This document shows positions 1 through 64,000 of a DNA stretch of 64,000 nucleotides, piece by piece. Source of the DNA: Acidimicrobiia bacterium (GTDB lineage: Bacteria; Actinomycetota; Acidimicrobiia; Spongiisociales; ZC4RG35). Made by a program: the position numbers and the translations under genes. The DNA is taken from the NCBI GenBank assembly GCA_041748855.1, contig JBGTCK010000017.1, positions 8,124 to 72,123 of the forward strand. The letters run 5' to 3'. The notes below the pieces were generated by a model. It had not been told where the DNA came from, ran no database searches, and worked only from the letters and a program-made list of their open reading frames with translations. Numbering within the stretch: the stretch's first letter is position 1; the number at the start of each line of letters is the position of its first letter.

Positions 1-282
1 GCAGGCTGTAGTGGACATGTTGGGAGAACGGCGAGCGCAGCTTCCAGCCAAACCCTGACATCACCCAGAACACGAACATCACCACCAGGGCGATGCCTTC
101 AACGAGCAGGTAGAGGAACAAGAACCAGAGGATCCGCAAGATCCGCCAGTTGCCCGGCACATAGCGGCTGACAAAGGCAGCGGCGACGAGCCACAGCGGC
201 AGGGTCAGCAAGGACGCCACGATGGCAACGACCAGCGCCGGGGCGATCAGGACCCGGCGTAGCCATCTGGGGGGAAGGGACA

Positions 283-1119
283 TTAGAGAGCTGCCAGGTA
301 GTCGACGGATGCGTTGTATCCCGCCGAGACCAGGGCGTCGGTGTCACCCAACTCGCTCCAACGCAGCTGACGGCGGTCATCGAAGTCGAGGGCATTCCCG
401 GAGGGCAGCACATGGACTTCGACCCCCTCAGGGAGGTTGGCCATCGTCGAGGTGAAGCGATGTCTCCGGGCTATCTCGAAGGAGATCAAAGCCGCCTCAT
501 GCAATCGCCTCGGGGGCCGCAAGTCAGACTCCACGCGGCCAACCTGGAGGACGAAGACACGGGCTGCTCCCATTTCCACCGCGCGGGCCAAGGGCACGGA
601 GTTGACGAGACCGCCGTCGTAGAAGTGCTCACCATCGATCTCGACGGGGGGGAAGAGTGCAGGAATGGCTGAGGAGGCAAGCAAGGCGTCGATCAGGGGT
701 CCGCGATCGAACCAGTGCTCGGCGGCCCTCTCGATAGATGCTGCCACACACTGGAAGGGGACGGCCAGGTCTTCGATCCGGGAATCGGCGCCATGCACGT
801 CCTGGAGCAAAGACCGGAGACCACCCGCGTGCTGCATCGCGGGACGGAACAAGGCGACACTTCGGGCCCGCTCGAAAAAACTACCCATCATCAGCCCGGA
901 GGACGAAATATCCTCCCAGAGACCCCGAAGTCGCTCGACGCCAGCTGTCCCCGGTTGCTCCGCGATCACCGAACCGTTGAATGCTCCGATCGAGGTGCCC
1001 AGCACCAGGTCGGGTTTGATCCCAGCCTCATCGAGCGCTTTCAGCATCCCAACTTCGACAGCACCCCACTTCCCTCCGCCTCCGAGGACGTAAGCGGTGT
1101 TGACTTGTCGAGAGGTCAC
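283..1119 (-). CDS. patatin-like phospholipase
   Basis: N-terminal Gly-rich loop LGGGGKWGAVEVG followed by GTSIGA (GxSxG nucleophile elbow), typical of the patatin family; full-length ORF of 278 aa. Confidence 0.8.
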   Translation of the reverse strand: MTSRQVNTAYVLGGGGKWGAVEVGMLKALDEAGIKPDLVLGTSIGAFNGSVIAEQPGTAGVERLRGLWEDISSSGLMMGSFFERARSVALFRPAMQHAGGLRSLLQDVHGADSRIEDLAVPFQCVAASIERAAEHWFDRGPLIDALLASSAIPALFPPVEIDGEHFYDGGLVNSVPLARAVEMGAARVFVLQVGRVESDLRPPRRLHEAALISFEIARRHRFTSTMANLPEGVEVHVLPSGNALDFDDRRQLRWSELGDTDALVSAGYNASVDYLAAL

Positions 1120-1169
1120 GGCCAGACGTTAGTGGTGCGACAAGGGCGCAGGCCGCGCAGCTCCTCGGG

Positions 1170-1538
1170 TCAAGCCTGGTCTTCCTCGATGTACCACTCG
1201 GTGAAGTCGGAGCACTTGTCGTCTTCGTCGAATCTGATCACGAAGAGGTTGCGGTAGGTCATCGGCGGCGTGTGATAGACCGTGCTTCCGGCGACCACGG
1301 CCAGATCTCCGGCTTCGACAATCGGGATCCACTGGAAGTCCCAGTTATCGGGATCGTCGCCGATCTCCACCCAATGTTCGACGATCTCTTCGATTCCGTC
1401 CCACTCACCTCCTGCCGTCTGCGGGTCGTACACCGCATCGGGGGTGAACAGGGCAGCGATGTCTTCGGGTGAATTCGTCGACCAGGCGTGCACATAGCCA
1501 TCCATCCACGTGTTTAAGCGTTCGCTGGGCTCGATCAT
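1170..1538 (-). CDS. NTF2-like / SnoaL-like small protein (start chosen at internal Met MIEPSERL)
   Basis: About 120-aa core (MDGYVHAWSTNSPEDIAALFTPDAVY...) resembling SnoaL/NTF2-fold proteins; the upstream part of the ORF is Arg-rich and is probably not translated. Confidence 0.45.
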   Translation of the reverse strand: MIEPSERLNTWMDGYVHAWSTNSPEDIAALFTPDAVYDPQTAGGEWDGIEEIVEHWVEIGDDPDNWDFQWIPIVEAGDLAVVAGSTVYHTPPMTYRNLFVIRFDEDDKCSDFTEWYIEEDQA

Positions 1539-1578
1539 CTGTCGGCTCCGTCTGAGCCTATGGGAGAAGTCATATGTG

Positions 1579-3180
1579 TCACCTCGACGAAGATAACGGA
1601 CCGGAGGGCTCAGGCGATGTCGAGTCCCAGATTGCGATCGCTCCGGGGCCGAGAAAGACCAGGCTGCCATGCGGTTCGTACGCGCCGTCTGCAAATAGCG
1701 GGCCCCCGAGACGATTCATCTGGACGGCGTCACTGCCGAAGTTGATCGCGACACTGGTCGACTCGTCGTCGACCCAGCGAAGGTACACGAGAACATTGTC
1801 ATCGGGTGAGTCGAGACTTCGATACTCACCGACCCGCAACGAAGTCCGCTGCTTGCGCAGCGCCAGCAGATTGCGGTAGAGATTAAGCAACGACTCAGGC
1901 TCAGAGCGTTGCGTCTCGACGTTTCTTTTCTCCGGTTCAGGACCTATCGGGATCCACGGAGTGGATTCGCTGAACCCGACCAGCTCAGAAGGGTCCCATT
2001 GCATAGGTGTCCTGCAACCGTCCCGGCTCAGGAAGGAGACATTGTCACCCCACGGGTCGCGGCCCTGGTTAGAACCGTTCAGCATCCCGACCCCGTCCCC
2101 GTAGTAGAGGAAAGGGGTGCCGCGAAGCGTGGTGAGCAGCACGGCCGCCTGGCGCGCGGAAACGTCACCCAGTCTGCTTGCGATCCGAACCTCATCGTGG
2201 TTCCCCATCGTCCAGTTGGTCCATGCCCATTCGGGGAGCACCGCTTCCACCTTCTCGACCGCTTTCCTCACCGCCTCTGCCGTCCAGTCCGCGACCATCA
2301 AGTTGTAGTTGAAGGGCATGGTCAGCTCGTCGTCCGAACCGAAGTAGTTGAGCCAGCGGCTCGGATCGAACTCGTGAATCTCTCCGATTGTCAGAATCCC
2401 CCGCTCGTATTCGTCGGTGAGTTTGCGGATCTGGCGGTGGATCTCATGGACATCTTCGTGGCCGAGGTCCCAGAGATGGATCCACCTCCCGTATTCCCCC
2501 ATCTCTTTGTAGGGGTCGACGTAGCCGGGCGGTGTGGGCGGGTTATCGCGATTCTCGGGGTCCTTCATTATCTGATGGGCGGCGTCGACCCTGAAACCAT
2601 CCACCCCGCGATCGAGCCAGAATCGAATGACTCCCATCATCGCCTCGACCACGTCGGGGTTGCGCCAGTTCAGGTCGGGCTGGGTAGGAAGGTAGGTGTG
2701 GCGGTACCATTCCCCTGTCGCGTGGTCCCACGACCAGGCCGGCCCGCTGAACACGCTCACCCAATTGTTGGGCGGGTTGTCCTCGGTCCCGGGTTCCCAG
2801 ACGTACCAATCTCGCTTCGGGCTGACTGGGGACGACTTCGAGTCGAGAAACCACGGGTGCTGATCCGACGTGTGGTTCAAAATGAGATCCATGATCAGCC
2901 TCAAACCCCGCCCGTGGACTGATCCGAGAAAACTGTCGAAGGCATCCATGTCACCGAACAGCGGGTCGATTGCGGTGTGATCGGTTACGTCGTAGCCCCA
3001 ATCGGCCATCGGTGATTCGTAGACGGGAGAAAGCCAGATCGCATCGACGCCGAGCCACTCGAGATGATCCAGTTTCGACTCGATCCCCTTCAGATCACCG
3101 TATCCATCGCCGTCGCTGTCTTTGAAGCTGAGCGGGTAGATCTGATAGAAGACGGCCTCGCGCCACCAGCGATTATTCAT
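1579..3180 (-). CDS. GH13 alpha-glucosidase / oligo-1,6-glucosidase family
   Basis: N-terminus REAVFYQIYPLSFKDSDGDGYGDLKGI...LGVDAIWLSPVYESP and the downstream GFRVDAA block are hallmark GH13 subfamily motifs; 533 aa. Confidence 0.85.
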   Translation of the reverse strand: MNNRWWREAVFYQIYPLSFKDSDGDGYGDLKGIESKLDHLEWLGVDAIWLSPVYESPMADWGYDVTDHTAIDPLFGDMDAFDSFLGSVHGRGLRLIMDLILNHTSDQHPWFLDSKSSPVSPKRDWYVWEPGTEDNPPNNWVSVFSGPAWSWDHATGEWYRHTYLPTQPDLNWRNPDVVEAMMGVIRFWLDRGVDGFRVDAAHQIMKDPENRDNPPTPPGYVDPYKEMGEYGRWIHLWDLGHEDVHEIHRQIRKLTDEYERGILTIGEIHEFDPSRWLNYFGSDDELTMPFNYNLMVADWTAEAVRKAVEKVEAVLPEWAWTNWTMGNHDEVRIASRLGDVSARQAAVLLTTLRGTPFLYYGDGVGMLNGSNQGRDPWGDNVSFLSRDGCRTPMQWDPSELVGFSESTPWIPIGPEPEKRNVETQRSEPESLLNLYRNLLALRKQRTSLRVGEYRSLDSPDDNVLVYLRWVDDESTSVAINFGSDAVQMNRLGGPLFADGAYEPHGSLVFLGPGAIAIWDSTSPEPSGPLSSSR

Positions 3181-3248
3181 CTAGGGAATCCTGACGGTAC
3201 GGGCATGCTGATACATCGACGGCACTTCGGAAAAACGTTAGACCGCCA

Positions 3249-4505
3249 ATGCCGAACGCCCTGGATAATCTCCCGGTAACCCTGGTGACACATGACCAGG
3301 CGACTCGGGTGTTCGGAGCGGCAAAAGGTGACCCGGACTGTCTGATCTGGCAGGATCATCGGGTGACCAATCCCTACTTCGTCGCACTCGAGTGCGGGCA
3401 CTGCGCCACCCGCCACAGCCACCGCGAGCCGCAGACACTATGCCGGGAGTGCGCCGGGCCCCTCCTCGCCCGCTACGACCTGAACCATCCGGCCCTCCCC
3501 TCTCTCGATGACTTGAGACGTCGTCCCCCCGGGCAGTTCCGCTTCCACGAGGTTCTCCCCACCGACGGTGGTGCTGCCACCCCGACCCTGGGCGAAGGGG
3601 CAACTCCCCTGCTCCGTGCACGCGGGCTCGGACCGGATATTTGGATCAAAGACGAGTCGCAGAACCCGACCGGGTCGTTCAAGGCCCGGGGCATGGCGGT
3701 TGCGCTGGCCAGAGCCGTCGACCTCGGGCTCAAGCATTTTGCCCTCCCCTCCAACGGCAACGCCGGGGGCGCTGCCGCCGCCTACGGGGCGCTGCATGGA
3801 GTCGAGGTCGAGGTAGTTGTCCCCCTGGCCACCCCGCAGACACTCATCGACGAACCCCGTGCGCTTGGGGCCAGGGTGGAGACGGTGGATGGAACCATCG
3901 CCGACGCCGGAAGGATCGTCGCATCACGGTGCGAAGCAGGTGAGGCATTCAACCTGGCCACCCTGCGCGAACCGTTTCGGATCGAGGGAAAGAAGATGAT
4001 GGGCTACGAACTGTTCTGGGATCTGGGCCGGCTCCCCGACGTCGTCGTCTATCCGACCGGTGGCGGGACGGGTCTCATCGGGATGGTCAAAGCCTTCGAC
4101 GAGATGGAAAAACTCGGCTGGATCGGCGCTGAACGTCCCCGGATGGTTGCCGTTCAAGTCGACTCCTGCGCCCCGATCGTCAAAGCGTTCCACGATGGCT
4201 CGGCGCACGCCAGCCCCTGGGTCGATGCCGGTGAGACCGCCGCATTCGGCCTCCGGGTGCCATCCGCGGTTGGCGACCGACTCATGCTCGAGGGTTTACG
4301 CAATACCAACGGCACCGCCGTTGCGGTTGGGGAGGGAGAGATGCTCGAAGCCACCGACCTCCTCGCCCGCCAGGCCGGCGTCTGGGGCTCACCCGAAGGC
4401 GGGGCCTGTCTCGCCGCGGTCGACCGTCTCCGGGAAAGCGGCTGGCTCGAGACGGGCGAAACAACAGTGATCTTCAATACCGCAACCGCCACCAAATACC
4501 GATGA
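3249..4505 (+). CDS. thrC: threonine synthase-like PLP-dependent enzyme with N-terminal Cys4 zinc ribbon
   Basis: PLP-lysine motif GSFKARGMAV (SFKDRG-like); N-terminal CGHC...CREC; length 418 aa typical of the short threonine synthase class. Confidence 0.65.
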   Translation: MPNALDNLPVTLVTHDQATRVFGAAKGDPDCLIWQDHRVTNPYFVALECGHCATRHSHREPQTLCRECAGPLLARYDLNHPALPSLDDLRRRPPGQFRFHEVLPTDGGAATPTLGEGATPLLRARGLGPDIWIKDESQNPTGSFKARGMAVALARAVDLGLKHFALPSNGNAGGAAAAYGALHGVEVEVVVPLATPQTLIDEPRALGARVETVDGTIADAGRIVASRCEAGEAFNLATLREPFRIEGKKMMGYELFWDLGRLPDVVVYPTGGGTGLIGMVKAFDEMEKLGWIGAERPRMVAVQVDSCAPIVKAFHDGSAHASPWVDAGETAAFGLRVPSAVGDRLMLEGLRNTNGTAVAVGEGEMLEATDLLARQAGVWGSPEGGACLAAVDRLRESGWLETGETTVIFNTATATKYR

Positions 4506-4690
4506 AGTCACCGCTCACTCTCGCCGCCGGCGTTTTCCTGATCCTGGGCGGTGCGATCTGGATGCTTCAAGGCTTGAACGTGGCATTCGCCCCGGAGAGC
4601 TTCATGACCGACAACCGCTGGTGGGTCGTATGGGGTGCTCTGGCCACTCTTGTCGGGATCTTGCTGGTCTTTCGCTCCCGTACCAGGTAG
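4502..4690 (+). CDS. small two-TM membrane protein
   Basis: ATGA start/stop overlap with the upstream gene; two hydrophobic helices in 62 aa. Confidence 0.35.
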   Translation: MKSPLTLAAGVFLILGGAIWMLQGLNVAFAPESFMTDNRWWVVWGALATLVGILLVFRSRTR

Positions 4691-4747
4691 GGAGCCTGTC
4701 TAGTCAGATGGTGGAGATCCGGTATGACCACCAACTTTTTTTGAGTT

Positions 4748-4972
4748 TTGCCGATAACAAGGGGAATGAATCAGACGAAAGCCTCCCCGGCTGAAAACAT
4801 CACCGGTGGGACGACGAAGAAGCATTGTGAGTGGTGTGAGAAGCCTGCCGGTTTCATTACTCCGCTCGGACTGCTCTGCGCCGACCACGCAATGGCGGCC
4901 ACTCTCAATCAGGAGAAGGGCGACGACCGCTGGATGCCGGTGCCGGTCCACAAAACCAAGCGCAAGTCCTGA
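4748..4972 (+). CDS. small Cys-containing hypothetical protein
   Basis: CEWCEK...LCADH cluster suggests a small zinc-binding protein; weak support. Confidence 0.25.
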   Translation: MPITRGMNQTKASPAENITGGTTKKHCEWCEKPAGFITPLGLLCADHAMAATLNQEKGDDRWMPVPVHKTKRKS

Positions 4973-5193
4973 CAGGGTTCAGGTGTTCTGACCGACCCGG
5001 ATCAGGTGGTTGCGAGCGTCGGGTGCGTCTCCGTCACACTGAAGCCTTCGACTACGCCTGCTCCCTGGAGAAGCACTTCGACAATATCGCCGACGCCAAG
5101 GAATGGCCCGCCTAGCCACTTGGTCCTCGGTCGAGCCGGCAGCGCTACCACGAGGTTGCCATAATTCTCAGCCCCGGACAGAAAGAGTCAGAT

Positions 5194-5556
5194 ATGGGTT
5201 CACTGTTGGTTCACATCACACATGGCCCAGAGGCACCAACGAGGGCTGCCCTTGGCCTATTGGTGGCGAAAACGGCCGCCGAGGAAGGACACGATGTCAA
5301 GGTGTTCCTCGCCGGCGATGCCGCCTATCTCGCCAAAGACGCGGTGATCGAGCACTTGAAGGGAATCGGCACTGGTGCGATCAGCGACACCTTCCCGGCT
5401 GTCGTCAGTGCCGGCGTCCCGATATTCATCTCAGGCGGATCGTCGAAGACCCGCGGCGTGACCGATACCGATCTCGAAGGCAAGGGAGCCACATTCGCCA
5501 TGCCGTCGAAACTGGTGGAACTCACCTTCGAAGCCGACCGAGTGCTCTGCTACTGA
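5194..5556 (+). CDS. DsrE/DsrF-like sulfur-relay family protein
   Basis: About 120 aa; MGSLLVHITHGPEAP...VKVFLAGDAAYLAKD pattern resembles the DsrE/DsrF/TusD fold. Confidence 0.5.
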   Translation: MGSLLVHITHGPEAPTRAALGLLVAKTAAEEGHDVKVFLAGDAAYLAKDAVIEHLKGIGTGAISDTFPAVVSAGVPIFISGGSSKTRGVTDTDLEGKGATFAMPSKLVELTFEADRVLCY

Positions 5557-5668
5557 ATCTGCTGCGCTGAAGTGGTCGCTTGGGACCGACCCATCGCGAA
5601 GGCGGTTTAAACGAGCCTTTCTCCCTATGCGGACATATCCCGTCCGCGTTTCGATCTACGCTGCCGCC

Positions 5669-6244
5669 ATGACTGAATACTCGGTCAAACCGCTCGGAAG
5701 CGAAACCTTCGACGCCTTCGCCCGACTTGTCGAGAAGCACAATGGCGTGTGGGGTGGCTGCTGGTGTCTTGAATTCCACCCGAAGTCTCCCGAGCGCGGG
5801 CAGAGCCAGGAGGGTAACCGCGCCCTGAAACAGCGACTGGTCAACGACGAACAGGCCTATGCCGCTCTGGTCTTCGACGGCGATGATGCAGTTGGGTGGT
5901 GCCAGTTCGGCAGCACGGAGGAGTTGCCGAGAATCACCCACCGCAAGGAATGGGAGGCGAACGTGGTCGTCCATCCTGACTACCGACTCACCTGCTTCTT
6001 CGTCGACCGGGACCACCGGCGGAGCGGGGTCGCAGAGACTGCGTTGCACGGTGCGATGGACCTCATCGCGAAGGCGGGAGGTGGCGTGGTTGAGGCATAC
6101 CCGTACGACACCGAAGGCAAGAAGGTCAACGGTTCGTTTCTCTACAACGGCACCCGAGTCCTCTTCGAACGGGCCGGTTTCGAATACGTGCGACCCAAGG
6201 GCAAGAACCATTGCGTGATGAGCATGAACGTCCCGTCAAGCTGA
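5669..6244 (+). CDS. GNAT family N-acetyltransferase
   Basis: About 190 aa; acetyl-CoA-binding style region (DRDHRRSGVAETALHGAMD); start taken at MTEYSVKP. Confidence 0.55.
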   Translation: MTEYSVKPLGSETFDAFARLVEKHNGVWGGCWCLEFHPKSPERGQSQEGNRALKQRLVNDEQAYAALVFDGDDAVGWCQFGSTEELPRITHRKEWEANVVVHPDYRLTCFFVDRDHRRSGVAETALHGAMDLIAKAGGGVVEAYPYDTEGKKVNGSFLYNGTRVLFERAGFEYVRPKGKNHCVMSMNVPSS

Positions 6245-6316
6245 TCGAGTGCTCTGCTACTGAGTTAGAGCTGTGGAAGAACGGCCCCTTTCCCGTCAGG
6301 CTGCGATACTTGGCGA

Positions 6317-7831
6317 GTGAGGCGTCTGATATCCACTCTTCGTGTGGGTGTGGGGTTTGCTCTACTCGTCGCTCTCTTCGCCGCCTGTTCTTCAAACGAC
6401 GATGCTCAGAACGATCAGCCTTGGGGGTCTGAGGCTTCGGCATTCTTCGAGGCGCTGTCTGTCGAGCATTCGGCCAACGATTTCTACGGGGTGCTCGACT
6501 TCTACACCCCTTCTGCATTCGTCGAGAAGTGGCGGGGCGATCTTCGCGGTGGGGCACCGATTGCAAAGTTGCTCCGCTGGAACTCGGGAGATCTCGACCA
6601 GGAGATCCTCGGGGTCTATCTCAGCTCACAAGGTGCATTGACGACGGTCTCGTGGGACTCCACCGGGGATTGGGGCGCGGTGGCGAGCGAGATCGCGGGT
6701 GGACTGATCGACAGCGAGACGGTGTTCGATTTCACCGGCTCCCTGGAGCGAAGCCTGAGGGCCTCTCCCGATGTGATCGCCAACTATGAGAGCCTCTACA
6801 CCGATTATGTCGCAGCGTGGTCCAGCGGGGTCGACGACGACATTGCACACCTGTACACGCCATCGGCGGTCCTCATCGACTCGCTACTGGGGTTCGACAT
6901 CGAGGGAAACCGCCCGATTGCTGACCTCGGGCAGACGGGTATGGCGACAGTCGCGGCCTCTGATACCGGGGGTCTCGATGAGCGGCCCGCCATTTATCTC
7001 GGACCCGTTCAGTACGGCCAGGACCCGGGCCGGGCAGTGGCGATCTTCGATGTCACCGATCAATCCGGTTGTGTCCATCGCGTTGGAATCCTCTGGCGTC
7101 TCGAGACGGGGCTGATTGCCTCCGAAGACCGCTACCACGATGTCGGCTCGTTCCCTGGGTGCTTCACCACCAAACCGCAAGGCTGGTGGACGGGCCTGCC
7201 GTTACCCGCCCCCAGCGACGAGGTCGTCACCAACGTGCTGCGCACGCCGGCCGGACATGAGGTGAGTGTTCACAACGGGACCCCGCTACTGGAACAGGTC
7301 CTTCAGGATGCTCTCAGCCGCTACACCGAGGCAAATTTGGCCGAGCCGAGCTTCGATGCGGTCATCTTTGAGCCGAGCCGGCAATGCATCGGGCGGTCAG
7401 GGCGGCTGACCCAGTCGGAGGGAGTGCGCAATCTCTATATCTGTCTCTTCGAGAGCGACCTGTGTCCTGGAGTCGGGCCATGTCTAGAGCCGACCCTTTC
7501 CGTCAAAGGAATTGTGCTCCACGAACTGGCTCACGCCTGGACACTCGATCATGTCTCCGACGAATTGGAGGCCCGTTTTCTCAAACTCATCGGCCTCGAT
7601 GTATGGCAGCAGGACGACCTGCCCTGGTCGGAACAGGGCACCGAGTACTCCGCTGAAGTTATTGCCTGGGGACTTCTCGACCGACCATCGCGTATGGTGC
7701 GGATCGGCGATCCAGCTTGTGAGGACCTCACGGCTGCCTTTCGTCTGCTCACCGGCATCGAGCCGCTGCAGAGTTGCGAACTGGCTGAGGCCACACCTAC
7801 TCAAATGACCCTCCGCCCCTACTCATTCTGA
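6317..7831 (+). CDS. lipoprotein with C-terminal HExxHxxxxxH (metzincin-like) motif
   Basis: Signal peptide plus lipobox LFAAC-S; HELAHAWTLDH near residue 405. Confidence 0.55.
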   Translation: MRRLISTLRVGVGFALLVALFAACSSNDDAQNDQPWGSEASAFFEALSVEHSANDFYGVLDFYTPSAFVEKWRGDLRGGAPIAKLLRWNSGDLDQEILGVYLSSQGALTTVSWDSTGDWGAVASEIAGGLIDSETVFDFTGSLERSLRASPDVIANYESLYTDYVAAWSSGVDDDIAHLYTPSAVLIDSLLGFDIEGNRPIADLGQTGMATVAASDTGGLDERPAIYLGPVQYGQDPGRAVAIFDVTDQSGCVHRVGILWRLETGLIASEDRYHDVGSFPGCFTTKPQGWWTGLPLPAPSDEVVTNVLRTPAGHEVSVHNGTPLLEQVLQDALSRYTEANLAEPSFDAVIFEPSRQCIGRSGRLTQSEGVRNLYICLFESDLCPGVGPCLEPTLSVKGIVLHELAHAWTLDHVSDELEARFLKLIGLDVWQQDDLPWSEQGTEYSAEVIAWGLLDRPSRMVRIGDPACEDLTAAFRLLTGIEPLQSCELAEATPTQMTLRPYSF

Positions 7832-7966
7832 AACGACAGCGGTCCGGATACTGACTCTGTCTCGTCTGGCGTCTCGAGGTCCCAACACATAGGGTCCTCG
7901 ACGGCAGCGAATACCCGCCGCCCTCACCCAAATGACCCGGCTTGCATACGTGTAGAGGACAATGAG

Positions 7967-8908
7967 TTGATGGACGTCATGGAATGGCTGTTGGACTCCG
8001 ATCCGGCAATCCGCTGGCAGGTGATGCGCGACCTGGCAGGAGAGCCCACGGAGGTCGTACTTGCCGAGCGCTCGCGCGTGGCTAGCGATGGCTGGGGCGC
8101 AGAGTTGCTCGAGTTGCAGGACCCGGACGGACGTTGGGACGGCGGCACCTATCGACCGGGTTGGGTCGATGAGTCCAAACCCTTCTTCGACGCCTGGACA
8201 GCAACGCACTTCTCGCTCCAACTCCTGCGTGAGTTCGGTCTGGACCCGGACAGCCCCGAGGCACGCGATGCCCTCGCTCTAGTCCGCGGCAACGTCCGCT
8301 GGAACGCGAACGGCGCTCTCTACTTCGAGGGCGAGGTCGAGCCTTGCATCAACGGGGTTGCCCTGGCGAACGGTGCGTACTTCGGTGAGGTAGTCGATGG
8401 GATCGTTGACATCCTCCTGAGCGGTCAACTCGAGGACGGGGGCTGGAACTGCTGGGCCGACTACGGCGCGACGGTGTCGTCATTCCACTCGACGATATGT
8501 GTGCTGGACGGACTGCTGGAATGGGAACTCACCGGCGGCTCGTCGGACGAAGTGGCGACCGCGCGTTCGAAAGGAGAGGAATACCTCCTCGAGCGCGGTC
8601 TGATGCGGACTCGGTCGACGGGGCGGATCATCGACCCCAGATTCACGATGTTCTCGTTCCCGACCTACTGGTACTACGACGTGCTCCGCGCCCTCGACTA
8701 CTTCCGCTCGAGCGGAGCCAAGTTCGACAAGCGATGCACCGGGGCGATCGATCTGGTCATATCGAAGCGCAGGGCAGACGGTCGATGGCCGTTGGAGAAC
8801 ACTCACCAGGGCCCAACCCACCTGGAGATGGACGGAGCGGAAAACGACCCCAGCCGCTGGAACACCCTACGTGCGCTTCGTGTCCTGAACTGGGCCGGAA
8901 CCAGCTAA
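7967..8908 (+). CDS. hypothetical protein
   Basis: Long clean ORF with good codon bias; repeated W/G-rich segments (DGGWNCW, DGRWDGG); no confident family assignment. Confidence 0.45.
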   Translation: MMDVMEWLLDSDPAIRWQVMRDLAGEPTEVVLAERSRVASDGWGAELLELQDPDGRWDGGTYRPGWVDESKPFFDAWTATHFSLQLLREFGLDPDSPEARDALALVRGNVRWNANGALYFEGEVEPCINGVALANGAYFGEVVDGIVDILLSGQLEDGGWNCWADYGATVSSFHSTICVLDGLLEWELTGGSSDEVATARSKGEEYLLERGLMRTRSTGRIIDPRFTMFSFPTYWYYDVLRALDYFRSSGAKFDKRCTGAIDLVISKRRADGRWPLENTHQGPTHLEMDGAENDPSRWNTLRALRVLNWAGTS

Positions 8909-9013
8909 AACCAAGGCAGCGGACGTTTCAACGCAAGCCGAATCACCGCTCTCAGGCCCGCAGCCGCGGCAATCAAGAAGCCCCGGGCCAATGTCCCGTG
9001 CGCTGTTGGTCGG

Positions 9014-9511
9014 CTAGTCCTCGATGACATCGAGACCCTGGGCGCGGAGGCGGGCAATGCCATCGAGCATTCCTTGTAGAGCCTCAGAACTGTGGCCCTC
9101 CCAGGTCTCGACCTCGTCGACGACCCGCAAGGGATGGCGGGTTCGATACGACTGGGTGACGTTGCCGGGGAACCTCTTGTTGGTGACGTTGGGGTCGTCC
9201 TCGAAGGGGCCCGTGGGCTCGACAATGTATACGTAACCCCGACCGCTGCTTCCGGAGAGCGAGTTGGCCAGTTCCGCCCCCCAGACGGCGGGTTCGAGCT
9301 GTGCCGCAAAGTACACGTGGTTCGAGACCCGACCCTCTTGATAGTTCGACGGATGGCCGGGAACCAAGAGTTCACCCACATCGAAGGCGATGCTGGTGCC
9401 GTGGTAGAAGGGGCCGGTGATGGGATCACATCGCTCGTACGTAACTGGGAAGTACTCGGCGTCGCCCGGTTCCTTGCCGGCTTCGTGAGTCTTCATTGGA
9501 TCCACTTCCAT
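9014..9511 (-). CDS. arr: NAD(+)--rifampin ADP-ribosyltransferase Arr
   Basis: GPFYHGT...HVYFAAQLEPAVWGAELA...GRGYVYIVEPTGPFEDDPNVTNKRFPGNVTQSYRTRHPLRVV...DVIED matches the conserved Arr core almost motif-for-motif; about 160 aa as expected. Confidence 0.88.
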   Translation of the reverse strand: MEVDPMKTHEAGKEPGDAEYFPVTYERCDPITGPFYHGTSIAFDVGELLVPGHPSNYQEGRVSNHVYFAAQLEPAVWGAELANSLSGSSGRGYVYIVEPTGPFEDDPNVTNKRFPGNVTQSYRTRHPLRVVDEVETWEGHSSEALQGMLDGIARLRAQGLDVIED

Positions 9512-9534
9512 AAGCGGAGGAATATACTCCGTTT

Positions 9535-10122
9535 ATGGTTGATGAGAAAGTGGATCCGGACCCGCCGCTGCGCTCCGATGCTCGCCGCAACCGGCAACGG
9601 CTTGTCAACGCAGCAACCGAACTGGTTCTCGAGGTGGGCGGCGAACCGGGACGCGACGCTGTGGCCCGACGTGCCGGTGTCGGGATAGCCACGTTGTATC
9701 GCCACTTCCCCGATCAGCAAACCCTTCTGCGGGCCGTCGCGATCGACGTCCTCGATCGGACGATCGCCGCCGGTGAAGCTGCACTCGCCGACTCCGAGGA
9801 CTCTGCCAGCGCCTTACGTCGCTACCTCCACGCAGCGATCGACATCGGGCTCGGTGCCGTCAGCATCGTGCATCCCCTACTCGACAACGTCGACTGGCCT
9901 GAGCAGCGGACCGCAGCACAGAATCTGCTCGAGAGACTTGTCGACGCCGCGCAGCGCGACGAAACGCTCGCAAGCGACATCACTGCCACCGAAATTGCAT
10001 TCGCCACAATCCGGTTCTGCCGACCGCTCGCAATTGGCCTCGACTCCGCCCAAGAACGAGCAATCTCCCATCGACAGCTCGACATCTATATCAATGGTCT
10101 GACCCAAAACCAGGATCGATGA
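9535..10122 (+). CDS. TetR family transcriptional regulator
   Basis: N-terminal HTH RRNRQRLVNAATELVLEVGGEPGRDAVARRAGVGIATLYRHFPDQQTLL; divergent from arr. Confidence 0.8.
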   Translation: MVDEKVDPDPPLRSDARRNRQRLVNAATELVLEVGGEPGRDAVARRAGVGIATLYRHFPDQQTLLRAVAIDVLDRTIAAGEAALADSEDSASALRRYLHAAIDIGLGAVSIVHPLLDNVDWPEQRTAAQNLLERLVDAAQRDETLASDITATEIAFATIRFCRPLAIGLDSAQERAISHRQLDIYINGLTQNQDR

Positions 10123-10311
10123 GGACGTATGCGACCGACCCGTAACTTGAAAGCCGGAATCCCCCCTCTTGCTCGCAACTCAGCCGTCATCACCGCCGAC
10201 GACCTGGCTCGCATTTTTTTCGCGTTCTTCCTGACGGGTGAACCCTGGCGCATAGTCTTTCCGCAAGGACAAGAGGCAGGGGGAGGACAACCTAAAGAAA
10301 GGGAAGGGCCC

Positions 10312-10785
10312 ATGAGAAGGCTCACTGTCATCCTTACCGCACTAGCGCTGTTCCTGGCCTTGCCCGCCTCTGCGGCTACGGCTCAAGACGAGCGATTCGT
10401 CGTAACCGTCTATGTGACCGAAGCCCAGACAGGCGTGACCGCGGACGGATCTCTAATCGCTCGAGGAGCTTTCGAAGTCGCCGCCGAAGGTGCGGTACTC
10501 GAAGTTGGGGTCGAGAGGTCCGTCTACCAAGTCGCTGAGACTACTGCCCGCGGCACAAGGGTCTACCGTGACGCCGCCACCGGCAACGTCACCAAGACGC
10601 TCATCAAGGCAACACTGGTCGAAGCGGACGAGGCCAACGGTGTCTTCGTCTATGAGACCAAAGAGACGATCATCTCGAACTCAGAGGGGCTCGCCGGGCA
10701 CGGTGTCGGAACTGCCGTCGTCACCGCCCAACCCGACGGAAGCTTCACCTTGGAGTCCTGGACCGACTTCATACTGAACTACTGA
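10312..10785 (+). CDS. secreted hypothetical protein
   Basis: Start at MRRLTVILTALALFLALPASAATAQDE (signal peptide, AxA cleavage); about 157 aa. Confidence 0.5.
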   Translation: MRRLTVILTALALFLALPASAATAQDERFVVTVYVTEAQTGVTADGSLIARGAFEVAAEGAVLEVGVERSVYQVAETTARGTRVYRDAATGNVTKTLIKATLVEADEANGVFVYETKETIISNSEGLAGHGVGTAVVTAQPDGSFTLESWTDFILNY

Positions 10786-10997
10786 GGTCGGCTAGCACCG
10801 CCAACGATGCGGCTCGCTGCGCCGCGGGAGGATCACCGATGAGTACCACTTGAGGTCTCTCCGTGCAAGTGTGGACGATCACCGACCTCTAAACCTTCGC
10901 TCCGCGGGTAAGACTCGACCCTACGCGTTATCCGCTGTTTAGTTCATGGACGTCATTGGGGTCGACGGGGCTCTCGCCGCTAAAGGGATCTCTTCTC

Positions 10998-11309
10998 TCA
11001 GGGGAGTTTTGAAGCAAGTACATCGGCAGGAAGTATCTCAGGATCTTCCGCCAATAAATCTGCGTTGGCTTTCAATGCTTTGACGATCTCGCCGTCGGCA
11101 TGGGCTTGACGTGCTTCCTCTGTAGCAAAGGCATCGAAGACCCAGAAGGTGTCCGGGCTTGTCGTCGCTGCGAACCAGACTTCCGTGCCGGCTTCGGCAT
11201 TGGCCAGCTCTACTGCGCCGGTCATTAGATCGCGCAATTCGGACTCCTTACCTTCCCGCGCCTTGATCCTCGCTACGAAGGCGTATGGAAGACTCTCGTG
11301 GTGGGTCAT
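10998..11309 (-). CDS. antibiotic-biosynthesis-monooxygenase (ABM) domain protein
   Basis: About 100 aa; ferredoxin-like ABM pattern (AFVARIKAREGKESEL...FWVFDAFATEEARQAH). Confidence 0.55.
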   Translation of the reverse strand: MTHHESLPYAFVARIKAREGKESELRDLMTGAVELANAEAGTEVWFAATTSPDTFWVFDAFATEEARQAHADGEIVKALKANADLLAEDPEILPADVLASKLP

Positions 11310-11673
11310 TTTCTCCTTCTCTGCTTCCGGCCATACGACACTACACCCAGAAGCAGTGAGGGGTGCCTTGAAACGACCTTCACCTCAAACAGCAACAAAT
11401 AGCGCACATCGACAGATCCCGTGGGGGTTCACGCAAAACTTAGGCGTCCAACAACGCATGTCGGCGTGCGTGGTTGGCGCCCGACTGGAATATCACGTTC
11501 CCGTTCGTGCGGCTCATTTCTGGGGTGACGAACTCTGCGAAGCCTTCTCGATGAACAGGGCCGAAGGCCGGCGGACAATCCACTCCGACCGGGTAACTGG
11601 TATTACATACGATGCACTCGAGTGCAACCCGAGGCAATCCAAGAACCTGTGTAGTTGAGCTCTCCCGTTCCTA

Positions 11674-13203
11674 TTACTCACCGAAGAGGGCGGCCCGACC
11701 GTCCGGACTCTGGAACATCTTTCGGCCTGAGTGCCCAATATTCGGGACAAGCGTTAGTGTGTGGCTCGCATAGACATCACTGCCGTAAAGCTCACCCAGA
11801 TACTGGTGGTACAGCAGGCCGCGCTCCAGCCGGGTCACACCTTGTGCGTCGGCCGCGCAGGATGAGTCGAACGATGAGTTTCTATCGGTATCCTGCTCTC
11901 CAAGAAGGTACGTCACCCGACGATTCCGGTACCGATCCTTAATTTGATCGGCTCCTATCTCACGAAGAAAGTCGGGCAGGTCCGTCAGACCGTATTTCCA
12001 CTCATCGACATTCGGGCACTCCTCGAAGTCATCGGTGGTCAGAGAGCGGAACTCCATTCCATCCCAACGGCGATCGTCGAGATACACGTAAGAGGAAGGA
12101 TTGGCGACCACGAAACGATCCAGGTCGCTCAGGGTGGTAGCGGCGTAGCGGTTGGTGAACTGTCCTCCGGCACTGTGCCCGACGAGGAGAGTGTCGTCGA
12201 GAGCCGGGAGGCTTTGCCTGGCAAGTGCCACAATCTGGTCGATCACTTCGAAAGAGGAAATGACCCAGGGACGTCCATCTGGCTCGTCCAACGACAGCGC
12301 CCCGGTTTTCCAGCCGTTCTCCGACCAGTAGATCACATTGTCGGCGTTGCCCTCAAGGTCCTTCTCGGTGATGAACAGGGGTGCCACTACAAGGAGTCCG
12401 TCCGATGAATTCGCAAGGCTTGCCGCCTCGAGCACGTACGAGGCGTATTCGCATGCGTTCCGCTTGTTGCCGTGGATGACAATCAAAAGCCGCGTCACGG
12501 CCGGCCCCGTCGAAAGTGAGCCGTTGCCGCAGTACGGCAACGTTAGTGAAGAGCTCTCAACAGTGATGGTGAGTGTTCTAAGACCGGGAACGGCCGACGA
12601 CGTCGCTTCAGGCACGTTCGATGACGAGGATGCCATTCGCGCGTTAGTCATTGGAGCGTCTGGACAGGACTTGAGCGGGTCGCAGCCATTGGTGATTCCT
12701 GACTCTGCCAGCCGAGCAGTCTCCGACGCGAATGTGTACTCGCCGAGATCATCGAAACCGGCCGTACCGACCTCCGGGCCAAGGGCACGCACCAGGAGGG
12801 CCGCCTCCTCCTCGCGCGTCAGGGGTCGGTCAGAACAGAACGGATCGTTGGTTGTCGGATCACAGCCCTCGATCAGTCCTGAATTGGCCAACCAGACGAT
12901 GTCGGACTCGCGCACGGAATCGGTGGCATCTCGAAAGCCGACGTCCTTGGCGACAATTGGCAGGTCTGGAAGCGAATTGCTCAGGAAGGAGGCTGTTCGT
13001 CCACGGGAGAGCGCTTCGTCGTGACAGAACCGATCGTTTGCCCGAGGGTCACATCTCCTCGTCCATCCCTCAGAAGTAAGCCACCCGATATCGGCCTGAT
13101 GAAAATTGTCGTCCGCAACATCGGTGAACGATTCAGTGGAGAACATGACCGCGAGCATCAGGAGGACGACCAACAGACCTTTGACCAGGAAGACGACCAC
13201 CAA
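11674..13203 (-). CDS. secreted SLH-domain (3x) alpha/beta hydrolase (lipase/esterase)
   Basis: N-terminal TM/signal; three repeats of the form ADIGWL..G...C.P...F.....L.R..A (SLH-like); C-terminal GHSAGG nucleophile elbow. Confidence 0.65.
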   Translation of the reverse strand: MVVVFLVKGLLVVLLMLAVMFSTESFTDVADDNFHQADIGWLTSEGWTRRCDPRANDRFCHDEALSRGRTASFLSNSLPDLPIVAKDVGFRDATDSVRESDIVWLANSGLIEGCDPTTNDPFCSDRPLTREEEAALLVRALGPEVGTAGFDDLGEYTFASETARLAESGITNGCDPLKSCPDAPMTNARMASSSSNVPEATSSAVPGLRTLTITVESSSLTLPYCGNGSLSTGPAVTRLLIVIHGNKRNACEYASYVLEAASLANSSDGLLVVAPLFITEKDLEGNADNVIYWSENGWKTGALSLDEPDGRPWVISSFEVIDQIVALARQSLPALDDTLLVGHSAGGQFTNRYAATTLSDLDRFVVANPSSYVYLDDRRWDGMEFRSLTTDDFEECPNVDEWKYGLTDLPDFLREIGADQIKDRYRNRRVTYLLGEQDTDRNSSFDSSCAADAQGVTRLERGLLYHQYLGELYGSDVYASHTLTLVPNIGHSGRKMFQSPDGRAALFGE

Positions 13204-13250
13204 AGATCTTCGACACGAGAGTCTCCGACCTTGAGGAACTCAGTAAGTAC

Positions 13251-14306
13251 TCAGGGCCCTACAGCGAGGTTGGCCAGATCTACTTCGGCGAGCACGGCGT
13301 CGGCTTCATCAGGGTCGCACTCCCTGGGCTGGTAGTCGACTTTCTTGTTGTCGGTGACAATGCAGGTCACAGTAAGGTCCACCAAGCCATCCCGGGTGAA
13401 GTCCGTTCGCACGACCAGTCCATAGCCGGTGTCGTCGGTAAACAACGATCCACGCGTGGTGAAGACGAAGTTGCCTAGGGAGTAGAGCACTGGCATCGAG
13501 TCGACCATGGCGGCCATCTGGAATACATGCGGTCCGTGGCCGATGACGAGGTCGTAGCCGACGTCGGCGAACTTCTGCGCATCGCTCAGCTGCTGGGCGG
13601 TCGGGTCAGACTGGTAGTTCTCGCCCCAGTGAACGTAGCCCACCACCACGTCGGCGCCGCTTGCCTTCGCCAGCTCATATCCTCGGGCGATTGATCCGAT
13701 AGAGAAAGGGACCGTTCCGGCCTGTTGGGGCGAAGCAGTTACTGTTGCCCCGTAGTTCTTGCCGAGTCCAACCACTCCGATGGTGATGCCGTCCGCCCGT
13801 ATCAAGAGCGGCCGCTCGGCGTGTCCCTCATCCTGGCCGGCCCCGAAGGTGACCAAGCCGAATGCCTCGGCGTGTTGATTTGTATCGGCGAGTCCATTCG
13901 GGCCCTGGTCCAGGGCGTGGTTATTGGCCAGCCCTAGGACATCTACACCCGCCTCGGCTAGAGCCGGAACCATCAGCGGGTCGCTGGCGTAGGAGAACCG
14001 CTTCAAAGGAAGTAAGGGGTCCACGGTTGTGGTGATGGCCGTCTCAGCGTTGACTATGACCACGTCGGCGTCCAGCAGCATCGCCACGCCCTCCAGGGGC
14101 CAGTCGTACCCTCGCTCTTCAAGAACAGGAAGCCCGTGATCGCCAAGCATTGTGTCACCCGCCCAAACGATCGATATGCGATCGGTGATGGCCGGAACGA
14201 CGTCGAGTGAGACGGGCTCTTCACCCCCCGGCCCAAACGGCCACAGGACGGAGAGTGACGCGATCACTCCTGCCAGCAGTAAGAGCAGCAAACCTGGCTT
14301 TTTCAT
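13251..14306 (-). CDS. CapA/PgsA-family metallophosphoesterase
   Basis: Signal peptide MKKPGLLLLLLAG; WAGDTMLGDHG and GNHALD-type metallophosphatase motifs; 4-bp overlap with the upstream gene. Confidence 0.7.
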   Translation of the reverse strand: MKKPGLLLLLLAGVIASLSVLWPFGPGGEEPVSLDVVPAITDRISIVWAGDTMLGDHGLPVLEERGYDWPLEGVAMLLDADVVIVNAETAITTTVDPLLPLKRFSYASDPLMVPALAEAGVDVLGLANNHALDQGPNGLADTNQHAEAFGLVTFGAGQDEGHAERPLLIRADGITIGVVGLGKNYGATVTASPQQAGTVPFSIGSIARGYELAKASGADVVVGYVHWGENYQSDPTAQQLSDAQKFADVGYDLVIGHGPHVFQMAAMVDSMPVLYSLGNFVFTTRGSLFTDDTGYGLVVRTDFTRDGLVDLTVTCIVTDNKKVDYQPRECDPDEADAVLAEVDLANLAVGP

Positions 14307-15139
14307 GATCCGCTACTGACAGCCGTTACCTCAGGGAGAGGCGGTTGGCCAGAACCCGAACAACCCAGCCCCTGGAGAAATTCCATCGTTCGGCCGCCGA
14401 ACCCCCCGACCGCCATGGCACTGGAAAAGGAGTGGCCCGTCTTGGGCATGACCTCGAATCGGGCTCCGGCACGGACGCCACGATGGTCGGCGAGGGCCAG
14501 GAGTCTCTGGTACCAGTTCAGGGCGCGGGATAGGCGGTTCTCGCCTTGTTCGGCGTCTAATCGGGAATCTGACCTGAGCTGTCTGCCTCTAGTGGTGTCT
14601 CGCTCACCGACAGTGATGAGAACATCGACACCGAGGAACCCCTTCACGTCCACCGCCATCCCATCCGAAGCAGTGCTAGGAGCAGTGCCGTGTGGAAATG
14701 GACGATCAGAATCTAATTGGGTGTACCAACCTGCCGCCCCCACGACGAGACGCCTGACACGCTGTGGGTACAAGAGTGCGTATCGATGGGCGAACTGGGC
14801 CCCACCAGAGAAGCCGACGAGGTCGAAGACGGGAAGCGGCATCCCAAGCTCTTTGGCGAGCGCCTCTAGCGCTTCATCCAAAACTCGAGCTGCGCCGAGT
14901 GGACGACCGTCACTGATGAGACGTTGGTAACCACGATGACTACCGCCGCCGAACTCGGGCACTAGAAGCGGTGCGCCACCGTACTCGGCGTAGGGCCGGA
15001 AGGTCGACAGGTAGTTAGGAGCGTTGCCTGAAGAACCGGGTATGAGCACGATCGGCGGAGCCGTCCATTCCTTTGGCACGAAGTGGAGAGCGTATGGAAT
15101 CGTCAACTGCTCAGTGAATGTTGACATCGTTGCGGTCAC
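14303..15139 (-). CDS. alpha/beta hydrolase
   Basis: VLIPGSSGN...DLVGFSGGAQFAHRYALLYPQRV (GxSxG) pattern; 4-bp overlaps on both sides. Confidence 0.6.
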   Translation of the reverse strand: MTATMSTFTEQLTIPYALHFVPKEWTAPPIVLIPGSSGNAPNYLSTFRPYAEYGGAPLLVPEFGGGSHRGYQRLISDGRPLGAARVLDEALEALAKELGMPLPVFDLVGFSGGAQFAHRYALLYPQRVRRLVVGAAGWYTQLDSDRPFPHGTAPSTASDGMAVDVKGFLGVDVLITVGERDTTRGRQLRSDSRLDAEQGENRLSRALNWYQRLLALADHRGVRAGARFEVMPKTGHSFSSAMAVGGFGGRTMEFLQGLGCSGSGQPPLPEVTAVSSGS

Positions 15140-16821
15140 CCAAGCCAGCTTTGGACCCGATCGTCGCTTCTCGGCAAGACGTCGACGAACCGTCCTTCAT
15201 GCAAGTACCGGACCTCGTCCGCCATACTCGCCTCTTCAGGGTCGTGCGTGACCATCAGCACAGTTCCGTGGTGATGGCCGAGAACCTTTCGAAAGACCTC
15301 CTTCGTCACCCCGTCAAGACCTGAAGTCGGCTCGTCAAGAAGGAGAAGCGGTGGGTTGCCCATCAGCGCTCTTCCAAGAGCGATCCGCTGGCGTTCGCCC
15401 ACCGAGATATTGCGGCCACCTTCGTACAGCCAAGTCTGGAGGCCGTCGGGTAACCGGGCAAGAAGGGTGTCGAGGTGACAGGTCCGGATGATCCTCTCGA
15501 TTTCCTCCGGAGTTGCTGAAGGATGGCGGTAGGTGAGATTACGAGCCACGGTGCCTCTCATGAGCGGGAGGTCGGGCGAAACCATTCCCACCCGACGGAA
15601 CCGGGAGATCAGTGTATGACTGGATAAAGACTGACCATCGATGAGGACCTCACCGGAGTCCGGATTTTCGAGGCCACTGATCACTGACAGAAGCGTTGAC
15701 TTACCCGCCCCTGTTGCGCCCATGATGGCCACCATGCGCCCTCCGGGCACAGTAAGGGAGACATCGCTCAGGGCGCCGCCCACGCTGACATTACGCAACT
15801 CGATGTCCCCACGAGAGACCGACAGCCGGCTGAGGTCCGGCTCGTCCAGAGGGCGACTCGAACTTCGCATAAAATCGAGAATCTTCCCTCGGGAAACGGA
15901 GGCTCTTTGCCAGTAGTCGTAGCTCAATCCCAAACGACGCACCGGCCCGGCGAGATGACGCGCGGCGAGTATCGCAGTTGCCACCACCCCCACTGTGGTC
16001 CTTCCAGCGATTACCTCTAGCGAGCCAACCCACACGACCGCGACAATCGCCAGCCAACCAGACGCGGTGGCGGCAGCGAGCATCCACGCACGGACTGTCG
16101 AGGTGCGAAACAGCGACCTCGTCAAGGAATCGTTCTGACGTGACAGGCGGTGGTATTCACCTTTGCTGCGGCCAAACACCTGTACCACTGCTAAGGAATG
16201 GACCTGTTCATCGACGTTGCTCGTTAGCAACGACCGCTTACGTCGAACCCACTTTGTGACCCGACGCAAACGGGGCCCGAGCTCAACCGTGATCGCAGCG
16301 CCCGCGACGAGAGTAGCAGCCATCACAAGGGCAATTCTTAGGTTGAGAGTGGCGATGGTGGCCAGACCGGCCGTTAGGACGATCAGTGATGCCAATCCTC
16401 GGCCGATCCCCCGGCTGACCCATGTCCTGAGCATCGACAGGTCGCCGGTGAATCGGAGAACCAGTCCGCCCCGCGCTCGACCCTGAATCTGACGGGGGGA
16501 CATTCCCTGGAGATGCTCGTACATGGCCATGCGCAATCGGCGAATCTGCTCATATCCCATGTTCTCTGACACCCAGAACTCTCCGGACCGACTGAGAACG
16601 TTCAGGAGCACCGCGCCCATCAGAGCCACGATCGACCATCGAATGAGAATCGGATCGGGTTCTGCGCTTCCGAGAGCGTCAATAAGCGTTCGCAGCAGCA
16701 GGAGGAAGGCCACGAGGGACACAGCTTGAAATACGGCAAGCACCACTACGCCGCTCAAGAAAAGACGGGGCAGCCGGAGAGCCGGGACCTCTCGGGGCTT
16801 TGAGAAGGGTAAGATCGTCAC
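15136..16821 (-). CDS. ABC transporter, fused permease/ATP-binding (exporter type)
   Basis: Six-TM N-terminal domain followed by Walker A GATGAGKSTL, the ABC signature and the Walker B motif LLLLDEPTSGLD. Confidence 0.85.
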   Translation of the reverse strand: MTILPFSKPREVPALRLPRLFLSGVVVLAVFQAVSLVAFLLLLRTLIDALGSAEPDPILIRWSIVALMGAVLLNVLSRSGEFWVSENMGYEQIRRLRMAMYEHLQGMSPRQIQGRARGGLVLRFTGDLSMLRTWVSRGIGRGLASLIVLTAGLATIATLNLRIALVMAATLVAGAAITVELGPRLRRVTKWVRRKRSLLTSNVDEQVHSLAVVQVFGRSKGEYHRLSRQNDSLTRSLFRTSTVRAWMLAAATASGWLAIVAVVWVGSLEVIAGRTTVGVVATAILAARHLAGPVRRLGLSYDYWQRASVSRGKILDFMRSSSRPLDEPDLSRLSVSRGDIELRNVSVGGALSDVSLTVPGGRMVAIMGATGAGKSTLLSVISGLENPDSGEVLIDGQSLSSHTLISRFRRVGMVSPDLPLMRGTVARNLTYRHPSATPEEIERIIRTCHLDTLLARLPDGLQTWLYEGGRNISVGERQRIALGRALMGNPPLLLLDEPTSGLDGVTKEVFRKVLGHHHGTVLMVTHDPEEASMADEVRYLHEGRFVDVLPRSDDRVQSWLG

Positions 16822-18140
16822 GCTTCACCGGGTGCGCCGAGAGCGGCCCCGATTCCCAGCACACCGCCTCGTGGACGCAGATCAATGACCACGTCCGAAT
16901 CCTCGACCGTGACCGCATCTTCGAAAGGCTCGTGAATCGGAGAAGCCGCACCGAGTAGGGCTGATGCCGTAACCGGATCCGATAGTTCTGCGAGCGTGAG
17001 AATCGGCACCCCGCATTCGGCTCGTGTCTCGGCCATGGCCAGGGGCGATCTCGTCAGTCTTCCCGCCACCGCCACCACGGGCAGGCCCAGTTCTTTCAGC
17101 CGGGCAACCCCCGCGATCGCACCCATGGCGTCGGCGGCAGCGAACACCACTCCATCTATCCTCTCCCGGAAGACTTCGCTGTCGAGAAGTTGCGCCGTTT
17201 CGTATTGGAGCAAGCCGTCAGCCACCTCGATGAGGACCGAGCCACAGCCGCGATGGGTCAGGTGGTCGATCAGATTCACCATCGTCTGTTCCACCACATG
17301 CATGTCAACACCGAAGGTCGACGCCAGGCCGGCGTCAGTGAAGTCGAGCATTGCTTGAGCACCGGCATCGAGCATTACCCAATAGTCGCCACCGGAACCG
17401 GTGCCTGTGACTTTGGTCACACCCGGTCTGTGACCACCATCACGCAGCCCTAGAACGAGCTGCTTGATGGTTGTGGTCTTGCCCGAGTTCATGGATGTTC
17501 CGATCACGGCAAGGGCCGGTAACCGGGTCTCGGCGGAAGGGACGGAGCGCAGTCCGAAGTCGGACAAGTTCAGGGGGGTAAACCTCTCGTTGCCGATTAG
17601 GCCGAGTGGCGTGATCTCGGTGGCGCGCCGCACATCGTCACTCATGGTACGAACCGACGAGGCCACACCACCTGACGCCACGAGTTGTGTCGGCTGAAGA
17701 TCCAGAGGTACATATGATTCAAATTGGTCAGGCGCGTATCGGTTGGCATAAACGACCGCGATCTCATCCCCTGGATACATCCAGGCGCGACGACCGTTCG
17801 TCAGTTCGAGGCGGCGGTGGTTTCCTAAGCGATCGACCCTGGCCAGGACGAGATCGCCTGGACGAGGCCTCACTGGCCCAGCTATCAGCGACACCATCGC
17901 TTTGACCGGAACATGACGAGTCGTAAAGGCTCTCTTAGTGCGTTCACGCCGATTGATATCGAGCGACGAGACATGGACTGTCCTTCGACGCCACAGGCGT
18001 GCAGATCGTTTACTTGGTACGGGAACTTTAGAAACGAGATTCGGCTCAGATGCCTCAGAAATCGGACTAGGATCTTCCGACCCTGTGCCCACCACGGTTT
18101 CGTCCTCCGACGATATATTCACTCGAGCCTCCCAAAGCAT
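16818..18140 (-). CDS. P-loop protein, DUF1611-like (Rossmann-like N-terminal domain + GxxxxGKTT C-terminal domain)
   Basis: GTSMNSGKTTTIKQL Walker A; architecture resembles DUF1611; first gene of the 4-gene overlapping operon. Confidence 0.45.
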   Translation of the reverse strand: MLWEARVNISSEDETVVGTGSEDPSPISEASEPNLVSKVPVPSKRSARLWRRRTVHVSSLDINRRERTKRAFTTRHVPVKAMVSLIAGPVRPRPGDLVLARVDRLGNHRRLELTNGRRAWMYPGDEIAVVYANRYAPDQFESYVPLDLQPTQLVASGGVASSVRTMSDDVRRATEITPLGLIGNERFTPLNLSDFGLRSVPSAETRLPALAVIGTSMNSGKTTTIKQLVLGLRDGGHRPGVTKVTGTGSGGDYWVMLDAGAQAMLDFTDAGLASTFGVDMHVVEQTMVNLIDHLTHRGCGSVLIEVADGLLQYETAQLLDSEVFRERIDGVVFAAADAMGAIAGVARLKELGLPVVAVAGRLTRSPLAMAETRAECGVPILTLAELSDPVTASALLGAASPIHEPFEDAVTVEDSDVVIDLRPRGGVLGIGAALGAPGEA

Positions 18141-18510
18141 TAATACGCTTGATTAGCTCAGTGCTATTGGCGTGATCTCCTTGATAATACTGCCTTTGAG
18201 TTACTACCTCCCGGCCTGCCCGAAAAAACCGCCGCTGGCCCCGACAGTCGACCTCGACATTCGAACCGGAATCGTCGTCCTCGGCAATGTCCCGTACGGT
18301 GTGGTACGACTACACAAATGGCTCGACACGAGTGCGGCGCTCTCCCCGACGAGGGTGGCATTGCAGGATCTCGGACGGGTAAATGGCGAACTCGAGCGAC
18401 TGCTAGTCAACTCCCAAGCCTCCGCTGCAGCCGCTGCAAGCGCTGGCGTTTGAATGGCCGGTTGTTTGGGTACGCTTGCTCGTTTCGATAGGACGATTCG
18501 GCTGGGAGCT

Positions 18511-19401
18511 ATGAACAAGACAGCAACCCCTCGGGTGCGAATGTCAGCCAAGAGAGGGGCCTCGCCCCGCTTTCTTGGTGTGGCGACGGTCTTTTTCCTC
18601 TTCTTCACGTTGGTGCCGACCCTTGGAGCGGTAGGGACCTCCGCCGGCGGTGATTTTGAGATCATCATTCCAGTGAGCACGGTCGTTAGGGGCCCGGAGG
18701 GCTCCGAGATAGTTCTAATGCAGTTATCCACCCCAACTGATCTCGTGGGAGCTACTTGTGAGATCACCGCCATGTCGGAGAATCAGAGCTCCGTGCATCC
18801 CGACAATGATCTCATGGTTGCCGGCGTGCTGGTCCCCGACGTCGAGGGCGAACCAGGAGGCAAGATCGACGCCAACGACGTCGTCGTCCTCGGCTCAAAC
18901 ATCGTTATTTCACTTCTAATGGGACCCGATGGAGTCTTCTCAGCTGGTCTCACGGTTGGATTCAAGTGCACATCCGTCGCTGCCGCCTCGACGACAACCA
19001 CCACAGGACAGACCAGCACTACCAACGCCACCGATGAAACCAGCACCACGGCGAGTTCATCGACGACTGTCCTGGCGGCCGTTGTGACCACGACTACGCT
19101 CGAGACCGAGGTGAAGGGGATTCAGATCCTTCCGTTAACGGGCCGAGACAACAGTAAGTACGTAGTTCTCGCACTGGCGGCCGCCGCAGCCGGCTTGCTG
19201 ATGTTACTGGGAGCGCGCTCGTTCAATGCCGTCCCACTCCTCGCAATGACGACGTCGATGAGCTTCATGTGCGCCCGCTGTGAGCGCGGGGCCACTTTCC
19301 GCACGCCACATGGGCTCCTATGCCGCACACACACCCGCGACGCCCTGCAGGCTGACAGCCAACTCTGGTTGCCGAAGCGACTTGATCGAGAATACTTATA
19401 G
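18511..19401 (+). CDS. secreted Thr-rich protein with LPLTG sortase-type motif followed by a hydrophobic segment and basic residues; cell-wall anchoring not established because about 50 aa follow the motif
   Basis: Signal peptide; Thr/Ser-rich stalk (STTTTTGQTSTTNATDETSTT...); ILPLTG then hydrophobic stretch then ARS; an unusual extension of about 50 aa follows the sorting signal. Confidence 0.55.
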   Translation: MNKTATPRVRMSAKRGASPRFLGVATVFFLFFTLVPTLGAVGTSAGGDFEIIIPVSTVVRGPEGSEIVLMQLSTPTDLVGATCEITAMSENQSSVHPDNDLMVAGVLVPDVEGEPGGKIDANDVVVLGSNIVISLLMGPDGVFSAGLTVGFKCTSVAAASTTTTTGQTSTTNATDETSTTASSSTTVLAAVVTTTTLETEVKGIQILPLTGRDNSKYVVLALAAAAAGLLMLLGARSFNAVPLLAMTTSMSFMCARCERGATFRTPHGLLCRTHTRDALQADSQLWLPKRLDREYL

Positions 19402-19786
19402 CCGGCCGACCAGGTCTCGTGGCTGCCGTCCGGGTGGTCGATGGGTGTCTGGTGGACCGTAGGTCGGCGTAGCATTGGCCTCGATGGGGCCCAAAGCAGT
19501 TCTCACGGTACTTATCGTCATGGCGTTGTTGGCCTGTCAAGGCGGCGAGAAGACCGATGGTGGAGCCGGCCCGACTACCCCACGCCAGCCCGATGGCGAC
19601 CGGCTAGCCGAGAATCACTCTACAGCTGTTCCGAGCGCGTCGCCCCTAGGGTGCCTCAAATGTCCGAGCTGAGGATCTCAACGTTAGGATCCCGGTAACC
19701 GTCGCCGGAACGGCCGACACCCTCAAACTCGGCAACGTAAAGGGAAGGCAGCCACGAGAGAGCTACCAGGCGGGACCGTCACACTT

Positions 19787-22354
19787 ATGTTCACCGACAT
19801 AGAGGGGTCGACGCGCCTGCTCGGGTTACTCGGCGACGAGTATGGACAGCTGCTGGCGGATCACCATCGGCTGATCGTCGCTGCCGCAGAGAAGGAACAG
19901 GGTGTACTGGTCGACACCCAGGGCGACGCCTGCTTCATCGTGTTTCCGACCGCCTCCCAGGCAGTCGCAGCGGCGGCTGAAATTCAGCAAGCCCTGTCCA
20001 CCCATGCCTGGCCGGGCGGGGTCGAAGTCAGAGTCCGGGTGGGCCTCCACACGGGTTCCCCGATACAGATGGACGATCGGTACGTGGGGATGGACGTCCA
20101 TCGGGCCGCTCGAATCTCCGCCGCCGCTCACGGTGGCCAGGTGGTCGCCTCGGCGTCTACCGTCCAGCTGTCGGAAGAGGGCCCATCGTGGCTCGCCCTG
20201 GGCGACTTCCGGCTCAAGGATCTCATGCGTCCCGAGCGCCTCTACCAGCTGGTGGCGACGGGGCTGGCCGAACACCACCCGCCGCTGCGGGCGGATCGAT
20301 GGGGGACGGAGCTCCCCGAACCTCCCACACGCTTTGTGGGTCGGGCCACGGCGGTCGAGGAGGTCCTCGAGATGCTGTCTGGGGAGACCAGATTGGTCAC
20401 ACTGGTCGGGCCGGGCGGGATCGGCAAGACCAGATTAGCGGTCCACGTGGGTCGGTTGTGGTCCGACCGCTTCACCGATGGCATCCAGTTCGTCCCCCTC
20501 GCCGCCCTGACCGAACCGGAGGTGATGACTGCCATCGTGGAGGCGTTGGGGGTTACCCAGATCGGGTCCGACGATCCCATGGGTTTGGTAGTCCAGCACC
20601 TGCGCCATCGCCGGATGCTTCTGATCCTCGACAACATGGAACATCTCGTGCCCGCAGCGGGCCGTCTGGTAGCGGACCTGATGCGCGGCTGCCCGGATCT
20701 GCGCATCGTCGCCACCTCACGTGCTCCGGTCGGTGTCTCAGGCGAGCAGCTGATGAGGGTGCCTGCCCTTGCCCTGCCCTCTGAGGATGTCGAACTCGCT
20801 GCCGCCGCCGAGTTCGAAGCGGTTGCCCTGTTCGTGGACAGGGCCCGGACGGTCGACCCGGGTTTCAGATTGACCGACGGCAACCTCGATGCGGTGGTGC
20901 AGATCTGCCGTCGGCTGGACGGACTCCCGCTCGCCCTGGAGTTGGCTGCCGCTCGGACGGCCGTGCTGGCACCAGCCGAACTCCTCGATCGTCTACGCCT
21001 GGATCTCCTGACAAGCAGTTCGACTGACCTCGACGAGCGGCAGCGTACGTTGGCTTCGACCATCGAGTGGAGCTACCGGTTGCTCGACCACTCGCTACAG
21101 CGAGTATTCCGCGAGTTCTCGGTGTTCGCCGGTGGCGCCACGCTGGAGGACACAGGAGCTGTGATCGACCCGGGTGGTGCGACCGATACCCTCGAGGCGG
21201 TCTCGAATCTCGTCGCCAGCAGCCTGCTGTGGCGTGACGAAGATGAAGGAGGGACGTCGCGTTTTCGGATGCTCGAGATCATTAGAGAGTTCGCCCAGCG
21301 CGAGCTCGACCGCTCAGGCGACCTCCCGGCAGTCGCAGACCGGCACGCCGCCAGATTCGCCGAGTTCCTCGAGACGGCCGAAGAGAAGGTGGACGGACCC
21401 GAAGCATCGGAGTGGATGGCGAGGATCGACGCCGAGATGTCGAACACACGGGCCGCCCTCCGCTGGACCTTGGAGGACCCTCGCGGCTCCAGGCTCGCTG
21501 GTGTGAGTATGGCGCAGTCCTTAGGTTGGTTCTGGTACATTCGCGGCCATGCCAGCGAAGGGCTCCGGTGGCTGGAGTCGGCTATCCTGGCCGCAAACGA
21601 TGCGCCCGGACTCCACCGCATCCGAGTCACCTATTACGCCGGCGCCCTGGCTGAAAGGCTGGGACGGTTCCCCGAAGCAGTGCAGCGGTTCCAACAGACT
21701 TTGGTGCTCTGTCGAGAGTTGGGCGACGAGGCGCGCGCAGGGAGAGCGCTCAACTCGCTGGGAGGCATGGCCGTCGAAATGGGAGAGCACGAAGCGGCGA
21801 CGGGATACCTCGCCGAAGCGGAGGAGATCCTACTCTCTCACGACGACAAGTACGGGCTCGGGGCAAACCGGACAAACCAGTGCGACGTGGCCCTCGCTCG
21901 CGGGGAACTCGACCGGGCCCGACAACTGGGCGAGTCGGCGCTCAGCCTGTTCTCAACGTCGGACGACGCATTCGGGGAGGGCGTGGCTTTGCGACACCTC
22001 ACCAAGGTTGCCTACGCCGCTGGGGACCTGGAAGAGGTCCGAAGGCTGCTAAAAGGCGCCCTCACCAAGGGACTCGAGATCGGGAACCTTGCCGACTCAG
22101 CTCGATGCCTGGAACGGCTGGGCGGTGTGGAGATCGCCTTAGGACGCAGCGCCAAGGGGATCCGACTGGGGGCGGCCGCTCAGCGGCTCCGTAGCGAGGT
22201 CGGCGACCATCTGACACCAGACCGGCTGGCCAGCTTCGAACGAAGCTGGTCGCAGGCTCGACTGGTTCTGGGCGAAGAGGAATATCAGACTGCGTGGGAC
22301 CAGGGTTCCAACATGACCTTCGATCAGGCCGTTGCTTACGGCACTGAGAACTGA
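19787..22354 (+). CDS. class III adenylate/guanylate cyclase domain + STAND/AAA NTPase + TPR repeats
   Basis: N-terminal FTDIEGSTRLL cyclase motif; Walker A LVGPGGIGKTRLA; C-terminal TPR-like repeats; 855 aa. Confidence 0.8.
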   Translation: MFTDIEGSTRLLGLLGDEYGQLLADHHRLIVAAAEKEQGVLVDTQGDACFIVFPTASQAVAAAAEIQQALSTHAWPGGVEVRVRVGLHTGSPIQMDDRYVGMDVHRAARISAAAHGGQVVASASTVQLSEEGPSWLALGDFRLKDLMRPERLYQLVATGLAEHHPPLRADRWGTELPEPPTRFVGRATAVEEVLEMLSGETRLVTLVGPGGIGKTRLAVHVGRLWSDRFTDGIQFVPLAALTEPEVMTAIVEALGVTQIGSDDPMGLVVQHLRHRRMLLILDNMEHLVPAAGRLVADLMRGCPDLRIVATSRAPVGVSGEQLMRVPALALPSEDVELAAAAEFEAVALFVDRARTVDPGFRLTDGNLDAVVQICRRLDGLPLALELAAARTAVLAPAELLDRLRLDLLTSSSTDLDERQRTLASTIEWSYRLLDHSLQRVFREFSVFAGGATLEDTGAVIDPGGATDTLEAVSNLVASSLLWRDEDEGGTSRFRMLEIIREFAQRELDRSGDLPAVADRHAARFAEFLETAEEKVDGPEASEWMARIDAEMSNTRAALRWTLEDPRGSRLAGVSMAQSLGWFWYIRGHASEGLRWLESAILAANDAPGLHRIRVTYYAGALAERLGRFPEAVQRFQQTLVLCRELGDEARAGRALNSLGGMAVEMGEHEAATGYLAEAEEILLSHDDKYGLGANRTNQCDVALARGELDRARQLGESALSLFSTSDDAFGEGVALRHLTKVAYAAGDLEEVRRLLKGALTKGLEIGNLADSARCLERLGGVEIALGRSAKGIRLGAAAQRLRSEVGDHLTPDRLASFERSWSQARLVLGEEEYQTAWDQGSNMTFDQAVAYGTEN

Positions 22355-22530
22355 GAACTCAGCGTCTCCGACCTTCCCGACAAGCCTCGACAGTGCCCGA
22401 CCGTGGCGGGCAAGTCTGCCAGCCACTCACGCGGTCACTCCTGACCACGCAACCACCACCGCCATCGAGCAGACCCAAGTCCCCGATTCGATCATCTCGT
22501 TAACCCATAAGCCACTCGTACGCAGAGGGC

Positions 22531-22727
22531 GCAGTTTCCCAAGTGTTACCTGATGATTTGAAGCTCAGCGGGTAGGACTCGAACCTACAACCAATGGATA
22601 ACAGTCACGCCGATACCGTCCGTGGTCTCAAGGGGTGTCGATTAGTGCCGTTCTCCACCTTTTCGTCCGTCCGTGTTGGCTGATGCTGTCCCGTGCGGTC
22701 TGGTATGGCTACACAAATGGTACACCC
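22531..22727. repeat. copy 1 of the roughly 250-bp tRNA-Asn-fragment repeat (lacks the left TGGCTACA doublet)
   Basis: Shares the flanks ...tttcccaagtg.tacctga.ga..ttg.agctc and cacgccgataccgtccgtg...gctgatgctgtcccgtgcggtctggtatggctacacaaatgg with copies at 23.6 and 25.9 kb. Confidence 0.7.
22566..22604 (-). pseudogene. tRNA-Asn(GUU) 3' fragment (anticodon loop to acceptor 3' strand), degenerate
   Basis: The reverse complement contains T-stem/loop gtaggTTCGAGTcctac and an anticodon-loop remnant; 1-nt deletion relative to copies 2 and 3; no D-arm or 5' half. Confidence 0.5.
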
Positions 22728-22934
22728 GAAGTGCGATGCGGTCGCCGTGAGCTCAGCGATATTGCCGGATCTGCGTGCCTCCACCCCCGACGCGGTCTTT
22801 ACCGAGTAAGGTCGGGGCGAGCCGCCAAAGCACCAAGATGGCCCAGTCCATGAGTGCTTCCCGGCTGTGTCTGTATCGCCATTGACAAGCAGGGCGTGCG
22901 GCGTCAATCGCACGAAGCCAGAAGGAGACCTTTG

Positions 22935-23531
22935 ATGGCAGATCAAATCGAGGACATCATCGGGGACTATCGGGCATTCGCCGAGCAGCAGCGAGACCGA
23001 CTGGCGACACGCGGCATCGACATCACCCCGTACGGGCTCAGCCATCTCGCATACCGGGTCCCAGAGTGGGACCAGTACGTGCATGTGCGGGGACTCATCG
23101 AACGCCACGCCGTCGCCAATCGCGAGAACGTCTGGAACGGTCGCCCGATCTCCTTGATCGTTCCCGCCGAGCCGCTCGAAGTCCTCGACGGCAAGATCGT
23201 CCCCCTGATCGAGCTCATCCCGCCCGTGCACCAGCGCGTCTACAAGATGGGGTTGGAACACCTCGGCCTCGTAATCGGCGACACTTTCGATGCATTTGTC
23301 AGAGCCCACAAGCCCGTGTTGACGGGACAGCAATTCCAGGGCCCCAACAGCACACCCGACCCCGTATACATCTTGTTCGAGGACTTCACACACGTGAAGT
23401 TCTATCGACTCTCACTGAGGGCATCCGTCGAGCTGGATTCGGGCCCGTTCGACGACGGGTTCCATCACGTCGACGACTGGGTGCCACAACGGCTGGTGAC
23501 GGCGACCGGCCCGAACCCGCTGCCCCGATGA
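22935..23531 (+). CDS. YecM-like (VOC-superfamily) protein
   Basis: ITPYGLSHLAYRV...NGRPISLI...IELIPP...GLEHLGLVI parallels E. coli YecM blocks ITPLTADHISLRC...NGRPICLF...VELPWP...GWEHIEIVL; start at MADQIEDI. Confidence 0.5.
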   Translation: MADQIEDIIGDYRAFAEQQRDRLATRGIDITPYGLSHLAYRVPEWDQYVHVRGLIERHAVANRENVWNGRPISLIVPAEPLEVLDGKIVPLIELIPPVHQRVYKMGLEHLGLVIGDTFDAFVRAHKPVLTGQQFQGPNSTPDPVYILFEDFTHVKFYRLSLRASVELDSGPFDDGFHHVDDWVPQRLVTATGPNPLPR

Positions 23532-23645
23532 CGGATCTCGGCAAAGTGCGAGTGCCCAGGTGAACGCCAACGCCCGACGTTCCGTTTCCTTGACCGCTGT
23601 GCTGGCGGAGTTTCCTGGGCGGCTTGGTCAGCAACGGGAAACTGG

Positions 23646-23897
23646 ATGGCTACAGGTTGGCTACGCACGAACCGTTTGAACGCCAAAGCGAAAGTCGCAT
23701 TTTCCCAAGTGCCTGATGAAATTGAGGCTCCGCGGGTAGGACTCGAACCTACAACCAATGGATTAACAGTCACGCCCACACCGTCCGTGTGGTCTCAGGG
23801 GTGTCGGTTAGTGCCTTTCTGTCTACCTTTTCGTGCCCTACGTGTTGGCTGATGCTGTCCCGTGCGGTCTGGTATGGCTACACATTTGGCTACACCT
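23646..23897. repeat. copy 2 of the tRNA-Asn-fragment repeat (TGGCTACA doublets on both sides)
   Basis: atggctacaggttggctac ... core ... atggctacacatttggctacacc; about 90% identical to the copy at 25.9 kb. Confidence 0.75.
23728..23769 (-). pseudogene. tRNA-Asn(GUU) 3' fragment
   Basis: Minus strand reads CTGTTAA (anticodon loop, GTT) - tccat - tggtt - gtaggTTCGAGTcctac - ccgcgga - g; the 5' half does not pair, so this is not a complete tRNA. Confidence 0.6.
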
Positions 23898-24361
23898 TCC
23901 CACGAGCCTCCAAATCAGATCACCTGACGACCCACGACCTGGATCAAAGCGAACATCGGTGCTACGAGAACCATTGCTGTTGCGATTGTGCGCACGCGGC
24001 CTGGTGATGTCATCTTCACGACGGCTACGGGAATCAAGCCTGCCGCAAGTAACAACGGAACCGAAATAGCTAATCCCCCGGGTCCGGGTTCGGCTGAGAA
24101 CGCCGCTCCGATTGACAAGGCGGCGCTCAGATAGAGTAGGACGAAGTAGCCCCCGACCTTCAGCCACTCGACTTCCCCCCATCTCATCTGGAGATGGTAA
24201 ACGTTTGCCCCACACGGTGAAGCCGTCATACCCGGCGACGCGGTCGGCAATTGGAACCACAGGTGCTCTGCGTCCCTTGATCTCAGCATCGACTGCGTTC
24301 GTGAAAAGGTCACTCCCGTATGACGGTGGATGTGCCGACTTAGGCGCGCAGCCGGTGTGCA

Positions 24362-25117
24362 CTACTGGACTTCTGCTGTTAGCAACCGGTAGGCGGCGCG
24401 GCCTCGGGCAGCAGCCTCTGCCCCGAGAATCTGCCAGGCTGGATTGTCGGGGTCGTCCATCTCAGTCCGTGAGCGCAGACGCTGCCTGTCCTTACGGTCG
24501 AGTGCGGCAGCCACTCCCCCAGGATCATCCATGATGCTGAGCAGAAAGGCGAGGTCGGCTCTTTGGGCGTCGGGTGCATCATCGACTCCGACGGCTTCGG
24601 CCTTAGCAATGATGGCGCCCAGCAGCGATGGTCGAGGAACCAAACCTTCGGCATCACCAACACGCACTGGAACCAACTCGGTTCGAATGAGGGCTTGTGT
24701 GCCGCCTGGCACCTCCAGCGTCCTACCCGGCGGAGTGGTTGTCAGGTCGGCTCGCGGTCCAAGTCCTTCGGGTGCAAGCACGTCCACTGAGACGCCTTCG
24801 CGCTCATAGCGATGCGCCAGGCCGTCCGCCGAGAAACCTACAACTACAAAACCACGCTCCTCGATGGACTCGACAAAACTTCGGATCGCTCCGGTGACAA
24901 CTCGAGCGTCAACGAGCACATCGAGGTCAGTAGACACACGAGGAGGGCTCGCTGCCTGTTCGAGCGCGTGCAGGAAAACCATCTGTCCGCCGACGAGTGT
25001 CCACTCCCCTTTTCGCACTTCGGTCAGTTCGACAAGAGTTTCCCAAAGGTGGCGACTCTGGTCGGGATAGGTGGGCAACTCCACCGGTTCACGATCCAGC
25101 ACCGGCCACTCGGTCAT
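24362..25117 (-). CDS. AbiEii-like nucleotidyltransferase (putative type IV TA toxin)
   Basis: Minimal NTase motif LVGGQMVFLH...STDLDVLVD (hG[GS]...DhD); start at MTEWPV gives an ATGA overlap with the upstream gene. Confidence 0.5.
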   Translation of the reverse strand: MTEWPVLDREPVELPTYPDQSRHLWETLVELTEVRKGEWTLVGGQMVFLHALEQAASPPRVSTDLDVLVDARVVTGAIRSFVESIEERGFVVVGFSADGLAHRYEREGVSVDVLAPEGLGPRADLTTTPPGRTLEVPGGTQALIRTELVPVRVGDAEGLVPRPSLLGAIIAKAEAVGVDDAPDAQRADLAFLLSIMDDPGGVAAALDRKDRQRLRSRTEMDDPDNPAWQILGAEAAARGRAAYRLLTAEVQ

Positions 25118-25788
25118 CTTGCCTCCAGCCTTTCGAGAAGCGCTCTCCCAGCTCTCCTTGATCGCTTGTCCGAGGAGTCGAGGAGATCGATGGCCACGAC
25201 CGGAAGCGGCGCCACCTTTTGGTTGGGGTCGAAAGGCCACACCGCGTCGTCCACCACTCTGATGTAGACGTTTGGCTGGTCGGGGTCCGATTCGAGGGCA
25301 AGACGCCTCACGACACCGTCGACTTCTGAGGCCGCCAAGTACCCCTCAACGACATCTCCGGGAATGAGATCGGCGCGGTGCTCGTCGACAGCACTGGCTC
25401 CTGACCTCACGAAACCCGGTAGACCCGCCAGCCGATCCAACACTGAAGGGTGGGCGTAGAAGCGACGTTCGTCTCCTCGGGCTCGCAGCTTGGCCACGAC
25501 TGACTCCAGACCCTCTTCGAGTCGTCGTCTTGCCCGAAGTAGCTCTACCGCTGATACCTCCGGTTCGTCATCGTTGGCGAGAGCAAGCAGCGCCCAAGCG
25601 GACCTCGAACTCCAAGGTCGGCCCACGTCCTGTTGGCGTCGTTGCGCTTCACGAACCGATCCCCGCTCCACGATCCACGCCCGACCCACTTGTTCCCCAC
25701 GAAGTAGCCCGTCGGCAAGCATCTGGCGAACCCGCCTAGGGCTGACCGCCAGTTCTTCTGCTACTTCAGAAACACTCAGGAGCGACAT
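25114..25788 (-). CDS. AbiEi-like antitoxin (N-terminal wHTH transcriptional regulator)
   Basis: N-terminus MSLLSVSEVAEELAVSPRRVRQMLADGLL (HTH); 224 aa; translationally coupled to the downstream NTase. Confidence 0.5.
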   Translation of the reverse strand: MSLLSVSEVAEELAVSPRRVRQMLADGLLRGEQVGRAWIVERGSVREAQRRQQDVGRPWSSRSAWALLALANDDEPEVSAVELLRARRRLEEGLESVVAKLRARGDERRFYAHPSVLDRLAGLPGFVRSGASAVDEHRADLIPGDVVEGYLAASEVDGVVRRLALESDPDQPNVYIRVVDDAVWPFDPNQKVAPLPVVAIDLLDSSDKRSRRAGRALLERLEAR

Positions 25789-25890
25789 GATTTCATAATC
25801 CTACCGATATCGGTAGTATTATGTCAACACATCTGTTTAGCGGAGGGACCCCGGGAGATCGTCGAACAACAACACCATTTCGGAGAGCGG

Positions 25891-26147
25891 ATGGCTACAG
25901 GTTGGCTACACCCGAACCATTCGTACACAGGGGCGCATGTCGCATTTTTCCAAGTGCTACCTGAAGAAATTGGAGCTCCGCGGGTAGGACTCGAACCTAC
26001 AACCAATGGATTAACAGTCACGCCGATACCGTCCGTGTGGTCTCAACGGGTGTCGATTAGTGCCGTTCTGTCTACCTTTTCGGTCCGTGCGTGTTGGCTG
26101 ATGCTGTCCCGTGCGGTCTGGTATGGCTACACAAATGGCTACACCTG
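25891..26147. repeat. copy 3 of the tRNA-Asn-fragment repeat (TGGCTACA doublets on both sides)
   Basis: atggctacaggttggctacacc ... core ... atggctacacaaatggctacacctgcc. Confidence 0.75.
25976..26017 (-). pseudogene. tRNA-Asn(GUU) 3' fragment
   Basis: Identical in architecture to the fragment at 23728-23769. Confidence 0.6.
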
Positions 26148-26477
26148 CCCGAATGACCTAATTGCCACTCAGCGGTCGGCTGCTTGCATCCGCGACCACG
26201 ATACGTCAAGGAAATGGGGTGACGCGGCGCTCGCGATTCGGTCGAGTTCGGGTCGTCGCTGAGCTCGAGCTGGTGGTCACCGCCCCACCCCTCCGTCGCG
26301 ACCAGATTCCAATCTTGGGCGGGTCACATTGGGTCGTCGGAGGCTGAGCCGTCACGACGCGCGAGCCTCCACGAATGCACACCACGACCTATCTTCAGTT
26401 CGAGGTCCCGCGACCGATAATGGCCATGGTGAGTTCATGAAGCGAGGTCCGCAATCGACATCGTTCGTCTAATCCGA

Positions 26478-27563
26478 ATGACCGAGAAAGGAAGCAAGAC
26501 AGCGCTCTGGGCTGGGGTTGTGCTCCCTTCGCTCTTCCTGTTGTTCCCGCTTCTGCTCGGCTTGGCCACGATTGCGTTGTTGGTCGAAGCGGTATCGGGA
26601 GACGGTGAATGGGAGAAAGTCGGTGGCGCAGTGCTTTCCTTCGGCTTAGTCGCGTGGTTCATTGGAGCACCAGCTACGGAGGTCATTGGACAGGTCAGGC
26701 GGGAACGTACCCGCGACAAGGTGATGATCGACCGTCTTGGGTTAATCCTGCGAGCACACAGTGAACTCGATCAGGCAGAGGAACATCAAGATGGAGAGGC
26801 GGATGCTGAGAACGAGGACCCCGACGCTACATGGAGTACCGGGAGACGCGAGTTCGAAGAACCCGCCCTGGAGATCGACCCACCGGTCAGCCACCTCCTC
26901 GATCCAGAATCCGCTGGCGAGTCAGTAGCCTTTGAGCCGCAAGGCTCGGACGCGGCAGCTCCCGATGCCCTTTCGCCCTCGGCTGATACAGATGGCGGAC
27001 CTCGTCGACTAGACGAGAACGCCCAGGGCGAGTACGAGGTGTATCTCCTTGAGCGGTTGGCAGATGGGAGAGACTTTTTCTACTACCTTGACACGGCCAT
27101 CCAATTCGGGCTCAGATACCCCGGTAGGAGGTTTCATCACAGGTGGCCAGCCGCCTCAAATGCAGCGCTAACTAAGTACATCTCGAATCGTGATGACCTA
27201 GCCACCCCACAAGCGGCACAGGTGCTACGGGAGGTATACAGAGAGATTCAACCGCCAGAACTCGACACTGACCTTCAGGACTGGATCACGTCTGACGAAC
27301 CAGTCGACTCCCTCCTCCACGAAGTGGTTGTGACGACCGTGGGCGTCTTAGTGCGTAGAACGGGCGAACTAGACGATCTTGAACGCAAGAGGCAGGTGAT
27401 TTCCACTCGCGAGTTGGTTGCGGTGTCTCTGCTATCTGATGGCGACCCCAGGACCGAAGAAGTCGTCCACCGACTGGATGCCCACTACGAGGCTAGGCAC
27501 CTTAAAGATGAGCAGTACAACGAATTGAGAAGCTATGCCTTGAACCCTCGACCCTTTGGATAG
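26478..27563 (+). CDS. membrane protein: two N-terminal TM helices plus a large acidic cytoplasmic domain
   Basis: Hydrophobic stretches LWAGVVLPSLFLLFPLLLGLATIALLV and AVLSFGLVAWFIGA, followed by a D/E-rich region; no recognisable family. Confidence 0.45.
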   Translation: MTEKGSKTALWAGVVLPSLFLLFPLLLGLATIALLVEAVSGDGEWEKVGGAVLSFGLVAWFIGAPATEVIGQVRRERTRDKVMIDRLGLILRAHSELDQAEEHQDGEADAENEDPDATWSTGRREFEEPALEIDPPVSHLLDPESAGESVAFEPQGSDAAAPDALSPSADTDGGPRRLDENAQGEYEVYLLERLADGRDFFYYLDTAIQFGLRYPGRRFHHRWPAASNAALTKYISNRDDLATPQAAQVLREVYREIQPPELDTDLQDWITSDEPVDSLLHEVVVTTVGVLVRRTGELDDLERKRQVISTRELVAVSLLSDGDPRTEEVVHRLDAHYEARHLKDEQYNELRSYALNPRPFG

Positions 27564-27695
27564 GCGCACGCACACCGCCATGTATAAGGGGGGGTTCCCT
27601 CCACGGCCACCCTGAACGAGCGGTCGAGCGAGACTAGGTGCGTATGCGCTCTCGGCAAACGACTCTTTGCCGTAGTACGGGCCTACCCAATGGGC

Positions 27696-28223
27696 CTACC
27701 CAATGACGGGTGATCCGCCAGCTAACCCTTTGAGCCCATCGGGATATCTCTGGATCGATGCCGCCAGGTTCGCCGCCACAACGGGGTCGGCCTCATTCGC
27801 GTTGAGCCAGACACGCGCGGAGGTTGTCAGGTCTCTGCAGAACCACCGGACGTCAATGTTGATGACGTCCCCCATGACGTTGAGGTGAAACACGTTCGAA
27901 GAGTTGCCTGGTTCGTAGAAGACGACTCGTGAGTAACCACCCGGATGGCCGCCCGTCCTGGCCTGGTGAAGAAGCGAGCACCGAAACCCATATGCGGCTC
28001 CACCAGAGAAGAACGGCTCGTCCATGCGCGGAAGCTTGTGGCCATAGATGTCCGGCATGTTCTCGTCGAACCAGGCGGCATAGCGCTCTCCTGTCGCCAC
28101 GCCCGACTCGTGTCCGAGAGCGCCGAAGATGTCAGGAATGGCGAGGGCCGACACAAGCGCGACGTAGTAGTGGCCCCCATCGAGGGCGCCGTCTACCTGA
28201 TCGAGAAAATCACGCATGGTCAC
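27696..28223 (-). CDS. hypothetical protein
   Basis: 175-aa ORF, divergent from 28372..29208; coding-like composition; no family recognised. Confidence 0.4.
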   Translation of the reverse strand: MTMRDFLDQVDGALDGGHYYVALVSALAIPDIFGALGHESGVATGERYAAWFDENMPDIYGHKLPRMDEPFFSGGAAYGFRCSLLHQARTGGHPGGYSRVVFYEPGNSSNVFHLNVMGDVINIDVRWFCRDLTTSARVWLNANEADPVVAANLAASIQRYPDGLKGLAGGSPVIG

Positions 28224-28371
28224 TCGTCAGCCAAGTTATATCGAGGTCGACCGTATCGTGAGCGCCACCAAAGCACGCATTCGGCACATATCGGCGCCGG
28301 GGGTAGGCGCTCAGCCGGTCAGGTGGACAAGACGCGTGTGATCCGGAGTCTGTCGGTGGTATCTCGTAACA

Positions 28372-29208
28372 TTGGGCCCCATGGGGACGATAAATCGTCA
28401 TGACGCCCGTTCTCTCCCTGATGATGAGCGGTTAGCGAGAGAGGTGGTCGCGCCCCACATTGACTCGATCTTAGTGGCCCTCCCGGAACCGGGTAACGAA
28501 CCCACCCCCGACTTCGAGATGTGTCGGGACGGAAAGCGCGTCGGATGGCTGGAGGTAACCACCGGGACCGACCAAGCGTCGCAAACACTCAACGCTCAGC
28601 TCGAGGAGGCGGGTCGTAGGCGGCGGACTACCCGCCGTCTCCGGTGCGACTGGTTTCTACAGTTGACACCCGATTCCAATCTCCGAACACTGAACGAAGA
28701 GCGACTTTTCGACGCCCTCGCGTTAAGGGAGCCAACTTTGACTCCCTACCCAACCGCGATGATGGACCCGATCAGCATCCCTGAGTCTGACGCCATCCTC
28801 GCCAAATTCCACGTCGCCCGCGCTAATCCGTTGAACGCATCAGACGGCGACGAAGCCACGGTGCTCCTCGACATCAGCGGACAGATGAATAGGGTCGATG
28901 CGGACACGATCAATCGGCTCGCAGAACAACGGTGCGATGCCAAGCGCCCGCAGCTCGAAGGTCGACAGGGTGAGCGTCACCTCTTTGTCCGGGTCGATAA
29001 GTGGGAGCGGAGCGGAGCAGGCGTAGCAATGCACGGATTCGGTGACAACGAACCCCCGGTGCCCTACGAGGGTCCCACCTTCCCTGAGTGGGTTAGCGAC
29101 GTTTGGTTGCTGAACACCGTCGGGCAACCGAAACTCTGGCATTGCTCCCAGGCGACCGAGGCATGGAAGATCTACGACATCGATCCGGCGGTATTCAAGA
29201 GCGGGTAG
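28372..29208 (+). CDS. hypothetical protein
   Basis: 278-aa ORF; no family recognised. Confidence 0.4.
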   Translation: MGPMGTINRHDARSLPDDERLAREVVAPHIDSILVALPEPGNEPTPDFEMCRDGKRVGWLEVTTGTDQASQTLNAQLEEAGRRRRTTRRLRCDWFLQLTPDSNLRTLNEERLFDALALREPTLTPYPTAMMDPISIPESDAILAKFHVARANPLNASDGDEATVLLDISGQMNRVDADTINRLAEQRCDAKRPQLEGRQGERHLFVRVDKWERSGAGVAMHGFGDNEPPVPYEGPTFPEWVSDVWLLNTVGQPKLWHCSQATEAWKIYDIDPAVFKSG

Positions 29209-29479
29209 CCCAGATGCCACCCGACTGGCAATCCGTAGCGAGTAGAAGAACCCCCCGGCTCACCCGACCTCACTGAGATGCTTGGACGGCGTATCGGAGG
29301 GTTCTCTGCGTCCAGGGAATCGTTTGTGAATGTGACACCGCGGACGGACGGAACCCTACACGCCTGCAGAGGTGGGGGGTAACTCTGAAATCCCCTGCCC
29401 ATCCCTGCCCGTACCTGTAATCACCATGGAGATTCGGCATCCTGACCCGCATCGACTCGCTTCGTTCGCCGCACGGCTT

Positions 29480-29520
29480 AGTACCGACATCTCGGAACTG
29501 AGTACCGACATCTCGGAACT
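29480..29520. repeat. tandem duplication of a 21-bp unit (agtaccgacatctcggaactg)
   Basis: Two adjacent near-identical copies read directly from the sequence. Confidence 0.8.
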
Positions 29521-29907
29521 AACGCTTGACAATGGCGTGACGTATTCGGTGGCCCACATCGGCATGTATGTGGTGCAGTCGCTCACTTTCATCGCCCGAT
29601 GGGCTTGCATTTCGACAGGAAAAGAATCTGCCAGGGTGAAGGATTGACCGATTGAGATTTTTTAATCAATGATTCTCGCCGAGAGCTACGAGGATGATCC
29701 AGATTGGCAAAGGCGTCCTATTAGGTAGGTAGGAGAATCGGGTGCCTCTGGCCCCGTATTGCGTCGGCCCTAGAGGACCGGGAGACCGGTGCCCAGGCGA
29801 ACTCTGCGATGAGGGGAAGGAAGCAGGCTGGCATGAACAAGTCCGCTGCACGCAGTTGTACTTGAATTCGTACACCTGAGTACCTAGATTCGTACCTAGG
29901 AGGCGTG

Positions 29908-31773
29908 TCATGGCGTGTCGTTTTTGGAAGCTGTTGCCTGTTGTTGGGAGGATTTGTCAGGTTCTGGATCACAACCCAGGTAGCCGTCGGGGCATCGGGG
30001 CCGATGAGGACAGGGGTCGAGTTCTGGTGGAGGGGCGACCCCGCCGTCTTCTCCGGTTTGCGTCCTAAAACCGGGGTCCCATCCCAGGCTCTCTCGTTGC
30101 CTGACGGCGGCTCCGTAGGTTCCGTACTCCCGAGCCAGGCGATCGAGATCCTCTACGTTTTGGATTGTGGCGACGATTCCATGTTCAGTCTCAGCGACGA
30201 GGTCACCTTCGATCAGTTTCCTGACGTGTCTTCCGACCGTGGCTGGACTGACTCCCATCTCCGTAGCAATCGCCCTCCGCGACGGCTGTGCACCTATCAT
30301 CAGAAGCTCAAGTATCCGCCACCCGTTCTTTCCAATGCCGTAGTGGTATGAGTATCGGTGCCAGTTCGTAATGTATTTGCCTCGGACGGGGCCTCTAAAG
30401 AGGTCGTGTCCGATTGGGAGCTGGGGGTGTTGCAATACCTGAACGACTCCCCCATCCAAAGTAGGTGTGGACTCGTTCAGATCTTGCAATGCTGTTTGAG
30501 GTATCTGCAGTCTCCACCTGCTGGGTCGTTGTATCGAGTCACCCTTAAATAGAAGTTGGACCCATCCCCTGTGTTGCAACTCCTTTAGAGCTGTCATGAC
30601 AGTTTCGCTGCTTGAATAGCCGGCTTCCTGTTTGATACCCCTTACTCCTTTGGCGAAGTTGCTGGGTCCACCGGTACGCATTGCGATGCGGATAAGTGCT
30701 TCGAGGACTGTGATTTGTCGTTTTCCGGAGTGTCCTGACCACTTGAGGCTGTGTGCGACCACGCGGAGCTCGGTCAGATACTCCATCGCTTCTTCTCGGT
30801 TGTTGAAGGGGCTTTTCGATGGGCGAGGGTTCTGCGATCCTCTTTTCAGGCCACTGCGGATGGTGGGTTCTGCTTCAGTCCAGCTAAGTCCACACAAGGA
30901 AGCAGCCTCCTCGAGGTAGTGCCAGAAGATGTCTTCGTCTAGCCCGCCCTTTCCAACCAGTTCCCCGAGGGCACAAGAGGAGACAAAGAGCTGCTGGTTC
31001 CGCGTTCCCCTTTTTGCAGTCGCTGTCTTCTCGTACTCCCCTGCCACCGCAGCCCATACATATGGAGTGACTCCTTGAGGGGCGGGGAGGGCCTGCAGGT
31101 CGGCCACTAGGCCCTCGGTGAGCGCTGAGGGAAGTTCGGGGATCCTTCGATCAATATTTGTGGTCCACTCATAGACCGACCCGCTGACGTGGCGGCTTGG
31201 AGGCGCCGCAACATACCCGCCCCTCCCCCTCACGTCGATACCGGGAAAGCCATCGAGCACCGGCAGCGAGTTCCCGACTCGCCAGCCGTCAGCTCGAAAG
31301 TAGAGGTGGCGGCCACCTCCACCTGTCTGAACTTCGGCGGTCTCCGGCCAGGTGCCATAGGTCTCGACAAAGTGTCGCTCTGAGTCGTCGGACCCATGGC
31401 GCGGATCGAAGTCGAGGACGACCAATTCTCCAGTTGCTATCGCGAGATTGGAGTTCGGCGATCCCTTGAACACCTGGCGCATCAAGTATGCGTTGGAACT
31501 GGCGGCCTTACGCCATCCTCTCCGCCGGGGGTGTTTCCCCGGGCTCTCGCACTTGGAACCTCTCGGACACTCACATATCAAAGCTCCGTCGCTTTGGACG
31601 ACGCCGAACAGCATCACCATTCGCATGCTGAGGCGCGAGTACTGGTCAATCGCTGCGATGGTGGAAGTCAGATGATTGTCGTCGGGTGGCTTGCTCGTTT
31701 CACTCATAGCTCGAACAGTGCACCAAGCGGCGCGTATACTCCAGTAGACGAGCGTTACTTGACCGTGACGCAT
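29908..31773 (-). CDS. bifunctional DNA primase/polymerase (Prim-Pol) replication protein with C-terminal wHTH
   Basis: Prim-Pol N-terminal domain (LFGVVQSDGALICECPRGSKCESPGKHPRRRGW...DVRGRGGYVAAPPS); C-terminal MarR-like RRAIATEMGVSPATVGRHVRKL; gene GC content is visibly lower than the surroundings. Confidence 0.75.
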   Translation of the reverse strand: MRHGQVTLVYWSIRAAWCTVRAMSETSKPPDDNHLTSTIAAIDQYSRLSMRMVMLFGVVQSDGALICECPRGSKCESPGKHPRRRGWRKAASSNAYLMRQVFKGSPNSNLAIATGELVVLDFDPRHGSDDSERHFVETYGTWPETAEVQTGGGGRHLYFRADGWRVGNSLPVLDGFPGIDVRGRGGYVAAPPSRHVSGSVYEWTTNIDRRIPELPSALTEGLVADLQALPAPQGVTPYVWAAVAGEYEKTATAKRGTRNQQLFVSSCALGELVGKGGLDEDIFWHYLEEAASLCGLSWTEAEPTIRSGLKRGSQNPRPSKSPFNNREEAMEYLTELRVVAHSLKWSGHSGKRQITVLEALIRIAMRTGGPSNFAKGVRGIKQEAGYSSSETVMTALKELQHRGWVQLLFKGDSIQRPSRWRLQIPQTALQDLNESTPTLDGGVVQVLQHPQLPIGHDLFRGPVRGKYITNWHRYSYHYGIGKNGWRILELLMIGAQPSRRAIATEMGVSPATVGRHVRKLIEGDLVAETEHGIVATIQNVEDLDRLAREYGTYGAAVRQRESLGWDPGFRTQTGEDGGVAPPPELDPCPHRPRCPDGYLGCDPEPDKSSQQQATASKNDTP

Positions 31774-31900
31774 TGCGCGGGAACAATTTTTCGTCTTGGG
31801 GACCCGCCTTGATCAGAGTGAACCCTGTCCCCGAGAACGGTGCGGGGTCGACGAGGTTTGAAAACAATGAACGCAAACGAGCGTGATATGAAAGGCCCCC

Positions 31901-32800
31901 ATGGACCCGTTCTTGAGCCGAATCATCGGACTTGTTGCAACGCCGGTGCCGGTGAACGCCACGTCATACCAACTCCCCACCGAGGTGAAACTTGAGGAGA
32001 CCCTCGACGGCTGGGTGCTCGCCTGGCGTCGCGGCGGTCGGCGGAAGCAAGTCGGCGCCAGCAACGAACAATTGCTAGCCGAGTTCATGTCTCTGCAGGA
32101 CTCCGAGCCGGACCAAATCGCCGAGTTCGCATCTGAGTGGGGAGCCCTGCAACTCTGTAAACACGGCAAACCCCAGTCTCATTTACCTTGGCGTCTTTGG
32201 ACCGAACTCGACGAATTAGAAGCTGCACCCTGCGATGTGAACCGGGCCTATCCCGGAGGATGGAGACGCGAACCAATCTCTCGGTGGAATCACTATTCGT
32301 CGCAGGCAGGAGCCATCCGTCGCCTGGGGCGCAACCTAAGCTCCGGGAACTCGATCTCAATTGTGGATCTCGAACCCATGGAAGATCTATTTCCGCCCTA
32401 CTTCCTCGACCGGACAATTCCCGGAATTAGCGAACCGATCTCCGAGCCACCTGAATTCACCCGGCAGGATCATGAGAGGGTCCTGGCGACCGCTCTCCAC
32501 AGTTGGTTAGGTATGGGCGATGTCGGTTTCCATGTGAATTGGCGAGAGGGCAAGAGCTCAGTTCAATTCGGTGGTACCGGACTGTTCGGAGCTCTAGCCC
32601 TCCAACTGACACTCGTCTGCACCGGTGCCGGCGCGCTCTTCTTGTGTTCCGAATGCAGACTGCCCTACATCCCCGAACAGCAACCTCGCTCAGGTGAAAG
32701 GAACTACTGCCTCGACTGCCGCGATAAAGGCATACCTGCGAGAAACCGCCAGCGTGCACTACGCGCCCGACTTCGCGCTGAACGAAAATCTGAGATGTAA
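31901..32800 (+). CDS. hypothetical protein with C-terminal Cys4 zinc ribbon
   Basis: CSECRLPY...NYCLDCRDKG; divergent from the prim-pol gene. Confidence 0.4.
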   Translation: MDPFLSRIIGLVATPVPVNATSYQLPTEVKLEETLDGWVLAWRRGGRRKQVGASNEQLLAEFMSLQDSEPDQIAEFASEWGALQLCKHGKPQSHLPWRLWTELDELEAAPCDVNRAYPGGWRREPISRWNHYSSQAGAIRRLGRNLSSGNSISIVDLEPMEDLFPPYFLDRTIPGISEPISEPPEFTRQDHERVLATALHSWLGMGDVGFHVNWREGKSSVQFGGTGLFGALALQLTLVCTGAGALFLCSECRLPYIPEQQPRSGERNYCLDCRDKGIPARNRQRALRARLRAERKSEM

Positions 32801-32954
32801 CGCTCAAGTCACGGTCAACACCTGGACTTCTGCGCTTCGGTTGGCCACAGTGACCTCGGAAGGCGTAACACAGAGACGAGGAAAATTGAGCAACCGAACT
32901 ACAGGAGCGACGATCCCGCCGGAAACCGAGGATGTGCCGCTAGATCCAGACACG

Positions 32955-33188
32955 ATGCTGGCCGACTGGCTTCGGCATACCAGTGCACTAACCGTGCCAG
33001 TCTCCGCAGCAGCGGAGATCCTCGGAATCGGACGCACCACCGCGTATGAGTCAGCAAAGAGGGGTGAGATCCCATCGCTGCGACTAGGACGGCGGCTGGT
33101 GGTGCCCGTCGAGGGGCTCCGCGCGATGCTCGGTGTCCGGTTCGTTGGCCAGGGTGAGGTCGTCCCCAACCCAGAGCTGGGAGATTAA
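32955..33188 (+). CDS. xis: excisionase/Xis-like HTH DNA-binding protein
   Basis: LTVPVSAAAEILGIGRTTAYESAKRGEIPSLRLGRRLVVP is the canonical MerR-type excisionase HTH; start chosen at MLADW. Confidence 0.6.
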   Translation: MLADWLRHTSALTVPVSAAAEILGIGRTTAYESAKRGEIPSLRLGRRLVVPVEGLRAMLGVRFVGQGEVVPNPELGD

Positions 33189-33346
33189 AAAATGTCGCCA
33201 GCGAAAGACATCGTTTCGCGACCAATGGACTGGCTGTCACACGTTCCGTCAACCACTACCAGCAGAAACTGGGGATGTGTAGCCGGATGTGTAGCCATAG
33301 CCCGCCAAATCCGGCTCACGCAGTCCTCTCCGACCCAAGATGATCG

Positions 33347-34090
33347 GTGTCGGTCGTGACGGTGGACCAGGGACCAGCACGCCGTTCCGCGGAAGTAACG
33401 GACACGGCCACCCGCCTGAGCTTCGGTCCTCGTCTCTGTCGGGTTGAGGCCACCATTGTGGGCCCCAGGATGAAGCCGACGCCCCCGGGTTCTTCTGCAA
33501 TCCTGCGCTGGGCAAGGTATGCAGACGACTGGGAGACGCACCGAAGCCTCCCACTTGAACTAACCACCGGCGAACTCGGGGGCATCCTCCATGAGATCGA
33601 CGCCCAACTGACGCATGATCGCACACTCCTATCAGAGGAACAAGAGCACGAGCCTGAATGGCTTTCCGGCGGTTGGTATGACCTACTCGGTTTGGTTCAA
33701 GAAGTCCAGAGCCTGGTCGTGACAGCAAAGGAGTCGGAAGGTCAACTTGTTCCGATCTCCGTCGTGGTGCTTCCCTGGGACGACCCACTACTTCTCCCCG
33801 ATGACGGACCACAGAGCGAAGGTATCTGCGAGCAGACCGCCGATGACAGCGGATTCACCGTCAAGCTAAGTGAGTTCGCAACACCGTTCACGGTGATCCA
33901 TGCGTTTGCTCACATCCTGAACCCAGGAGACTCACAGCGGTTCGCCCACGACCGCGATTGGTTCTTCTGCTTCCTTGCCCTGGCGCTGAGGCGGTATGAG
34001 GGAGTCGAAATCAGCGGCTTGTTGGCTTCCCGAGATCCTGCTCGCCTTGTCCGCGCCCTCGAACGCCTGCCCGTCAACCGGTTCGGTTGA
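33347..34090 (+). CDS. hypothetical protein
   Basis: 247-aa ORF between xis and int. Confidence 0.35.
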   Translation: MSVVTVDQGPARRSAEVTDTATRLSFGPRLCRVEATIVGPRMKPTPPGSSAILRWARYADDWETHRSLPLELTTGELGGILHEIDAQLTHDRTLLSEEQEHEPEWLSGGWYDLLGLVQEVQSLVVTAKESEGQLVPISVVVLPWDDPLLLPDDGPQSEGICEQTADDSGFTVKLSEFATPFTVIHAFAHILNPGDSQRFAHDRDWFFCFLALALRRYEGVEISGLLASRDPARLVRALERLPVNRFG

Positions 34091-34322
34091 CCACGCCCAT
34101 GTCACGTGTACGTCCTCTCGACATGTCCAACATTTTGCAAAGAGCTCACCTCCGCGACCGCGGCCTAGCTAAGCCGAATAGCCGTCCTCTGATATCCAAC
34201 TTGAGGGAACCAGCGGGGAGCCTGTCACACGTCAGCCCAGCCGTTGCTGGCAGAAGCCGGGACCGTAGGGCCCGATCCTGTGAAGTCCTGCTCTCGAAGA
34301 TCCGTCGGACCCGGCATGATCG

Positions 34323-35492
34323 GTGCCGAGCATGACGGTATACAAACGATCCGGAGCGAAGTCTTGGTCCGTCCTAGTGGAATTCGGACGCGGCGCTGGC
34401 CACCGTCGTCGCGTTTATGAAGGAGGCTTCCGCACCAAACGTGAGGCGCTTGCGAGGGAAGTCGCGATCAAGGGAGACATGGCGAACGGCAGCTGGGTTG
34501 ACCTCTCAAACACGACCGTCGGCGACTACATGAAGAGCTGGCTTCATCAGCACGGCCACAACCTCAAGCCGACCACGGTCCAGTCCTATTCGGCAAACCT
34601 GAGGAATCATGTACTCCCCCAGCTCGGCCACATCCAACTCCAAGAACTCACCGCTGCACACCTTAACGACTTCTATGCCACGCTCCTCACCCAAGGACGA
34701 GTCAAGACCGGGTCTGACAAGGGCGGACCCCTGTCACCAACCACAGTCCGCTACATCGCCACCATCGTTGGAAAGAGCCTCCAAGACGCCCTCGAATCGG
34801 GTCTCGTTATCCGCAACGTCGCAGTCGCCGCACGCAAACCGCGCACGAGTCGAGAGGCGAACCAGAAAGTAAAGACCTGGTCCGGGCCTGAAGTGGCACG
34901 GTTCCTCGAATCCACATCCGAGGACCGACTTCACCCACTTTGGGTGCTCTACGCGACAACAGGACTCCGCCGGGGAGAAGCGCTAGGACTCCGATGGGAA
35001 GATATCGACCTCTCCCGCGGCCAGGCTTCCATACGCCACAACCTCGTAGTCGTGCGAGGCGGCCTCGAGTTCGGATCTCCGAAAAGTGGACGAGGCAGGC
35101 ACATCTCCTTGGCAACACAAACTGTCAACGCCCTCAGAGCATGGCGAGCTACTCAGGTAGCCGAAAAGCTGGCAATCGGCGCCGTATGGGCGGACCCACT
35201 AGGCCTTGTGTTTACACGCGAGGACGGATCGCCCATTCACCCAGACCGAGTCACCGACGCCTTCCGACGCAGCCAGAAGACCACTGAACTCCCAAAGATC
35301 ACGCTGCACCAGTTACGCCACACGTGGGCAACACTCGCCCTCCAAGCAGGCGTTCAGCCCAAGATCGTGAGTGAAAACCTGGGGCACTCTTCAATTCGCA
35401 TCACCATGGACATTTACAGCCATGTCTTACCCACAATGACATCTGACGCCGTCGCAAGGGTGGCCGATGCAATCTATGGGCAAGATTTATGA
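34323..35492 (+). CDS. int: tyrosine-type site-specific integrase
   Basis: N-terminal SAM-like domain; C-terminal catalytic LRHTWATLALQAGV...LGHSSIRITMDIYSHV (R..HxxR..Y). Confidence 0.9.
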   Translation: MPSMTVYKRSGAKSWSVLVEFGRGAGHRRRVYEGGFRTKREALAREVAIKGDMANGSWVDLSNTTVGDYMKSWLHQHGHNLKPTTVQSYSANLRNHVLPQLGHIQLQELTAAHLNDFYATLLTQGRVKTGSDKGGPLSPTTVRYIATIVGKSLQDALESGLVIRNVAVAARKPRTSREANQKVKTWSGPEVARFLESTSEDRLHPLWVLYATTGLRRGEALGLRWEDIDLSRGQASIRHNLVVVRGGLEFGSPKSGRGRHISLATQTVNALRAWRATQVAEKLAIGAVWADPLGLVFTREDGSPIHPDRVTDAFRRSQKTTELPKITLHQLRHTWATLALQAGVQPKIVSENLGHSSIRITMDIYSHVLPTMTSDAVARVADAIYGQDL

Positions 35493-35776
35493 CCTCTGAG
35501 AGTTGGATTCCGCACGCATCACCGGGGCCGACCCGAAACGAAATTCGTGAAATGATCCTTGCCTATGTGGACGTTCCGAAAGCCATCGACCATTTCGCAG
35601 TTGAGGGCGAATTGGACACTTTCGATTTGTGGTGGTTCTTCGACGATCATCGAATAATGGCTAACGCAAACGCATGGCTCATGGCGATGCTATGGGAGGA
35701 CTCGTTGAGCGATCCTGAGGAAGAGCTTCTGGCTGATCCATCCTTTTGGGAGTGGTTCGACCATGGGCGCCGATAG
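35489..35776 (+). CDS. hypothetical small protein
   Basis: ATGA overlap with the int stop codon; 95 aa, acidic. Confidence 0.35.
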   Translation: MTSESWIPHASPGPTRNEIREMILAYVDVPKAIDHFAVEGELDTFDLWWFFDDHRIMANANAWLMAMLWEDSLSDPEEELLADPSFWEWFDHGRR

Positions 35777-35856
35777 ACTGTATTCCCAGCAACGAGCCAG
35801 ATGATTGACTCGGCCCGCTCATTTCAGACCCATCTCGTGTGGTGGGCGGTGGAGGC

Positions 35857-36246
35857 TCAGCCGTAACAACCAGCTGTCTCCATTCGGGCGTCGATGCGGC
35901 TCATCAGACTGCTTAGCCACCGCATCGCATCGAGCTGAGACTGATTGCCGTGAGCGTTATCTGCCATGTCGAACCAAGACTGGAGGTTGCTGCAGTCGTT
36001 CTCGGTGGCGACCCACCCGTCGATGTTCTGGAACACCTCCGGGACCACGAAAGTAGCCGTGCTAGGTGCAGGGGACGTTGGCACAATATTGGTATCTGGC
36101 GACTCGGAATCGTCGCCATCGAAGATGAGTGCAACGACCACGAGCACACCGATACCGACCAGTAGCAAACGCCGGGTCCGGTTCATCCTTGGACCTCCAC
36201 TCGACTGTCGGACGTGCTCGTCGAAATCTCTCTTATCGAAGCTCAT
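35857..36246 (-). CDS. membrane-anchored hypothetical protein
   Basis: Single TM helix RLLLVGIGVLVVVALIF. Confidence 0.35.
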   Translation of the reverse strand: MSFDKRDFDEHVRQSSGGPRMNRTRRLLLVGIGVLVVVALIFDGDDSESPDTNIVPTSPAPSTATFVVPEVFQNIDGWVATENDCSNLQSWFDMADNAHGNQSQLDAMRWLSSLMSRIDARMETAGCYG

Positions 36247-36541
36247 GGCTGCATATCCGACTCTACCAACACCCCCTGGCAGTCAGGATTCAGCTACGCC
36301 CGGCTCGATTCGCCCGCTCCCGACGCCTATCTGAGCAGTAGCGGGCAACAGGTAACCAGCAGAGCGAGTACATATTCGCCGCCTGGCCAGCAACATGGGT
36401 CCGCCCGTTTCTCTTCCAGCGCACAACACGGAAGGCGACCAGACCGGGCGGCCAATCAGCACAGAATGAGCTCGCTCGATCCAGCTATCTGACGGACGCT
36501 CGTTTCCCCGGTGCAACTCGGTGCCCTACCAACCACGACTA

Positions 36542-38260
36542 CTAGAAGCCTGCGACGTCCGCCGTGAAATATTCGTCGGCGACCGAGCGGTCAATGACCA
36601 CCGGAGTGATCGCTCCACCAACGGGGATGACCGCCGTCGTGAGTTCGCCGGTAGAGAGGCGGTAGTGCCAGATCGGAGTAGTTCCTTCACCGTATGAATA
36701 CCCGGTGGCGAACAGCTGGTCGTTGTCAGGCGCCCACGTCACGAAATGGATCGGGCCGGACCCTGGATCGGCGAAGGTCGTCGTTACTCCCGACTCCCGG
36801 TCGAGTAGGAGAACCGAGGCGCCGTTGAACGCGTCCCCCAACGGGGCGACGATCGCCGCCAGATAGCGGCCATCGTCGGAGAAAGCGTTTTCGCCGAACC
36901 TCATACCCTCAGGTGCGTCGTACCGCTGAGAAGTCAGGTCGGAAGTGTTGGTGAGGTTGAGTATGTCGCAAGGTTCGCTGCACCAAGCAAGCGTGTCGCC
37001 GGAGACGTCGTGAGCAAAACCAGGTCCCCCTCCCAATAGCGTCCGGACTTCACCGGTAGTCCCATCCCATAGTTCGATTCCCTCGTCAGAAGACAACGCG
37101 AGACCACCGTCGATACCAAACACGGGAAGGGAATCAGAGTTCAGCTCCCTGGGTTCGGACGTGGTCTCGCCAGCCGAGTTCACCTGCCATACCGTTGGCC
37201 TGCCCAAGCCGACCCGACCTCCCGGATAATCGACCAGCCAGACGTTGGTCTCAGTGGCCGACGGAACGAACGCTGTGGCGGAACCCAGTGAAAGGCTTTG
37301 ACGGGTTGCAATATCGACTGCGTAGATGTTCTCCCAGCCAACCACCAACTTGTCGCCAATCCGGACCATTGAGAATGCCTCATCTCCAGGCCGCTGGCCC
37401 TCCACGAGACTCGCCGCCGCGCGCCTGGCATCAGGGTCGAAAGCAATCAGCCCCTCGAGTCCGTCGTCCAAGAGAAGGACCATCCCGGTCTCCTCTCCAA
37501 AGATTGGGCCATCAGCAGGCACTTGAGCAGCCAGGGTGGTGGTCGTTGGTGCGGTGGTGGCTACGGTGGTTGCCGGCCCGACGTTCTCGTCCTCTACCCA
37601 GACGACATAGCTGAGTGATGACCCTTTGTATTCGGCGGTCAGGCTCCAGCATCCAGAATCGGGAAAATCGAGTCCGACTACGGTCACCGACTCGTGCGTC
37701 GGCTGCGTCATGAAAGGATTGAATCCGGTTCCACCCGTCTGACTCGCTTCGAACTGCGGAGCGGTTCCACTGAGATGTTCGGCTGTGACAGTGAACTCGC
37801 CAGGGTCGTCCGCCGAGTAGTTCGCACTCCACCAAAACGTTCTCTCAGTAAGGGAGCCGTCAGCGCCTTTTGGTAGGTCACTCCAGACCTCGCCGCCAGG
37901 GTCGATCAGCGTCCAAAGGTCGGGTGTACCGAACCACACATCGTCATACACTTCCGGTGGATCGTCGGGAGCGGCGCTTGCAGGAGTGAAGGCGGCCTCT
38001 CCCGGCACCGTGACCGGGCACGACGCCGGCACACCAGCCACTGTCGGAGAGACGACAGGCCCATCGGGAGTCTCGCCCGGGGACCAGACAAGGGCGATCA
38101 CCACGAACCCCACCACCGTTACTGCTGCCAATGACCACGCCGAAACCAGACTGGTGCGCCGTCTTCGTGACAGAAGTCGGGTAAAAGCCGGTCGCTCTGC
38201 TTGGCGTCCGATCTCGGCGGCGTACTTCCCGGCGTGGGAGGCAATCTCCTCAAAGCTCAT
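36542..38260 (-). CDS. putative anti-sigma factor with extracytoplasmic beta-propeller-like domain
   Basis: Short cytoplasmic N-terminus, single TM helix (LVSAWSLAAVTVVGFVVIALV), then a large extracellular domain; directly downstream of an ECF sigma factor; start chosen at MSFEEIA. Confidence 0.5.
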   Translation of the reverse strand: MSFEEIASHAGKYAAEIGRQAERPAFTRLLSRRRRTSLVSAWSLAAVTVVGFVVIALVWSPGETPDGPVVSPTVAGVPASCPVTVPGEAAFTPASAAPDDPPEVYDDVWFGTPDLWTLIDPGGEVWSDLPKGADGSLTERTFWWSANYSADDPGEFTVTAEHLSGTAPQFEASQTGGTGFNPFMTQPTHESVTVVGLDFPDSGCWSLTAEYKGSSLSYVVWVEDENVGPATTVATTAPTTTTLAAQVPADGPIFGEETGMVLLLDDGLEGLIAFDPDARRAAASLVEGQRPGDEAFSMVRIGDKLVVGWENIYAVDIATRQSLSLGSATAFVPSATETNVWLVDYPGGRVGLGRPTVWQVNSAGETTSEPRELNSDSLPVFGIDGGLALSSDEGIELWDGTTGEVRTLLGGGPGFAHDVSGDTLAWCSEPCDILNLTNTSDLTSQRYDAPEGMRFGENAFSDDGRYLAAIVAPLGDAFNGASVLLLDRESGVTTTFADPGSGPIHFVTWAPDNDQLFATGYSYGEGTTPIWHYRLSTGELTTAVIPVGGAITPVVIDRSVADEYFTADVAGF

Positions 38261-38780
38261 GATCGACCAAACCCTTGGCTGCCAGTTCTCGGTGCAATCT
38301 CGCCCGCCCTTGATGAAGGAGCGCTTTGACTGTCCCCTCGGCGATACCCAGAGTGTTCGCAACCTCGGAGATGGAAAGATCCTCGATGTAGTGCAGGGCA
38401 ATCGCTTGGGCCTGTCGAGATGGAAGACGTCTCACTTCCCTCCAGAAGTCCTCAGACCCCAAATCGGCATGCTGAGTCGAGATCGCGCCCTCAGGTCCGA
38501 TTCTCAACCTTGCCCTAGTCTCGGACCGCAACCGGCGAAGCCACGAACGAGCAAGATTCATGGCCACCCGCCGTACCCAGCCATCAGGACGATCCATCTC
38601 CGACACCCGCGTCCAATCCCTGTGAGCACGGAGGAAAGCCTCCTGAGCAAGATCCTCCGCAACGCTGCGGCTACCACTCAAGGCGTAGACCAAGCCAACC
38701 ACCGCCGCGTAGTTCTCGCGATAAAGGACTTCGAACGAATCGGGGACCCGAACGTCAGCCACATCATCCGATTCGAACAT
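38250..38780 (-). CDS. ECF (sigma-70 family) RNA polymerase sigma factor
   Basis: Region 2 (LAQEAFLRAHRDW) and region 4 HTH (LSISEVANTLGIAEGTVKALLHQGRARL). Confidence 0.8.
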   Translation of the reverse strand: MFESDDVADVRVPDSFEVLYRENYAAVVGLVYALSGSRSVAEDLAQEAFLRAHRDWTRVSEMDRPDGWVRRVAMNLARSWLRRLRSETRARLRIGPEGAISTQHADLGSEDFWREVRRLPSRQAQAIALHYIEDLSISEVANTLGIAEGTVKALLHQGRARLHRELAAKGLVDHEL

Positions 38781-39258
38781 CCAACCTCACTAGTCCGAAG
38801 ACACATCACACACTAAGAACGCTTTGACCAGCTGGAAGGTTTAGACGAATCCTCACGAAACTCCATGCGACCCACTGAATCGTTGAGCTAGTGCCAGTAT
38901 TGCCCAGGACATCAGCGGGCCGTGGTGGTCTGCAACTACTGCGGAAGGGATATCCCAAAAGAGTACCCCGTTCCGCAACCTTGGACTGCCAGCGATAGGT
39001 ATCCCATGATCGGCTGTTGTGCTGGATTTTGGGAAACGGATGGCTACACACATGCCTACACCTGCCGTGAGAGTCTGTGCATCCTTGCTACGGAGCGAAA
39101 TTGGCCACGGGCACTGGCCTGAGTGGCATATGGTCGGATGTCACGCCCCGCCCGCTAGCTGCTAGTCACCGGGGTTCGCCGGGACGGGGATGATGGCGTC
39201 TGGTTTGATGAACGTGGCGTGAGCCGGGTCGTGGCAGCTGGCGCGGTCAGCCCGGCGA

Positions 39259-39978
39259 CTACGTCCGCTGAGCTGCTCGAATCAGCAACAAACTCATCTC
39301 TTCCCGTACCGAGCGAAGGTCGATCCTTCGATGGCGCGGGAAGCTTTGGCATCCAATCACCAACTCGTCTTCACCCACCGCCAAGCTATCAACCCCACCC
39401 CAAGGGACCTGACTTTCGGTGAGGGTCTTGTCGCTTCGCCCCCCTGCTCGGACTACGAATTCTCGTTCGCCTAGAGGTGCGTCCAAGTGTCCCCGAAGCG
39501 CCCACTTCTTATCGCTATCGGCGCACTGCCTCACGTCGTCGAAAGCCCAATAGTGAAGCCCAACCGTGACCGTTTCGTCTGTCTCCTCCACGACAAAGCG
39601 ATCGATCACACATTCCTCCGACAGCCTGAACCCCACAGTGATATACGGTTCGTCGGGATTCGACAGAATCACGCCTTCGGTAAGCCACCCACCACCTTCT
39701 CGTGGTTCCACGGTGGGAGCCCTCTCCCATTCGAAATCTGGGTTCCCGACGCAGTTCGGCGGATCGGGCTGAGCAGTCGATTGAGTGATCTCGCATTGGG
39801 CATAAGGGTCCCCAGTTGTCTCACCTTCAGAATTCGTAACCGGGGATGAGGAAGACGATCCCGTCGGGCTGGTGGTTGAGGCGGAGGCGTCATCCGGACT
39901 CAAAGACGTTGGGGCACCAGAACCGGTACAGCCAACTAGGAACACCGCCAAACAGAAGACCCAGACAACGGTTCGCAT
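39259..39978 (-). CDS. lipoprotein, hypothetical
   Basis: MRTVVWVFCLAVFLVGC lipobox; Ser/Thr-rich linker. Confidence 0.5.
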   Translation of the reverse strand: MRTVVWVFCLAVFLVGCTGSGAPTSLSPDDASASTTSPTGSSSSSPVTNSEGETTGDPYAQCEITQSTAQPDPPNCVGNPDFEWERAPTVEPREGGGWLTEGVILSNPDEPYITVGFRLSEECVIDRFVVEETDETVTVGLHYWAFDDVRQCADSDKKWALRGHLDAPLGEREFVVRAGGRSDKTLTESQVPWGGVDSLAVGEDELVIGCQSFPRHRRIDLRSVREEMSLLLIRAAQRT

Positions 39979-40067
39979 AACGCTGAGATGTTACCGAATG
40001 TCTGTTTGGTTCCCTACAGCGCACAAAGCGCGCCGCGAACCTCCGAATCACCCAGATCACCCGCGCG

Positions 40068-40140
40068 CAATCCGGCAGTTCCGAACCGCACGCCGACGTG
40101 CCGATCTGCTCGGTTCGAGGACGGGTGCGTTATCGCTCGA
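40068..40140. repeat. intergenic repeat family 2, copy A
   Basis: tccggcagttccgaaccgcacgccgacgtgccgatctgctcggttcg...tgcgttatcgctc; 8-bp inverted arms ccgaaccg/cggttcgg around a 21-nt spacer. Confidence 0.7.
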
Positions 40141-40185
40141 GATCGGTGGATATCGAGTGAAGTCACTTTGGTGGTCCGACCAGGA

Positions 40186-40602
40186 TCAGTAGATGTGGGT
40201 TGCCTCGACCCATCGAACAGATGCCCAGATACCAAGTCCGGACGCGACGATCATTACGTAGAAGGCGACTCCAAGAGATGACCCGACCCCGCCTCTCGCC
40301 GCCACGCCAACAGCAAATAGGGCGAATAATCCTGCAGCGACACTCAAACCGAAGATTGCCCAGCGAGCTAGTCGGTTCTTAGGTGCCGCCACGCCCACGC
40401 CAGCCACAACCAGGCCAGCGACCAGTTGTAGTCCTCCAAGTCCGGCGACGTACGCTCCACTTAATCCATCACTCGTCCACGGCAATAGTCCAGAAGCTGC
40501 AAGGGCCACTCCTGCTACCACAGCGGCGCTCCGCGTCAGCATGGATAGAACCCTAATGCCAGACACTCGATCCGCTCTGGAACGGCAGTTTCCGAACCCC
40601 AC
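40186..40602 (-). CDS. integral membrane protein (4 TM)
   Basis: Four hydrophobic helices in 138 aa. Confidence 0.5.
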   Translation of the reverse strand: MGFGNCRSRADRVSGIRVLSMLTRSAAVVAGVALAASGLLPWTSDGLSGAYVAGLGGLQLVAGLVVAGVGVAAPKNRLARWAIFGLSVAAGLFALFAVGVAARGGVGSSLGVAFYVMIVASGLGIWASVRWVEATHIY

Positions 40603-40650
40603 GCCGACGTGCCGATATCGGGCACTCCCTGAAATGCTCGTTATGGCTCA
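40581..40650. repeat. intergenic repeat family 2, copy B (divergent)
   Basis: ggcagtttccgaaccccacgccgacgtgccgat...ctcgttatggctc. Confidence 0.55.
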
Positions 40651-40699
40651 GGAAGTTGATCTAGCGCAACCACCCGGCCGTGAGTAGCGTCCAATCAGG

Positions 40700-41503
40700 A
40701 TGAAGCGACCGGTCGTGTTTCTCTTGTTGATGGGTTGTCTGTTGGTGGCGTGCGGGGGCACCGATCCCAACGACGCGGCGTTCGCGGCCGTCGACCTATT
40801 CGAACATCCGGGAGCTGACGCTCCTGATCCAGCCGACAGAGCCGGAGCCGCAGCGGACCACGTCGAGTGCAGTTATGAGATTTCAAATGGTGGTTGGTCT
40901 CAGGATTTCGGGCCCTCTGGCAACGCTTCCAACCCCGACGGAGCACTCGACCAGTTCCTCGGCATGGACCTTTTCGGTCTTCCTGACGATGGATACCTTC
41001 CAGTGGGCCGGGATACCGACCGGCTCCTCTACACGTACTCGGCGGACAACACGCCGAAGGTTGCTGTCATCGTGGCGGCGAACTCGACCGACCCGAACGG
41101 AGAGTGGACTGTCGAGACGTACGCGACATGTGACCCAGCCGAATACGACCCATCTATCGACGACCAGCTATCGGTGGATATCTGGCTTGACTCGGAGGGC
41201 AATCGCGTGCCCACTTCAACGCTCGCCTCGTATCGAGGAGCGGAGCATTGTGGATGGGAGTCCGTCACGTTCCTGACTATCGACGGTCAGCAATACATTG
41301 GGGATCCGCGCGGGGTGCTGACAGATATCGTCAGGTTCGATGGCGACGCCGCCCTTCCCGCCGATGCGACAGACACCGGATTCCACCACGAGGGACGCCA
41401 CCTGTGGATCTCAGCTGACCAAGCCGTCGCCTACATCGTCGGCGGCGACAGTGTAGAAGCCTGGCCCGCTCCTTCCTCGGACGATCCGGTCGCCTGCGAA
41501 TGA
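40700..41503 (+). CDS. lipoprotein, hypothetical
   Basis: MKRPVVFLLLMGCLLVACGG lipobox. Confidence 0.55.
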   Translation: MKRPVVFLLLMGCLLVACGGTDPNDAAFAAVDLFEHPGADAPDPADRAGAAADHVECSYEISNGGWSQDFGPSGNASNPDGALDQFLGMDLFGLPDDGYLPVGRDTDRLLYTYSADNTPKVAVIVAANSTDPNGEWTVETYATCDPAEYDPSIDDQLSVDIWLDSEGNRVPTSTLASYRGAEHCGWESVTFLTIDGQQYIGDPRGVLTDIVRFDGDAALPADATDTGFHHEGRHLWISADQAVAYIVGGDSVEAWPAPSSDDPVACE

Positions 41504-41529
41504 ACCAGCCGGCGAGCGCCTAAGTGGCG

Positions 41530-41600
41530 TTCTGCTCGGTTTGGGGGTCGGTGCGTAATCGCCCATATCGCTTGATCTGTGCGGCTACACACAGCGATCC
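41530..41600. repeat. intergenic repeat family 2, copy C (3' portion only)
   Basis: ctgctcggtttgggggtcggtgcgtaatcgcccatatcgcttgatctgtgcgg parallels the 3' part of copy E; followed by a ggctacaca motif. Confidence 0.55.
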
Positions 41601-41879
41601 TGCCTGTCAGGGAGACGCTCTGTAGGACTTCCTTTGATTGGGAAAATTCTAAGTGCCTTCTCCAGGCTCGTGACGATCCCGGGAAGCTGTGTTTGGTCGA
41701 CTTCCAGTCGAAACGCTAGGCGTTGGCCTGATCCAGGATCTTCTCCGGCGTCACCCTCCACCATGAAATGCCCGGTTGAGGCTGCGCATCTTCATCCGCT
41801 TATTCCTCCCGACGTTGATCCCATGCAACGAGTTGGCATAAGCAATCATCGCGTTGGACTAGTCGAGCGGTGGGGTAGA

Positions 41880-42755
41880 TCAGTCGAGTGTGACCTCACC
41901 CATGCAGCGATTGAACTCGTCCGTGAACTCCGCACGTGCCCCGTCGAGAGTCTCGATCTGGCTCGTGGTGAGGCGCCCGTGGCCCGGATCGGTCAGACCG
42001 GGGTACTCAACGCCGGTTGCATCACTCACGCATTCGAGGACGAAGTAGTAGTGGAGGGGCTGGCTCGAGACGTCGTCGACGCATTGGCCGTATGTGTCCG
42101 GAGTTTCGGCAAGTGCCTGATCGATAGTCCTCTGCCCGACCGTGCTCATAAAGCCGAGGGAATCCTGGGTGAGTTCTCCGTACGACTTTCCGGTACGAGC
42201 TTCGGTGCATCGAACGACGCTGGCGTAGTAGTAGAAACCTTCAGCGGGCTCCGGTTCGTTCTGTCCAGCCCATACATAGCCGACATCACGGAAGTGGGGA
42301 GTTTCGCACCGTCCAAATGAATCCGAGTCCGTAGTGGTGAAATCGATGTGGTTGCTACTTTCGTTGTACTCCCACTGCGCTTCGGCGCCCGCTTCGATTA
42401 CGCATTGCACAGTTGCCTCAGCTGCCATCTCTAGCTCCTCCAGTGTGACCCAGTTGTCATCCAGGATTTGCTCAGGTGAGTCTGCCGAACGAAAGACCGT
42501 GCCATCGGAGACATCCTCTTCCGGAGGGTTTCCAACGGAAAGCAAAAGTGGGAGAGCTGCGACGAGAGTTAGCGCAAACCCGGCTGCGGCGTACACCCAG
42601 GGACGCCGCCTCCGTGGTGGGTCCGCCGAGAACACGTCCTCAACATCAATCTGGCTGGCTATCGACTCAAACACCTGCTGTGCTTCCGGTGTGGCACTCC
42701 ATTCGTCATCCGTTCGGATCGGGTTGGCGGATTCGAGGCGTTCAAGTCGGGTCAT
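41880..42755 (-). CDS. putative anti-sigma factor (single TM)
   Basis: Immediately downstream of and overlapping an ECF sigma gene; N-terminal cytoplasmic segment then TM helix WVYAAAGFALTLVAALPLLL. Confidence 0.45.
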   Translation of the reverse strand: MTRLERLESANPIRTDDEWSATPEAQQVFESIASQIDVEDVFSADPPRRRRPWVYAAAGFALTLVAALPLLLSVGNPPEEDVSDGTVFRSADSPEQILDDNWVTLEELEMAAEATVQCVIEAGAEAQWEYNESSNHIDFTTTDSDSFGRCETPHFRDVGYVWAGQNEPEPAEGFYYYASVVRCTEARTGKSYGELTQDSLGFMSTVGQRTIDQALAETPDTYGQCVDDVSSQPLHYYFVLECVSDATGVEYPGLTDPGHGRLTTSQIETLDGARAEFTDEFNRCMGEVTLD

Positions 42756-43267
42756 CGTTGTGCTCCTTCGATATGAGGCTCGCTAGCGAGGGCTTGTTCA
42801 AATCTCGACCGCGCTCTGCTCAATCGCATGCGCACCGCCGGCGAGTTCGATCCGGTGGCGGTGGCGATCTCCTTGGGTGTGAGCCCTTCCCAGGCGGTGA
42901 GCAACAGAAGTTCCCGGTCATCGGGCTTGAGGGCCTTGAGCGCATCTGAAATCTCGTTGCGGAGGTCGGAGCGGGCGTGTTCGTCCGGTGCCACTTGGGG
43001 CCGGCTTTTGAGTTTGATCCCCAGGTCCTTCTTTCTTTGTGACCCGCGATGGTGGTTTGAAACGACTTTCCGACCGATTCCGTAGAGCCAGGGAAGCTCG
43101 GCTTTCGGTTTGCGATCTCTGTGCCGCCACGCCACGACGAACACTTCCGATAGAAGGTCATCGACATCTGAAGGGTGTGCTCTCCGCTGTAGGTAGGCGC
43201 GTACTTTCCCGGCGTTCGCATTCCAAAGACGGTCGAACCAGGCCTTGTCCCGTTTGGTACTCATCAC
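42752..43267 (-). CDS. ECF (sigma-70 family) RNA polymerase sigma factor
   Basis: Region 2 (LLSEVFVVAWRH) and region 4 (LTPKEIATATGSNSPAVRMRLSRARSRF). Confidence 0.8.
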   Translation of the reverse strand: MMSTKRDKAWFDRLWNANAGKVRAYLQRRAHPSDVDDLLSEVFVVAWRHRDRKPKAELPWLYGIGRKVVSNHHRGSQRKKDLGIKLKSRPQVAPDEHARSDLRNEISDALKALKPDDRELLLLTAWEGLTPKEIATATGSNSPAVRMRLSRARSRFEQALASEPHIEGAQR

Positions 43268-43469
43268 TACTCATACTGTGTCCGGACCGCTGACGAACGC
43301 AACAGACGTTGAGGGGATTCTCTCAACAATCGCCAGCGACGCCTTGGAGGATTGGCGTTCGGTACTCGCCGACGTAGAGGCCCGGCTCACCGCCTGAGAT
43401 TGCAGATCGCCTGATCGCGTGGGCTTGTCGAAACGCCCACCACCATCCGAGCGATTTCGCCCACCCCTG

Positions 43470-43545
43470 CCGAGCGATACCGAAAGTGCCGAACCGCATG
43501 CCGATGTGCCGATCACGAGCACTCGCATTGCGGATGGTTATCGCT
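43470..43545. repeat. intergenic repeat family 2, copy D (divergent)
   Basis: gtgccgaaccgcatgccgatgtgccgatc...ggttatcgctc. Confidence 0.5.
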
Positions 43546-43849
43546 CCAGAATTGTTCATCGGCGCTGTTTGTAGCGGTTCACGGGTGCTGTTCAGTTGTT
43601 GTTGATTTCTGGAATGACGTCGATGAGGTTGCCGTTGGAGTCCAGGGCCGTCACTTGGTTTGCGGGTTGGTCTCCGAGGCTGCAGTACGCGTAGAAGTCA
43701 ACGTCGAAATTGGGGTTGGTGACGACTGGTGCGGCGGTCTGGTTTCCGTCAGAGAGGCGCAGGTGCACCGAGTCGGCGTCTCTCACGGTGCCGTATGCGA
43801 ACCATCGAGTCGCTTGTTCAGCGTCGAAACTGGAGCTGGTTAGAAGGGC

Positions 43850-44200
43850 TCAGAGGTGTTCGCTCGGGGGTATGTCACCGATACAGCCCATGCCTTCGAG
43901 CTGTATGCACAGGTACCCTTCAGTGGTTTTGAAAGCCGACATCCGCCAGCCGTCTGTGGAGCCTTCGTAGGTGCCCTCGGCGATGGTGACTTCGGCCCCA
44001 GCGGGTTCGGGTTCGGGCCACTCGTAGAACTCGTTCCAAGCGCCTAATGCGCTGATCACGTGTCCGTCGGCATCGCGGTATCGGATGAGCACGCTGAGCA
44101 CCTGTTTAGGGTCGGACACGAGGTCGGTATCCGCATACCCGGCCTCTAGTTCCGCTACGGCCGCTCTGACCTCAACGAGGTCGTCGAGGTCCTGCCCCAT
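43850..44200 (-). CDS. hypothetical protein
   Basis: Weak; overlapping frames make the start ambiguous. Confidence 0.3.
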   Translation of the reverse strand: MGQDLDDLVEVRAAVAELEAGYADTDLVSDPKQVLSVLIRYRDADGHVISALGAWNEFYEWPEPEPAGAEVTIAEGTYEGSTDGWRMSAFKTTEGYLCIQLEGMGCIGDIPPSEHL

Positions 44201-44222
44201 CGGTCGGACTTGGTCGGAGCAT

Positions 44223-44633
44223 TCAACGAAGATCAGACCAAAACTCCCAGAAACCAGGAATCTGGATGGACACCAACACAGCAATGGTCAGCACAGCAAG
44301 ACCAACAGCTAAGTATATGAAAGACCGACGCAGATGTGCTCTCAGCAAACCGTGGACAGCGTCCAAGCCTGGGCCGTTACTGGGTGTTGAAGGAAGTGGC
44401 CTAACCATTCGCCCAGCCCAGTGACGGATGCCTAGCAGGAGAACGAAGATGACGATGCCAGCCAGAACGGTGTTTCTCACAAGGGAGACCAATATCCCCC
44501 AGCTGCCGATGGCGTCATACAGCCATCCGGAGACTCCAACTCCCTGTCTGGCTGTTAACACGAAACCTAACACACCGCTGATCTGGGCGAGTGACCGATT
44601 GGAATACTGGGAGAGTCGATCCCTCCAACTCAT
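44223..44633 (-). CDS. integral membrane protein, hypothetical
   Basis: Three or four hydrophobic helices. Confidence 0.4.
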   Translation of the reverse strand: MSWRDRLSQYSNRSLAQISGVLGFVLTARQGVGVSGWLYDAIGSWGILVSLVRNTVLAGIVIFVLLLGIRHWAGRMVRPLPSTPSNGPGLDAVHGLLRAHLRRSFIYLAVGLAVLTIAVLVSIQIPGFWEFWSDLR

Positions 44634-44871
44634 ACCGCCAATCTACACCAAGATCGTCCGGTTGGGATCGAACGCTTTAGACCTTGACCAAAAGCCCCTA
44701 AGACAACACTTTGCCGCGGTGTATGATGACGCCCCGCTGTCCCCGCAAAGATTTGGCCCCGGTCCCCTTCATTACCTGAGCGAGTGACCAATCGATCGAT
44801 CCGATCATGGATTCGCAACCTTCATCCTCACGAACCGTGCTCCGGCATTCGACAGGACAGGGGCGGGCTCC

Positions 44872-45645
44872 TCAGTCCGGGAATGGGAGGTAGCTGTTCC
44901 ACACTTCGCCTGTCGCGGTGTACGCAACCATTTCAACGCCGAACCCGAACGACGGAGAGGCACCATCACCGGAGCCGAATTGGAAGGCCACCGTCCCGCT
45001 CACCGGGCGCTGCCAGCCAACAGGGTCACCGTGGTCATTGAGTGCGACGGCGACGACTTCTTTTGGAAGCCCGTGCCATTCGGCAGTAAAGGTGGACCCT
45101 TCGGACGAACCCGAGATCGAACCAGTAGGCAGACCTGAGTGGGCGATGGTGTCCTCTCGTGAGGAATCCCAGAACGCATCCCCGATCTCCTGAGACCCAT
45201 AGCTGGACTCCAAACGTCCTACTGACCCGAAGTCGGCGACAATCTGGCCAATCATTCGTCGGAAGTCGCGTGACCCGCTATGCCATATGTGATAAGGCTC
45301 TCCGTTGGTGTCGTGGCCCAGATAGACAGCTCGGAGCACGTCATCAGGGTTCAACGCTGGGAGATCGGATGTGTCCATGCGGAAACTCAGGTCAGGACCT
45401 AGCTCACCGGTGTCGAACTCGGGCTCTTGATGAGGCACGCCGAGGTATTGGTCGGGAGCCTCGAGAACCGGCGTTTCATCAGCGATGAGGACAGCAAGCA
45501 TTGCAAGCTTCACGGTTTTGGTTCCATCCTCCGAAGTAGATATCGATCCGGAAGGGATCAGCAAAGCGCCGGCTATCACTAGAAGCAGAAGTGTGCCCAC
45601 AGCCACAGCAAGGATCGTGACCAGTTTCCTTTTCATCCTGAGCAT
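44872..45645 (-). CDS. secreted/membrane-anchored hypothetical protein
   Basis: N-terminal signal/TM MKRKLVTILAVAVGTLLLLVIAGALL. Confidence 0.5.
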   Translation of the reverse strand: MLRMKRKLVTILAVAVGTLLLLVIAGALLIPSGSISTSEDGTKTVKLAMLAVLIADETPVLEAPDQYLGVPHQEPEFDTGELGPDLSFRMDTSDLPALNPDDVLRAVYLGHDTNGEPYHIWHSGSRDFRRMIGQIVADFGSVGRLESSYGSQEIGDAFWDSSREDTIAHSGLPTGSISGSSEGSTFTAEWHGLPKEVVAVALNDHGDPVGWQRPVSGTVAFQFGSGDGASPSFGFGVEMVAYTATGEVWNSYLPFPD

Positions 45646-45683
45646 ATCCTAAGAGACATCGACTTGGGTTGGGGGAAGAAATT

Positions 45684-45767
45684 ATGGCTACACAATGGCT
45701 ACACGCGGACATATGTTCGCAGTGGACCCGGTCGCATTTTCCTAAGTGCTACCTGATGAAATTGAGA
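45684..45767. repeat. partial copy (left portion, no tRNA core) of the tRNA-Asn-fragment repeat
   Basis: atggctacacaatggctacacgcgg...gtcgcattttcctaagtgctacctgatgaaattgag, then diverges. Confidence 0.6.
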
Positions 45768-46034
45768 AGCTCTGCAACGGCAGGGACGTGATGAGGAGGC
45801 TCACTGGGACGCCGTGATCGATGCGCTGGACGGCTACCTGCATTTGGTCCAACAGCAGCACCTACAGGATGCGGAAGAGGCAGGCGCGTCAGGGCGTGGC
45901 TAGGGATCGAATGTGATACCCACACAGGCTCCGGTCAGACCGACGGAGTCTGCGCCAGAGAAGCAGTCCTCGACAGCTAGGACGGACCGCTCGACAACCC
46001 GCGTCCTCGAACCGCTAAGTCTCCGAAACGCCTG

Positions 46035-46135
46035 CGCGCTATCCGGCAGTTCCGAAACGCACGCCGACGTGCCGATCTGCTCGGTTTCGGGATCGGTGTG
46101 TTATCGCTCATACCGCGTGATCTGTACGGTTTCAT
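46035..46135. repeat. intergenic repeat family 2, copy E (most complete)
   Basis: tccggcagttccgaaacgcacgccgacgtgccgatctgctcggtttcgggatcggtgtgttatcgctcataccgcgtgatctgtacgg. Confidence 0.7.
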
Positions 46136-46366
46136 CAGCACCTTGGCAATTCCACGCGGATATCCGGCCGCCCGGATGGTGGCTCGGACTCCTATCGAGC
46201 AGCGGATTCACCTGGCGGTCTTTCCGACACCGACACGTGAACTTGCTGTCGGCGGTGAGGAATGCTTGCCAATCTCCCACCGCTCATGGAAATGAGGCGT
46301 GCGATCCTCGCCATGAGAGGTTTCTGCGGCGTCCCACTGTTGGTGGAGATTTAAGTAGTACGGACG

Positions 46367-46699
46367 TCAGTCGCTTGTGTCACCGTTTACCCGCCATACC
46401 TCATCGAGGCACAGTCCAGGTTCGCGGCGTTCTACTTCTTGGCCGTTTTCGGTCATGGCGAGGAGTTCGTGTCCAGTGCAGTCGCCCACTAGCCATTCCG
46501 TGACTTTTGCGCCTGAGGCGGGTGGGAGGGTGAACACCTTCACGTCCTCGCCGTCATCTCCACGGCCGACGAGGAACACATCGATCGTCTCAACCGTGTC
46601 GTTGGAGACTGCGGGAGCGTGGGGAGGTTCCATCGAACAAGCCGTCAGGAGGGAGGCTATGGACACGGTGAATGTTGCCGTTCGCAAGAACACGTTCAT
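46367..46699 (-). CDS. small lipoprotein, hypothetical
   Basis: MNVFLRTATFTVSIASLLTAC lipobox. Confidence 0.4.
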   Translation of the reverse strand: MNVFLRTATFTVSIASLLTACSMEPPHAPAVSNDTVETIDVFLVGRGDDGEDVKVFTLPPASGAKVTEWLVGDCTGHELLAMTENGQEVERREPGLCLDEVWRVNGDTSD

Positions 46700-47173
46700 G
46701 GTGTGTCGGTTGTGAGCATAGCGCAGCGCCTCGAGCACACGGCGCGTGCCGGAACGCCACCAACCCGCACATATCACTCGCCGTCCGGAACGATCTAGCG
46801 CACTCCGTTGCGAGCAGAACCGGCATTATGCGCTTCTTCGGCTCGGTTGTTCATGGGAGCAACAGATTTGGGAATCGCTCGCGGCTGAGTGATCCGTGGA
46901 AGGTGGCGGCGCGTTGCAGGAGATGGCCGGGTTGTCACACTCGGGGGCTTACTTCATGAACCTGCGGTTCTGACGCTCCACACCGTAAGGGGAGATAACC
47001 CCGAATCTTGGTTGGCAACAACGACAGAGTCCACGTCTGGATGGGGAGGTCCGTGGGAGATGAGGATAAGGAGCCGACAGAAGGAGTCCGAATGGCCGAA
47101 GTCGTCTCAAGATTTTTCTGCACTTTGGCCTGTACCCGGCGTTTCTGTCATACCTGGTTTGTAGGTTGACAAT

Positions 47174-48475
47174 ATGAGACGGGAAGTGATTCCCGCTAGG
47201 TCTCTTCCCCGCCAGCGGATACAACCAGACCAAGCAGCAGCCGAGTCGACCGACGTCCTGGCGGCGTGGCTGGTCGGTATCGAAACCGACATCTCCCGGC
47301 TGGAACAAAACCGGACCGTGGTTCTCTCCGAATTCGATTCCCGGGACGGCCACAACGTTTACGGCCACCCCTCCACCATTTCGTTCCTCAAAGAAGCCTG
47401 TCGGATGTCTGGTGGCCGGGCGAAACGACTGGTAAAAACCGCCCGGGCCGCAGCCAAGCACGCGGCGACCATGGCGGCGTGGCGGTTCGGACAGCTCTCC
47501 ACTGACCAAGCCCAACAACTCTTCGACATCTCCCACCAACTCCCCGACCGGTATCAAGCGGCCGAACAAGTACTGATCGATATCGCCGGAGACACACCCG
47601 ACCAAACCCGACAGACATTGGACTACTGGAAAAACACGGTCGACGCCGCCGGAGTCGCTTTGGAACTGGACAACCAACTGCAACGACGCAGCTTCGAACT
47701 GTCCACAATGGGCAACGGGATGGTCACAGGACGGTTTGTAATGACCGGCCTGGCCGGAGAAACCCTCAAAACCGCGATCACCAGCCTCCTCCCACCCCCC
47801 GCCGTCGGAGACACGAGGACTGCGACCCAACGCCGCCACGACGCATTAGAAGACCTCGCAGTCAGCTTCCTGGAAACCACCAACACCACCACCAGCGGCG
47901 GCGAAAAACCACACCTCAACATCCACATCGACTTAGACGCCCTCAAAGCCGAACCCGGCGGACTCCACGAAACCACCGAAGGACACGTCCTCCCCGTCGA
48001 AACCATCCGCCAGATCTCCTGCGACTGCTCCGTGACCCGCATCGTCTTCGGCCCCAACTCCGAAATCATCGACCTCGGACGCAAAACCCGGACGATAAAT
48101 CCAGCACAACGACGAGCCGTCATCGCCCGAGACCGACACTGCACCTGGAAAGGATGCCACCGACCCGCAGCATGGTGCGACGTCCACCACATCAACCACT
48201 GGGCCGACGGCGGCGAAACCGTTCTAGGAAACCTCACCCTCCTCTGCCGCTACCACCACACCCTCACCCACCACAAGACGCCACCCAAAGACTCGAACAA
48301 GCCCTCCAGGAACAGCCCGCCACCACGGGCCACACCAAACCCTAGGGGAGAACCCTCCCCCATCACCCAGCGACAACTTACCGAGACAAAGAAGCCAGCA
48401 AACTGTGGCCAACCAGCCCATAGCCGCGGTGGCCAGCGAGTGCTGGTGGGATGGACCATGGATTGCCTGAATTGA
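47174..48475 (+). CDS. DUF222 domain + HNH endonuclease (REP13E12-family-like)
   Basis: C-terminal HNH: CTWKGCHRPAAWCDVHHINHWADGGETVLGNLTLLCRYHH; N-terminal DUF222-like region. Confidence 0.8.
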   Translation: MRREVIPARSLPRQRIQPDQAAAESTDVLAAWLVGIETDISRLEQNRTVVLSEFDSRDGHNVYGHPSTISFLKEACRMSGGRAKRLVKTARAAAKHAATMAAWRFGQLSTDQAQQLFDISHQLPDRYQAAEQVLIDIAGDTPDQTRQTLDYWKNTVDAAGVALELDNQLQRRSFELSTMGNGMVTGRFVMTGLAGETLKTAITSLLPPPAVGDTRTATQRRHDALEDLAVSFLETTNTTTSGGEKPHLNIHIDLDALKAEPGGLHETTEGHVLPVETIRQISCDCSVTRIVFGPNSEIIDLGRKTRTINPAQRRAVIARDRHCTWKGCHRPAAWCDVHHINHWADGGETVLGNLTLLCRYHHTLTHHKTPPKDSNKPSRNSPPPRATPNPRGEPSPITQRQLTETKKPANCGQPAHSRGGQRVLVGWTMDCLN

Positions 48476-48559
48476 AGTCGGACCTCAGAAACGCATCACT
48501 GGGCACGAAAACGAGGGTCAGGGTGCCGGCGGCCAGGGCCGGCACCAACCACCGGCGAT

Positions 48560-49120
48560 TTATCCCTCGCGACTCTTACGGAACAGGCCCGTAAACCAGC
48601 TCCACAGTGAGGAGAAGAACAGCGGGATCCCCTTGACTTCCTTGGCGCGGATCTCGTCGGCCGCTTCATTGGAGTCGGCACCGAGCTTGCCCTCGAGACA
48701 GTCGACGAAGTCGCTGATCAGCCGTTTCGAGATCTCATTGATGAGCCCGGTACGACCGAATTGGGCAGCCGGGCCGGAGAGAGTGATATCTGCGTCGATA
48801 TCGACGGTCGATCCGGTGCCAGCGGGGACGATGGCGTACTTCAGCTTCACCTGGCCGCGGGAGCCACCGCGCTTGTCGACGCCCTTGCCTTCGATGGTGG
48901 CGGTCTTGGTCGCCGGGTCGGGGCTGACGATCGCCTTGCCCTCAAAGGCTGCAGTCATCGGACCCAGCTTCACCGACAGCTGGCCGTTGTAGCTGCCGTC
49001 GTCCTCGACATCTTTCAACTCGGCGCCGGGCAAACACTGGGCGACGGCCGGGACATCCTGAAAGAACTCCCAAACCGTTTCCGGATCGCCGGCCACCTCG
49101 AACTGCTGTGAAATTTTCAT
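48560..49120 (-). CDS. SRPBCC / CoxG-like (carbon monoxide dehydrogenase subunit G family) protein
   Basis: MKISQQFEVAGDPETVWEFFQDVPAVAQCLPGAEL is characteristic of CoxG. Confidence 0.65.
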   Translation of the reverse strand: MKISQQFEVAGDPETVWEFFQDVPAVAQCLPGAELKDVEDDGSYNGQLSVKLGPMTAAFEGKAIVSPDPATKTATIEGKGVDKRGGSRGQVKLKYAIVPAGTGSTVDIDADITLSGPAAQFGRTGLINEISKRLISDFVDCLEGKLGADSNEAADEIRAKEVKGIPLFFSSLWSWFTGLFRKSREG

Positions 49121-49175
49121 TGCCACCAGGTTAGTGGCGACGTTCGCGGCGGTGAGTCCACCGTCAGGGATGCAA

Positions 49176-49643
49176 TCAGTGGGCGGTGTCGCCACCGAGG
49201 AGGTCGCAAGCATGGGGCAACAATTCAACGATCGCCTCGAGGCTCTCGGACGCCCCTTTGGGCGATCCGGGCAGATTGACAATAAGAGACTGGCCCCGGG
49301 AGCCGACGCGCAGCCTGGAGAGGGCAGCCATGGGGGTGGCCTCGAGCCCCCTGGCGATCATGAGTTGGGAAAGCCCGGGCGCCTCCCTGTCGATTACCGA
49401 AAGGGTTGCTTCAGGGGTGACGTCTCGGGGGCCGAGCCCTGTACCACCGGTCGTGACCACGACCCTGGACCCATCGCAGGCCGAGATCAGTTTCGCTGCG
49501 ATCTCATCCGCCTCGTCAGCGACTACCTGGCGTTCGACCGAGAATCCTGCCCCGGTCAGAATCGCCTCGACCGCGTCGCCAGACCGATCTTCCCTGGTGC
49601 CTGCGGCGACACCGTCGCTGACGGTCAGGACGGTGGCCTTCAT
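49176..49643 (-). CDS. molybdenum cofactor biosynthesis protein MogA/MoaB
   Basis: [23 protein letters not shown]...[19 protein letters not shown]. Confidence 0.8.
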
Positions 49644-50482
49644 CCCCACCGGGTCGGATTCAGCGACACGCCATTCTGAAGGAGCACCACAAAGACGATG
49701 AGGATGACGATGAGGGTGCCAGCCATCCCGTAAGGCCACCCGTACGTTCGGGGATCGGCTGGGCCCTGGACGCTCTTGGTCCCTGGAGCAGCGGCAAGTG
49801 TCAACAGGAACATGGCGGCGGTTAGGGGAAGAGCCGGTACGACGCCACTTCCCGCGTCAGGGGTGAAGAAGGGGATTGCGGCAAATACCGAAACAGCGGC
49901 AGGGACGAAAACCAGCCAGAGGGCAAACATGAGGCGCTTTCGGGAGGTCGATATGTGACTGCGATGTGGGGCGAAAGCGAGAAACGCCGACGCCGCCCCG
50001 AGGCCCACCAAAACCAATCCGACGCCCCCAGCGACAGAAACCACGGTATCGAGGCCGGGAGGGGCATCTATGGTCGCATAGGCGAGTGCGAGCTGGCTGT
50101 CGGCGTCCACCGAAAGCAGAAGGGCATCGGTGAGAGCCTGTCGCAAGAGATGGACTGTCACCCAGAGGTACGCGAGACGGGACAGGTCCTGGCCCCGTTG
50201 GGCCGGATACGACAGTAGGAGGACCACTCCGAGAACGAAACAAAGCGCGAAGCCGCCCACGTAGGCGATGTCACTGGCACCGGTGAACTCGGCGCGGTTG
50301 TTGTAGAGGACCGCGTCACCACCGAGGAACTCGGCGAGCAAACCGTCACCGAGGCTGTCGATGAGCTGGGCAAAAACCAACCCGAAAGTGGCGCTCAGCG
50401 CAGACGCGACCACCAGGGGCAGGCCGATCATCTTGACCGCTCCACTGGTGCTGGATCTATCGACCGATATGTCAGTGCTCAC
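49640..50482 (-). CDS. integral membrane protein, hypothetical
   Basis: Multiple TM helices across 280 aa. Confidence 0.5.
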
Positions 50483-50630
50483 AGGGTCACCAGCCTAAAC
50501 CAGAAACCACGGGGGAACCGCTACTGCGCGACGAATCGGGAGGGCCGATCTCGACACAGATACCTGCTATTCGTGTTGTCAGGGCGAAAAAAGTCCCCGA
50601 CCGTGGAAACAAACGAACCATACTGAGTCT

Positions 50631-51191
50631 ATGCATCGGAGCTTTGACCACCTCACTAAAGGACTTGAACACCTGCTCGACTCACCCGGATCGGAGGGTC
50701 TCGTGGAGATGATCGCTGCGCGGCCCGGGGAGGACCAACGCGAACAGCTGTCGTCGGCCAAACTCGACACCGAAATCGGCCTGGTTGGTGACAACTGGAA
50801 GGCTCGAGGGAGCCGCCACACCGACGACGGGAGTGCCGACCCGAGGGCACAGATCACTCTCATGAACTCGAGGGTGGTCGATCTGGTGGCCGGAACGCGG
50901 GATCGCTGGGCACTCGCCGGTGACCAGCTCTATGTCGATCTGGACCTGTCGGAAGCGAACCTCCCTCCTGGCATCAGGCTCAAAATTGGCGACGCCGTGA
51001 TTGAGGTCTCAGACAAGACACATACCGGATGTAAGAAGTTTGCATCCAGGTTCGGGGCGGAGGCTGTCCGCTTCGTCAACACCGGCATGGGAAGGGACTC
51101 CCGGTTCCGGGGAGTCAATGCAATGGTCGTCCAAAGTGGCGAAGTCAACGTCGGTGATAGAGTGCTCAAACTCACCAACCCCGATCTGTGA
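50631..51191 (+). CDS. MOSC domain-containing protein
   Basis: C-terminal ...HTGCKKFASRFGAEAVRFV... MOSC pattern with conserved Cys. Confidence 0.7.
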   Translation: MHRSFDHLTKGLEHLLDSPGSEGLVEMIAARPGEDQREQLSSAKLDTEIGLVGDNWKARGSRHTDDGSADPRAQITLMNSRVVDLVAGTRDRWALAGDQLYVDLDLSEANLPPGIRLKIGDAVIEVSDKTHTGCKKFASRFGAEAVRFVNTGMGRDSRFRGVNAMVVQSGEVNVGDRVLKLTNPDL

Positions 51192-51877
51192 AGTCATCGT
51201 CACCGATACGCTCCGTCATCTTCGACTGTGATGGGGTCCTCGTCGACTCTGAGGAAATCGCCAACAGCGCCCTAGCCGGCCTGCTCACCGAAGCCGGGCT
51301 CCCGACCGATTACGACGAAGCAGTTGACATCTTCCGCGGTCACTCGATGGACTCAGTCCTCGAAATCGCCGCCGAGAGGCTGGGCGGCCCTTTGCCCTTC
51401 GACCTGTCGGCCCGCTACTACGAAACGATCAAGGATGTGTTCGAGCGGGAGTTGAAGGCCGTCCCCGGCGTCATCGAGGCGCTCGACCGTATCGACCTTC
51501 CCAACTGCGTCGCATCCAACGGCCCCCTCCACAAAATGGAGGTCACTCTTCGCCTAACCGGGATGTGGGAGCGATTCGAGGGCAGGATCTTCAGCGCCGA
51601 CGAAGTCGCTGCCGGCAAGCCCGCTCCCGATCTCTTCCTCCATGCCGCCAGACAAATGGGCTTCGACCCATCGACAACAGCAGTGGTCGAAGACAGCAGT
51701 CTCGGTGTGGAGGCGGCGCGATCTGCCGGAATGCAGGTTTTCGCCTACGCCAGCCATACGACACCGGAGGAGCTCGCCGCCGCCGGGGGCCATCCCTTCA
51801 CGGACATGGCCGACCTGCCTGACCTCTTGCTCAGGCCAGAATCAGCGTCCCCACCGTCCACACGACGAACAGGCTGA
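51188..51877 (+). CDS. HAD-IA family hydrolase (beta-phosphoglucomutase-like)
   Basis: IRSVIFDCDGVLVDSE motif I; 4-bp overlap with the upstream gene. Confidence 0.8.
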   Translation: MKSSSPIRSVIFDCDGVLVDSEEIANSALAGLLTEAGLPTDYDEAVDIFRGHSMDSVLEIAAERLGGPLPFDLSARYYETIKDVFERELKAVPGVIEALDRIDLPNCVASNGPLHKMEVTLRLTGMWERFEGRIFSADEVAAGKPAPDLFLHAARQMGFDPSTTAVVEDSSLGVEAARSAGMQVFAYASHTTPEELAAAGGHPFTDMADLPDLLLRPESASPPSTRRTG

Positions 51878-52085
51878 TCGACACGACGAGCAGTGGGCCG
51901 GTCCGGGTCCAGTTCAGCCCGCCCCAGACTCCCGTAGCCACTGCCACGACCAGCATTGCAACGGTCCAGGGAACTGGCACCAAGCCGGCAACTGCTGCTC
52001 CGATCGTCAAGGCAATGACCACGAGCAGGAAGCCTGCAGAAACCAGGGCATAGAGCACCTGTCGCGGCGACGGCTCGTCCCTCAA
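51831..52085 (-). CDS. small membrane protein
   Basis: Two hydrophobic helices; weak. Confidence 0.3.
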   Translation of the reverse strand: MRDEPSPRQVLYALVSAGFLLVVIALTIGAAVAGLVPVPWTVAMLVVAVATGVWGGLNWTRTGPLLVVSISLFVVWTVGTLILA

Positions 52086-52642
52086 GACAGACCAGCGCGG
52101 TCAGCGACGATCCGAAACCACTCGGCGAGATCGTCGATCTGGACATGGGCATTGAGCCCGCTGGGATTGGGCAACACCCACCATTCCTCGTCACGTGCGA
52201 CTTCCTGGCGTCCCATCACCGCCGACCGGGCATCGAAAGCGGTTCGATAGGCAGTGACGCCGGCAACGGCCACCACTGCGGGCCGCAGGTTATCGATGAG
52301 ACCGCGGAGACGCTCCCCACCGGCCTGGAGCTCGTCGGCAGTCAACTCACTGGCACGGACGGTTGCCCGCTCCACCAGGTTGGATATCCCCATGCCCGCT
52401 GCGACAAAACCGTGACGCTGCTGATCGGTCATTCCGTGGTCGGTGTCGATATCGAAATCGATGAGCCCTGCAAGTCGCAGAGCCGGGTAGAAACGGTTGG
52501 AAGGGTGACAGAAGTGGGTCCCGGTCGCCGCAGTCCACAGACCGGGGTTGATCCCGACGAACAGGAGCCTGGTGTTGTCACCGATCAAATCGGGGACGGT
52601 ACGGTCGCGAAAGGATTCGAGTTCTTCCCTGGTGAAACCCAT
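52082..52642 (-). CDS. mug: G/U mismatch-specific DNA glycosylase (Mug/UDG family 2)
   Basis: LLFVGINPGLWTAATGTHFCHPSNRFYPAL (GINPG motif). Confidence 0.7.
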   Translation of the reverse strand: MGFTREELESFRDRTVPDLIGDNTRLLFVGINPGLWTAATGTHFCHPSNRFYPALRLAGLIDFDIDTDHGMTDQQRHGFVAAGMGISNLVERATVRASELTADELQAGGERLRGLIDNLRPAVVAVAGVTAYRTAFDARSAVMGRQEVARDEEWWVLPNPSGLNAHVQIDDLAEWFRIVADRAGLS

Positions 52643-52694
52643 GGTGTCGAACGGTAGGACGCTGGAAGTTCGTCGGCCGGATCGGTCGGCTGAG

Positions 52695-53309
52695 CTACTT
52701 CTTCTGACTCTCGTAGTAGGGGTCGTCGCCGGATGCGTGGTCGGTGACATCGACGACTTGGGTCAGCTCGTCGATCGACTCGAGAAGGATACGCTCGATG
52801 CCCTGCTTGAGGGTCACCTGGGCCAGGCCACATCCCTGACAACCACCAAAGAGCCGGAGGTATGCGATGGTGCCGTCGACAGAGACCAGTTCGGCGCCAC
52901 CTCCGTGGGCGGCGATCGCCGGGTTCACCTGCTCGGTTATCACCTGCTGCACCTGGTCGACGAGCGGGCCTTCGAGATCGCCAGCGGGGGCAGACATCGC
53001 TGGTGGCGCCGGAGAGTTGGGATTGTTCATGACCAGCCCCTGGTCGGTCAGCTCCAGGGCTGCACCTTCCAGCTTTTCCCGATCATCGCCGGGATAGATC
53101 ACGGCAAGTCCGTCGTGGCGCTCCTCGACCCAACCGTCCTTCTTGTCGGCGAGAGCGACGAAAGCAAGCTCATATGAGAATTGCGGCCCACGAAAGCCCG
53201 TCACCTCGACGGACAGGGCGAACTCGCCATCGCCCGGCTCCTGGTCACGCAGCTGGCGGATCATGTCGAGCGCGTCGGCGGCGATGCTGAGGATGTTGGT
53301 TTCTGACAT
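52695..53309 (-). CDS. Fe-S cluster assembly protein, Nfu/NifU-like
   Basis: C-terminal Nfu domain with CQGCGL; N-terminal A-type carrier-like region. Confidence 0.65.
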   Translation of the reverse strand: MSETNILSIAADALDMIRQLRDQEPGDGEFALSVEVTGFRGPQFSYELAFVALADKKDGWVEERHDGLAVIYPGDDREKLEGAALELTDQGLVMNNPNSPAPPAMSAPAGDLEGPLVDQVQQVITEQVNPAIAAHGGGAELVSVDGTIAYLRLFGGCQGCGLAQVTLKQGIERILLESIDELTQVVDVTDHASGDDPYYESQKK

Positions 53310-53347
53310 GCGCGCACAATGGTAGTGGCTCTTTAGAGTCAACCAAG

Positions 53348-54559
53348 ATGACGCGTATCGTGGTGATTCTCCCGTCCAGCACCTATCGCGCTGGTGAGTT
53401 CGTCAAGGCCAGTGCCGAGCTTGGTGTCGAGCTGATCGTGGCGTCCGAAGGGGAGCCACCGATCGAAATGGGCGATCGCTACCTGCAGATCGACTGTTCG
53501 GACGTGGACGCCGCGGCTGAGCGGATCATCGCTCTGGGTGACATTGCCCGGATCGATGGCATCGTGGCCGCTGACGACATGGGGGTTGTCGTCGCCGCTA
53601 TCGCCGGCCAGAAACTCGGCCTCCCTTCTAACGACCCCGACGCTGCCCGCGCGACCCGGGACAAGGCACTCATGCGCCAGCGGCTGGAATCTGGCGAGGT
53701 CCCCCAACCCCGATGGGCAATTGTGGACGGATCGGACGATGCCGGCACCGTCGCCGAATCGATCGGGTTTCCGCTGGTGATCAAACCATTGGCGCTCTCA
53801 GCGGGCCAGGGTGTGATCCGGGTCGATCGGCCCGAAGACCTTGCCGCCTCCGCTGACAGAGTGAAGGCGATAACCCGTTCGACCGGGTTGGCGGACGAGG
53901 TCCTGCTTCTCGAAAGCTTCATAGACGGAAGCGAGGTCGCAGTCGAAGGTCTGGTGGCAGCCGGGAACCTCTTGCCTCTGGCGATTTTCGACAAGCCGGT
54001 CGAAACGGCCGGCCATGGGTTCGAGGAGACGATCCTGATCACGCCTTCCCGTCATGAGCCCTCGGTACAAACCGAGATCTTGCGGGTCGCCGCACAGGCA
54101 GTCCGATCGCTCGGCCTTTCCCAGGGTCCGGTACACATCGAACTCATGGTCTCGGGTGAGAAGGTAAGCGTCATCGAGGTTGCGGGACGCTCCATCGGCG
54201 GGCTCTGCTCCCGAAGTCTCAGCTTCGGGTTGATGGACACCTCGCTCGAGTCGTTGATCCTCCGCAACGCAATCGGACGCGACAAGCCGGAACTGCACCG
54301 CTCAGTAGACGCAAGCGGTGTGCTCATGTTGCCGATTCCGGCCGCGGGGACCCTGGTCGGGTTCGAGGGCCTCGACGAGGTTCGGAGCCAGGAAGCGATC
54401 ACCGGCATCGAGATCACTGCCCGAGCCGGGGACAGAGTGGCTCCGCCGCCGGAGGGCGGACGCTATATCGGGTTTGTGTTCGCTGAGGCAAAAACGCCGG
54501 ACACTGTCGAATTGGTGCTGAAAGAGGCGATGCGCACAATCGAGGTGATGATCGAGTGA
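53348..54559 (+). CDS. ATP-grasp domain protein
   Basis: ATP-grasp fold pattern (ARATRDKALMRQRL...GFPLVIKPLALSAGQGV...). Confidence 0.7.
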   Translation: MTRIVVILPSSTYRAGEFVKASAELGVELIVASEGEPPIEMGDRYLQIDCSDVDAAAERIIALGDIARIDGIVAADDMGVVVAAIAGQKLGLPSNDPDAARATRDKALMRQRLESGEVPQPRWAIVDGSDDAGTVAESIGFPLVIKPLALSAGQGVIRVDRPEDLAASADRVKAITRSTGLADEVLLLESFIDGSEVAVEGLVAAGNLLPLAIFDKPVETAGHGFEETILITPSRHEPSVQTEILRVAAQAVRSLGLSQGPVHIELMVSGEKVSVIEVAGRSIGGLCSRSLSFGLMDTSLESLILRNAIGRDKPELHRSVDASGVLMLPIPAAGTLVGFEGLDEVRSQEAITGIEITARAGDRVAPPPEGGRYIGFVFAEAKTPDTVELVLKEAMRTIEVMIE

Positions 54560-54672
54560 GGCCCCGCAAGCTCCAGAAAACCCCTATCCGCTCAAGGCCT
54601 TCAACATTCAAGCTCAAGTTGAGGGTTACCTCTTACTCGCGTGATCGCGCGTAAGACGATTTTGTCATTTAC

Positions 54673-55311
54673 ATGAGCACCATCATCATCTTCGCCGGCG
54701 GAATGAAAGTCCCTCGATCTGCGGGGGACGAGCTCCCCGTACCCGATCTGGTCATCGCTGCCGACTCGGGATATCAGATCGCCCTCTCCCTTGGATACGA
54801 CGTCGACACCCTGATCGGGGACATGGACTCAGTTGGCCCTCTCGATGACATCCCCGCCACCACCAGCATCGTCCGTTTTCCAGCCGACAAAGACGCGACG
54901 GACTTGGAGCTGGCGTTTGTGTTGGCCGTCCGGGAAGAACCGCAACGTATCGTCCTGGTGGGCGCCGAAGGTGGTCGATTCGACCACGAACTGAGCGCCG
55001 TCGCCATGATCTGCTCCGACCGGTGGCGGGACGTGCCCGACATCGACTGGGTGCGGAGCGACTCGATATCACATGTGATCCGGGACACCCGCCGGATCCA
55101 GGGCGACCCGGGCGATTTGTTCTCGTTGATCCCGGTTGGAGGCGACGCAGTCGGCGTGACAACCACGGGCCTGCAATGGGAACTGCAAGGGGACACTCTC
55201 CACGCAGGTTCGAGCCGGGGGGTCAGCAACCTCCTGGTGCAGACCGAAATAATGATTCAGGTGGACGAAGGGGTCCTGCTCGGAGTGTTCCCCTCCACCC
55301 CCGGGGACTGA
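54673..55311 (+). CDS. thiamine pyrophosphokinase
   Basis: IIIFAGG...LVIAADSGYQIALSLGYDVDTLIGDMDSV. Confidence 0.75.
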   Translation: MSTIIIFAGGMKVPRSAGDELPVPDLVIAADSGYQIALSLGYDVDTLIGDMDSVGPLDDIPATTSIVRFPADKDATDLELAFVLAVREEPQRIVLVGAEGGRFDHELSAVAMICSDRWRDVPDIDWVRSDSISHVIRDTRRIQGDPGDLFSLIPVGGDAVGVTTTGLQWELQGDTLHAGSSRGVSNLLVQTEIMIQVDEGVLLGVFPSTPGD

Positions 55312-56838
55312 TCAAAGTCCAGCAAGCACCGAAGGGTCCAGTTGCTCGAACCCGGCGAGATATTCCCGCCGCTCGTCGTGCAAACGCTCGACCATCGCCT
55401 GATGCTCACTCTCCCGACCCTGTCTCCGGTACATCCCGGCGGGATTGAGGAGATCAGAGTCGTCGACCCCGGGGACACTGGAGGCAATGTCGTAACCAAA
55501 ATCTGGGTCTGTCTCCCACTCGATCGTGCCTTCCACTATTCCCTGCACGATGGCCGACGAGTCAGCGATGGTCACCTTCTTGGAGTCGTCGCCGTGCCCG
55601 CCGACGCGGCCCGTGTTGAGCACATAAGCCTCGAGATCGGGCATAGACGCAGCCAGCTCGATGAGCCGGTTGCCCTGGAGGGCGTCATCGTCGAAGAAAA
55701 ACGGGTTGGTGCCGGGGACACGGAGGCTCTTCCCAGCTTCGGCAGCACCCCCGGCCGACGTTCCTTTGGTCTCGCCGAGCATGAAGTAAGCGGGAATCTG
55801 GGAGGTCTTCAGCCGGGCGACAGCCGGGATCACATGGTCTGATCGGTTGAGGATGAGCAGGTACGAGGCATTGGGGACATCGCTGGGGTCGCGATGACGG
55901 ATATTGGCCATCGGGAACGTGGAACGTCCGTTGGCGGTGTAGGAGGTGTCGAAGAAGTCGACTTTGCCGTCGATGTCGACCGCGACGTTCTCCAGCCAGG
56001 CATCGGGGCGGGTTGTGCCCCCGTAGATCGTTGGCTCGTCGTCAGGGTCGAGCCCGAAGGTCTTGGCGAAGCAGCCGGCCTCGGTGGTGTGCACCTCTCC
56101 CCCCGGCAGCAACGCCACGAAGTCGTCCTGAACCGGTAGCGAACCTGCCTGTTGGCGGAACGTGGTCGTGGTCTTTCCGGTCCCGGAGAGGCCGATAATC
56201 AGCATCGACTCCTCTCGACCACTCCGCGTCGCCCCGGCCGGGTAGACCTTCAGGCCGGCATGAAGGGCCAGACCTCCGCGGTCGTAGACGAGACGGTTCC
56301 ACATCCGGAGGCCACCCATCTTCGACTCGCCGAAGTAGTCGGAGCCGAAGACCCGGGTCGTCCAGTTGTCGAGGTCGACGATTATCAGACGGTCGTCGGG
56401 TTTGCCGGGAGCAGGGAGTCCCGGCGTGTAAATCACCGTGAACTCGGGATCCCATTCGTCGTCGGCCGGGAAGTAGAGCTGGCTCTGCATGGCTGCGATG
56501 TTGGGCTGGTCGGCTTCGATGAACATCTGACATGCAGTCCGGAACCCGGGATCGGGCCCGATATAGCCCTCGACGAGGATCATCTCCCGATCTGCGATGT
56601 ACTCGTCCTGTTTCCTCGCCCAATCTTCCGCCTCGGCCCGGGGAATCCGATTCTGGTGGATCTCGGTGTCGGACACGAAGAAAGTCGAGTTCTTCAGCCT
56701 CGCCGTGACCTCGGCCCGGTAGTTGAGGTTTCCGAATTCGGTCTCGGTCAGTCGGGGCATCCTCTCCGTCGCAAGCGCGCGCAACCGATCATTGGTCGGG
56801 GACCGCTCGACAGACCGCGCAGAAGGAAGCTTGGACAT
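55312..56838 (-). CDS. pckA: phosphoenolpyruvate carboxykinase (ATP)
   Basis: Kinase-1a motif GLSGTGKTTT; about 508 aa, typical of ATP-type PEPCK. Confidence 0.88.
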   Translation of the reverse strand: MSKLPSARSVERSPTNDRLRALATERMPRLTETEFGNLNYRAEVTARLKNSTFFVSDTEIHQNRIPRAEAEDWARKQDEYIADREMILVEGYIGPDPGFRTACQMFIEADQPNIAAMQSQLYFPADDEWDPEFTVIYTPGLPAPGKPDDRLIIVDLDNWTTRVFGSDYFGESKMGGLRMWNRLVYDRGGLALHAGLKVYPAGATRSGREESMLIIGLSGTGKTTTTFRQQAGSLPVQDDFVALLPGGEVHTTEAGCFAKTFGLDPDDEPTIYGGTTRPDAWLENVAVDIDGKVDFFDTSYTANGRSTFPMANIRHRDPSDVPNASYLLILNRSDHVIPAVARLKTSQIPAYFMLGETKGTSAGGAAEAGKSLRVPGTNPFFFDDDALQGNRLIELAASMPDLEAYVLNTGRVGGHGDDSKKVTIADSSAIVQGIVEGTIEWETDPDFGYDIASSVPGVDDSDLLNPAGMYRRQGRESEHQAMVERLHDERREYLAGFEQLDPSVLAGL

Positions 56839-56896
56839 TGGTTTGAATCTCCCGGAGTTGGCGAGTTCGTCGTCAGGTTACCCCTGTTGGGGTGGA

Positions 56897-57835
56897 CTAA
56901 ACCAGTTGGGAAGGCATTTCGGCACCGGTCAGAGCGGCAATCAGGTTGTCCACGGTGCGTTCCGCCATGCGAAGCCGGGTGCGGGTCGAGGCGCTTGCGA
57001 TGTGCGGAACCACAAGGCAATTGGTCAGCGCCACAAGGGGGTGATCTGCAGGGAGGGGCTCGGGATCGGTCACGTCGAGGCCGGCCCCGAAGATCTCTCC
57101 ACCTTCCAAGGCGTCTACCAGAGCGGTCGAATCGACGATCGGGCCCCGCGCAACGTTGATCAGGGTTGCCGTCGGCTTCATCAACCCGAACGCCGTCGCG
57201 TCGAACATCCTCCTGGTCTGGCTGTTGAGGGGTGCGGTGATCACCACGTGGTCACTCAGACGGAGCAGGTCGTCGAAGTCGACATGGCGACCCATCCGGC
57301 CGCTGGCCGACGGACTTGCGTAGACGATGTCGATCCCGAAACCTGAGGCACGGTCGGCCACCGCCCTCCCGACGCGGCCCATCCCGACAACCCCGAGCGT
57401 GGTCTCGTACACATCAACCCCGAGCAGGTGCCAGGGGTCCCAGGTTCCCCAACGGCCCGAACGCACCTCGTCGGCCCCTTCGGGAAGCCTCCTGGCAACG
57501 GCGAGGAGAAGCGCGAAAGCGTGGTCGGCGACGGTCCCGGTGAGAACGTCTGGGGTATGCCCGACTCGCACCTCCCGCTCCCGGCAGGCCTCGACATCGA
57601 TGTTGTCAACGCCCACCGACATCTGCGAGACAACTTTGAGCTGGGGCGCGGCATCGAGCAGGTCTACATCGATCCGGTCGGTGAGCATGCTGAAAAGGCC
57701 GTCGATGCCACCAACTCGTTCCAATAACTCCGTCCGGGGAACCGGAGTATCTCCTTTCCAGACGTCCACATCGGCGATCTCCTCAATCCGCTCTATGTAG
57801 CTATTGGGGATTGCTCGCGTCACATAGACCTGCAT
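56897..57835 (-). CDS. D-isomer-specific 2-hydroxyacid dehydrogenase (glyoxylate/hydroxypyruvate reductase-like)
   Basis: NAD-binding GVVGMGRVGRAVA; catalytic R/E/H triad region. Confidence 0.85.
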   Translation of the reverse strand: MQVYVTRAIPNSYIERIEEIADVDVWKGDTPVPRTELLERVGGIDGLFSMLTDRIDVDLLDAAPQLKVVSQMSVGVDNIDVEACREREVRVGHTPDVLTGTVADHAFALLLAVARRLPEGADEVRSGRWGTWDPWHLLGVDVYETTLGVVGMGRVGRAVADRASGFGIDIVYASPSASGRMGRHVDFDDLLRLSDHVVITAPLNSQTRRMFDATAFGLMKPTATLINVARGPIVDSTALVDALEGGEIFGAGLDVTDPEPLPADHPLVALTNCLVVPHIASASTRTRLRMAERTVDNLIAALTGAEMPSQLV

Positions 57836-57873
57836 GTTCAGAGGCTAGAACTGGATGCCGATACCATGCACGT

Positions 57874-58656
57874 ATGCGCACCCTTGTTTCCATCATTGCC
57901 CTCGCGGTGCTCGCGTCTGGATGCGGGGCCGAGACTCAGGAAATAACCACCACGACTCTGCCCGCGACCACCACCACCTTCCCCACGACCACCTCCCCAG
58001 TTACACCCGAGGTGCGGGCGACATTTCCCGGTATCGACACCACTGAAGTCCCCGAGGACACCGCACTGGTCGGCATGGCCAAGGGAGAACTGGACGTTTA
58101 CGCGACGCCAGAGGATGCCGAACCGATGCTGGCGCTGCCGGCGACGACGATCCTGGAGACCGTGACCGTGGTGACGCTGGTCGAAGGGCCAGTCGACGGT
58201 TGGGCCAGAGTCATGCTTCCGATCCGGCCCAACGGATCGGAGGGATGGGTGAGGACCGCCGACATCGAGATCTTCGTGGTCGAGGGCCGACTCCTCGTCG
58301 ATCTGACGGAGAAAACGCTGACGTATTATCGCGGCGGGAAGGTGGTGCTCACCTCGACGGTCGCAGTGGGGACCGATCGAAACCCGACGCCGACCGGCCA
58401 CTTCTTCGTGACCGACAATGTCACCCTGGCCAATCCGAACAGTCCCTGGGGCCCCCATGCCCTCGGGTTGTCGGGGAGAAGCGACACCATCACCGAGTAC
58501 AACGGTGGCGACGGGATCATCGGCATCCACGGCACCAACCGGCCCGATTCGATCGGGCAGGCGGCGTCACTGGGCTGTGTGCGGCTCCCCAACGATGTGA
58601 TCACCGCCATCCATCAGATGGTGTCGATCGGAACTCCGGTCGAAATCAGGGCCTGA
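57874..58656 (+). CDS. L,D-transpeptidase (YkuD) lipoprotein
   Basis: Lipobox LASGC; catalytic SLGCVRL motif. Confidence 0.8.
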   Translation: MRTLVSIIALAVLASGCGAETQEITTTTLPATTTTFPTTTSPVTPEVRATFPGIDTTEVPEDTALVGMAKGELDVYATPEDAEPMLALPATTILETVTVVTLVEGPVDGWARVMLPIRPNGSEGWVRTADIEIFVVEGRLLVDLTEKTLTYYRGGKVVLTSTVAVGTDRNPTPTGHFFVTDNVTLANPNSPWGPHALGLSGRSDTITEYNGGDGIIGIHGTNRPDSIGQAASLGCVRLPNDVITAIHQMVSIGTPVEIRA

Positions 58657-59506
58657 GCCCCACCAGGCCATTGCTGAGCACAGCCTCACCGCGCTCGGCG
58701 GTAACGGCCTCGACTGCCACACCGTCATCGGTCTCCCATATCCTTGTGACAACAGTCTCCCCCGGATAGACCGAACCGGAGAAGCGGGCCTTGTATGTGC
58801 TCACCCGGGAGGGCTCACCACCAAGGGCGGCACCCACCACTGCCTTGAGTACGATGCCGTAGGTGCAAAGGCCATGGAGGATCGGACGGTCGAAGCCTGC
58901 GAACATCGCAAAGCCGGGATCGGCGTGCAGCGGGTTGAGATCCCCCGACGACATCCGGTAGAGCAAGGCCTGTTGTGGCATGGTCGGGCTCTCCACGATA
59001 TGGTCCCGTTCCCGGCCCGGTACGGTCCCAACCGTCGGCGGCCCGCTATCGCCTCCAAAGCCGCCCTCACCCCTCACGAAGATCGACGACCTGTTGGTGA
59101 ACATAGGCTCGCCAGAATTCTCGTCGGTGGAGACGATCTCCATCACGATCAAGGCGCCCTTGCCTTTGTCGAAGATATCGACGACACGGCCTTCCTGGCT
59201 GACCGTCCCGCTGGTGGGGATGGGTTTGTGGATTTCGATCTTTTGTTCGCCGTGGAGGATCGAGGCGAGATTGATGTCGATACCTTCGACACTTGCCAGG
59301 CTCATCATGGTCCCGAACGGGGGAATGGTGCCGAAGCTGGGCAGGACGTGAAGGTCTCCTTCGTAGGTGTAACGAAGCTCGTCTTCGTCAGTCGGGGGGT
59401 TTCCGGCCCCGAGGGCGAGGTGGTAGAGGATCACATCCCGGTCTGACCAGCTGTAGGTGGTCGGAGCGAAAGTGGAACCGACTGCCCTGTCGACGTCGAT
59501 GGGCAC
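58646..59506 (-). CDS. MaoC-like (R)-specific enoyl-CoA hydratase, double hot-dog
   Basis: N- and C-terminal hot-dog halves; paired with an SDR as in type-2 multifunctional enzymes. Confidence 0.75.
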   Translation of the reverse strand: MPIDVDRAVGSTFAPTTYSWSDRDVILYHLALGAGNPPTDEDELRYTYEGDLHVLPSFGTIPPFGTMMSLASVEGIDINLASILHGEQKIEIHKPIPTSGTVSQEGRVVDIFDKGKGALIVMEIVSTDENSGEPMFTNRSSIFVRGEGGFGGDSGPPTVGTVPGRERDHIVESPTMPQQALLYRMSSGDLNPLHADPGFAMFAGFDRPILHGLCTYGIVLKAVVGAALGGEPSRVSTYKARFSGSVYPGETVVTRIWETDDGVAVEAVTAERGEAVLSNGLVGLRP

Positions 59507-59508
59507 GT

Positions 59509-60417
59509 TCAGCCTCCGGCGAGCTGAGCCAGCATCATCAGCTCGTCGTTGTTATTCATGGGGATCTCGTATTCGGTGATATCCCGCACCGACTCCATGT
59601 TGTCGGCGAGTTCCTCGACGGACGGCACTTTGCCCTGGCCGGCGAACCAGCCATTGTTGGTGCCGATGAAGATCCGGGCGTAGCGCCCCCCGCCGACGGA
59701 GAACACCTGGTGGGTGAGTTCGTTTGCCTCCGAGCACAGGTAGACCACCATTGGGGTCACCTGGTCGGGGTCGAACATCTCGGCAAAAGGCCCGAGCAGG
59801 TCCTCGGTCATGCGGGTCTTCGCAGTCGGGGCAATTGCATTCGACTTGATCCCGTACTTCTCCCCTTCAATTGCAAGGACGTTGGAGAGCCCGACGAGGC
59901 CTGCCTTGGCCGCCCCGTAATTCGCCTGGCCGAAGTTCCCGAAGATACCCGAGGCCGAGCTTGTATGGACGAAGCGGCCGTAACCGCTCTCTTTCATCAC
60001 CTTGAAGGCGGGATGGGAGACGTAGAAGGCTCCCCTGAGGTGGACATCGAGGACCGCATCGACTTCGTCGAGGGTCATGTTCGCAAACGACTTGTCCCGG
60101 AGGATCCCGGCGTTATTGACGACAATGTCGACAGTGCCGAAGGTGTCGACTGCTGTCTCGATGATCGCCGCTCCCCCGTCTCTCGTCGACACCGAGTCGT
60201 AGTTGGCCACAGCCTCACCCCCGGCCGCCTCGATCTCCTCGACCACGACGTCGGCGGCCTGTCGCGACGTACCACTGCCATCGACGGCGCCACCGAGGTC
60301 GTTGACCACAACCCGCGCCCCGCGTCTGGCAAGTTCCAGCGCATATCCCCGGCCTAAACCGCCGCCAGCACCGGTGATCACAGCGACCCGTCCATCAAAA
60401 GTAATTGGTTCCGTCAT
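59509..60417 (-). CDS. SDR family 3-hydroxyacyl-CoA dehydrogenase-type oxidoreductase
   Basis: VAVITGAGGGLGRGYA (TGxxxGxG) and YxxxK catalytic motif. Confidence 0.85.
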   Translation of the reverse strand: MTEPITFDGRVAVITGAGGGLGRGYALELARRGARVVVNDLGGAVDGSGTSRQAADVVVEEIEAAGGEAVANYDSVSTRDGGAAIIETAVDTFGTVDIVVNNAGILRDKSFANMTLDEVDAVLDVHLRGAFYVSHPAFKVMKESGYGRFVHTSSASGIFGNFGQANYGAAKAGLVGLSNVLAIEGEKYGIKSNAIAPTAKTRMTEDLLGPFAEMFDPDQVTPMVVYLCSEANELTHQVFSVGGGRYARIFIGTNNGWFAGQGKVPSVEELADNMESVRDITEYEIPMNNNDELMMLAQLAGG

Positions 60418-60610
60418 AGATTCTCCTTACGTTTACAGCTGTTCTCCCCCTTGCGGGAGGCGCGAAGCTGTTCCCCCAGAGACGAAGTCGAATGGGGGAA
60501 AGGTCCCTGCGCCCGCCGACAGGCGGGCGGAGGTAAGGGGGAGAGATCCCCCGAGCCGGGAGCTTGAACTCCGTTGGTGGGAACGCCCCACCCTCCCCGG
60601 CTCCTCCGTC

Positions 60611-60781
60611 GCCGGTACTCCCTCCGCAAGCGGAGGGAGAGATGAACTCTTCGCCGGTACTCCCTCCGCAAGCGGAGGGAGAGATGAACTTGTCGCCGGT
60701 ACTCCCTCCGCAAGCGGAGGGAGAAATGAACTTGTCGCCCGTACTCCCTCCGCCAGCGGAGGGAGAGTTACAAGCGGGAGG
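60611..60781. repeat. tandem array of 42-bp units (about 4 copies), each containing a perfect 10-bp palindrome ctccctccgc-aa-gcggagggag
   Basis: Units at 60611, 60653, 60695 and 60737 are near-identical; additional GC-rich hairpins at 60454-60610. Confidence 0.85.
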
Positions 60782-60791
60782 ACAGTACTCG

Positions 60792-61940
60792 TCACAGTCC
60801 TAGCGATCTTCCGATGATCTCTTTCATTATCTCGGTGGTCCCGCCGTAGATGGTCTGGACCCTGGCGTCACGGTAGGCCCTGGCAATCGGGTACTCCTCC
60901 ATGTAGCCCCACCCTCCGAAGAACTGGAGGCAACGGTCGATGACTCTCTTCTCCAGCTCGGTGATCCACCACTTCGCTTTCGCTGCCTCGTCGGCACTCA
61001 GTTCTCCGTCGTTGTGGTCGAGGATGAGACGGTCGAGATATACCCTGGCGATATCCAACTCGGTCCGCATCTCTGCCATCGAGTGCTTTATGGTCTGGAA
61101 GCTTCCCACCGGCTGGCCGAAGGCCTTCCGCTCTTGGATGTATTCCAGGGTCCAACCGAAGGCCGCCTCGGCGTGGGCAAGGGAGCCCACCGCGAGGCCA
61201 AGGCGCTCCTGGGGAAGGTTCTCCACGAGGTGGACAAAGCCGCGTCCCTCCTCACCCAGCAGGTTTGTCACCGGCACTTGCACGTCCTCGAAGAAGAGCT
61301 CGGCGGTGTCCTGGGCATGAAGGCCGATCTTCTCCAGGTTCCTGCCCCTGGTGAAGCCCTCCATCCCATCTTCGATGACCAGCAGACTCATCCCGGCATG
61401 GCTCAGCGACGGGTCGGTCTTGACTGCGGTGATCACCACATCGGAGTTGATTCCATTGGTGATGAAGGTCTTGGAGCCGTTGACAACGTAGTGGTCGCCG
61501 TCGCGCATCGCCGTCGTCGCGATTCCTGCCAGATCGGAGCCGGCACCTGGCTCCGTCATCGCAATGGCCGTCATCAGGTCACCTGAGGCCATGCCGGGCA
61601 GCCATCGTTGCTTCTGATCATCGGTGCTGAGCCTGGTGAAGTACGGGAGGCAGACATCGTTGTGGAGCGTGATGCACATGCCGGAGGCAAAAGCCTTGCC
61701 CCGGCCCAGTTCCTCGACGACAACCGTGTTGAAGCGGAAATCGTCGTTTCCTCCACCTCCGTATTCCTCGGGAATAGCCATGCCCAGGATCCCGGCCTGA
61801 CCGGCCTTGCGGAACATCTCCTTGTCGACAATCCCCGCAGCTTCCCAGCGGTCTACGTTCGGCGTGACCTCCCTGGCCACGAACTCCCGCACCGATTCGC
61901 GGAAGAGCTCGTGGTCAGGCTCGAATAGTTTTCGGTCCAC
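60792..61940 (-). CDS. acyl-CoA dehydrogenase
   Basis: Full-length ACAD fold motifs; 382 aa. Confidence 0.9.
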   Translation of the reverse strand: MDRKLFEPDHELFRESVREFVAREVTPNVDRWEAAGIVDKEMFRKAGQAGILGMAIPEEYGGGGNDDFRFNTVVVEELGRGKAFASGMCITLHNDVCLPYFTRLSTDDQKQRWLPGMASGDLMTAIAMTEPGAGSDLAGIATTAMRDGDHYVVNGSKTFITNGINSDVVITAVKTDPSLSHAGMSLLVIEDGMEGFTRGRNLEKIGLHAQDTAELFFEDVQVPVTNLLGEEGRGFVHLVENLPQERLGLAVGSLAHAEAAFGWTLEYIQERKAFGQPVGSFQTIKHSMAEMRTELDIARVYLDRLILDHNDGELSADEAAKAKWWITELEKRVIDRCLQFFGGWGYMEEYPIARAYRDARVQTIYGGTTEIMKEIIGRSLGL

Positions 61941-61949
61941 AGGCCCGGA

Positions 61950-63791
61950 TCACACGCCCGTGTAGAGGTTCTCGATCTCGTCGGCATACTTCTCGATCAC
62001 AACCCGGCGCTTCAGCTTCAACGACGGCGTCACTTCTCCGGACTCCGGGGTCCACTCATCACCGACCACGATCCATTTCTTGACCTGCTCGACCCTGGCA
62101 ACCTCCTCATTCGCCGACTCGACCGCAGCCTTGATCTCCTCCTGCACCTCGGGGAGTTGGGAGAACGATGCCAGGTCGTGGTACGGCAACCCACGTGCCT
62201 CAGCCCATGCCGGCGCCTCTTCATGGTCGATAGCGATGACCATGGTGAGGAACTTCCTCCCGTCGCCAATCATGCAGGCCTTGGAAACCAGCGGGTGGTT
62301 GGCTATGAGTGTTTCCAGCTTGGCCGGGGCGATGTTCTTCCCGGCGGCATTGATGATGATCTCCTTTTTGCGTCCGACGATCCAGAGGAAGCCGTCCTCG
62401 TCGATCCGGCCCAGGTCCCCGCTGTGCAGCCACCCCTCCGCATCGAAGCTTTCGGCGCTTTCCTCGGGCAGTTTGTAATAGCCGGCCGTGATCATCCCAC
62501 CGCCGATCACCACCTCACCGTCCTCTTCGAGCTTCAGCGAAACGCCCGGTAGCGGCTTGCCGACCGATCCGACCTTTGCCGCACCGGGGACGTTGCTCGT
62601 TGCCGGCCCGGTCGTCTCCGAGAGCCCGTACAGCTCGAAAAGGGGAATCCCTATCGTGTTGAAGAAACGAATCAGGTCGGGGTTGATCGGCGCAGCAGCA
62701 GTGATGGCGATCTCCACCTGGTCCATCCCCAGCCCTTCACGTACCTTGGACAGGGCGATCTTGTCGAGGACGCCGGCGAGGAAGCTTCCGGAGCCGCCAT
62801 TCTCCTCGGCTTCGACACGGGCCCGGTTGGTCTCCAGCGCTTTGTTGAGCAGCAGGCCTTTGATGCCCGTGGCATCTTCGAAGCGGGCCATCAGCCTGGA
62901 GTGGAACTTCTCATAGACACGGGGCACAGCCACGAACAACGTGGGACGCGCCTCCACGATGTAGTCGAGCACTCCGGCGAGGTTCGGACAGAACCAAACT
63001 TCCCCGGCGAGATAGGTGCCCAGGTAATGGGTCGCAAGCCGTTCGGCGATGTGGGCCAGCGGCAGGTAGGAGACCATTCGAGCGCCGAGTTTCAAGTTGG
63101 CACCACGCCTCAAAGACTCGACAGTCCACACCACGTTGCGCTGGCTGATCATTACGCCTTTCGGCGTGCCGGTGGTGCCTGAGGTGTAGATGAGGGTGGC
63201 CAATGTGTCGGGTGTGATCGAATCGACCGCCCGGTTCACAATCTCGGGGTCTTCTTGAAGCTTCTGGGTGCCCCTGGCCAGCATTTCGTCCCACGACAGC
63301 ACCCAATCCGCGGTGTCGTAGTTCTCCGCGCCTTCCATGAGGACTACGTAACGAAGGTTCGGCAACTCGGAGCGGACCTCCTCCCAACGCTTCATGAACT
63401 CGAGGTTCTCCAGGATCGCCACAGTTGCGTTGCAGTTGTCGGCGATGTACTGGATCTGGTTCGCGGCAAGGGTGGAGTAAATCGTGACCGGGGTACCACC
63501 GGAGTGGACAACCCCGTAATCGGCAATCACGTGCTCAGGACGGTTGCCGGCCATGATGGCGACGAATTCGCCGCTCTCAACGCCGAGTGAGGCAAGGCCG
63601 GCAGCGGCCTGATGGACCACAGAGCGATACTGGGACCAGGTCAGATCCTGGAATTCGCCGTTGTCCTTCCAGTGGATAGCGGGTTTGTCGCCGTGGCGGT
63701 CTGCATTGCGGTTGAAGTAGTCGACAATCGTCTTGCCCTCTACAACCGCATCGATCTCGGCACGCTCTGCGAGCGCCGCTTCCTGGTTCAT
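61950..63791 (-). CDS. fadD: long-chain fatty acid--CoA ligase (AMP-binding)
   Basis: AMP-binding motif YTSGTTGTPKGV; start taken at MNQEAALAER. Confidence 0.85.
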   Translation of the reverse strand: MNQEAALAERAEIDAVVEGKTIVDYFNRNADRHGDKPAIHWKDNGEFQDLTWSQYRSVVHQAAAGLASLGVESGEFVAIMAGNRPEHVIADYGVVHSGGTPVTIYSTLAANQIQYIADNCNATVAILENLEFMKRWEEVRSELPNLRYVVLMEGAENYDTADWVLSWDEMLARGTQKLQEDPEIVNRAVDSITPDTLATLIYTSGTTGTPKGVMISQRNVVWTVESLRRGANLKLGARMVSYLPLAHIAERLATHYLGTYLAGEVWFCPNLAGVLDYIVEARPTLFVAVPRVYEKFHSRLMARFEDATGIKGLLLNKALETNRARVEAEENGGSGSFLAGVLDKIALSKVREGLGMDQVEIAITAAAPINPDLIRFFNTIGIPLFELYGLSETTGPATSNVPGAAKVGSVGKPLPGVSLKLEEDGEVVIGGGMITAGYYKLPEESAESFDAEGWLHSGDLGRIDEDGFLWIVGRKKEIIINAAGKNIAPAKLETLIANHPLVSKACMIGDGRKFLTMVIAIDHEEAPAWAEARGLPYHDLASFSQLPEVQEEIKAAVESANEEVARVEQVKKWIVVGDEWTPESGEVTPSLKLKRRVVIEKYADEIENLYTGV

Positions 63792-64000
63792 ATCTCCTCC
63801 GTGGTCAGCCAACAACTCCGTCGCCCCGGAGCTTACTGATTCTCGCCGGGCTATAGCCGAGGACGGCGAGAACTTCGTCGGTGTGCTCGCCGGGCTCGGA
63901 CGGCGATGATGGGGTGGCGGCCGGGGTCCGCGCGAAGCGCGGGGCGGGGGCGGGTTGCACCACACCGTCGATTTCGACGAAGCTGCCGCGCGCCTCGAGG

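Follow-up and report, generated by a model that had tools for sequence, protein, structure and literature searches.

Do three adjacent, unannotated genes in the accessory island of an Acidimicrobiia-like genome work together, or do they only lie side by side? In the 64,000-nucleotide stretch analysed here (the window), three ORFs at 26478-27563 (A, plus strand, 361 aa), 27696-28223 (B, minus strand, 175 aa) and 28372-29208 (C, plus strand, 278 aa) were proposed in the original prediction as a candidate accessory or defence module. All three are present at these coordinates. The starts of B and C were set from homologue alignments and database entries; judged from these, the most likely start of B is ATG 28217 (173 aa) rather than GTG 28223 (175 aa), and that of C is most likely ATG 28381 (275 aa) rather than TTG 28372 (278 aa). 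The features of the region are as follows.

25882-26165, plus strand: att-like junction repeat, third and last full copy
26478-27563, plus strand: gene A, orphan 361-aa protein
27564-27695, no strand: convergent A/B spacer
27696-28217, minus strand: gene B, phrog_18591 member, 173 aa
28218-28380, no strand: divergent B/C intergenic region
28381-29208, plus strand: gene C, 275 aa
29426-29680, plus strand: region between C and the prim-pol gene, with a doubtful 73-aa ORF, a 21-nt tandem repeat (29477-29518) and an AT-rich tract
29908-31773, minus strand: Prim-Pol and wHTH replicase of the integrative unit (context)
34323-35492, plus strand: tyrosine integrase of the prim-pol unit (context)

As had been described, the trio follows the last att-like repeat (25882-26165) and precedes the prim-pol gene (29908-31773). 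In this repeat the P-arm carries GGCTACA(C/G) pairs, the core is similar to the 3' half of a minus-strand tRNA-Asn, and the P'-arm carries TGGCTACAC-AAA-TGGCTACAC. Three such P-core-P' junctions are arranged in tandem, with short integrase-less units of 1.2 kb and 2.2 kb followed by an integrase-bearing unit, in an accretion island of ~23 kb (about 22.5-45.8 kb) of which the integrase/prim-pol element would be the largest unit. The last repeat would mark the left edge of the unit bearing A, B and C. The genes had been described as wedged between two elements, but they lie inside the unit that begins at the 25.97-kb junction, together with the prim-pol and integrase genes. The label 'low-GC' for the prim-pol element is marginally justified (0.56-0.57 versus about 0.60). 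In an independent assembly a single contig, matching the window at 100% identity, carries the integrase through C and B; A, B and C lie between the att-like junction and the core genes, physically linked to them. Because the trio is just inside the last att-like junction, its most fitting reading is as cargo that the integrase/prim-pol unit carries close to att, and its description as uncharacterised accessory cargo of a mobile-element island, directly after an att-like junction, stands. The boundaries of this unit are putative; the integrase side yielded no clean att site. Searches for tRNA, tmRNA and Rfam families were negative across the whole window and, as there is no intact tRNA, the tRNA-like att core is not tied to an intact target. 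Searches of metagenome and viral contigs gave no relatives of the prim-pol protein or element.

The strands run plus, minus, plus (A> <B C>), and gene order and strands give three transcription units. None of the three genes has a paralogue within the window, and a PADLOC-DB 2.0 HMM search with A, B and C matched zero families. The original prediction had named scattered, non-co-occurring homologues as the outcome that would speak against it, and this is what the neighbourhoods show: B homologues are solitary and C homologues never lie beside A or B relatives, so that relatives of the three genes co-occur in none of the sampled contexts of B and C homologues, although these homologues are not housekeeping genes. 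On balance it is probable that A, B and C are independent att-proximal cargo of an integrated element, with B a member of phrog_18591. They would have been gathered independently into the att-proximal end of a tyrosine-integrase/prim-pol element, as cargo genes that are unrelated and each transcribed on its own, and would not function as a trio.

Of the three genes, B alone is informative. It had been stated that none of the three proteins has an assignable motif; this holds for Pfam, NCBIfam and PADLOC, in which B has no match at E<=0.1, but B matches phrog_18591, a family of unknown function, over its full length (E=5.3e-30; residues 1-162 on positions 1-160 of a profile of 168). Searches of Pfam and PADLOC with 11-13 B-family members at E<=10 gave noise only, including one noise match for 13 members in PADLOC. 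B has conserved homologues (E 1e-40), and members of phrog_18591 are found in 43 phage records (by tblastn), 12 plasmids and 75 IMG/VR loci, the B family being present in at least four phyla and in phages. The model of B also has a structural match in BFVD to gp35 of Arthrobacter phage Nandita (E=1.6e-7, TM 0.71).

B homologues are solitary genes, and no recurrent partner appears in ~110 sampled contexts. Their neighbours are heterogeneous, the commonest being integrases (7/99) and lysis enzymes. In 17 of 50 viral contigs of at least 30 kb the homologue lies no more than 5 kb from a contig end (~11 expected), a modest enrichment, and in Bowser and Nandita it shares a leftward block with genes for the integrase and the repressor. 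The closest homologues adjoin T5orf172 and two MNT-HepT pairs, DUF4062 and a SoFic-like gene; plasmid homologues have Fic and HipA genes nearby. No conserved antitoxin partner for B was found, and no close counterpart of the B-like gene carried by E. coli phage ECP1 turned up in complete E. coli genomes. These contexts suggest that phrog_18591 is carried in variable regions of temperate phages, plasmids and integrative elements, near the integrase or att, after lysis genes or beside TA genes. Phage 'morons', or prophage accessory genes near att or the integrase (e.g. lambda bor and lom, and mycobacteriophage prophage-mediated defence genes), are likewise solitary and variably present, without conserved neighbours, at the lysis-att-integrase junction or beside the immunity cassette. 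The B family shows the same pattern in Bowser, Nandita, ECP1 and in Cetobacterium and Bacillus prophage regions; here, in contrast, the host of B is a prim-pol/integrase integrative element and not a tailed prophage.

Conservation in the B family was assessed over 57 distinct sequences that share 19-44% identity with B. Every sequence has P30, R81 and C82, and D31 and H86 are each kept in 98%, within a phrog_18591 signature of P30-D31, Y48, W51 and R81-C82-x2-L85-H86. The R-x4-H motif (R81 in 57/57, H86 in 56/57) has a spacing of exactly 4. Conservation is 95% for C33, 86% for C129 and 75% for H113, and the C33 position is F in the B of the window and A or G in close homologues. Most members are acidic (median pI 5.9). 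The AF2 model of B (pLDDT 80.7, with 62-68 locally at the motif) is mostly helical, with D31 in helix 29-36, R81 at the end of helix 74-83 and H86 in the loop after it; there is an insert between the D31 helix and the motif helix, and the motif is followed by an inserted three-strand sheet.

According to Anantharaman et al. 2013 (PMC3710099), HEPN domains have an R-x(4-6)-H motif at the end of core helix-3 or the start of the following loop, a polar N, D or H after the Arg and, near the motif, an acidic residue in helix-2. In the AF2 model the motif of B is likewise at a helix end and loop start, and its modelled layout would be that of the HEPN description (PMC3710099), whereas the position after the Arg is not N, D or H but C82 in 57/57. 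The HEPN superfamily, including HepT toxins, is further resembled in the near-invariant Rx4H at the helix end and loop start, in the conserved acidic residue that the model places in an upstream helix, in the insert between helices and in a family habitat of TA, defence and mobile elements; it differs in that B lacks a polar residue after the R (Cys), an MNT or other partner and profile-level similarity. From the motif and the mostly helical fold of the model we would tentatively read B as a HEPN-like, metal-independent RNase, a single-gene toxin or abortive-infection-type effector acting for the resident element, to which we give rather less than an even chance. In HEPN RNases two Rx4H motifs face each other across a dimer interface, and solved HEPN domains form a four-helix up-down bundle. 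Features of B that sit uneasily with a HEPN-like protein are the Cys after R, the sheet insert, the acidic pI and the lack of a profile match and of a conserved antitoxin.

The best PDB Foldseek match for the B model is to chains of AbiV, and it is non-significant (E=6, TM 0.34-0.39). AbiV of Lactococcus (PDB 9bj7; bioRxiv 10.1101/2024.05.05.592566) is a HEPN RNase toxin of a type III TA/abortive-infection system. Both proteins are small (AbiV 201 aa, B 173 aa) and mostly helical, both have R-x(4-6)-H at an equal relative position (91-RNHKSKH-97 of 201 in AbiV, 81-86 of 173 in B), and in both a core helix is followed by a flexible or low-confidence segment with the motif. The differences, besides that non-significant fold match and the lack of any Pfam, PADLOC or PDB-profile match for B, are that B has Cys where AbiV has Asn after the Arg, that a three-strand sheet follows the motif in B, that the surface composition of B is acidic and not Lys-rich, and that an RNA antitoxin of B was not identified. 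Profile searches of the PDB with the B and C families gave noise only (cellobiohydrolase, fatty-acid-binding protein).

The strongest alternative is that B is not a HEPN-like RNase and that its conserved Cys and His residues (C33, C82, H86, C129 and H113) form a metal or redox site, the protein serving temperate-element biology in another way, as a counter-defence, lysogeny-regulation or host-fitness factor. C82 is invariant, H86, C33 and C129 are conserved at 98, 95 and 86%, the family pI is acidic, and neither a HEPN profile match nor a significant fold match was obtained, all of which would fit such a site; so would the occurrence of homologues in virulent-looking positions and in one housekeeping neighbourhood. 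Against this, C33 is lost in the B of the window (F) and in close homologues (A/G) while the rest of the signature is kept, the invariance of R81 is left unexplained by a site for metal alone, and the position of the motif fits the HEPN description. We regard a metal or redox site as a real possibility that falls short of even odds. A wider claim is that phrog_18591 is a new, phylum-spanning candidate for a single-gene HEPN-like toxin or abortive-infection/superinfection-exclusion effector, absent from all current defence catalogues; its catalytic signature would be the unusual R-C-x3-H with an upstream P-D, as predicted from the family alignment. This wider claim we consider unlikely. B is the sole member of the trio with defence- or TA-like neighbourhoods and a nuclease-like motif, and a putative defence role is plausible for B alone. 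The resemblance of A to abortive-infection membrane effectors, suggested in the original prediction, is speculative.

ORF length is weak coding evidence on its own at ~60% GC, because random Markov-1 64-kb sequences also give long open frames (on average 35 of at least 175 codons, 2.7 of at least 278 and 0.29 of at least 361). The original prediction had allowed for spurious high-GC ORFs; this is improbable, since B and C have conserved homologues and the codon statistics of A resemble those of genes, and all three ORFs are most likely genuine. The codon log-odds of A are 0.185 bits/codon; known genes span 0.09-0.33 and antisense shadow ORFs -0.01 to 0.10. GC1/2/3 of A are 0.68/0.43/0.61, and the other five frames across A have 10-19 stops. 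A spurious ORF at A was rejected on codon statistics.

A rival reading makes A a long open frame that arose by chance in GC-rich sequence. Random sequence of like composition gives 0.29 open frames of at least 361 codons per 64 kb, a scan found neither a consensus promoter nor a ribosome-binding site, and a full-length homologue was found nowhere: among 5.8 billion clusters A matched itself alone, among 1.84 billion representatives a 97-aa fragment alone, and metagenome contigs held no relatives. That fragment (P0019), however, comes from another dataset and is 81% identical in protein sequence over A residues 176-245, although the contig carrying it was not found. The codon log-odds hold in all thirds of the ORF and exceed those of every shadow ORF tested, GC2 is low and gene-like, and the architecture is coherent, from two transmembrane helices through a basic to an acidic segment. 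A chance origin of A is very unlikely.

Hydropathy and charge bear out the proposed architecture of A, two N-terminal transmembrane helices and an acidic tail. There is a strong transmembrane segment at ~9-38 and a weaker one at ~48-67 (by hydropathy), then a basic juxtamembrane segment at 68-95 (7 K/R), an acidic linker at 96-185 (27 D/E versus 4 K/R) that is probably disordered, and a C-terminal domain of ~175 aa after the linker; the overall pI is 4.6. By the positive-inside rule both termini are predicted to be cytoplasmic. A would be a lineage-specific membrane protein with two transmembrane helices and both ends in the cytoplasm.

C has conserved homologues (E 3e-112) in a small family of five other clusters with 46-66% identity. 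Its genome matches are to Acidimicrobiaceae/Acidimicrobiia MAGs only, and no matches were found in phages or plasmids. The homologues lie in unrelated chromosomal or IS surroundings, in TetR, cupredoxin and HA-domain contexts (5 contigs) and next to IS110 and 7TMR-HD, never with B or A relatives. The N-terminal ~100 aa have a predicted alpha-beta-beta-beta-alpha-beta order, and E19, D47 and E61-x-T63 (E61-V-T63) are invariant in 6 sequences. C would be a lineage-restricted protein whose N-terminus may be a degenerate PD-(D/E)xK-like domain, a doubtful assignment. It is suggested by an E of helix 1 that never varies, a 'PDF' located at strand 2 and an 'E-V-T' within strand 3; in contrast to that fold, the canonical Lys is Thr in C, the model has a pLDDT of 39.6, and HMM and fold matches are absent. 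Scans of individual C-family members against Pfam and PADLOC at E<=10 gave noise only. The AF2 model of C is unusable at this pLDDT, and its Foldseek matches were disregarded as meaningless.

B and C are divergent neighbours ~160 bp apart, and the independent assembly, in which the contig ends just past B, connects both with the prim-pol/integrase backbone. This arrangement could reflect an element-specific two-gene unit with a common 163-bp control region, for example an effector with its regulator or immunity protein. The family distributions do not overlap, however, B being found in at least four phyla and in phages and C in Acidimicrobiia only; C has no phage or plasmid matches, and a C-like protein adjoins no B homologue. 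We hold such a unit to be highly improbable. The intergenic region presumably holds the promoters of both genes; no consensus promoter was found there, only short palindromes, and matches in the promoter and terminator scan were at chance level.

That A, B and C form one co-functioning accessory or defence module, for example with A as membrane effector, B as nuclease-like effector or sensor and C as partner, is scarcely credible: the genes are adjacent in a mobile-element island beside a putative AbiE-like pair, all three are unannotated, and B has a nuclease-like motif and defence- or TA-like neighbourhoods elsewhere, but the A> <B C> layout makes three transcription units with one convergent and one divergent junction, A is an orphan bar one fragment, B and C homologues are never adjacent or together in the contexts sampled elsewhere, and none of the three has a PADLOC match.

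The trio dissolves as a unit, which spares effort on a non-existent module. The pointer that remains is phrog_18591, an uncharacterised and broadly distributed prophage and mobile-element family with a sharp R-C-x3-H signature and TA- or defence-type neighbours, in which a new candidate function, single-gene phage exclusion or toxicity, could be tested at low cost.

The att-repeat array is a tidy case of mobile-element accretion in the Acidimicrobiia, a poorly studied actinobacterial class. Tandem accretion arrays consist of integrative elements and integrase-less CIME-like units with common att sites. The island resembles these in its three tandem P-core-P' junctions, which bound integrase-less units and then the integrase unit; it differs in having no intact tRNA target or clean terminal att in the window, and its mobility is putative. 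Within the unit, the scan found no terminator-like site in the convergent A/B spacer, and a perfect 13-nt tandem duplication (27679-27704) overlaps the stop codon of B. The region at 29426-29680, with its tandem repeat and AT-rich tract, is a candidate iteron or origin for the prim-pol replicase.

The original prediction proposed three uncharacterised open reading frames as an accessory or defence module, and all three are present:

26478-27563, + strand, gene A, 361 aa
27696-28223, - strand, gene B, 175 aa (173 aa from the ATG at 28217)
28372-29208, + strand, gene C, 278 aa (275 aa from the ATG at 28381)

Judging from homologue alignments and database entries, B probably starts at ATG 28217 and C at ATG 28381. 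In random 64-kb sequences drawn from a first-order Markov model of the window's composition, the mean number of open frames is 35 for at least 175 codons, 2.7 for at least 278 and 0.29 for at least 361, so the length of an ORF is by itself weak proof of a gene. Conserved homologues establish B and C as real genes: they are found in 10 other clusters for B (40-52% identity, best E=1e-40) and five for C (46-66% identity, best E=3e-112). No full-length homologue of A was found: there was only a self-match among 5.8 billion clusters, an exhaustive HMMER scan of 1.84 billion representatives gave a 97-aa fragment (81% identical to A residues 176-245) and one spurious match, and metagenome contigs contained no relatives. 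By these searches A is an orphan. That it is a gene is supported by this fragment, by an in-frame codon log-odds of 0.185 bits/codon in each third of the ORF (window's known genes, 0.09-0.33; long antisense shadow ORFs, -0.01 to 0.10), by its GC1/2/3 of 0.68/0.43/0.61 and by the 10-19 stops in its other five frames.

The data do not support the idea that the three genes form a module. A and B are convergent (132 nt from stop to stop) and B and C divergent (~160 nt from start to start), and this layout makes three transcription units. Homologues of B and C are scattered and do not co-occur in the contexts examined, which by the prediction's own criterion refutes a module; A is an orphan, and there are no paralogues of any of the three within the window. 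The relatives of C come only from Acidimicrobiaceae/Acidimicrobiia MAGs, a hint at the taxon of the window as well; in five contigs they lie downstream of a TetR gene, flanked by cupredoxin and HA-domain genes, and others adjoin an IS110 transposase or a 7TMR-HD protein. No B- or A-like neighbour was present in these contexts, and C has no match in the phage and plasmid collections.

The three genes lie in an accretion island; the att-like sites in and around it are:

18288-18348, partial att-like copy
22530-22747, att-like junction copy 1, full
23637-23916, att-like junction copy 2, full
25882-26165, att-like junction copy 3, full
33277-33297, inverted pair of sites
39040-39066, P'-arm remnant
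45684-45775, P-arm-only copy

The three full junctions are in tandem, 200-270 nt each, and both arms carry paired GGCTACAC-type sites. On the minus strand the core resembles the 3' half of a tRNA-Asn (anticodon loop CTGTTAA, T arm GTAGG-TTCGAGT-CCTAC); no intact tRNA or Rfam family was found in the window. There are 12 occurrences of GGCTACAC compared with 1.1 expected, all within 22.7-45.7 kb, and together with the att-like array they delineate an accretion island of ~23 kb. Its first two units (1.2 and 2.2 kb) have no integrase and are CIME-like. The second carries a putative HTH/AbiEi-like pair (24362-25788), previously called a TA module, just one half of which can be recognised. At its N-terminus the 224-aa protein resembles HTH_17/excisionase proteins, and it matches AbiEi_2 weakly (E=0.029); its 292-aa partner has no match in Pfam, NCBIfam or PADLOC.

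The third unit starts at 25.97 kb. Its contents are, in order, A, B, C, a repeat-containing candidate origin, a Prim-Pol gene, genes for a 299-aa protein, an excisionase-like HTH protein and a 206-aa protein, and a tyrosine integrase gene. Positions 27606-37840 recur at 100% identity in a contig of an independent Logan assembly, which physically links the integrase through to C and B. The three genes are therefore not wedged between two elements, as had been proposed, and are best read as att-proximal cargo of the third unit, in keeping with the earlier view of them as accessory genes of a mobile-element island. They are of a known kind, an integrative element's cargo or moron genes. Their lack of an assignable motif is not distinctive, because many other ORFs of the island also lack a Pfam match. 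A defence role is possible for B alone.

The Logan contig ends at 27606, between A and B, 73-90 nt from a perfect 13-nt tandem duplication (27679-27704, GGGCCTACCCAAT x2) that runs across B's stop codon, a hint that strains may vary at this point.

Along its entire length B matches PHROG family 18591, which is annotated as of unknown function (E=5e-30). Using tblastn the family was found in 43 phage records (35 Arthrobacter phages, Gordonia phage Bowser, and Acinetobacter, Escherichia and Bacillus phages) and 12 plasmids (Bacillus, Sulfitobacter, Cetobacterium and Klebsiella), and a pattern scan found 75 loci in IMG/VR. The gene is always solitary in the contexts examined. It lies in a leftward block with integrase and repressor or HTH genes (Bowser, Nandita), after a tail-fibre gene (B. 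cereus megaplasmid), after a holin with Fic and ImmA/HTH genes nearby (Cetobacterium prophage region), between lysis genes and terminase (lambdoid phage ECP1), near a HipA pair or IS elements (Sulfitobacter plasmids) and, in one MAG, among housekeeping genes. No partner recurs among the 99 neighbours that directly adjoin it in viral contigs; integrases (7) and peptidoglycan hydrolases or holin are the commonest families, followed by DNA methylases, SRAP, GDSL lipases and transposases. In viral contigs of at least 30 kb (n=50) the gene is modestly enriched near the ends, lying within 5 kb in 17 (~11 expected) and within 2.5 kb in 11 (~6 expected). These solitary contexts mark B as a typical moron, of the sort found in the variable regions of temperate and integrative elements, and its position 1.5-2.2 kb from an att-like junction fits this habit.

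The closest relatives of B (40-52% identity) are in conflict-system neighbourhoods; one adjoins a DUF4062 protein and one is near a SoFic-like gene. The closest homologue (52% identity; L096, ENA ERZ28573517 scaffold_145363, 491-3529; also L097) is directly downstream of a T5orf172/MUG113 protein and is followed by two tandem MNT-HepT toxin-antitoxin pairs, a compact conflict-gene cluster. In two Sulfitobacter plasmids there are unannotated gaps of ~1.3 kb directly upstream of the B-family gene (L013, 3703-4992; L020, 4687-5992).

Aligning 57 different members of the family (19-44% identity to B) gave these conserved residues:

P30, R81, C82: 100%
D31, H86: 98%
W51: 96%
C33: 95% (Phe in the window's B)
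Y48, Y78: 93%
C129: 86%
H113: 75%

The AF2 model of B is good enough to use (pLDDT 80.7, pTM 0.79) and matches the structure predicted for Arthrobacter phage Nandita gp35 (E=1.6e-7, TM 0.71). R81-x4-H86 is the HEPN R-x4-H signature. In HEPN proteins this motif is placed where helix 3 ends and the next loop starts, helix 2 carries a conserved acidic residue and helices 2 and 3 are often separated by inserts (PMC3710099); in the model D31 is within helix 29-36, residues 37-73 are an insert, helix 74-83 ends with R81 and C82, and H86 starts the loop. The best PDB matches are chains of the HEPN RNase AbiV (201 aa), whose motif 91-RNHKSKH-97 is in a flexible segment at the same relative position, but these matches do not come near significance (E=6-10, TM 0.27-0.39). 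Even at E<=10 the family has no match among curated HEPN or Abi profiles, and the Arg is followed by N, D or H in HEPN proteins whereas in B it is followed by an invariant Cys. Also counting against a HEPN assignment are a three-strand sheet after the motif, the mostly acidic family (median pI 5.9) and the lack of a conserved antitoxin partner. For these reasons B is not filed as a HEPN member. The main rival explanation is that B has a Cys/His metal site and another function. It is possible, with the balance somewhat against it, that B acts in the manner of a HEPN RNase toxin or of an abortive-infection effector. The uncharacterised phrog_18591, with its R-C-x3-H signature, is the one modestly interesting lead.

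The N-terminus of C has the predicted order alpha-beta-beta-beta-alpha-beta with invariant E19, 'PDF' (D47) and 'E61-V-T63'. In this order and in its acidic residues it may recall a PD-(D/E)xK core, although the Lys is absent. A structure model of C (pLDDT 39.6) was unusable and its fold matches were noise.

The layout of two TM helices and an acidic tail suggested for A matches its hydropathy and charge profile. Residues ~9-38 are strongly and ~48-67 more weakly hydrophobic, 68-95 are basic (7 K/R), and 96-185 form an acidic linker (27 D/E, 4 K/R) before a C-terminal domain of ~175 aa for which no relatives were detectable. The positive-inside rule predicts that both termini are cytoplasmic.

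Just 3' of the prim-pol gene, the region 29426-29680 contains a 21-nt sequence repeated in tandem (29477-29518, CTTAGTACCGACATCTCGGAA x2, one mismatch) as well as an AT-rich tract (~29650-29680), overlapping a doubtful 73-aa ORF (codon score 0.07). This region may be an iteron/origin of the third unit. Most other ORFs at 36-46 kb have no Pfam match; an ECF sigma factor gene (42752-43267) is inside the island and a DUF222+HNH endonuclease gene (47174-48475) just to its right. Directly left of the first att-like junction, 19787-22354 encodes an 855-aa protein with an adenylate/guanylate cyclase domain, a STAND-type NTPase (NB-ARC/NACHT/AAA_22) and TPR repeats.

Follow-up and report, generated by a model that had tools for sequence, protein, structure and literature searches.

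A probable non-conjugative element targeting the 3' end of tRNA-Asn(GTT), with an intact integration and replication core

A low-GC segment of 6.6 kb (29.2-35.8 kb) in a stretch of 64,000 nucleotides, here called the window, raises the question of whether it is the remnant of an actinomycete integrative element or the preserved core of a different kind of mobile element. The segment encodes an intact Prim-Pol replicase with winged-helix (wHTH) domains, a conserved 299-aa protein, an HTH_17 excisionase (Xis) and a phage-type tyrosine integrase (Int). Pfam domains bore out the gene set proposed by the initial annotation (Prim-Pol, Xis-like HTH, tyrosine integrase and hypotheticals) at the same positions (Table 1), and Pfam has no family for the two ORFs between the Prim-Pol, HTH_17 and integrase genes. 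The G+C content of 58.2%, about 3 points under that of the flanks (61-62%), belongs to the lowest 1% among windows of equal size, and the genes have GC3 values of 0.60-0.68 compared with 0.70-0.78 for chromosomal genes. The AT-richness noticed earlier is thus real, but the tract of low GC and low GC3 is wider and reaches from about 26 to 46 kb. The proposal that the segment is the recombination and replication core of an integrative element is supported: its genes make up the still intact core for integration and replication of a larger mobile element that is non-conjugative.

Table 1 Features of the element and its surroundings in the window
Feature	Position	Strand	Basis
att junction J1, oldest of the three	22530-22726	-	91% identical to J3 over 205 bp
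att junction J2	23647-23895	-	88% identical to J3 over 262 bp
att junction J3, probable left end of the Int-bearing element	25892-26144	-	Core is 3' part of tRNA-Asn; arm alignment
Left cargo, three ORFs	26478-27563; 27696-28223; 28372-29208	+; -; +	ORF calls
Mostly non-coding spacer 3' of Prim-Pol	29209-29907		ORF list, repeats
Prim-Pol replicase (predicted), two winged-helix domains	29908-31773	-	PF09250 (E=1e-31) and MarR/LexA-like wHTH
Conserved 299-aa protein, C-terminal zinc ribbon and basic helix	31901-32800	+	Homologues at same position in L083, L086, L227
Excisionase-like HTH_17 protein (Xis)	32754-33188	+	PF12728 (E=1e-8)
Internal inverted TGGCTACAC doublet, 12-bp spacing, between xis and int	33277-33297	-	Conserved upstream of int leader in relatives
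ORF wedged between int leader and int	33347-34090	+	Leader duplication alignment
Heterobivalent-type tyrosine integrase (Int)	34332-35492	+	SAM_3 and Phage_integrase; arm-binding-like N-terminus
95-aa ORF overlapping int stop codon	35489-35776	+	ORF calls
Right cargo: 129-aa ORF, 619-aa ORF, ECF sigma factor (38250-38780)	35857-38780	-	Pfam/ORF calls
Arm A-type fragment (outer flank and doublet), candidate right end	39004-39061	+	88% identical to L219 arm A, 58 nt
Further low-GC cargo with second ECF sigma factor (42752-43267)	39259-45645		GC, ORF calls
Complete arm A, doublet at 11-bp spacing and about 60 nt of inner arm	45685-45765	+	78-83% identical to J3 and L219 arm A

The gene caller places the start of Prim-Pol at 31707, which gives a protein of 599 aa. 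The protein is 48% identical over its full length to its homologue in the related contig L227 and 54% identical to that in L086, and the catalytic motifs are kept. The gene for the 299-aa protein is divergent from the Prim-Pol gene, and its family comprises more than 3000 clusters without a Pfam entry. A fold search with the AF2 model of this protein (pLDDT 88.7) gave no match; the protein is a hallmark of the element family. The Xis gene call was taken from L001, and the match of Xis to TIGR01764 is sub-threshold. Int retains all catalytic residues (R, K, HxxR, H and Y) in its translation and matches phrog_1 with 249 bits. Its N-terminus scores 19.1 bits against Arm-DNA-bind_4 (PF14657; cut-off 22.3) and is therefore sub-threshold; precomputed matches to PF14657 have E values of 1e-5 or better for the Int proteins of L081, L085, L086 and L227. 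An assignment of Int to the chromosomal recombinases XerC or XerD, which had been named as grounds for abandoning the initial reading, was rejected because Int scores 72 bits against TIGR02224 (cut-off 335) and 65 bits against TIGR02225 (cut-off 330). The alignment also revealed a duplication of the int leader together with the first codons of int (copies at about 33300-33360 and 34270-34345). This layout recurs in L227, where a 38-aa relic of the Int N-terminus is present. Downstream of int, L083 has an 88-aa ORF at the position of the 95-aa ORF, and no sequence similarity between the two was detected.

No att repeats were found within 29.2-36.5 kb by a direct-repeat search, and in this respect the initial annotation, which had recognised no flanking att repeats, was right; however, such repeats are present further out, at 25,892-26,144, 39,004-39,061 and 45,685-45,765. 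On the left, in each of three units of about 250 bp (22.5, 23.6 and 25.9 kb; 88-91% identical), TGGCTACAC doublets enclose 45 nt from the 3' part of tRNA-Asn(GTT). J3 comprises the arm A doublet (25892-25911), the 45-nt core (25975-26019) and the arm B doublet (26124-26144). Its core, on the minus strand, is the 3' part of tRNA-Asn(GTT); it corresponds to positions 30-74 when aligned with a genuine tRNA-Asn and shows 100% identity to intact tRNA-Asn genes in the metagenomic contigs L215, L220 and L225. J2 has the same parts at 23647-23666, 23727-23771 and 23875-23895; in J1, a degenerate arm A without a doublet is followed by the tRNA-Asn fragment (22563-22606) and a truncated arm B doublet (22706-22726). 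The doublets are spaced by 11 bp in arm A and by 12 bp in arm B, and the window contains seven of them, compared with none in 100 shuffles. The att copies become increasingly degenerate leftward, and older att relics are located at 18.3 and 10.9 kb. In literature mentioning attP, the arm motif TGGCTACAC was not found.

On the right, the arm A at 45685-45765 stops exactly at the expected start of the tRNA-Asn core; beyond 45765 there is no similarity to this core, and no tRNA gene was found in the window. The fragment at 39004-39061 has no recognisable inner arm (inner part z=1.6, not significant) or core. Because the right end lacks a core, the boundary on this side may be at 39.06 or at 45.77 kb. 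The element probably starts at the junction at 25,892-26,144 and ends either at 39,061 with the arm A fragment or at 45,765 with the full arm A, resulting in a length of 13 or 19.7 kb; the boundaries of 29.2 and 35.8 kb proposed before were too narrow. The left cargo ORFs have no match in Pfam, PADLOC or NCBIfam, and the ORF at 27696-28223 matches phrog_18591, whose function is unknown. The GC3 of the right cargo (0.62-0.67) is like that of the core genes, and a similar pair of a sigma factor and its partner adjoins the element in L085. The segment from 39259 to 45645 either belongs to this element or forms one of its own that lacks an integrase. Int is placed 8 kb from the left and 4-10 kb from the right end. 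Int is seldom found so far from the ends of tRNA-targeting elements; more distant homologues are encoded within 250 bp of the tRNA.

It could be argued that the element consists of the 6.6 kb alone and that the upstream att-like units stem from unrelated older elements. No direct repeat brackets 29.2-35.8 kb, and the largely non-coding gap of 700 bp at 29.2-29.9 kb resembles a boundary. However, the internal doublet links the Int family to the motif of the junction arms, L081, L083 and L227 carry cargo on both sides of the core module within the element, and the low GC3 spans 26-46 kb, which makes this explanation highly improbable. The relative L081 (10.5 kb; Int 66-67% identical) starts with the core and arm B, ends with arm A and the core and carries int in mid-element; it is the sole relative with both ends, and its contig ends are compatible with an integrated or a circular form. 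The left end of L083 consists of a terminator hairpin followed by the core and arm B. Moreover, metagenomic contigs were scanned for the arrangement that the tRNA-Asn model predicts. In five contigs (L211, L215, L220, L225 and L226), arm A directly adjoins an intact tRNA-Asn(GTT), and tandem junctions of the type arm A-core-arm B are present in L210, L216, L219 and L221. Tandem junctions around integrase-less cassettes are common.

The initial annotation had guessed that Int uses the upstream TGGCTACAC repeats, and the comparison with the relatives strongly supports their role as probable arm-type sites. The inverted doublet between xis and int, a putative arm-type operator of Int, is kept in seven relatives (Int 48-76% identical), 65-118 bp 5' of the int start; these include L081, L082, L083, L086, L087 and L227, and in L227 it stands upstream of the int relic. 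In L085 (Int 52-53% identical), the internal doublet is present solely in a degenerate form. The doublets could also be bound by a protein other than Int. They might, for instance, be operators for Xis/HTH_17, the Prim-Pol wHTH or a host regulator, in which case the link to the tRNA fragments would be regulatory. One doublet indeed occupies a promoter-like position 5' of int, isolated copies lie upstream of the genes for the ECF sigma factor (39041) and at 44872-45645 (45685), and in L227 the core module is kept together with the internal doublet, although its 20.9 kb contain neither arm doublets nor a tRNA-Asn core. However, the placement of the doublets around the core is symmetrical, with constant distances (about 64 and 105 nt) across all junctions, and the integrase-less cassettes keep the doublets without encoding any HTH protein. 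The same doublets also surround 3' fragments that read as other tRNAs in the IMG/VR contigs L091, L164 and L169, and the sole gene shared there is an integrase with an arm-binding N-terminus, 26-28% identical to Int. Regulatory operators of this kind are therefore unlikely.

The gene content bears on how the element moves. According to the initial annotation, an actinomycete integrative and conjugative element (AICE) had retained int, xis and rep and lost its FtsK/TraB-type transfer gene and the Spd genes. The Int/Xis/Prim-Pol module and the tRNA target match the excision and replication modules of AICEs such as pSAM2, SLP1 and pMEA300, which combine a tyrosine Int, Xis and a replication gene with an attB site in a tRNA 3' end (PMC2440964). 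Some AICEs carry Prim-Pol-domain proteins (pMEA100, pSE211 and pSE222), AICE remnants are known (PMC2440964), and the host is probably an actinobacterium, as the best Int matches are from MAGs of the Acidimicrobiia. The absence of an FtsK-like gene was confirmed, as no FtsK/TraB-type gene was identified by Pfam and a Walker A motif is missing from all ORFs between 22.6 and 47.8 kb; searches of Pfam and NCBIfam revealed no Nudix, Kor or Pra homologue. However, L081, which is bounded by both att ends, also has no transfer gene, and neither do L083, L085, L086 and L227 over up to 21 kb examined. Because L081 is att-bounded and yet lacks a transfer gene, the lack of transfer genes is a family trait and not a sign of decay. 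Furthermore, Prim-Pol is only about 30% identical to the Prim-Pols of Streptomyces plasmids, over the N-terminal 40% alone. It is thus very unlikely that the element is a degraded AICE; FtsK/TraB, Spd, Nudix, Kor and Pra are missing here and in the relatives, and Int lies away from the element end.

Alternatively, the Int/Xis/primase core could be what is left of a temperate actinophage that uses tRNA-Asn, or a PICI-like phage satellite that parasitises one; the absence of transfer genes would then reflect dependence on a helper. Int, Prim-Pol and the ORF at 27696-28223 match phage protein families, the arm motif occurs in IMG/VR viral contigs, and two viral contigs have different integrases at this tRNA-Asn core. 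However, beside Int and the primase there is no capsid, terminase, portal or packaging-interference gene, no NTPase and no packaging-related PHROG match; the cargo of the relatives consists of restriction-modification, Abi, GmrSD, HEPN and metabolic genes, and no IMG/VR contig carries a close Int (best 35% identical). A phage origin of this kind is quite unlikely.

We are fairly confident that the locus contains a non-conjugative element of 13-20 kb that targets the tRNA-Asn(GTT) 3' end and whose core consists of Prim-Pol, the 299-aa protein, Xis, the inverted arm-site doublet and Int. It likely occupies the tRNA-proximal, youngest end of a tandem accretion array with junctions at 22.5, 23.6 and 25.9 kb. 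Genomic islands of this kind are ordinary; the family itself is without prior description. In gene content and layout, it resembles the tycheposons of Prochlorococcus, which combine a tyrosine recombinase, an excisionase and a primase-type replicase with variable cargo (Hackl et al., bioRxiv 10.1101/2020.12.28.424599). The element shares with them the tyrosine recombinase, the excisionase, the primase-type replicase and cargo without conjugation or capsid genes; both use tRNA 3' ends as integration sites and have partial tRNAs at their flanks. In both, tandem arrays are formed in which newcomers displace older elements from the tRNA and degenerate remnants build the island. The partial tRNAs of the tycheposon arrangement are present here, and the full tRNA is found in L211, L215, L220, L225 and L226 but not in the window. 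By contrast, the host phylum differs (here probably Acidimicrobiia), Prim-Pol has no helicase partner, Int is in mid-element, and arms of about 100 bp with arm-type doublets are present at every junction, in addition to the extra doublet at the int promoter.

Tandem arrays that arise by site-specific integration beside a resident element are also known from ICESt1/ICESt3 and the cis-mobilisable elements (CIME) of Streptococcus thermophilus, which share integrase-less att-bounded segments excisable by Int in trans. These elements belong to a conjugative system that integrates into fda and not into a tRNA gene; here, the cassettes have 1-4 kb and preserve both attP-type arms at each junction. 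When elements integrate in tandem at one tRNA, an att copy remains between them, as in the tandem AICEs AICESav3728/3708 (PMC2440964).

The predicted arrangement of Int, with an arm-binding-like N-terminal domain, a core-binding domain and a catalytic domain, resembles that of lambda/L5-type integrases. In lambda-like integrases of actinobacteriophages, pairs of arm-type sites flank the attP core (PMC10865867). The element likewise appears to have directly repeated arm-site pairs on each side of a core that overlaps the tRNA 3' half and would be shared with attB; unlike in these systems, an extra inverted pair accompanies the int promoter and is kilobases away from both attL and attR. By analogy with this paradigm, the N-terminal domain of Int would bind the TGGCTACAC direct-repeat doublets that flank the 45-nt core identical to the tRNA 3' half, and the core-binding and catalytic domains would exchange strands inside this core. 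Xis would steer excision, and the circle released would be replicated by Prim-Pol. Through the third, inverted doublet, Int most likely represses or tunes its own promoter. Since the element has neither an NTPase nor a transfer gene, transfer from cell to cell would have to rely on a helper (phage or conjugative element) or on vesicles.

The present copy is probably immobilised because it lacks both the core on the tRNA side and the tRNA gene, which precludes excision by attL x attR recombination. To this extent it is a remnant, as had been proposed, but the catalytic motifs of both Int and Prim-Pol are retained. Excision in trans could still occur for the segments without an integrase that lie between intact junctions (22.7-23.6 and 23.9-25.9 kb).

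An origin had also been proposed in the spacer downstream of Prim-Pol, at 29.6-29.9 kb. The AT-rich stretch (45-46% G+C at 29600-29750) and the short repeats (GTACnTnnATTCGTAC, twice at 29858-29895) on which this was based are real, but the spacer has no counterpart in L227 and the candidate origin is without comparative support. In the spacer, the Logan gene caller predicts a 73-aa ORF at 29426-29647, and a tandem duplication of 21 bp is located at 29477-29518.

The genes at 29,209-35,776 probably constitute the core by which a non-conjugative, tRNA-Asn-targeting integrative element is maintained. Pfam searches confirmed the gene set that had been read from the sequence alone in the initial annotation, at the same coordinates (see the table), and the ORFs at 31901-32800, 33347-34090 and 35489-35776 matched no Pfam family. 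In the translations, all catalytic residues of the tyrosine integrase Int are kept, namely the R in GLRRGE, the K, HxxR in HQLRH as well as the H and Y in GHSSIRITMDIYSH, and Prim-Pol retains its DxD and GGxH motifs. Judged by these motifs, both enzymes look intact. Int is not a chromosomal recombinase of the XerC/D type, as it scored 72 and 65 bits where the cut-offs are 335 and 330, and it reached 249 bits against the general phage integrase family. Prim-Pol shares only about 30% identity, over the N-terminal 40%, with Prim-Pols encoded by phages and by small Streptomyces plasmids. Moreover, the stretch 27,606-37,840 is reproduced exactly by an independent Logan assembly (contig L001). The flagged finding is real and the gene calls are correct, but the genes are a fragment of a larger mobile element of an ordinary kind, belonging to an undescribed family.

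Features of the integrative element and its att sites (window positions)
Feature	Position	Strand	Remarks
Degenerate tRNA-Asn fragment	10,899-10,924
Degenerate arm B relic	18,288-18,323
Att junction unit J1	22,530-22,726
Att junction unit J2	23,647-23,895
Att junction unit J3	25,892-26,144
Prim-Pol	29908-31773	-	PF09250 (E=1e-31), then LexA-like and MarR-like winged helices
HTH_17 protein (Xis)	end at 33188		excisionase model TIGR01764 just under cut-off
Inverted doublet	33,277-33,297		between xis and int
Tyrosine integrase (Int)	34332-35492		SAM-like and catalytic domains; Arm-DNA-bind_4 N-terminus sub-threshold (Pfam)
Arm A outer flank and doublet	39,004-39,061
Full arm A without core	45,685-45,765

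The initial annotation had interpreted the genes as the remnant of an actinomycete integrative and conjugative element (AICE) lacking an FtsK-like transfer gene. The absence of this gene was borne out, since no Walker A motif and no FtsK, terminase or helicase domain is present in any ORF between 22.6 and 47.8 kb. The element resembles AICEs in its integration and replication modules; however, the transfer gene by which AICEs are defined is missing from the window element and from its relatives alike, and the reading as an AICE remnant is therefore not supported. The missing transfer gene is rather a trait of the family than a sign of decay. No function could be assigned to the cargo by PADLOC or NCBIfam. 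By gene content and layout, the best functional analogues are the tycheposons, the island elements of Prochlorococcus. Like the window element, they encode a tyrosine recombinase, an excisionase and a primase together with cargo but no conjugation genes; partial tRNAs mark their ends, and tandem arrays and remnants occur.

The target site was recognised from tandem doublets of TGGCTACAC, of which the window contains seven, compared with none in 100 shuffled sequences. Three units of about 250 bp (J1, J2 and J3), which are 88-91% identical to each other, carry such doublets. On the plus strand, each unit consists of an arm A doublet with 11-bp spacing, about 64 nt, a segment of 45 nt, about 105 nt and an arm B doublet with 12-bp spacing. 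The 45-nt core corresponds, on the opposite strand, to the part of tRNA-Asn(GTT) between the anticodon stem and the 3' end; aligned with a genuine tRNA-Asn, it covers positions 30-74, and it is 100% identical to intact tRNA-Asn genes in metagenome contigs. Neither ARAGORN nor Rfam (at the gathering threshold and at E up to 1) detected a complete tRNA in the window, and the tRNA pieces are therefore fragments only. A search for the 5' half of tRNA-Asn gave nothing above chance. The initial annotation had recognised no flanking att repeats, and indeed no direct repeat brackets 29.2-36.5 kb apart from 15-mers at chance level; att sites exist further out, with the unit at 25.9 kb and the arms at 39.0 and 45.7 kb. 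Next to the doublets at 39041, 33277 and 45765, the sequence does not resemble the core or arm B to a significant degree. On the 3' side of xis, a conserved block (GACCAAYGGACAG.CAGTCACAC) looks like the part of the core that corresponds to the anticodon arm; since its sequence does not vary in step with that of the host tRNA in the related contigs L082 and L083, it was not taken for a pseudo-core. The ORFs beside the different junctions show no paralogy.

Should arm A mark the end of the element nearest to the tRNA, it would be expected to abut an intact tRNA-Asn in some genomes. JGI metagenome contigs were therefore scanned for the arm A doublet followed, after 50-78 nt, by GCTCCGCGGG, and the matches were checked with ARAGORN. 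Five contigs (L211, L215, L220, L225 and L226) have an intact tRNA-Asn(GTT) on the complementary strand at precisely the predicted place, and junctions of arm A, core and arm B occur in L210, L216, L219 and L221. The remaining matches, 8 of 17, were spurious and trace to one unrelated coding sequence. A loose doublet scan of IMG/VR was mostly non-specific, and the informative viral contigs were L091 (7280-7590), L164 (390-700) and L169 (8300-8620) only. Each of these carries an attP-like arrangement of doublet, spacer, tRNA fragment, spacer and doublet, with GGCTACAC doublets, about 1 kb from an integrase that is only 26-28% identical to Int. The cores, read by eye, correspond to 3' fragments of other tRNAs with Phe-, Thr- and Met/Ile-like anticodons. 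Since the same doublets surround other tRNA cores, the arm motif goes with a wider clade of integrases while the core varies, as would be expected of arm-type sites. A literature search combining the arm motif with "attP" returned nothing relevant. The TGGCTACAC doublets provide a clean, testable arm-site motif, which together with the tRNA-Asn attB could become an integration tool for hosts resembling the Acidimicrobiia.

Among the GTDB species representatives, homologues of Int are at most 41% identical, with the best matches in metagenome-assembled genomes of Acidimicrobiia, and a convergent tRNA typically follows int within 250 bp. Closer relatives (48-76% identical) were obtained from a large protein collection and their contigs were fetched. 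The 10.5-kb contig L081 starts inside the tRNA-Asn core, continues with arm B, carries int centrally and ends with arm A and the start of the core. It lacks a transfer gene, and its cargo comprises HEPN, GmrSD, Mrr, HNH and two DNA methylases. The left end of L083 consists of a terminator hairpin, the core and arm B, beyond which the element extends for over 19 kb, with AbiTii, a UvrD-type helicase with an AAA ATPase and type I restriction-modification genes, while L082 has three arm B units in tandem. A syntenic core of Prim-Pol on the minus strand, a protein of about 300 aa on the plus strand, Xis, the doublet and Int is shared by the window element with L086 and L227, and in part with L083 and L085. 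The family, whose relatives carry restriction-modification, Abi, GmrSD and HEPN genes, represents non-conjugative, probably self-replicating island elements of uncultured actinobacteria that parallel the tycheposons of marine cyanobacteria. In L085, whose genome shares its tRNA-Asn sequence with the window, a direct repeat of about 290 bp (3376-3667 and 10964-11252; 79-92% identical, 7.6 kb apart) spans the 3' end of int and the downstream region and appears to be a relic of an earlier related element. The "tRNA-Asn" called by ARAGORN in contig L089 was rejected as a gene, being a fragment with a non-canonical 5' half, and is probably an attP.

The inverted doublet TGTGTAGCC-N3-TGTGTAGCC lies 65-118 bp upstream of the int start codon in L081, L082, L083, L086, L087 and L227; in L227 this start codon belongs to an int relic, and the copy in L085 is degenerate. 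In the window, the distance between inverted doublet and int amounts to 1.04 kb, with the ORF 33347-34090 in between. Alignment revealed that the int leader and the first int codons are duplicated (33300-33360 and 34270-34345) and flank this unrelated ORF. L227, whose Int is 48% identical, has the same insertion layout (12183-13066) and retains a 38-aa relic of the int N-terminus, and the insertion between the leader copies is therefore old and maintained. A promoter scan of 33.1-34.4 kb found nothing.

The left end of the element is J3; for the right end there are two candidates, the arm A fragment that stops at 39,061 and the complete arm A that stops at 45,765. The island annotation is corrected to an element two to three times the flagged size, with its att sites and its tRNA-Asn target identified. 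No recognisable core and no tRNA follow either right-end candidate; the lack of a tRNA means that excision by attL x attR recombination is not possible in the present sequence. The array has the order that successive insertions at one tRNA would be expected to produce: on the tRNA side are the integrase-bearing element and the junctions in the best condition, and increasingly degraded copies follow at greater distance, at 22.5, 18.3 and 10.9 kb. The relics at 18.3 and 10.9 kb suggest that the insertion hotspot once reached back to about 10.9 kb, and the ABC transporter, PGA_cap and hydrolase genes between them may be old cargo. By analogy with the lambda/L5 paradigm (PMC10865867), the N-terminus of Int would bind the arms, strand exchange would occur within the core, Xis would direct excision and Prim-Pol would replicate the excised circle, while the internal doublet could mediate autoregulation.

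The window segments of 0.9 and 2.0 kb agree with several inter-junction segments of 1.9-4 kb in the metagenome contigs, which are devoid of an integrase and carry DUF998, methyltransferase, amidohydrolase, HxlR regulator and alpha/beta hydrolase genes. Cis-mobilisable elements (CIMEs) have been described for streptococcal ICEs, and the integrase-less, att-bounded segments resemble them. It is conceivable, if rather unlikely, that the tRNA-Asn locus acts as an integron-like platform on which an autonomous master element with Int, Xis and Prim-Pol supplies recombinase in trans to short cassettes of 1-4 kb without an integrase. The cassettes, bounded by complete attP-type junctions of arm A, tRNA core and arm B, could then leave the array as circles, be reshuffled and be captured again at the tRNA, the inverted doublet at the int promoter would allow Int-dependent feedback control, and the 299-aa zinc-ribbon protein would be a new accessory factor. 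The integrase-less cassette arrays with intact junctions are a tractable case for studying accretion and mobilisation in trans. Of moderate interest are the clean arm-site motif, the third doublet, which is conserved at the int promoter, the location of int in the middle of the element and these arrays with complete junctions.

The 299-aa protein (31901-32800) belongs to a large uncharacterised family with more than 3000 clusters at 50% identity and no Pfam model. C86, H88, H94 and the CxxC...CxxC motif at 249-273 are invariant, C111 is nearly so, and the C-terminus contains a zinc ribbon with a basic helix. AlphaFold predicted the structure with confidence (pLDDT 88.7, pTM 0.79), and the model had no Foldseek match in PDB or BFVD.

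The low G+C content noted in the initial annotation is real: with 58.2%, the flagged span falls into the lowest 1% among equal-sized windows. However, the signal is modest and broader than the span, as the G+C content is 58.8% over 26,145-45,684 versus 61-62% in the flanks, and GC3 is 0.60-0.68 in the genes of this tract versus 0.70-0.78 in chromosomal genes. Downstream of Prim-Pol, the reported AT-rich patch and short repeats are both present. A 21-bp tandem duplication (29477-29518) within a small ORF (29426-29647, called on the Logan contig) encodes LSTDISE twice. The low-GC tract also harbours ECF sigma genes, each with a large downstream partner without a Pfam match (36542-38780 and 41880-43267), and such pairs are also found beside the related element in L085 (482-1788, 3752-6152 and 19048-21152); these genes may belong to the cargo of the island.

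The 2-kb segment without an integrase contains an HTH_17 gene (224 aa, region 25114-25823), and a near-perfect 30-bp palindrome (25794-25823) directly upstream of its start could be an operator. A cyclase/NB-ARC/TPR protein (19787-22354) adjoins the oldest window junction, genes with guanylate-cyclase domains lie between att units in L082 (604-3332), and signalling genes seem to be a recurring component of such arrays. Two tandem copies of 76 nt at 60608-60767 start 84 bp apart and are 93% identical. A second family of dispersed intergenic repeats (40023-40138, 45994-46109, 41517-41584 and 40583-40616; 81-94% identical) has the core CCGGCAGTTCCGAAC.GCACGCCGACGTGCCGATCTGCTCGG and no relation to the att units; it might represent a small MITE- or REP-like element that is restricted to the low-GC tract.

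Follow-up and report, generated by a model that had tools for sequence, protein, structure and literature searches.

Integrons hold arrays of recombination sites in one orientation with small, unrelated genes between them (toxin-antitoxin pairs included), and their cassettes pass as discrete units from one array to another, the junctions lying at the sites; arrays without a recombinase exist, and the tyrosine recombinase gene reads away from the site that it adjoins. These traits recur in the window and the related arrays described here, the recombinase gene in the related arrays only. The attC site of integrons is a folded hairpin with R''/R' and L''/L' boxes and little sequence conservation. 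Complete integrons have not been found in the host phylum, Actinomycetota (PMC9024848, PMC4889954). The Brujita-type "simple" integrases of mycobacteriophages are, like the enzyme discussed below, short, armless and at home in Actinobacteria, and are called simple and directionless by Lunt & Hatfull 2016, as cited in PMC8138268. The Brujita integrase is distant in sequence, however, and serves one phage genome and one attB rather than cassette arrays. IMEX at dif and the pdif modules of Acinetobacter plasmids also combine an Xer-like enzyme, short sites that bracket modules and tandem build-up, but they rely on the housekeeping XerC/D, whereas our enzyme is not XerC/D and our sites are ~100 nt long without an 11-6-11 dyad. 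A dif site spans ~28 bp, a 6-bp spacer between two inverted arms of 11 bp each, and is recombined by XerC/XerD; pdif sites alternate in orientation, while the sites described here are co-oriented. Finally, tycheposons (bioRxiv 10.1101/2020.12.28.424599) build cargo arrays by repeated integration at one kind of att and, as here, degraded and integrase-less units are common among them; their att is a partial tRNA, unlike ours, and our units are far smaller (0.5-3 kb), lack replication modules and mostly carry no recombinase. We found no description in the literature of an integron-like system of the kind reported below.

The window, i.e., the whole 64-kb stretch of DNA that was analysed, contains five copies of the repeat, all on the + strand (at 40.06, 40.58, 41.49, 43.47 and 46.03 kb), and an nhmmer profile detected no sixth copy in the rest of the 64 kb. 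The family noticed in the earlier note is thus genuine, with its five copies where they had been placed. The 25-nt core CCGAACCGCACGCCGACGTGCCGAT gave four matches with ≤2 mismatches, whereas 100 shuffles put the expectation at 0, and the right-hand motif three matches, again with 0 expected by chance. Site A (40058..40161, +; delimited by nhmmer and alignments) carries the octamer GTGCCGAT at 40098-40105, a left arm (..CCGGCAGTTCCGAACCGCACGCCGAC) and a right arm of subtype 1 (CTGCTCGGTTCGAGG..GCGTTATCGC..GATCGGTGGATATCG). The other four were delimited by nhmmer. Site B (40577..40665, +) joins a canonical left arm and octamer GTGCCGAT (40609-40616) to a right arm of subtype 2 (GTGC-N9-GCAC...). 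Site C (41492..41588, +) has a cassette-specific left arm (..CCGGCGAGCGCCTAA), the octamer variant GTGGCGTT (41524-41531) and a subtype 1 right arm. Site D (43473..43573, +) has the canonical left arm with two substitutions, octamer GTGCCGAT at 43506-43513 and a subtype 2 right arm, and site E (46028..46134, +), the final site of the window array, has the canonical left arm, octamer GTGCCGAT at 46069-46076 and a subtype 1 right arm. The 85-90% similarity claimed for copies A and E agrees with our measurement (89% over 79 nt), and of the copies considered partial or divergent, B and D have an A/E-like left part with another right part, and C has the A/E right part only. The element is also longer than the proposed 90-bp core, about 100 nt, and reaches 3' to ...GAT..TGATCTG.

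These sites mark off four putative cassettes. The first (A-B, 40098..40608, 511 bp, with limits inferred from the octamer positions) carries a gene for a small hydrophobic predicted membrane protein (40186-40542, -) that has no Pfam match and was called as a gene in L025 too, and the second (B-C, 40609..41523, 915 bp) a lipoprotein-like gene (40700-41503, +) with the N-terminus MKRPVVFLLLMGCLLVAC. Cassette 3 (C-D, 41524..43505, 1982 bp) encodes an ECF sigma factor (42752-43267, -) and its putative anti-sigma partner (41880-42755, -); this operon recurs alone and without sites in two other contigs (L042 and L043), where the similarity stops inside the unit. Cassette 4 (D-E, 43506..46068, 2563 bp) contains small minus-strand genes (43592-43786, 43850-44284, 44223-44633 and 44872-45645) without Pfam matches and a segment with the ATGGCTACAC motif (45683-45764). 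The gene order of the window was also found in a Logan assembly. Elsewhere in the window, a different repeat family (10.9-26 kb) fits a tRNA-scar pattern, and classical accretion at tRNA-like scars, accompanied by an arm-type integrase, is visible.

The earlier note had named copy number and insertion contexts as the check to make, and rightly so. Related Acidimicrobiia contigs contain about 40 homologous copies, and no target-site duplications were seen. Each site is ~100 bp long and consists of an octamer that hardly varies, GTGCCG(A/T)T, on which information content across 38 copies reaches its maximum, a weakly conserved left arm and a right arm of ~70 nt that occurs in several subtypes; on the left, many sites have little in common beyond the octamer. 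Same-strand arrays comprise 10-11 copies in L026 (an array found again in three separate metagenomes), seven in L032, four to five in L039 and two in L038, with sites spaced 0.5-3 kb apart and unrelated, diverse genes in between, e.g., beta-lactamase-fold, methyltransferase, luciferase-like, toxin-antitoxin and primase genes. Both in the window and in L032, the cargo frequently includes ECF sigma genes.

The earlier note had offered a MITE- or REP-like element as one explanation, and the small size of our sites, their recurrence between genes and their loosely inverted ends (GTGCCGATC ... GATCGGCGC) would indeed suit a selfish element that had inserted repeatedly; IS110-family genes are, moreover, present in several of the related arrays. 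A MITE has terminal inverted repeats, generates a target-site duplication and inserts as a whole unit in either orientation, and REP sequences are dispersed imperfect palindromes of 20-40 nt, often in inverted pairs. Against both classes, the ~100-nt sites are clustered locally in the contigs analysed, have no conserved palindrome and point one way throughout the arrays of the window, L026, L032, L038 and L039 (both orientations occur in L034 and L044), and two species-representative genomes hold single copies only. The lack of target-site duplications and the loosely inverted ends speak against a MITE as well, and as the left and right halves assort independently at a fixed point, the octamer (see below), which an inserted unit would not do, we consider this explanation very unlikely. 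Of the three proposals made in the earlier note, its mobile-DNA flavour nonetheless comes nearest to the truth: the repeat is where mobile units meet, rather than a mobile unit in its own right.

The other two proposals, a regulatory site shared by ECF sigma factors and a small structured RNA, do not hold either. The copies do occupy gaps of every gene arrangement, as had been noted; A, B and D are found 30-280 nt upstream of genes on the minus strand, with B in a divergent gap and C in a convergent one. An ECF promoter has a -35 GGAAC and a -10 (CGT/GTC) at fixed spacing. The minus-strand GGAAC described earlier occurs in copies A and E besides a few homologues, but B reads GGAAAC, D GGCAC and C has no such motif; no -10 is conserved. 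Similarly, the 8-bp inverted repeat with its 21-nt spacer exists imperfectly in A (CCGAACCG...CGGTTCGA) and shifted in E, but is absent from B, C, D and most homologues. For a structured RNA, Rfam gave no match at gathering thresholds or at E≤5, and RNAalifold returned no consensus structure on either strand of 17 copies (0-2 pairs, without covariation or compensatory changes). A cis-regulatory DNA or RNA common to lipoprotein and sigma-factor genes could draw on the upstream position of A, B and D, on GGAAC in A and E and on the frequency of ECF sigma genes as cargo, yet as convergent, divergent and tandem gaps all harbor copies, the element takes no consistent position upstream of genes, and the neighbouring genes in other arrays are diverse. 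We regard such a role as highly improbable.

What distinguishes these sites is the way in which the DNA around them changes. Window positions 40609-41534 are 92.9% identical over 929 nt to L038 9892-10820, in another genome, and contain one lipoprotein gene; the similarity begins with the G of GTGCCGAT in site B and stops after GTGGCGTT-CTG in site C, so that B and C are the left and right limits of the cassette common to both contigs. Beyond it, the flanks are unrelated on either side, and the right arm that follows belongs to a different subtype. A 69%-identical homologue, again bracketed by sites, lies in a third genomic context in L039; cassette 2 is the one unit out of four in the window that was seen elsewhere as a unit. 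Two other sets of loci break at the same point: L017 (copy 1) and L020 have a common flank and left arm through GTGCCGAT and diverge completely thereafter, and L005 parts from L012 and L021 immediately after GTGCCGATC. Three independent comparisons therefore place the junctions exactly at the octamer; it is there that the two kinds of arm reassort, and the DNA on one side of it changes along with the adjacent genes. In the window, L038 and L039, co-oriented sites thus separate discrete cassettes, of which cassette 2 moves as a unit, as the cassettes of integrons do. Typical final assembly k-mers are longer than 35 nt, and since the exact stretch shared between sites (at most 35 nt) is shorter than these, mis-joins at the sites are unlikely. 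An assembly artefact as the source of the arrays is unlikely too in view of the three metagenomes with the L026 array and of the Logan assembly with the gene order of the window.

The recombinase that accompanies the related arrays belongs to a ~307-aa Xer/Brujita-like tyrosine recombinase family (75-100% identity) that adjoins a site in four of four independent contexts. In all four, 85-105 nt separate its ATG from the octamer, the gene points away from the site, and a conserved leader that contains TTGACT and a Shine-Dalgarno sequence precedes it. Sites flank the gene on both sides, cassette-like, so that it lies inside the array, in contrast to the fixed platform at one end of an integron. 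The catalytic residues of the family member P0001 are intact (R158, K183, H247, R250, H273 and Y282). The enzyme has several paralogues, its gene is often a pseudogene, and as two of the four array-linked genes are frameshifted, many arrays are possibly inactive. No sites were detectable in the gene context of a 72%-identical recombinase in L036 and L037. Scores against the XerC/XerD equivalog models are low (130 bits vs a ~330-bit cutoff) and inspection of 38 copies revealed no 11-6-11 dyad around the octamer, which sets the system apart from Xer/dif, including IMEX and pdif; neither tRNA, tmRNA nor Rfam matches were found in or near the sites, as a tRNA-scar att would have. Among solved structures, Gp33 of Brujita (PDB 5vfz) was the second-best match, over the full length (E 1.9e-13). 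An armless "simple" Xer/Brujita-like recombinase is the probable catalyst at these sites, on which we infer that it acts, and a directionless enzyme would lend itself to the integration of cassettes as well as to their excision.

Could the array instead be a remnant of a true integron, i.e., a cluster of attC sites lacking an integrase (CALIN)? Co-oriented sites between small unrelated genes and their loosely inverted ends would fit, and some copies form long imperfect hairpins (L005, z -5.4; L026_5219, z -4.0). Folded as ssDNA, however, sites B-E have z near 0, the mean z is -1.2, and RNAalifold found no consensus fold in 17 copies on either strand; it is sequence, strongly so at GTGCCG(A/T)T, and not structure that is conserved, and the sites lack both R boxes (RYYYAAC/GTTRRRY) and L boxes. 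Crossover is placed where the octamer begins the long arm, at its left, and not at a 3' GTT. The linked enzyme differs from IntI too: P0001 reaches 68 bits against a cutoff of 265 on TIGR02249, where residues 222-284 alone match, and aligns to IntI4 (PDB 2a3v) over 227-293 only but to XerD over 35-284; K183 and H247 are spaced 64 residues apart, too close together for the IntI insertion (the extra domain of ~35 residues) to fit in. The window offers no IntI candidate. Cargo genes have no common orientation, and there is accordingly no sign of a single Pc promoter. Together with the absence of complete integrons from Actinobacteria (PMC9024848), this makes a CALIN extremely improbable.

We consider it likely that the repeats serve site-specific recombination and bound mobile gene cassettes in an integron-like array. 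Strand exchange would occur in the octamer GTGCCG(A/T)T, and the mobile unit would extend from one octamer to the next, comprising a right arm, one or a few genes in either orientation and the left arm of the next site. Upon excision, the unit's own left and right arms would be joined into one complete site on a circle; whatever resident site the circle then entered, two hybrid sites would form anew. Excision and integration of this kind would explain both the common orientation of sites and the reassortment of their arms. The circle as intermediate, the precise points of cleavage and any activity today are what we infer. An alternative would be RecA-mediated homologous recombination between short repeats, or tandem accretion at one attB via another integrase, with the Xer-like neighbour as a bystander. 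Crossovers within the conserved stretch of 25-35 nt would also yield mosaic arms and shared junctions, the window array has no cognate recombinase, and tRNA-like scars and an arm-type integrase are present in the same window. Nevertheless, all three sets of junctions lie at the octamer and none elsewhere in the conserved left arm, many sites resemble each other on the left by the octamer only, which is too short for RecA, and the distance of 85-105 nt, the divergent orientation and the leader are conserved in four of four recombinase contexts. This alternative thus appears unlikely.

Returning to cassettes bounded by recombination sites, no array-type recombinase was found within the 64-kb window, where tblastn retrieved only a 29%-identical arm-type integrase (34323-35492). 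This absence weighs against the reading, as do the sighting elsewhere of a single one of the four units, the two frameshifted recombinase genes, the contexts in L036 and L037 without detectable sites, the mixed orientations in L034 and L044 and the want of an 11-6-11 dyad. The window therefore holds a four-cassette array without a recombinase, probably part of an integron-like system, and this array would either depend on an enzyme supplied in trans by another part of the genome or be a fossil. More broadly, Acidimicrobiia may harbor an undescribed gene-capture system convergent with integrons, a reading that we hold as readily as we doubt it, in which armless recombinases on cassette-like units would shuffle cassettes of 0.5-3 kb between arrays via sites of ~100 bp, defined by their sequence, with crossover at GTGCCG(A/T)T. 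Such a system would amount to integron-like cassettes whose recombinase and sites are of another kind, in a phylum believed to be without integrons.

Five related copies of a repeat of about 100 bp (sites A to E, starting at 40058, 40577, 41492, 43473 and 46028) lie in the window, every one on the plus strand, and a profile built from them gave exactly five matches, with no sixth across the 64 kb. The 25-nt core CCGAACCGCACGCCGACGTGCCGAT is found with at most two mismatches at 40081, 40592, 43489 and 46052 (0 expected, 100 shuffles) and the right-hand motif at 40106, 41532 and 46077 (again 0 expected from shuffles), and the core, the motif and the profile search together confirm the family of five copies described in an earlier note. 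Copies A and E are 89% identical over 79 nt; the left part is common to A, B, D and E, the right part of B and D differs from that of A and E, and C has only its right part in common with A and E. The 8-bp inverted repeat that had been attributed to the element is indeed seen in A and E, where it is imperfect, and is confined to those two, as is the minus-strand GGAAC among the window copies. The five gaps comprise one tandem, one divergent, one convergent and two further ones, and since tandem, divergent and convergent gaps are all occupied, no single promoter or terminator role suits all copies. The idea of a shared ECF promoter or operator, for which the pentamer was one cue, is not supported, as GGAAC is missing from most copies and its spacing to CGT/GTT is inconsistent. 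Duplication of a longer paralogous region does not account for the repeats either, the proteins encoded between the copies being unrelated to each other.

A small structured RNA, also suggested in the earlier note, found no support: Rfam returned nothing relevant for the whole window at gathering thresholds or for 39.9-46.3 kb at E<=5, ARAGORN detected neither tRNA nor tmRNA genes, and RNAalifold on 17 homologous copies gave no structure for the plus strand and two invariant pairs, with no compensatory change, for the minus strand. Folded as single-stranded DNA, the five window copies and 32 redefined units were heterogeneous (strong hairpins in only a few copies), the mean z over the 32 units was -1.2, and window copies B to E folded no better than shuffles; the missing consensus fold and this heterogeneity led us to reject both a structured RNA and a classical attC. 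Two features of the core hinted at a coding remnant, a 3-nt interval between its variable positions and a lipobox-like reading of the minus strand, IGTSACGS; the idea was rejected, since by-eye translation met stops in every frame of some copies and no conserved peptide. A tRNA-like T-arm in the minus-strand left arm was unsupported by ARAGORN or Rfam.

Scanning one genome per species recovered single real copies in two Acidimicrobiia MAGs (loci L001, where a toxin-antitoxin-like pair adjoins the site, and L003), the other two matches being chance coding matches, and a metagenome scan added L005, L012, L017, L020 and L021. Matches in Solimonas, Moorellales and several metagenome contigs were unrelated coding sequences, and the viral contigs scanned gave no match. 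Locus L026, an extension of L017, has 10-11 copies within 12 kb, all on the same strand, and further loci hold seven (L032), four (L034), two (L038), four to five (L039) and three (L044), with both orientations present in L034 and L044. Sites are spaced 475-2995 bp apart, start to start, and the genes between them are diverse and point in either direction (luciferase-like monooxygenase, beta-lactamase-fold, ABM, methyltransferase, ECF sigma/anti-sigma pairs, glyoxalase, PadR, IS110 transposase); no cassette is common to the window and L026, L032 or L034. That such arrays are products of mis-assembly is unlikely, because the L026 array recurs in three metagenomes, the window gene order recurs in an independent assembly, and the exact stretch common to sites is at most 35 nt, by our reasoning shorter than typical final assembly k-mers. 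As regards strain-level polymorphism of the window array, only the identical gene order was recovered (in L025), and one protein look-up for array variants gave no match.

Drawn from 38 copies, the site consists of a nearly invariant octamer, GTGCCG(A/T)T, between a weakly conserved left arm (...AACCGAGCGC.... / CCGAACCGCACGCCGAC), of which the core originally noticed is the best-preserved version, and a right arm of ~70 nt that comes in several subtypes with the boxes ..GAnATGnGCGnTAnCGC..GAT..TGATC(G/T)G(C/T)GC and that ends in a loose mirror image of the octamer. Inspection of the octamer's surroundings showed no clear dyad of half-sites for binding. Three independent sequence comparisons show that the arms reassort exactly at the octamer. 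Copy 1 of L017 and the L020 site have flank and left arm in common through GTGCCGAT and are unrelated directly after it. The sites of L005, L012 and L021, each 3' of the same ArdC-primase gene, have a common left arm through GTGCCGATC, beyond which the right arm of L005 differs from that of L012 and L021; the latter two have similar right arms (~80%, our own count) and different downstream genes. The third comparison sets window 40609-41534 against L038 9892-10820 (92.9% identity over 929 nt), a match that starts at the first G of the site B octamer and stops after GTGGCGTT-CTG of site C. Separately, 76 extra nucleotides bounded by a CCGGCGT direct repeat lie just 5' of the first L017 site (9200-9290, reverse strand) and are absent from the otherwise identical L020 flank; they may be a leftover left-arm fragment.

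The segment matched in L038 is the window cassette B-C (octamer to octamer, 40609-41523), which carries a lipoprotein-like gene. In L038 its left flank is a tRNA-like fragment adjoining the core genes glmU, prs, ligD and ku, and the right arm that follows belongs to a subtype other than that in the window; a 69%-identical homologue in L039 again lies between sites, beside rplM-rpsI-glmM, so that one cassette occurs in three contexts. The odd left arm of copy C is explained by its belonging to the B-C cassette, with which it travels. B-C is the only window cassette documented elsewhere: the anti-sigma gene, taken as a second test of mobility, has homologues in L042 and L043 that lack sites, and the sigma/anti-sigma operon recurs without sites.

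Within the L017/L026 array lies a gene for a tyrosine recombinase of ~307 aa (PF02899 + PF00589), here frameshifted, whose family comprises 7,670 proteins at E<=1e-40. All the contexts retrieved for relatives with 75-100% identity contained sites (L026, L032, L034 and L044), where the linked enzymes are intact in L032 (P0001) and L044 (P0054) and frameshifted at the C-terminus in L034 (P0019), so that half of the array-linked genes are broken. In all four contexts the recombinase ATG lies 85-105 nt downstream of the octamer of one site, from which the gene is directed away, and a conserved leader with TTGACT and a Shine-Dalgarno sequence precedes it; because sites lie on both sides, the recombinase gene is itself part of a unit that resembles a cassette and measures 1.7-2.2 kb. 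The enzyme scores 68 bits with TIGR02249 (cutoff 265, C-terminus only) and 130 bits with the XerD model (cutoff 330), and among solved structures XerD and Gp33, the integrase of phage Brujita, match it best over the full length. Its catalytic residues (R158, K183, H247, R250, H273 and Y282) include a K-H pair 64 residues apart, a spacing that leaves no room for an IntI-type insertion; judged from its sequence, the enzyme is neither an integron integrase nor a XerC/D orthologue.

A 72%-identical recombinase in L036 and L037 has neither sites nor an analogous 100-bp array and is carried, together with two small genes, by a repeated module of 1.6 kb. In L037 this module occurs twice within 4.4 kb (9394-10995 and 13783-15383), with divergent small genes of 76 and 90 aa and no detectable GTGCCGWT sites; the module may represent a mobile unit that is related yet separate. 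In L026 a copy of the leader (TTGACT ... GGAGG ... ATG, ~15178-15300) adjoins site L026_15170 with no recombinase gene behind it, and may be the remnant of a lost recombinase unit. In four related loci an IS110-family transposase gene lies no more than a few kb from the gene for the Xer-like recombinase (L026 6176-7102; L036 and L037 11225-12274; L044 7189-8214). IS110/IS1111 elements target integron attC sites, and by analogy the IS110-family elements may target GTGCCGWT-type sites too.

We consider it likely that the repeats are the recombination sites of an integron-like cassette array. Octamer-bounded units, of which the window has four (511, 915, 1982 and 2563 bp), would be excised as circles, each with one complete site and a predicted junction ...GAGCGCCTAA-GTGCCGWT-ATCGGGCACTCC..., and would integrate at any resident site; strand exchange by a tyrosine recombinase, for which the array-linked enzyme is the candidate, would take place at or within GTGCCG(A/T)T, where we would place the cleavages. 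Co-oriented hybrid sites and reassorted arms would follow from such excision and integration of circles at the octamer. Weighing against this model are the documentation of a single window cassette elsewhere, the site-free recurrence of the sigma/anti-sigma operon, the broken state of half the linked recombinase genes, the mixed site orientations in L034 and L044, and the lack of a clear dyad at the octamer. Arrays of this kind may be active today; no member of the recombinase family lies within the 64-kb window, so the window array would be either served in trans or a fossil. Of the MITE/REP-like element that had been proposed, the function is not supported and the underlying notion of mobile DNA came close.

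The organisms in which the homologous loci occur point to an Acidimicrobiia-like actinobacterium as the source of the window. The surroundings, from ~10.9 to 48.5 kb, are island-like, with tRNA-like scars, a Prim-Pol gene (29908-31773), an arm-type integrase (34323-35492), two genes for ECF sigma factors, a DUF222-HNH gene and numerous small proteins without a Pfam match; housekeeping genes follow from 48.5 kb onward. The scars belong to another repeat family (10899-10924, 22558-22624, 23712-23797 and 25960-26045), whose copies, on the reverse strand, resemble the anticodon loop (GTT), T-arm and acceptor end of tRNA-Asn; ARAGORN found no complete tRNA at them, and they look like att scars from tandemly stacked integrative elements, with the integrase and Prim-Pol genes nearby. 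Direct repeats of ATGGCTACAC and an adjoining segment of ~55 nt flank these scars (18306, 22704, 23637-23727, 25882-25972 and 26122) and recur just left of the array (39040-39066) and within cassette D-E (45683-45764); possibly they are arm-type sites for integrase binding that belong to the other element family and are now stranded in the cassette. On its right the array is followed immediately by the DUF222-HNH endonuclease gene (47174-48475), which separates the last cassette region from the core genes. Genes of this type occur in mycobacterial REP13E12 repeats; the HNH portion of the present one has only weak similarity to IscB (E 8.5e-5). Amid the housekeeping genes, 60608-60767 holds four tandem 42-nt units, each with a hairpin CTCCCTCCGC-AAGC-GGAGGGAG.

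Integrons are the textbook device for single-gene capture and shuffling. Why they are nearly absent from Actinobacteria, Firmicutes and Alphaproteobacteria is a recognised puzzle, IntegronFinder surveys of Actinobacteria having returned 0 complete integrons, one In0 and a few CALINs (PMC9024848, PMC4889954). Arrays of this kind follow the same cassette logic as integrons; unlike those, they have a recombinase that is not IntI and is embedded in the array, sites without attC fold or attC boxes, and a crossover that would be placed differently within the site. Brujita-type integrases, which are arm-less (PMC8138268), Xer-exploiting modules and tycheposons (tandem accretion at tRNA genes) are relatives in kind that differ in site, enzyme or unit size. 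The literature on integron-like systems of Acidimicrobiia and Actinomycetota, as far as our incomplete coverage extends, describes no such arrays, and the novelty of the system is thus probable but not certain.

If this reading is true, the system would pair the logic of integrons with another clade of recombinases and with sites defined by their sequence, which probably act as double-stranded DNA, and integron-finding tools, keyed on IntI and attC folds, would systematically miss such arrays. A small arm-less recombinase with a short, defined core site could also prove useful for engineering the genomes of high-GC Gram-positive bacteria. The capture of gene cassettes would have arisen in evolution on more than one occasion, the system would be a candidate for what takes the place of integrons in one or more classes of Actinobacteria, and the cargo (ECF sigma/anti-sigma pairs, lipoproteins, toxin-antitoxin pairs, beta-lactamase-fold enzymes and methyltransferases) suggests a part in how bacteria abundant in soil and water adapt their envelopes and respond to stress.
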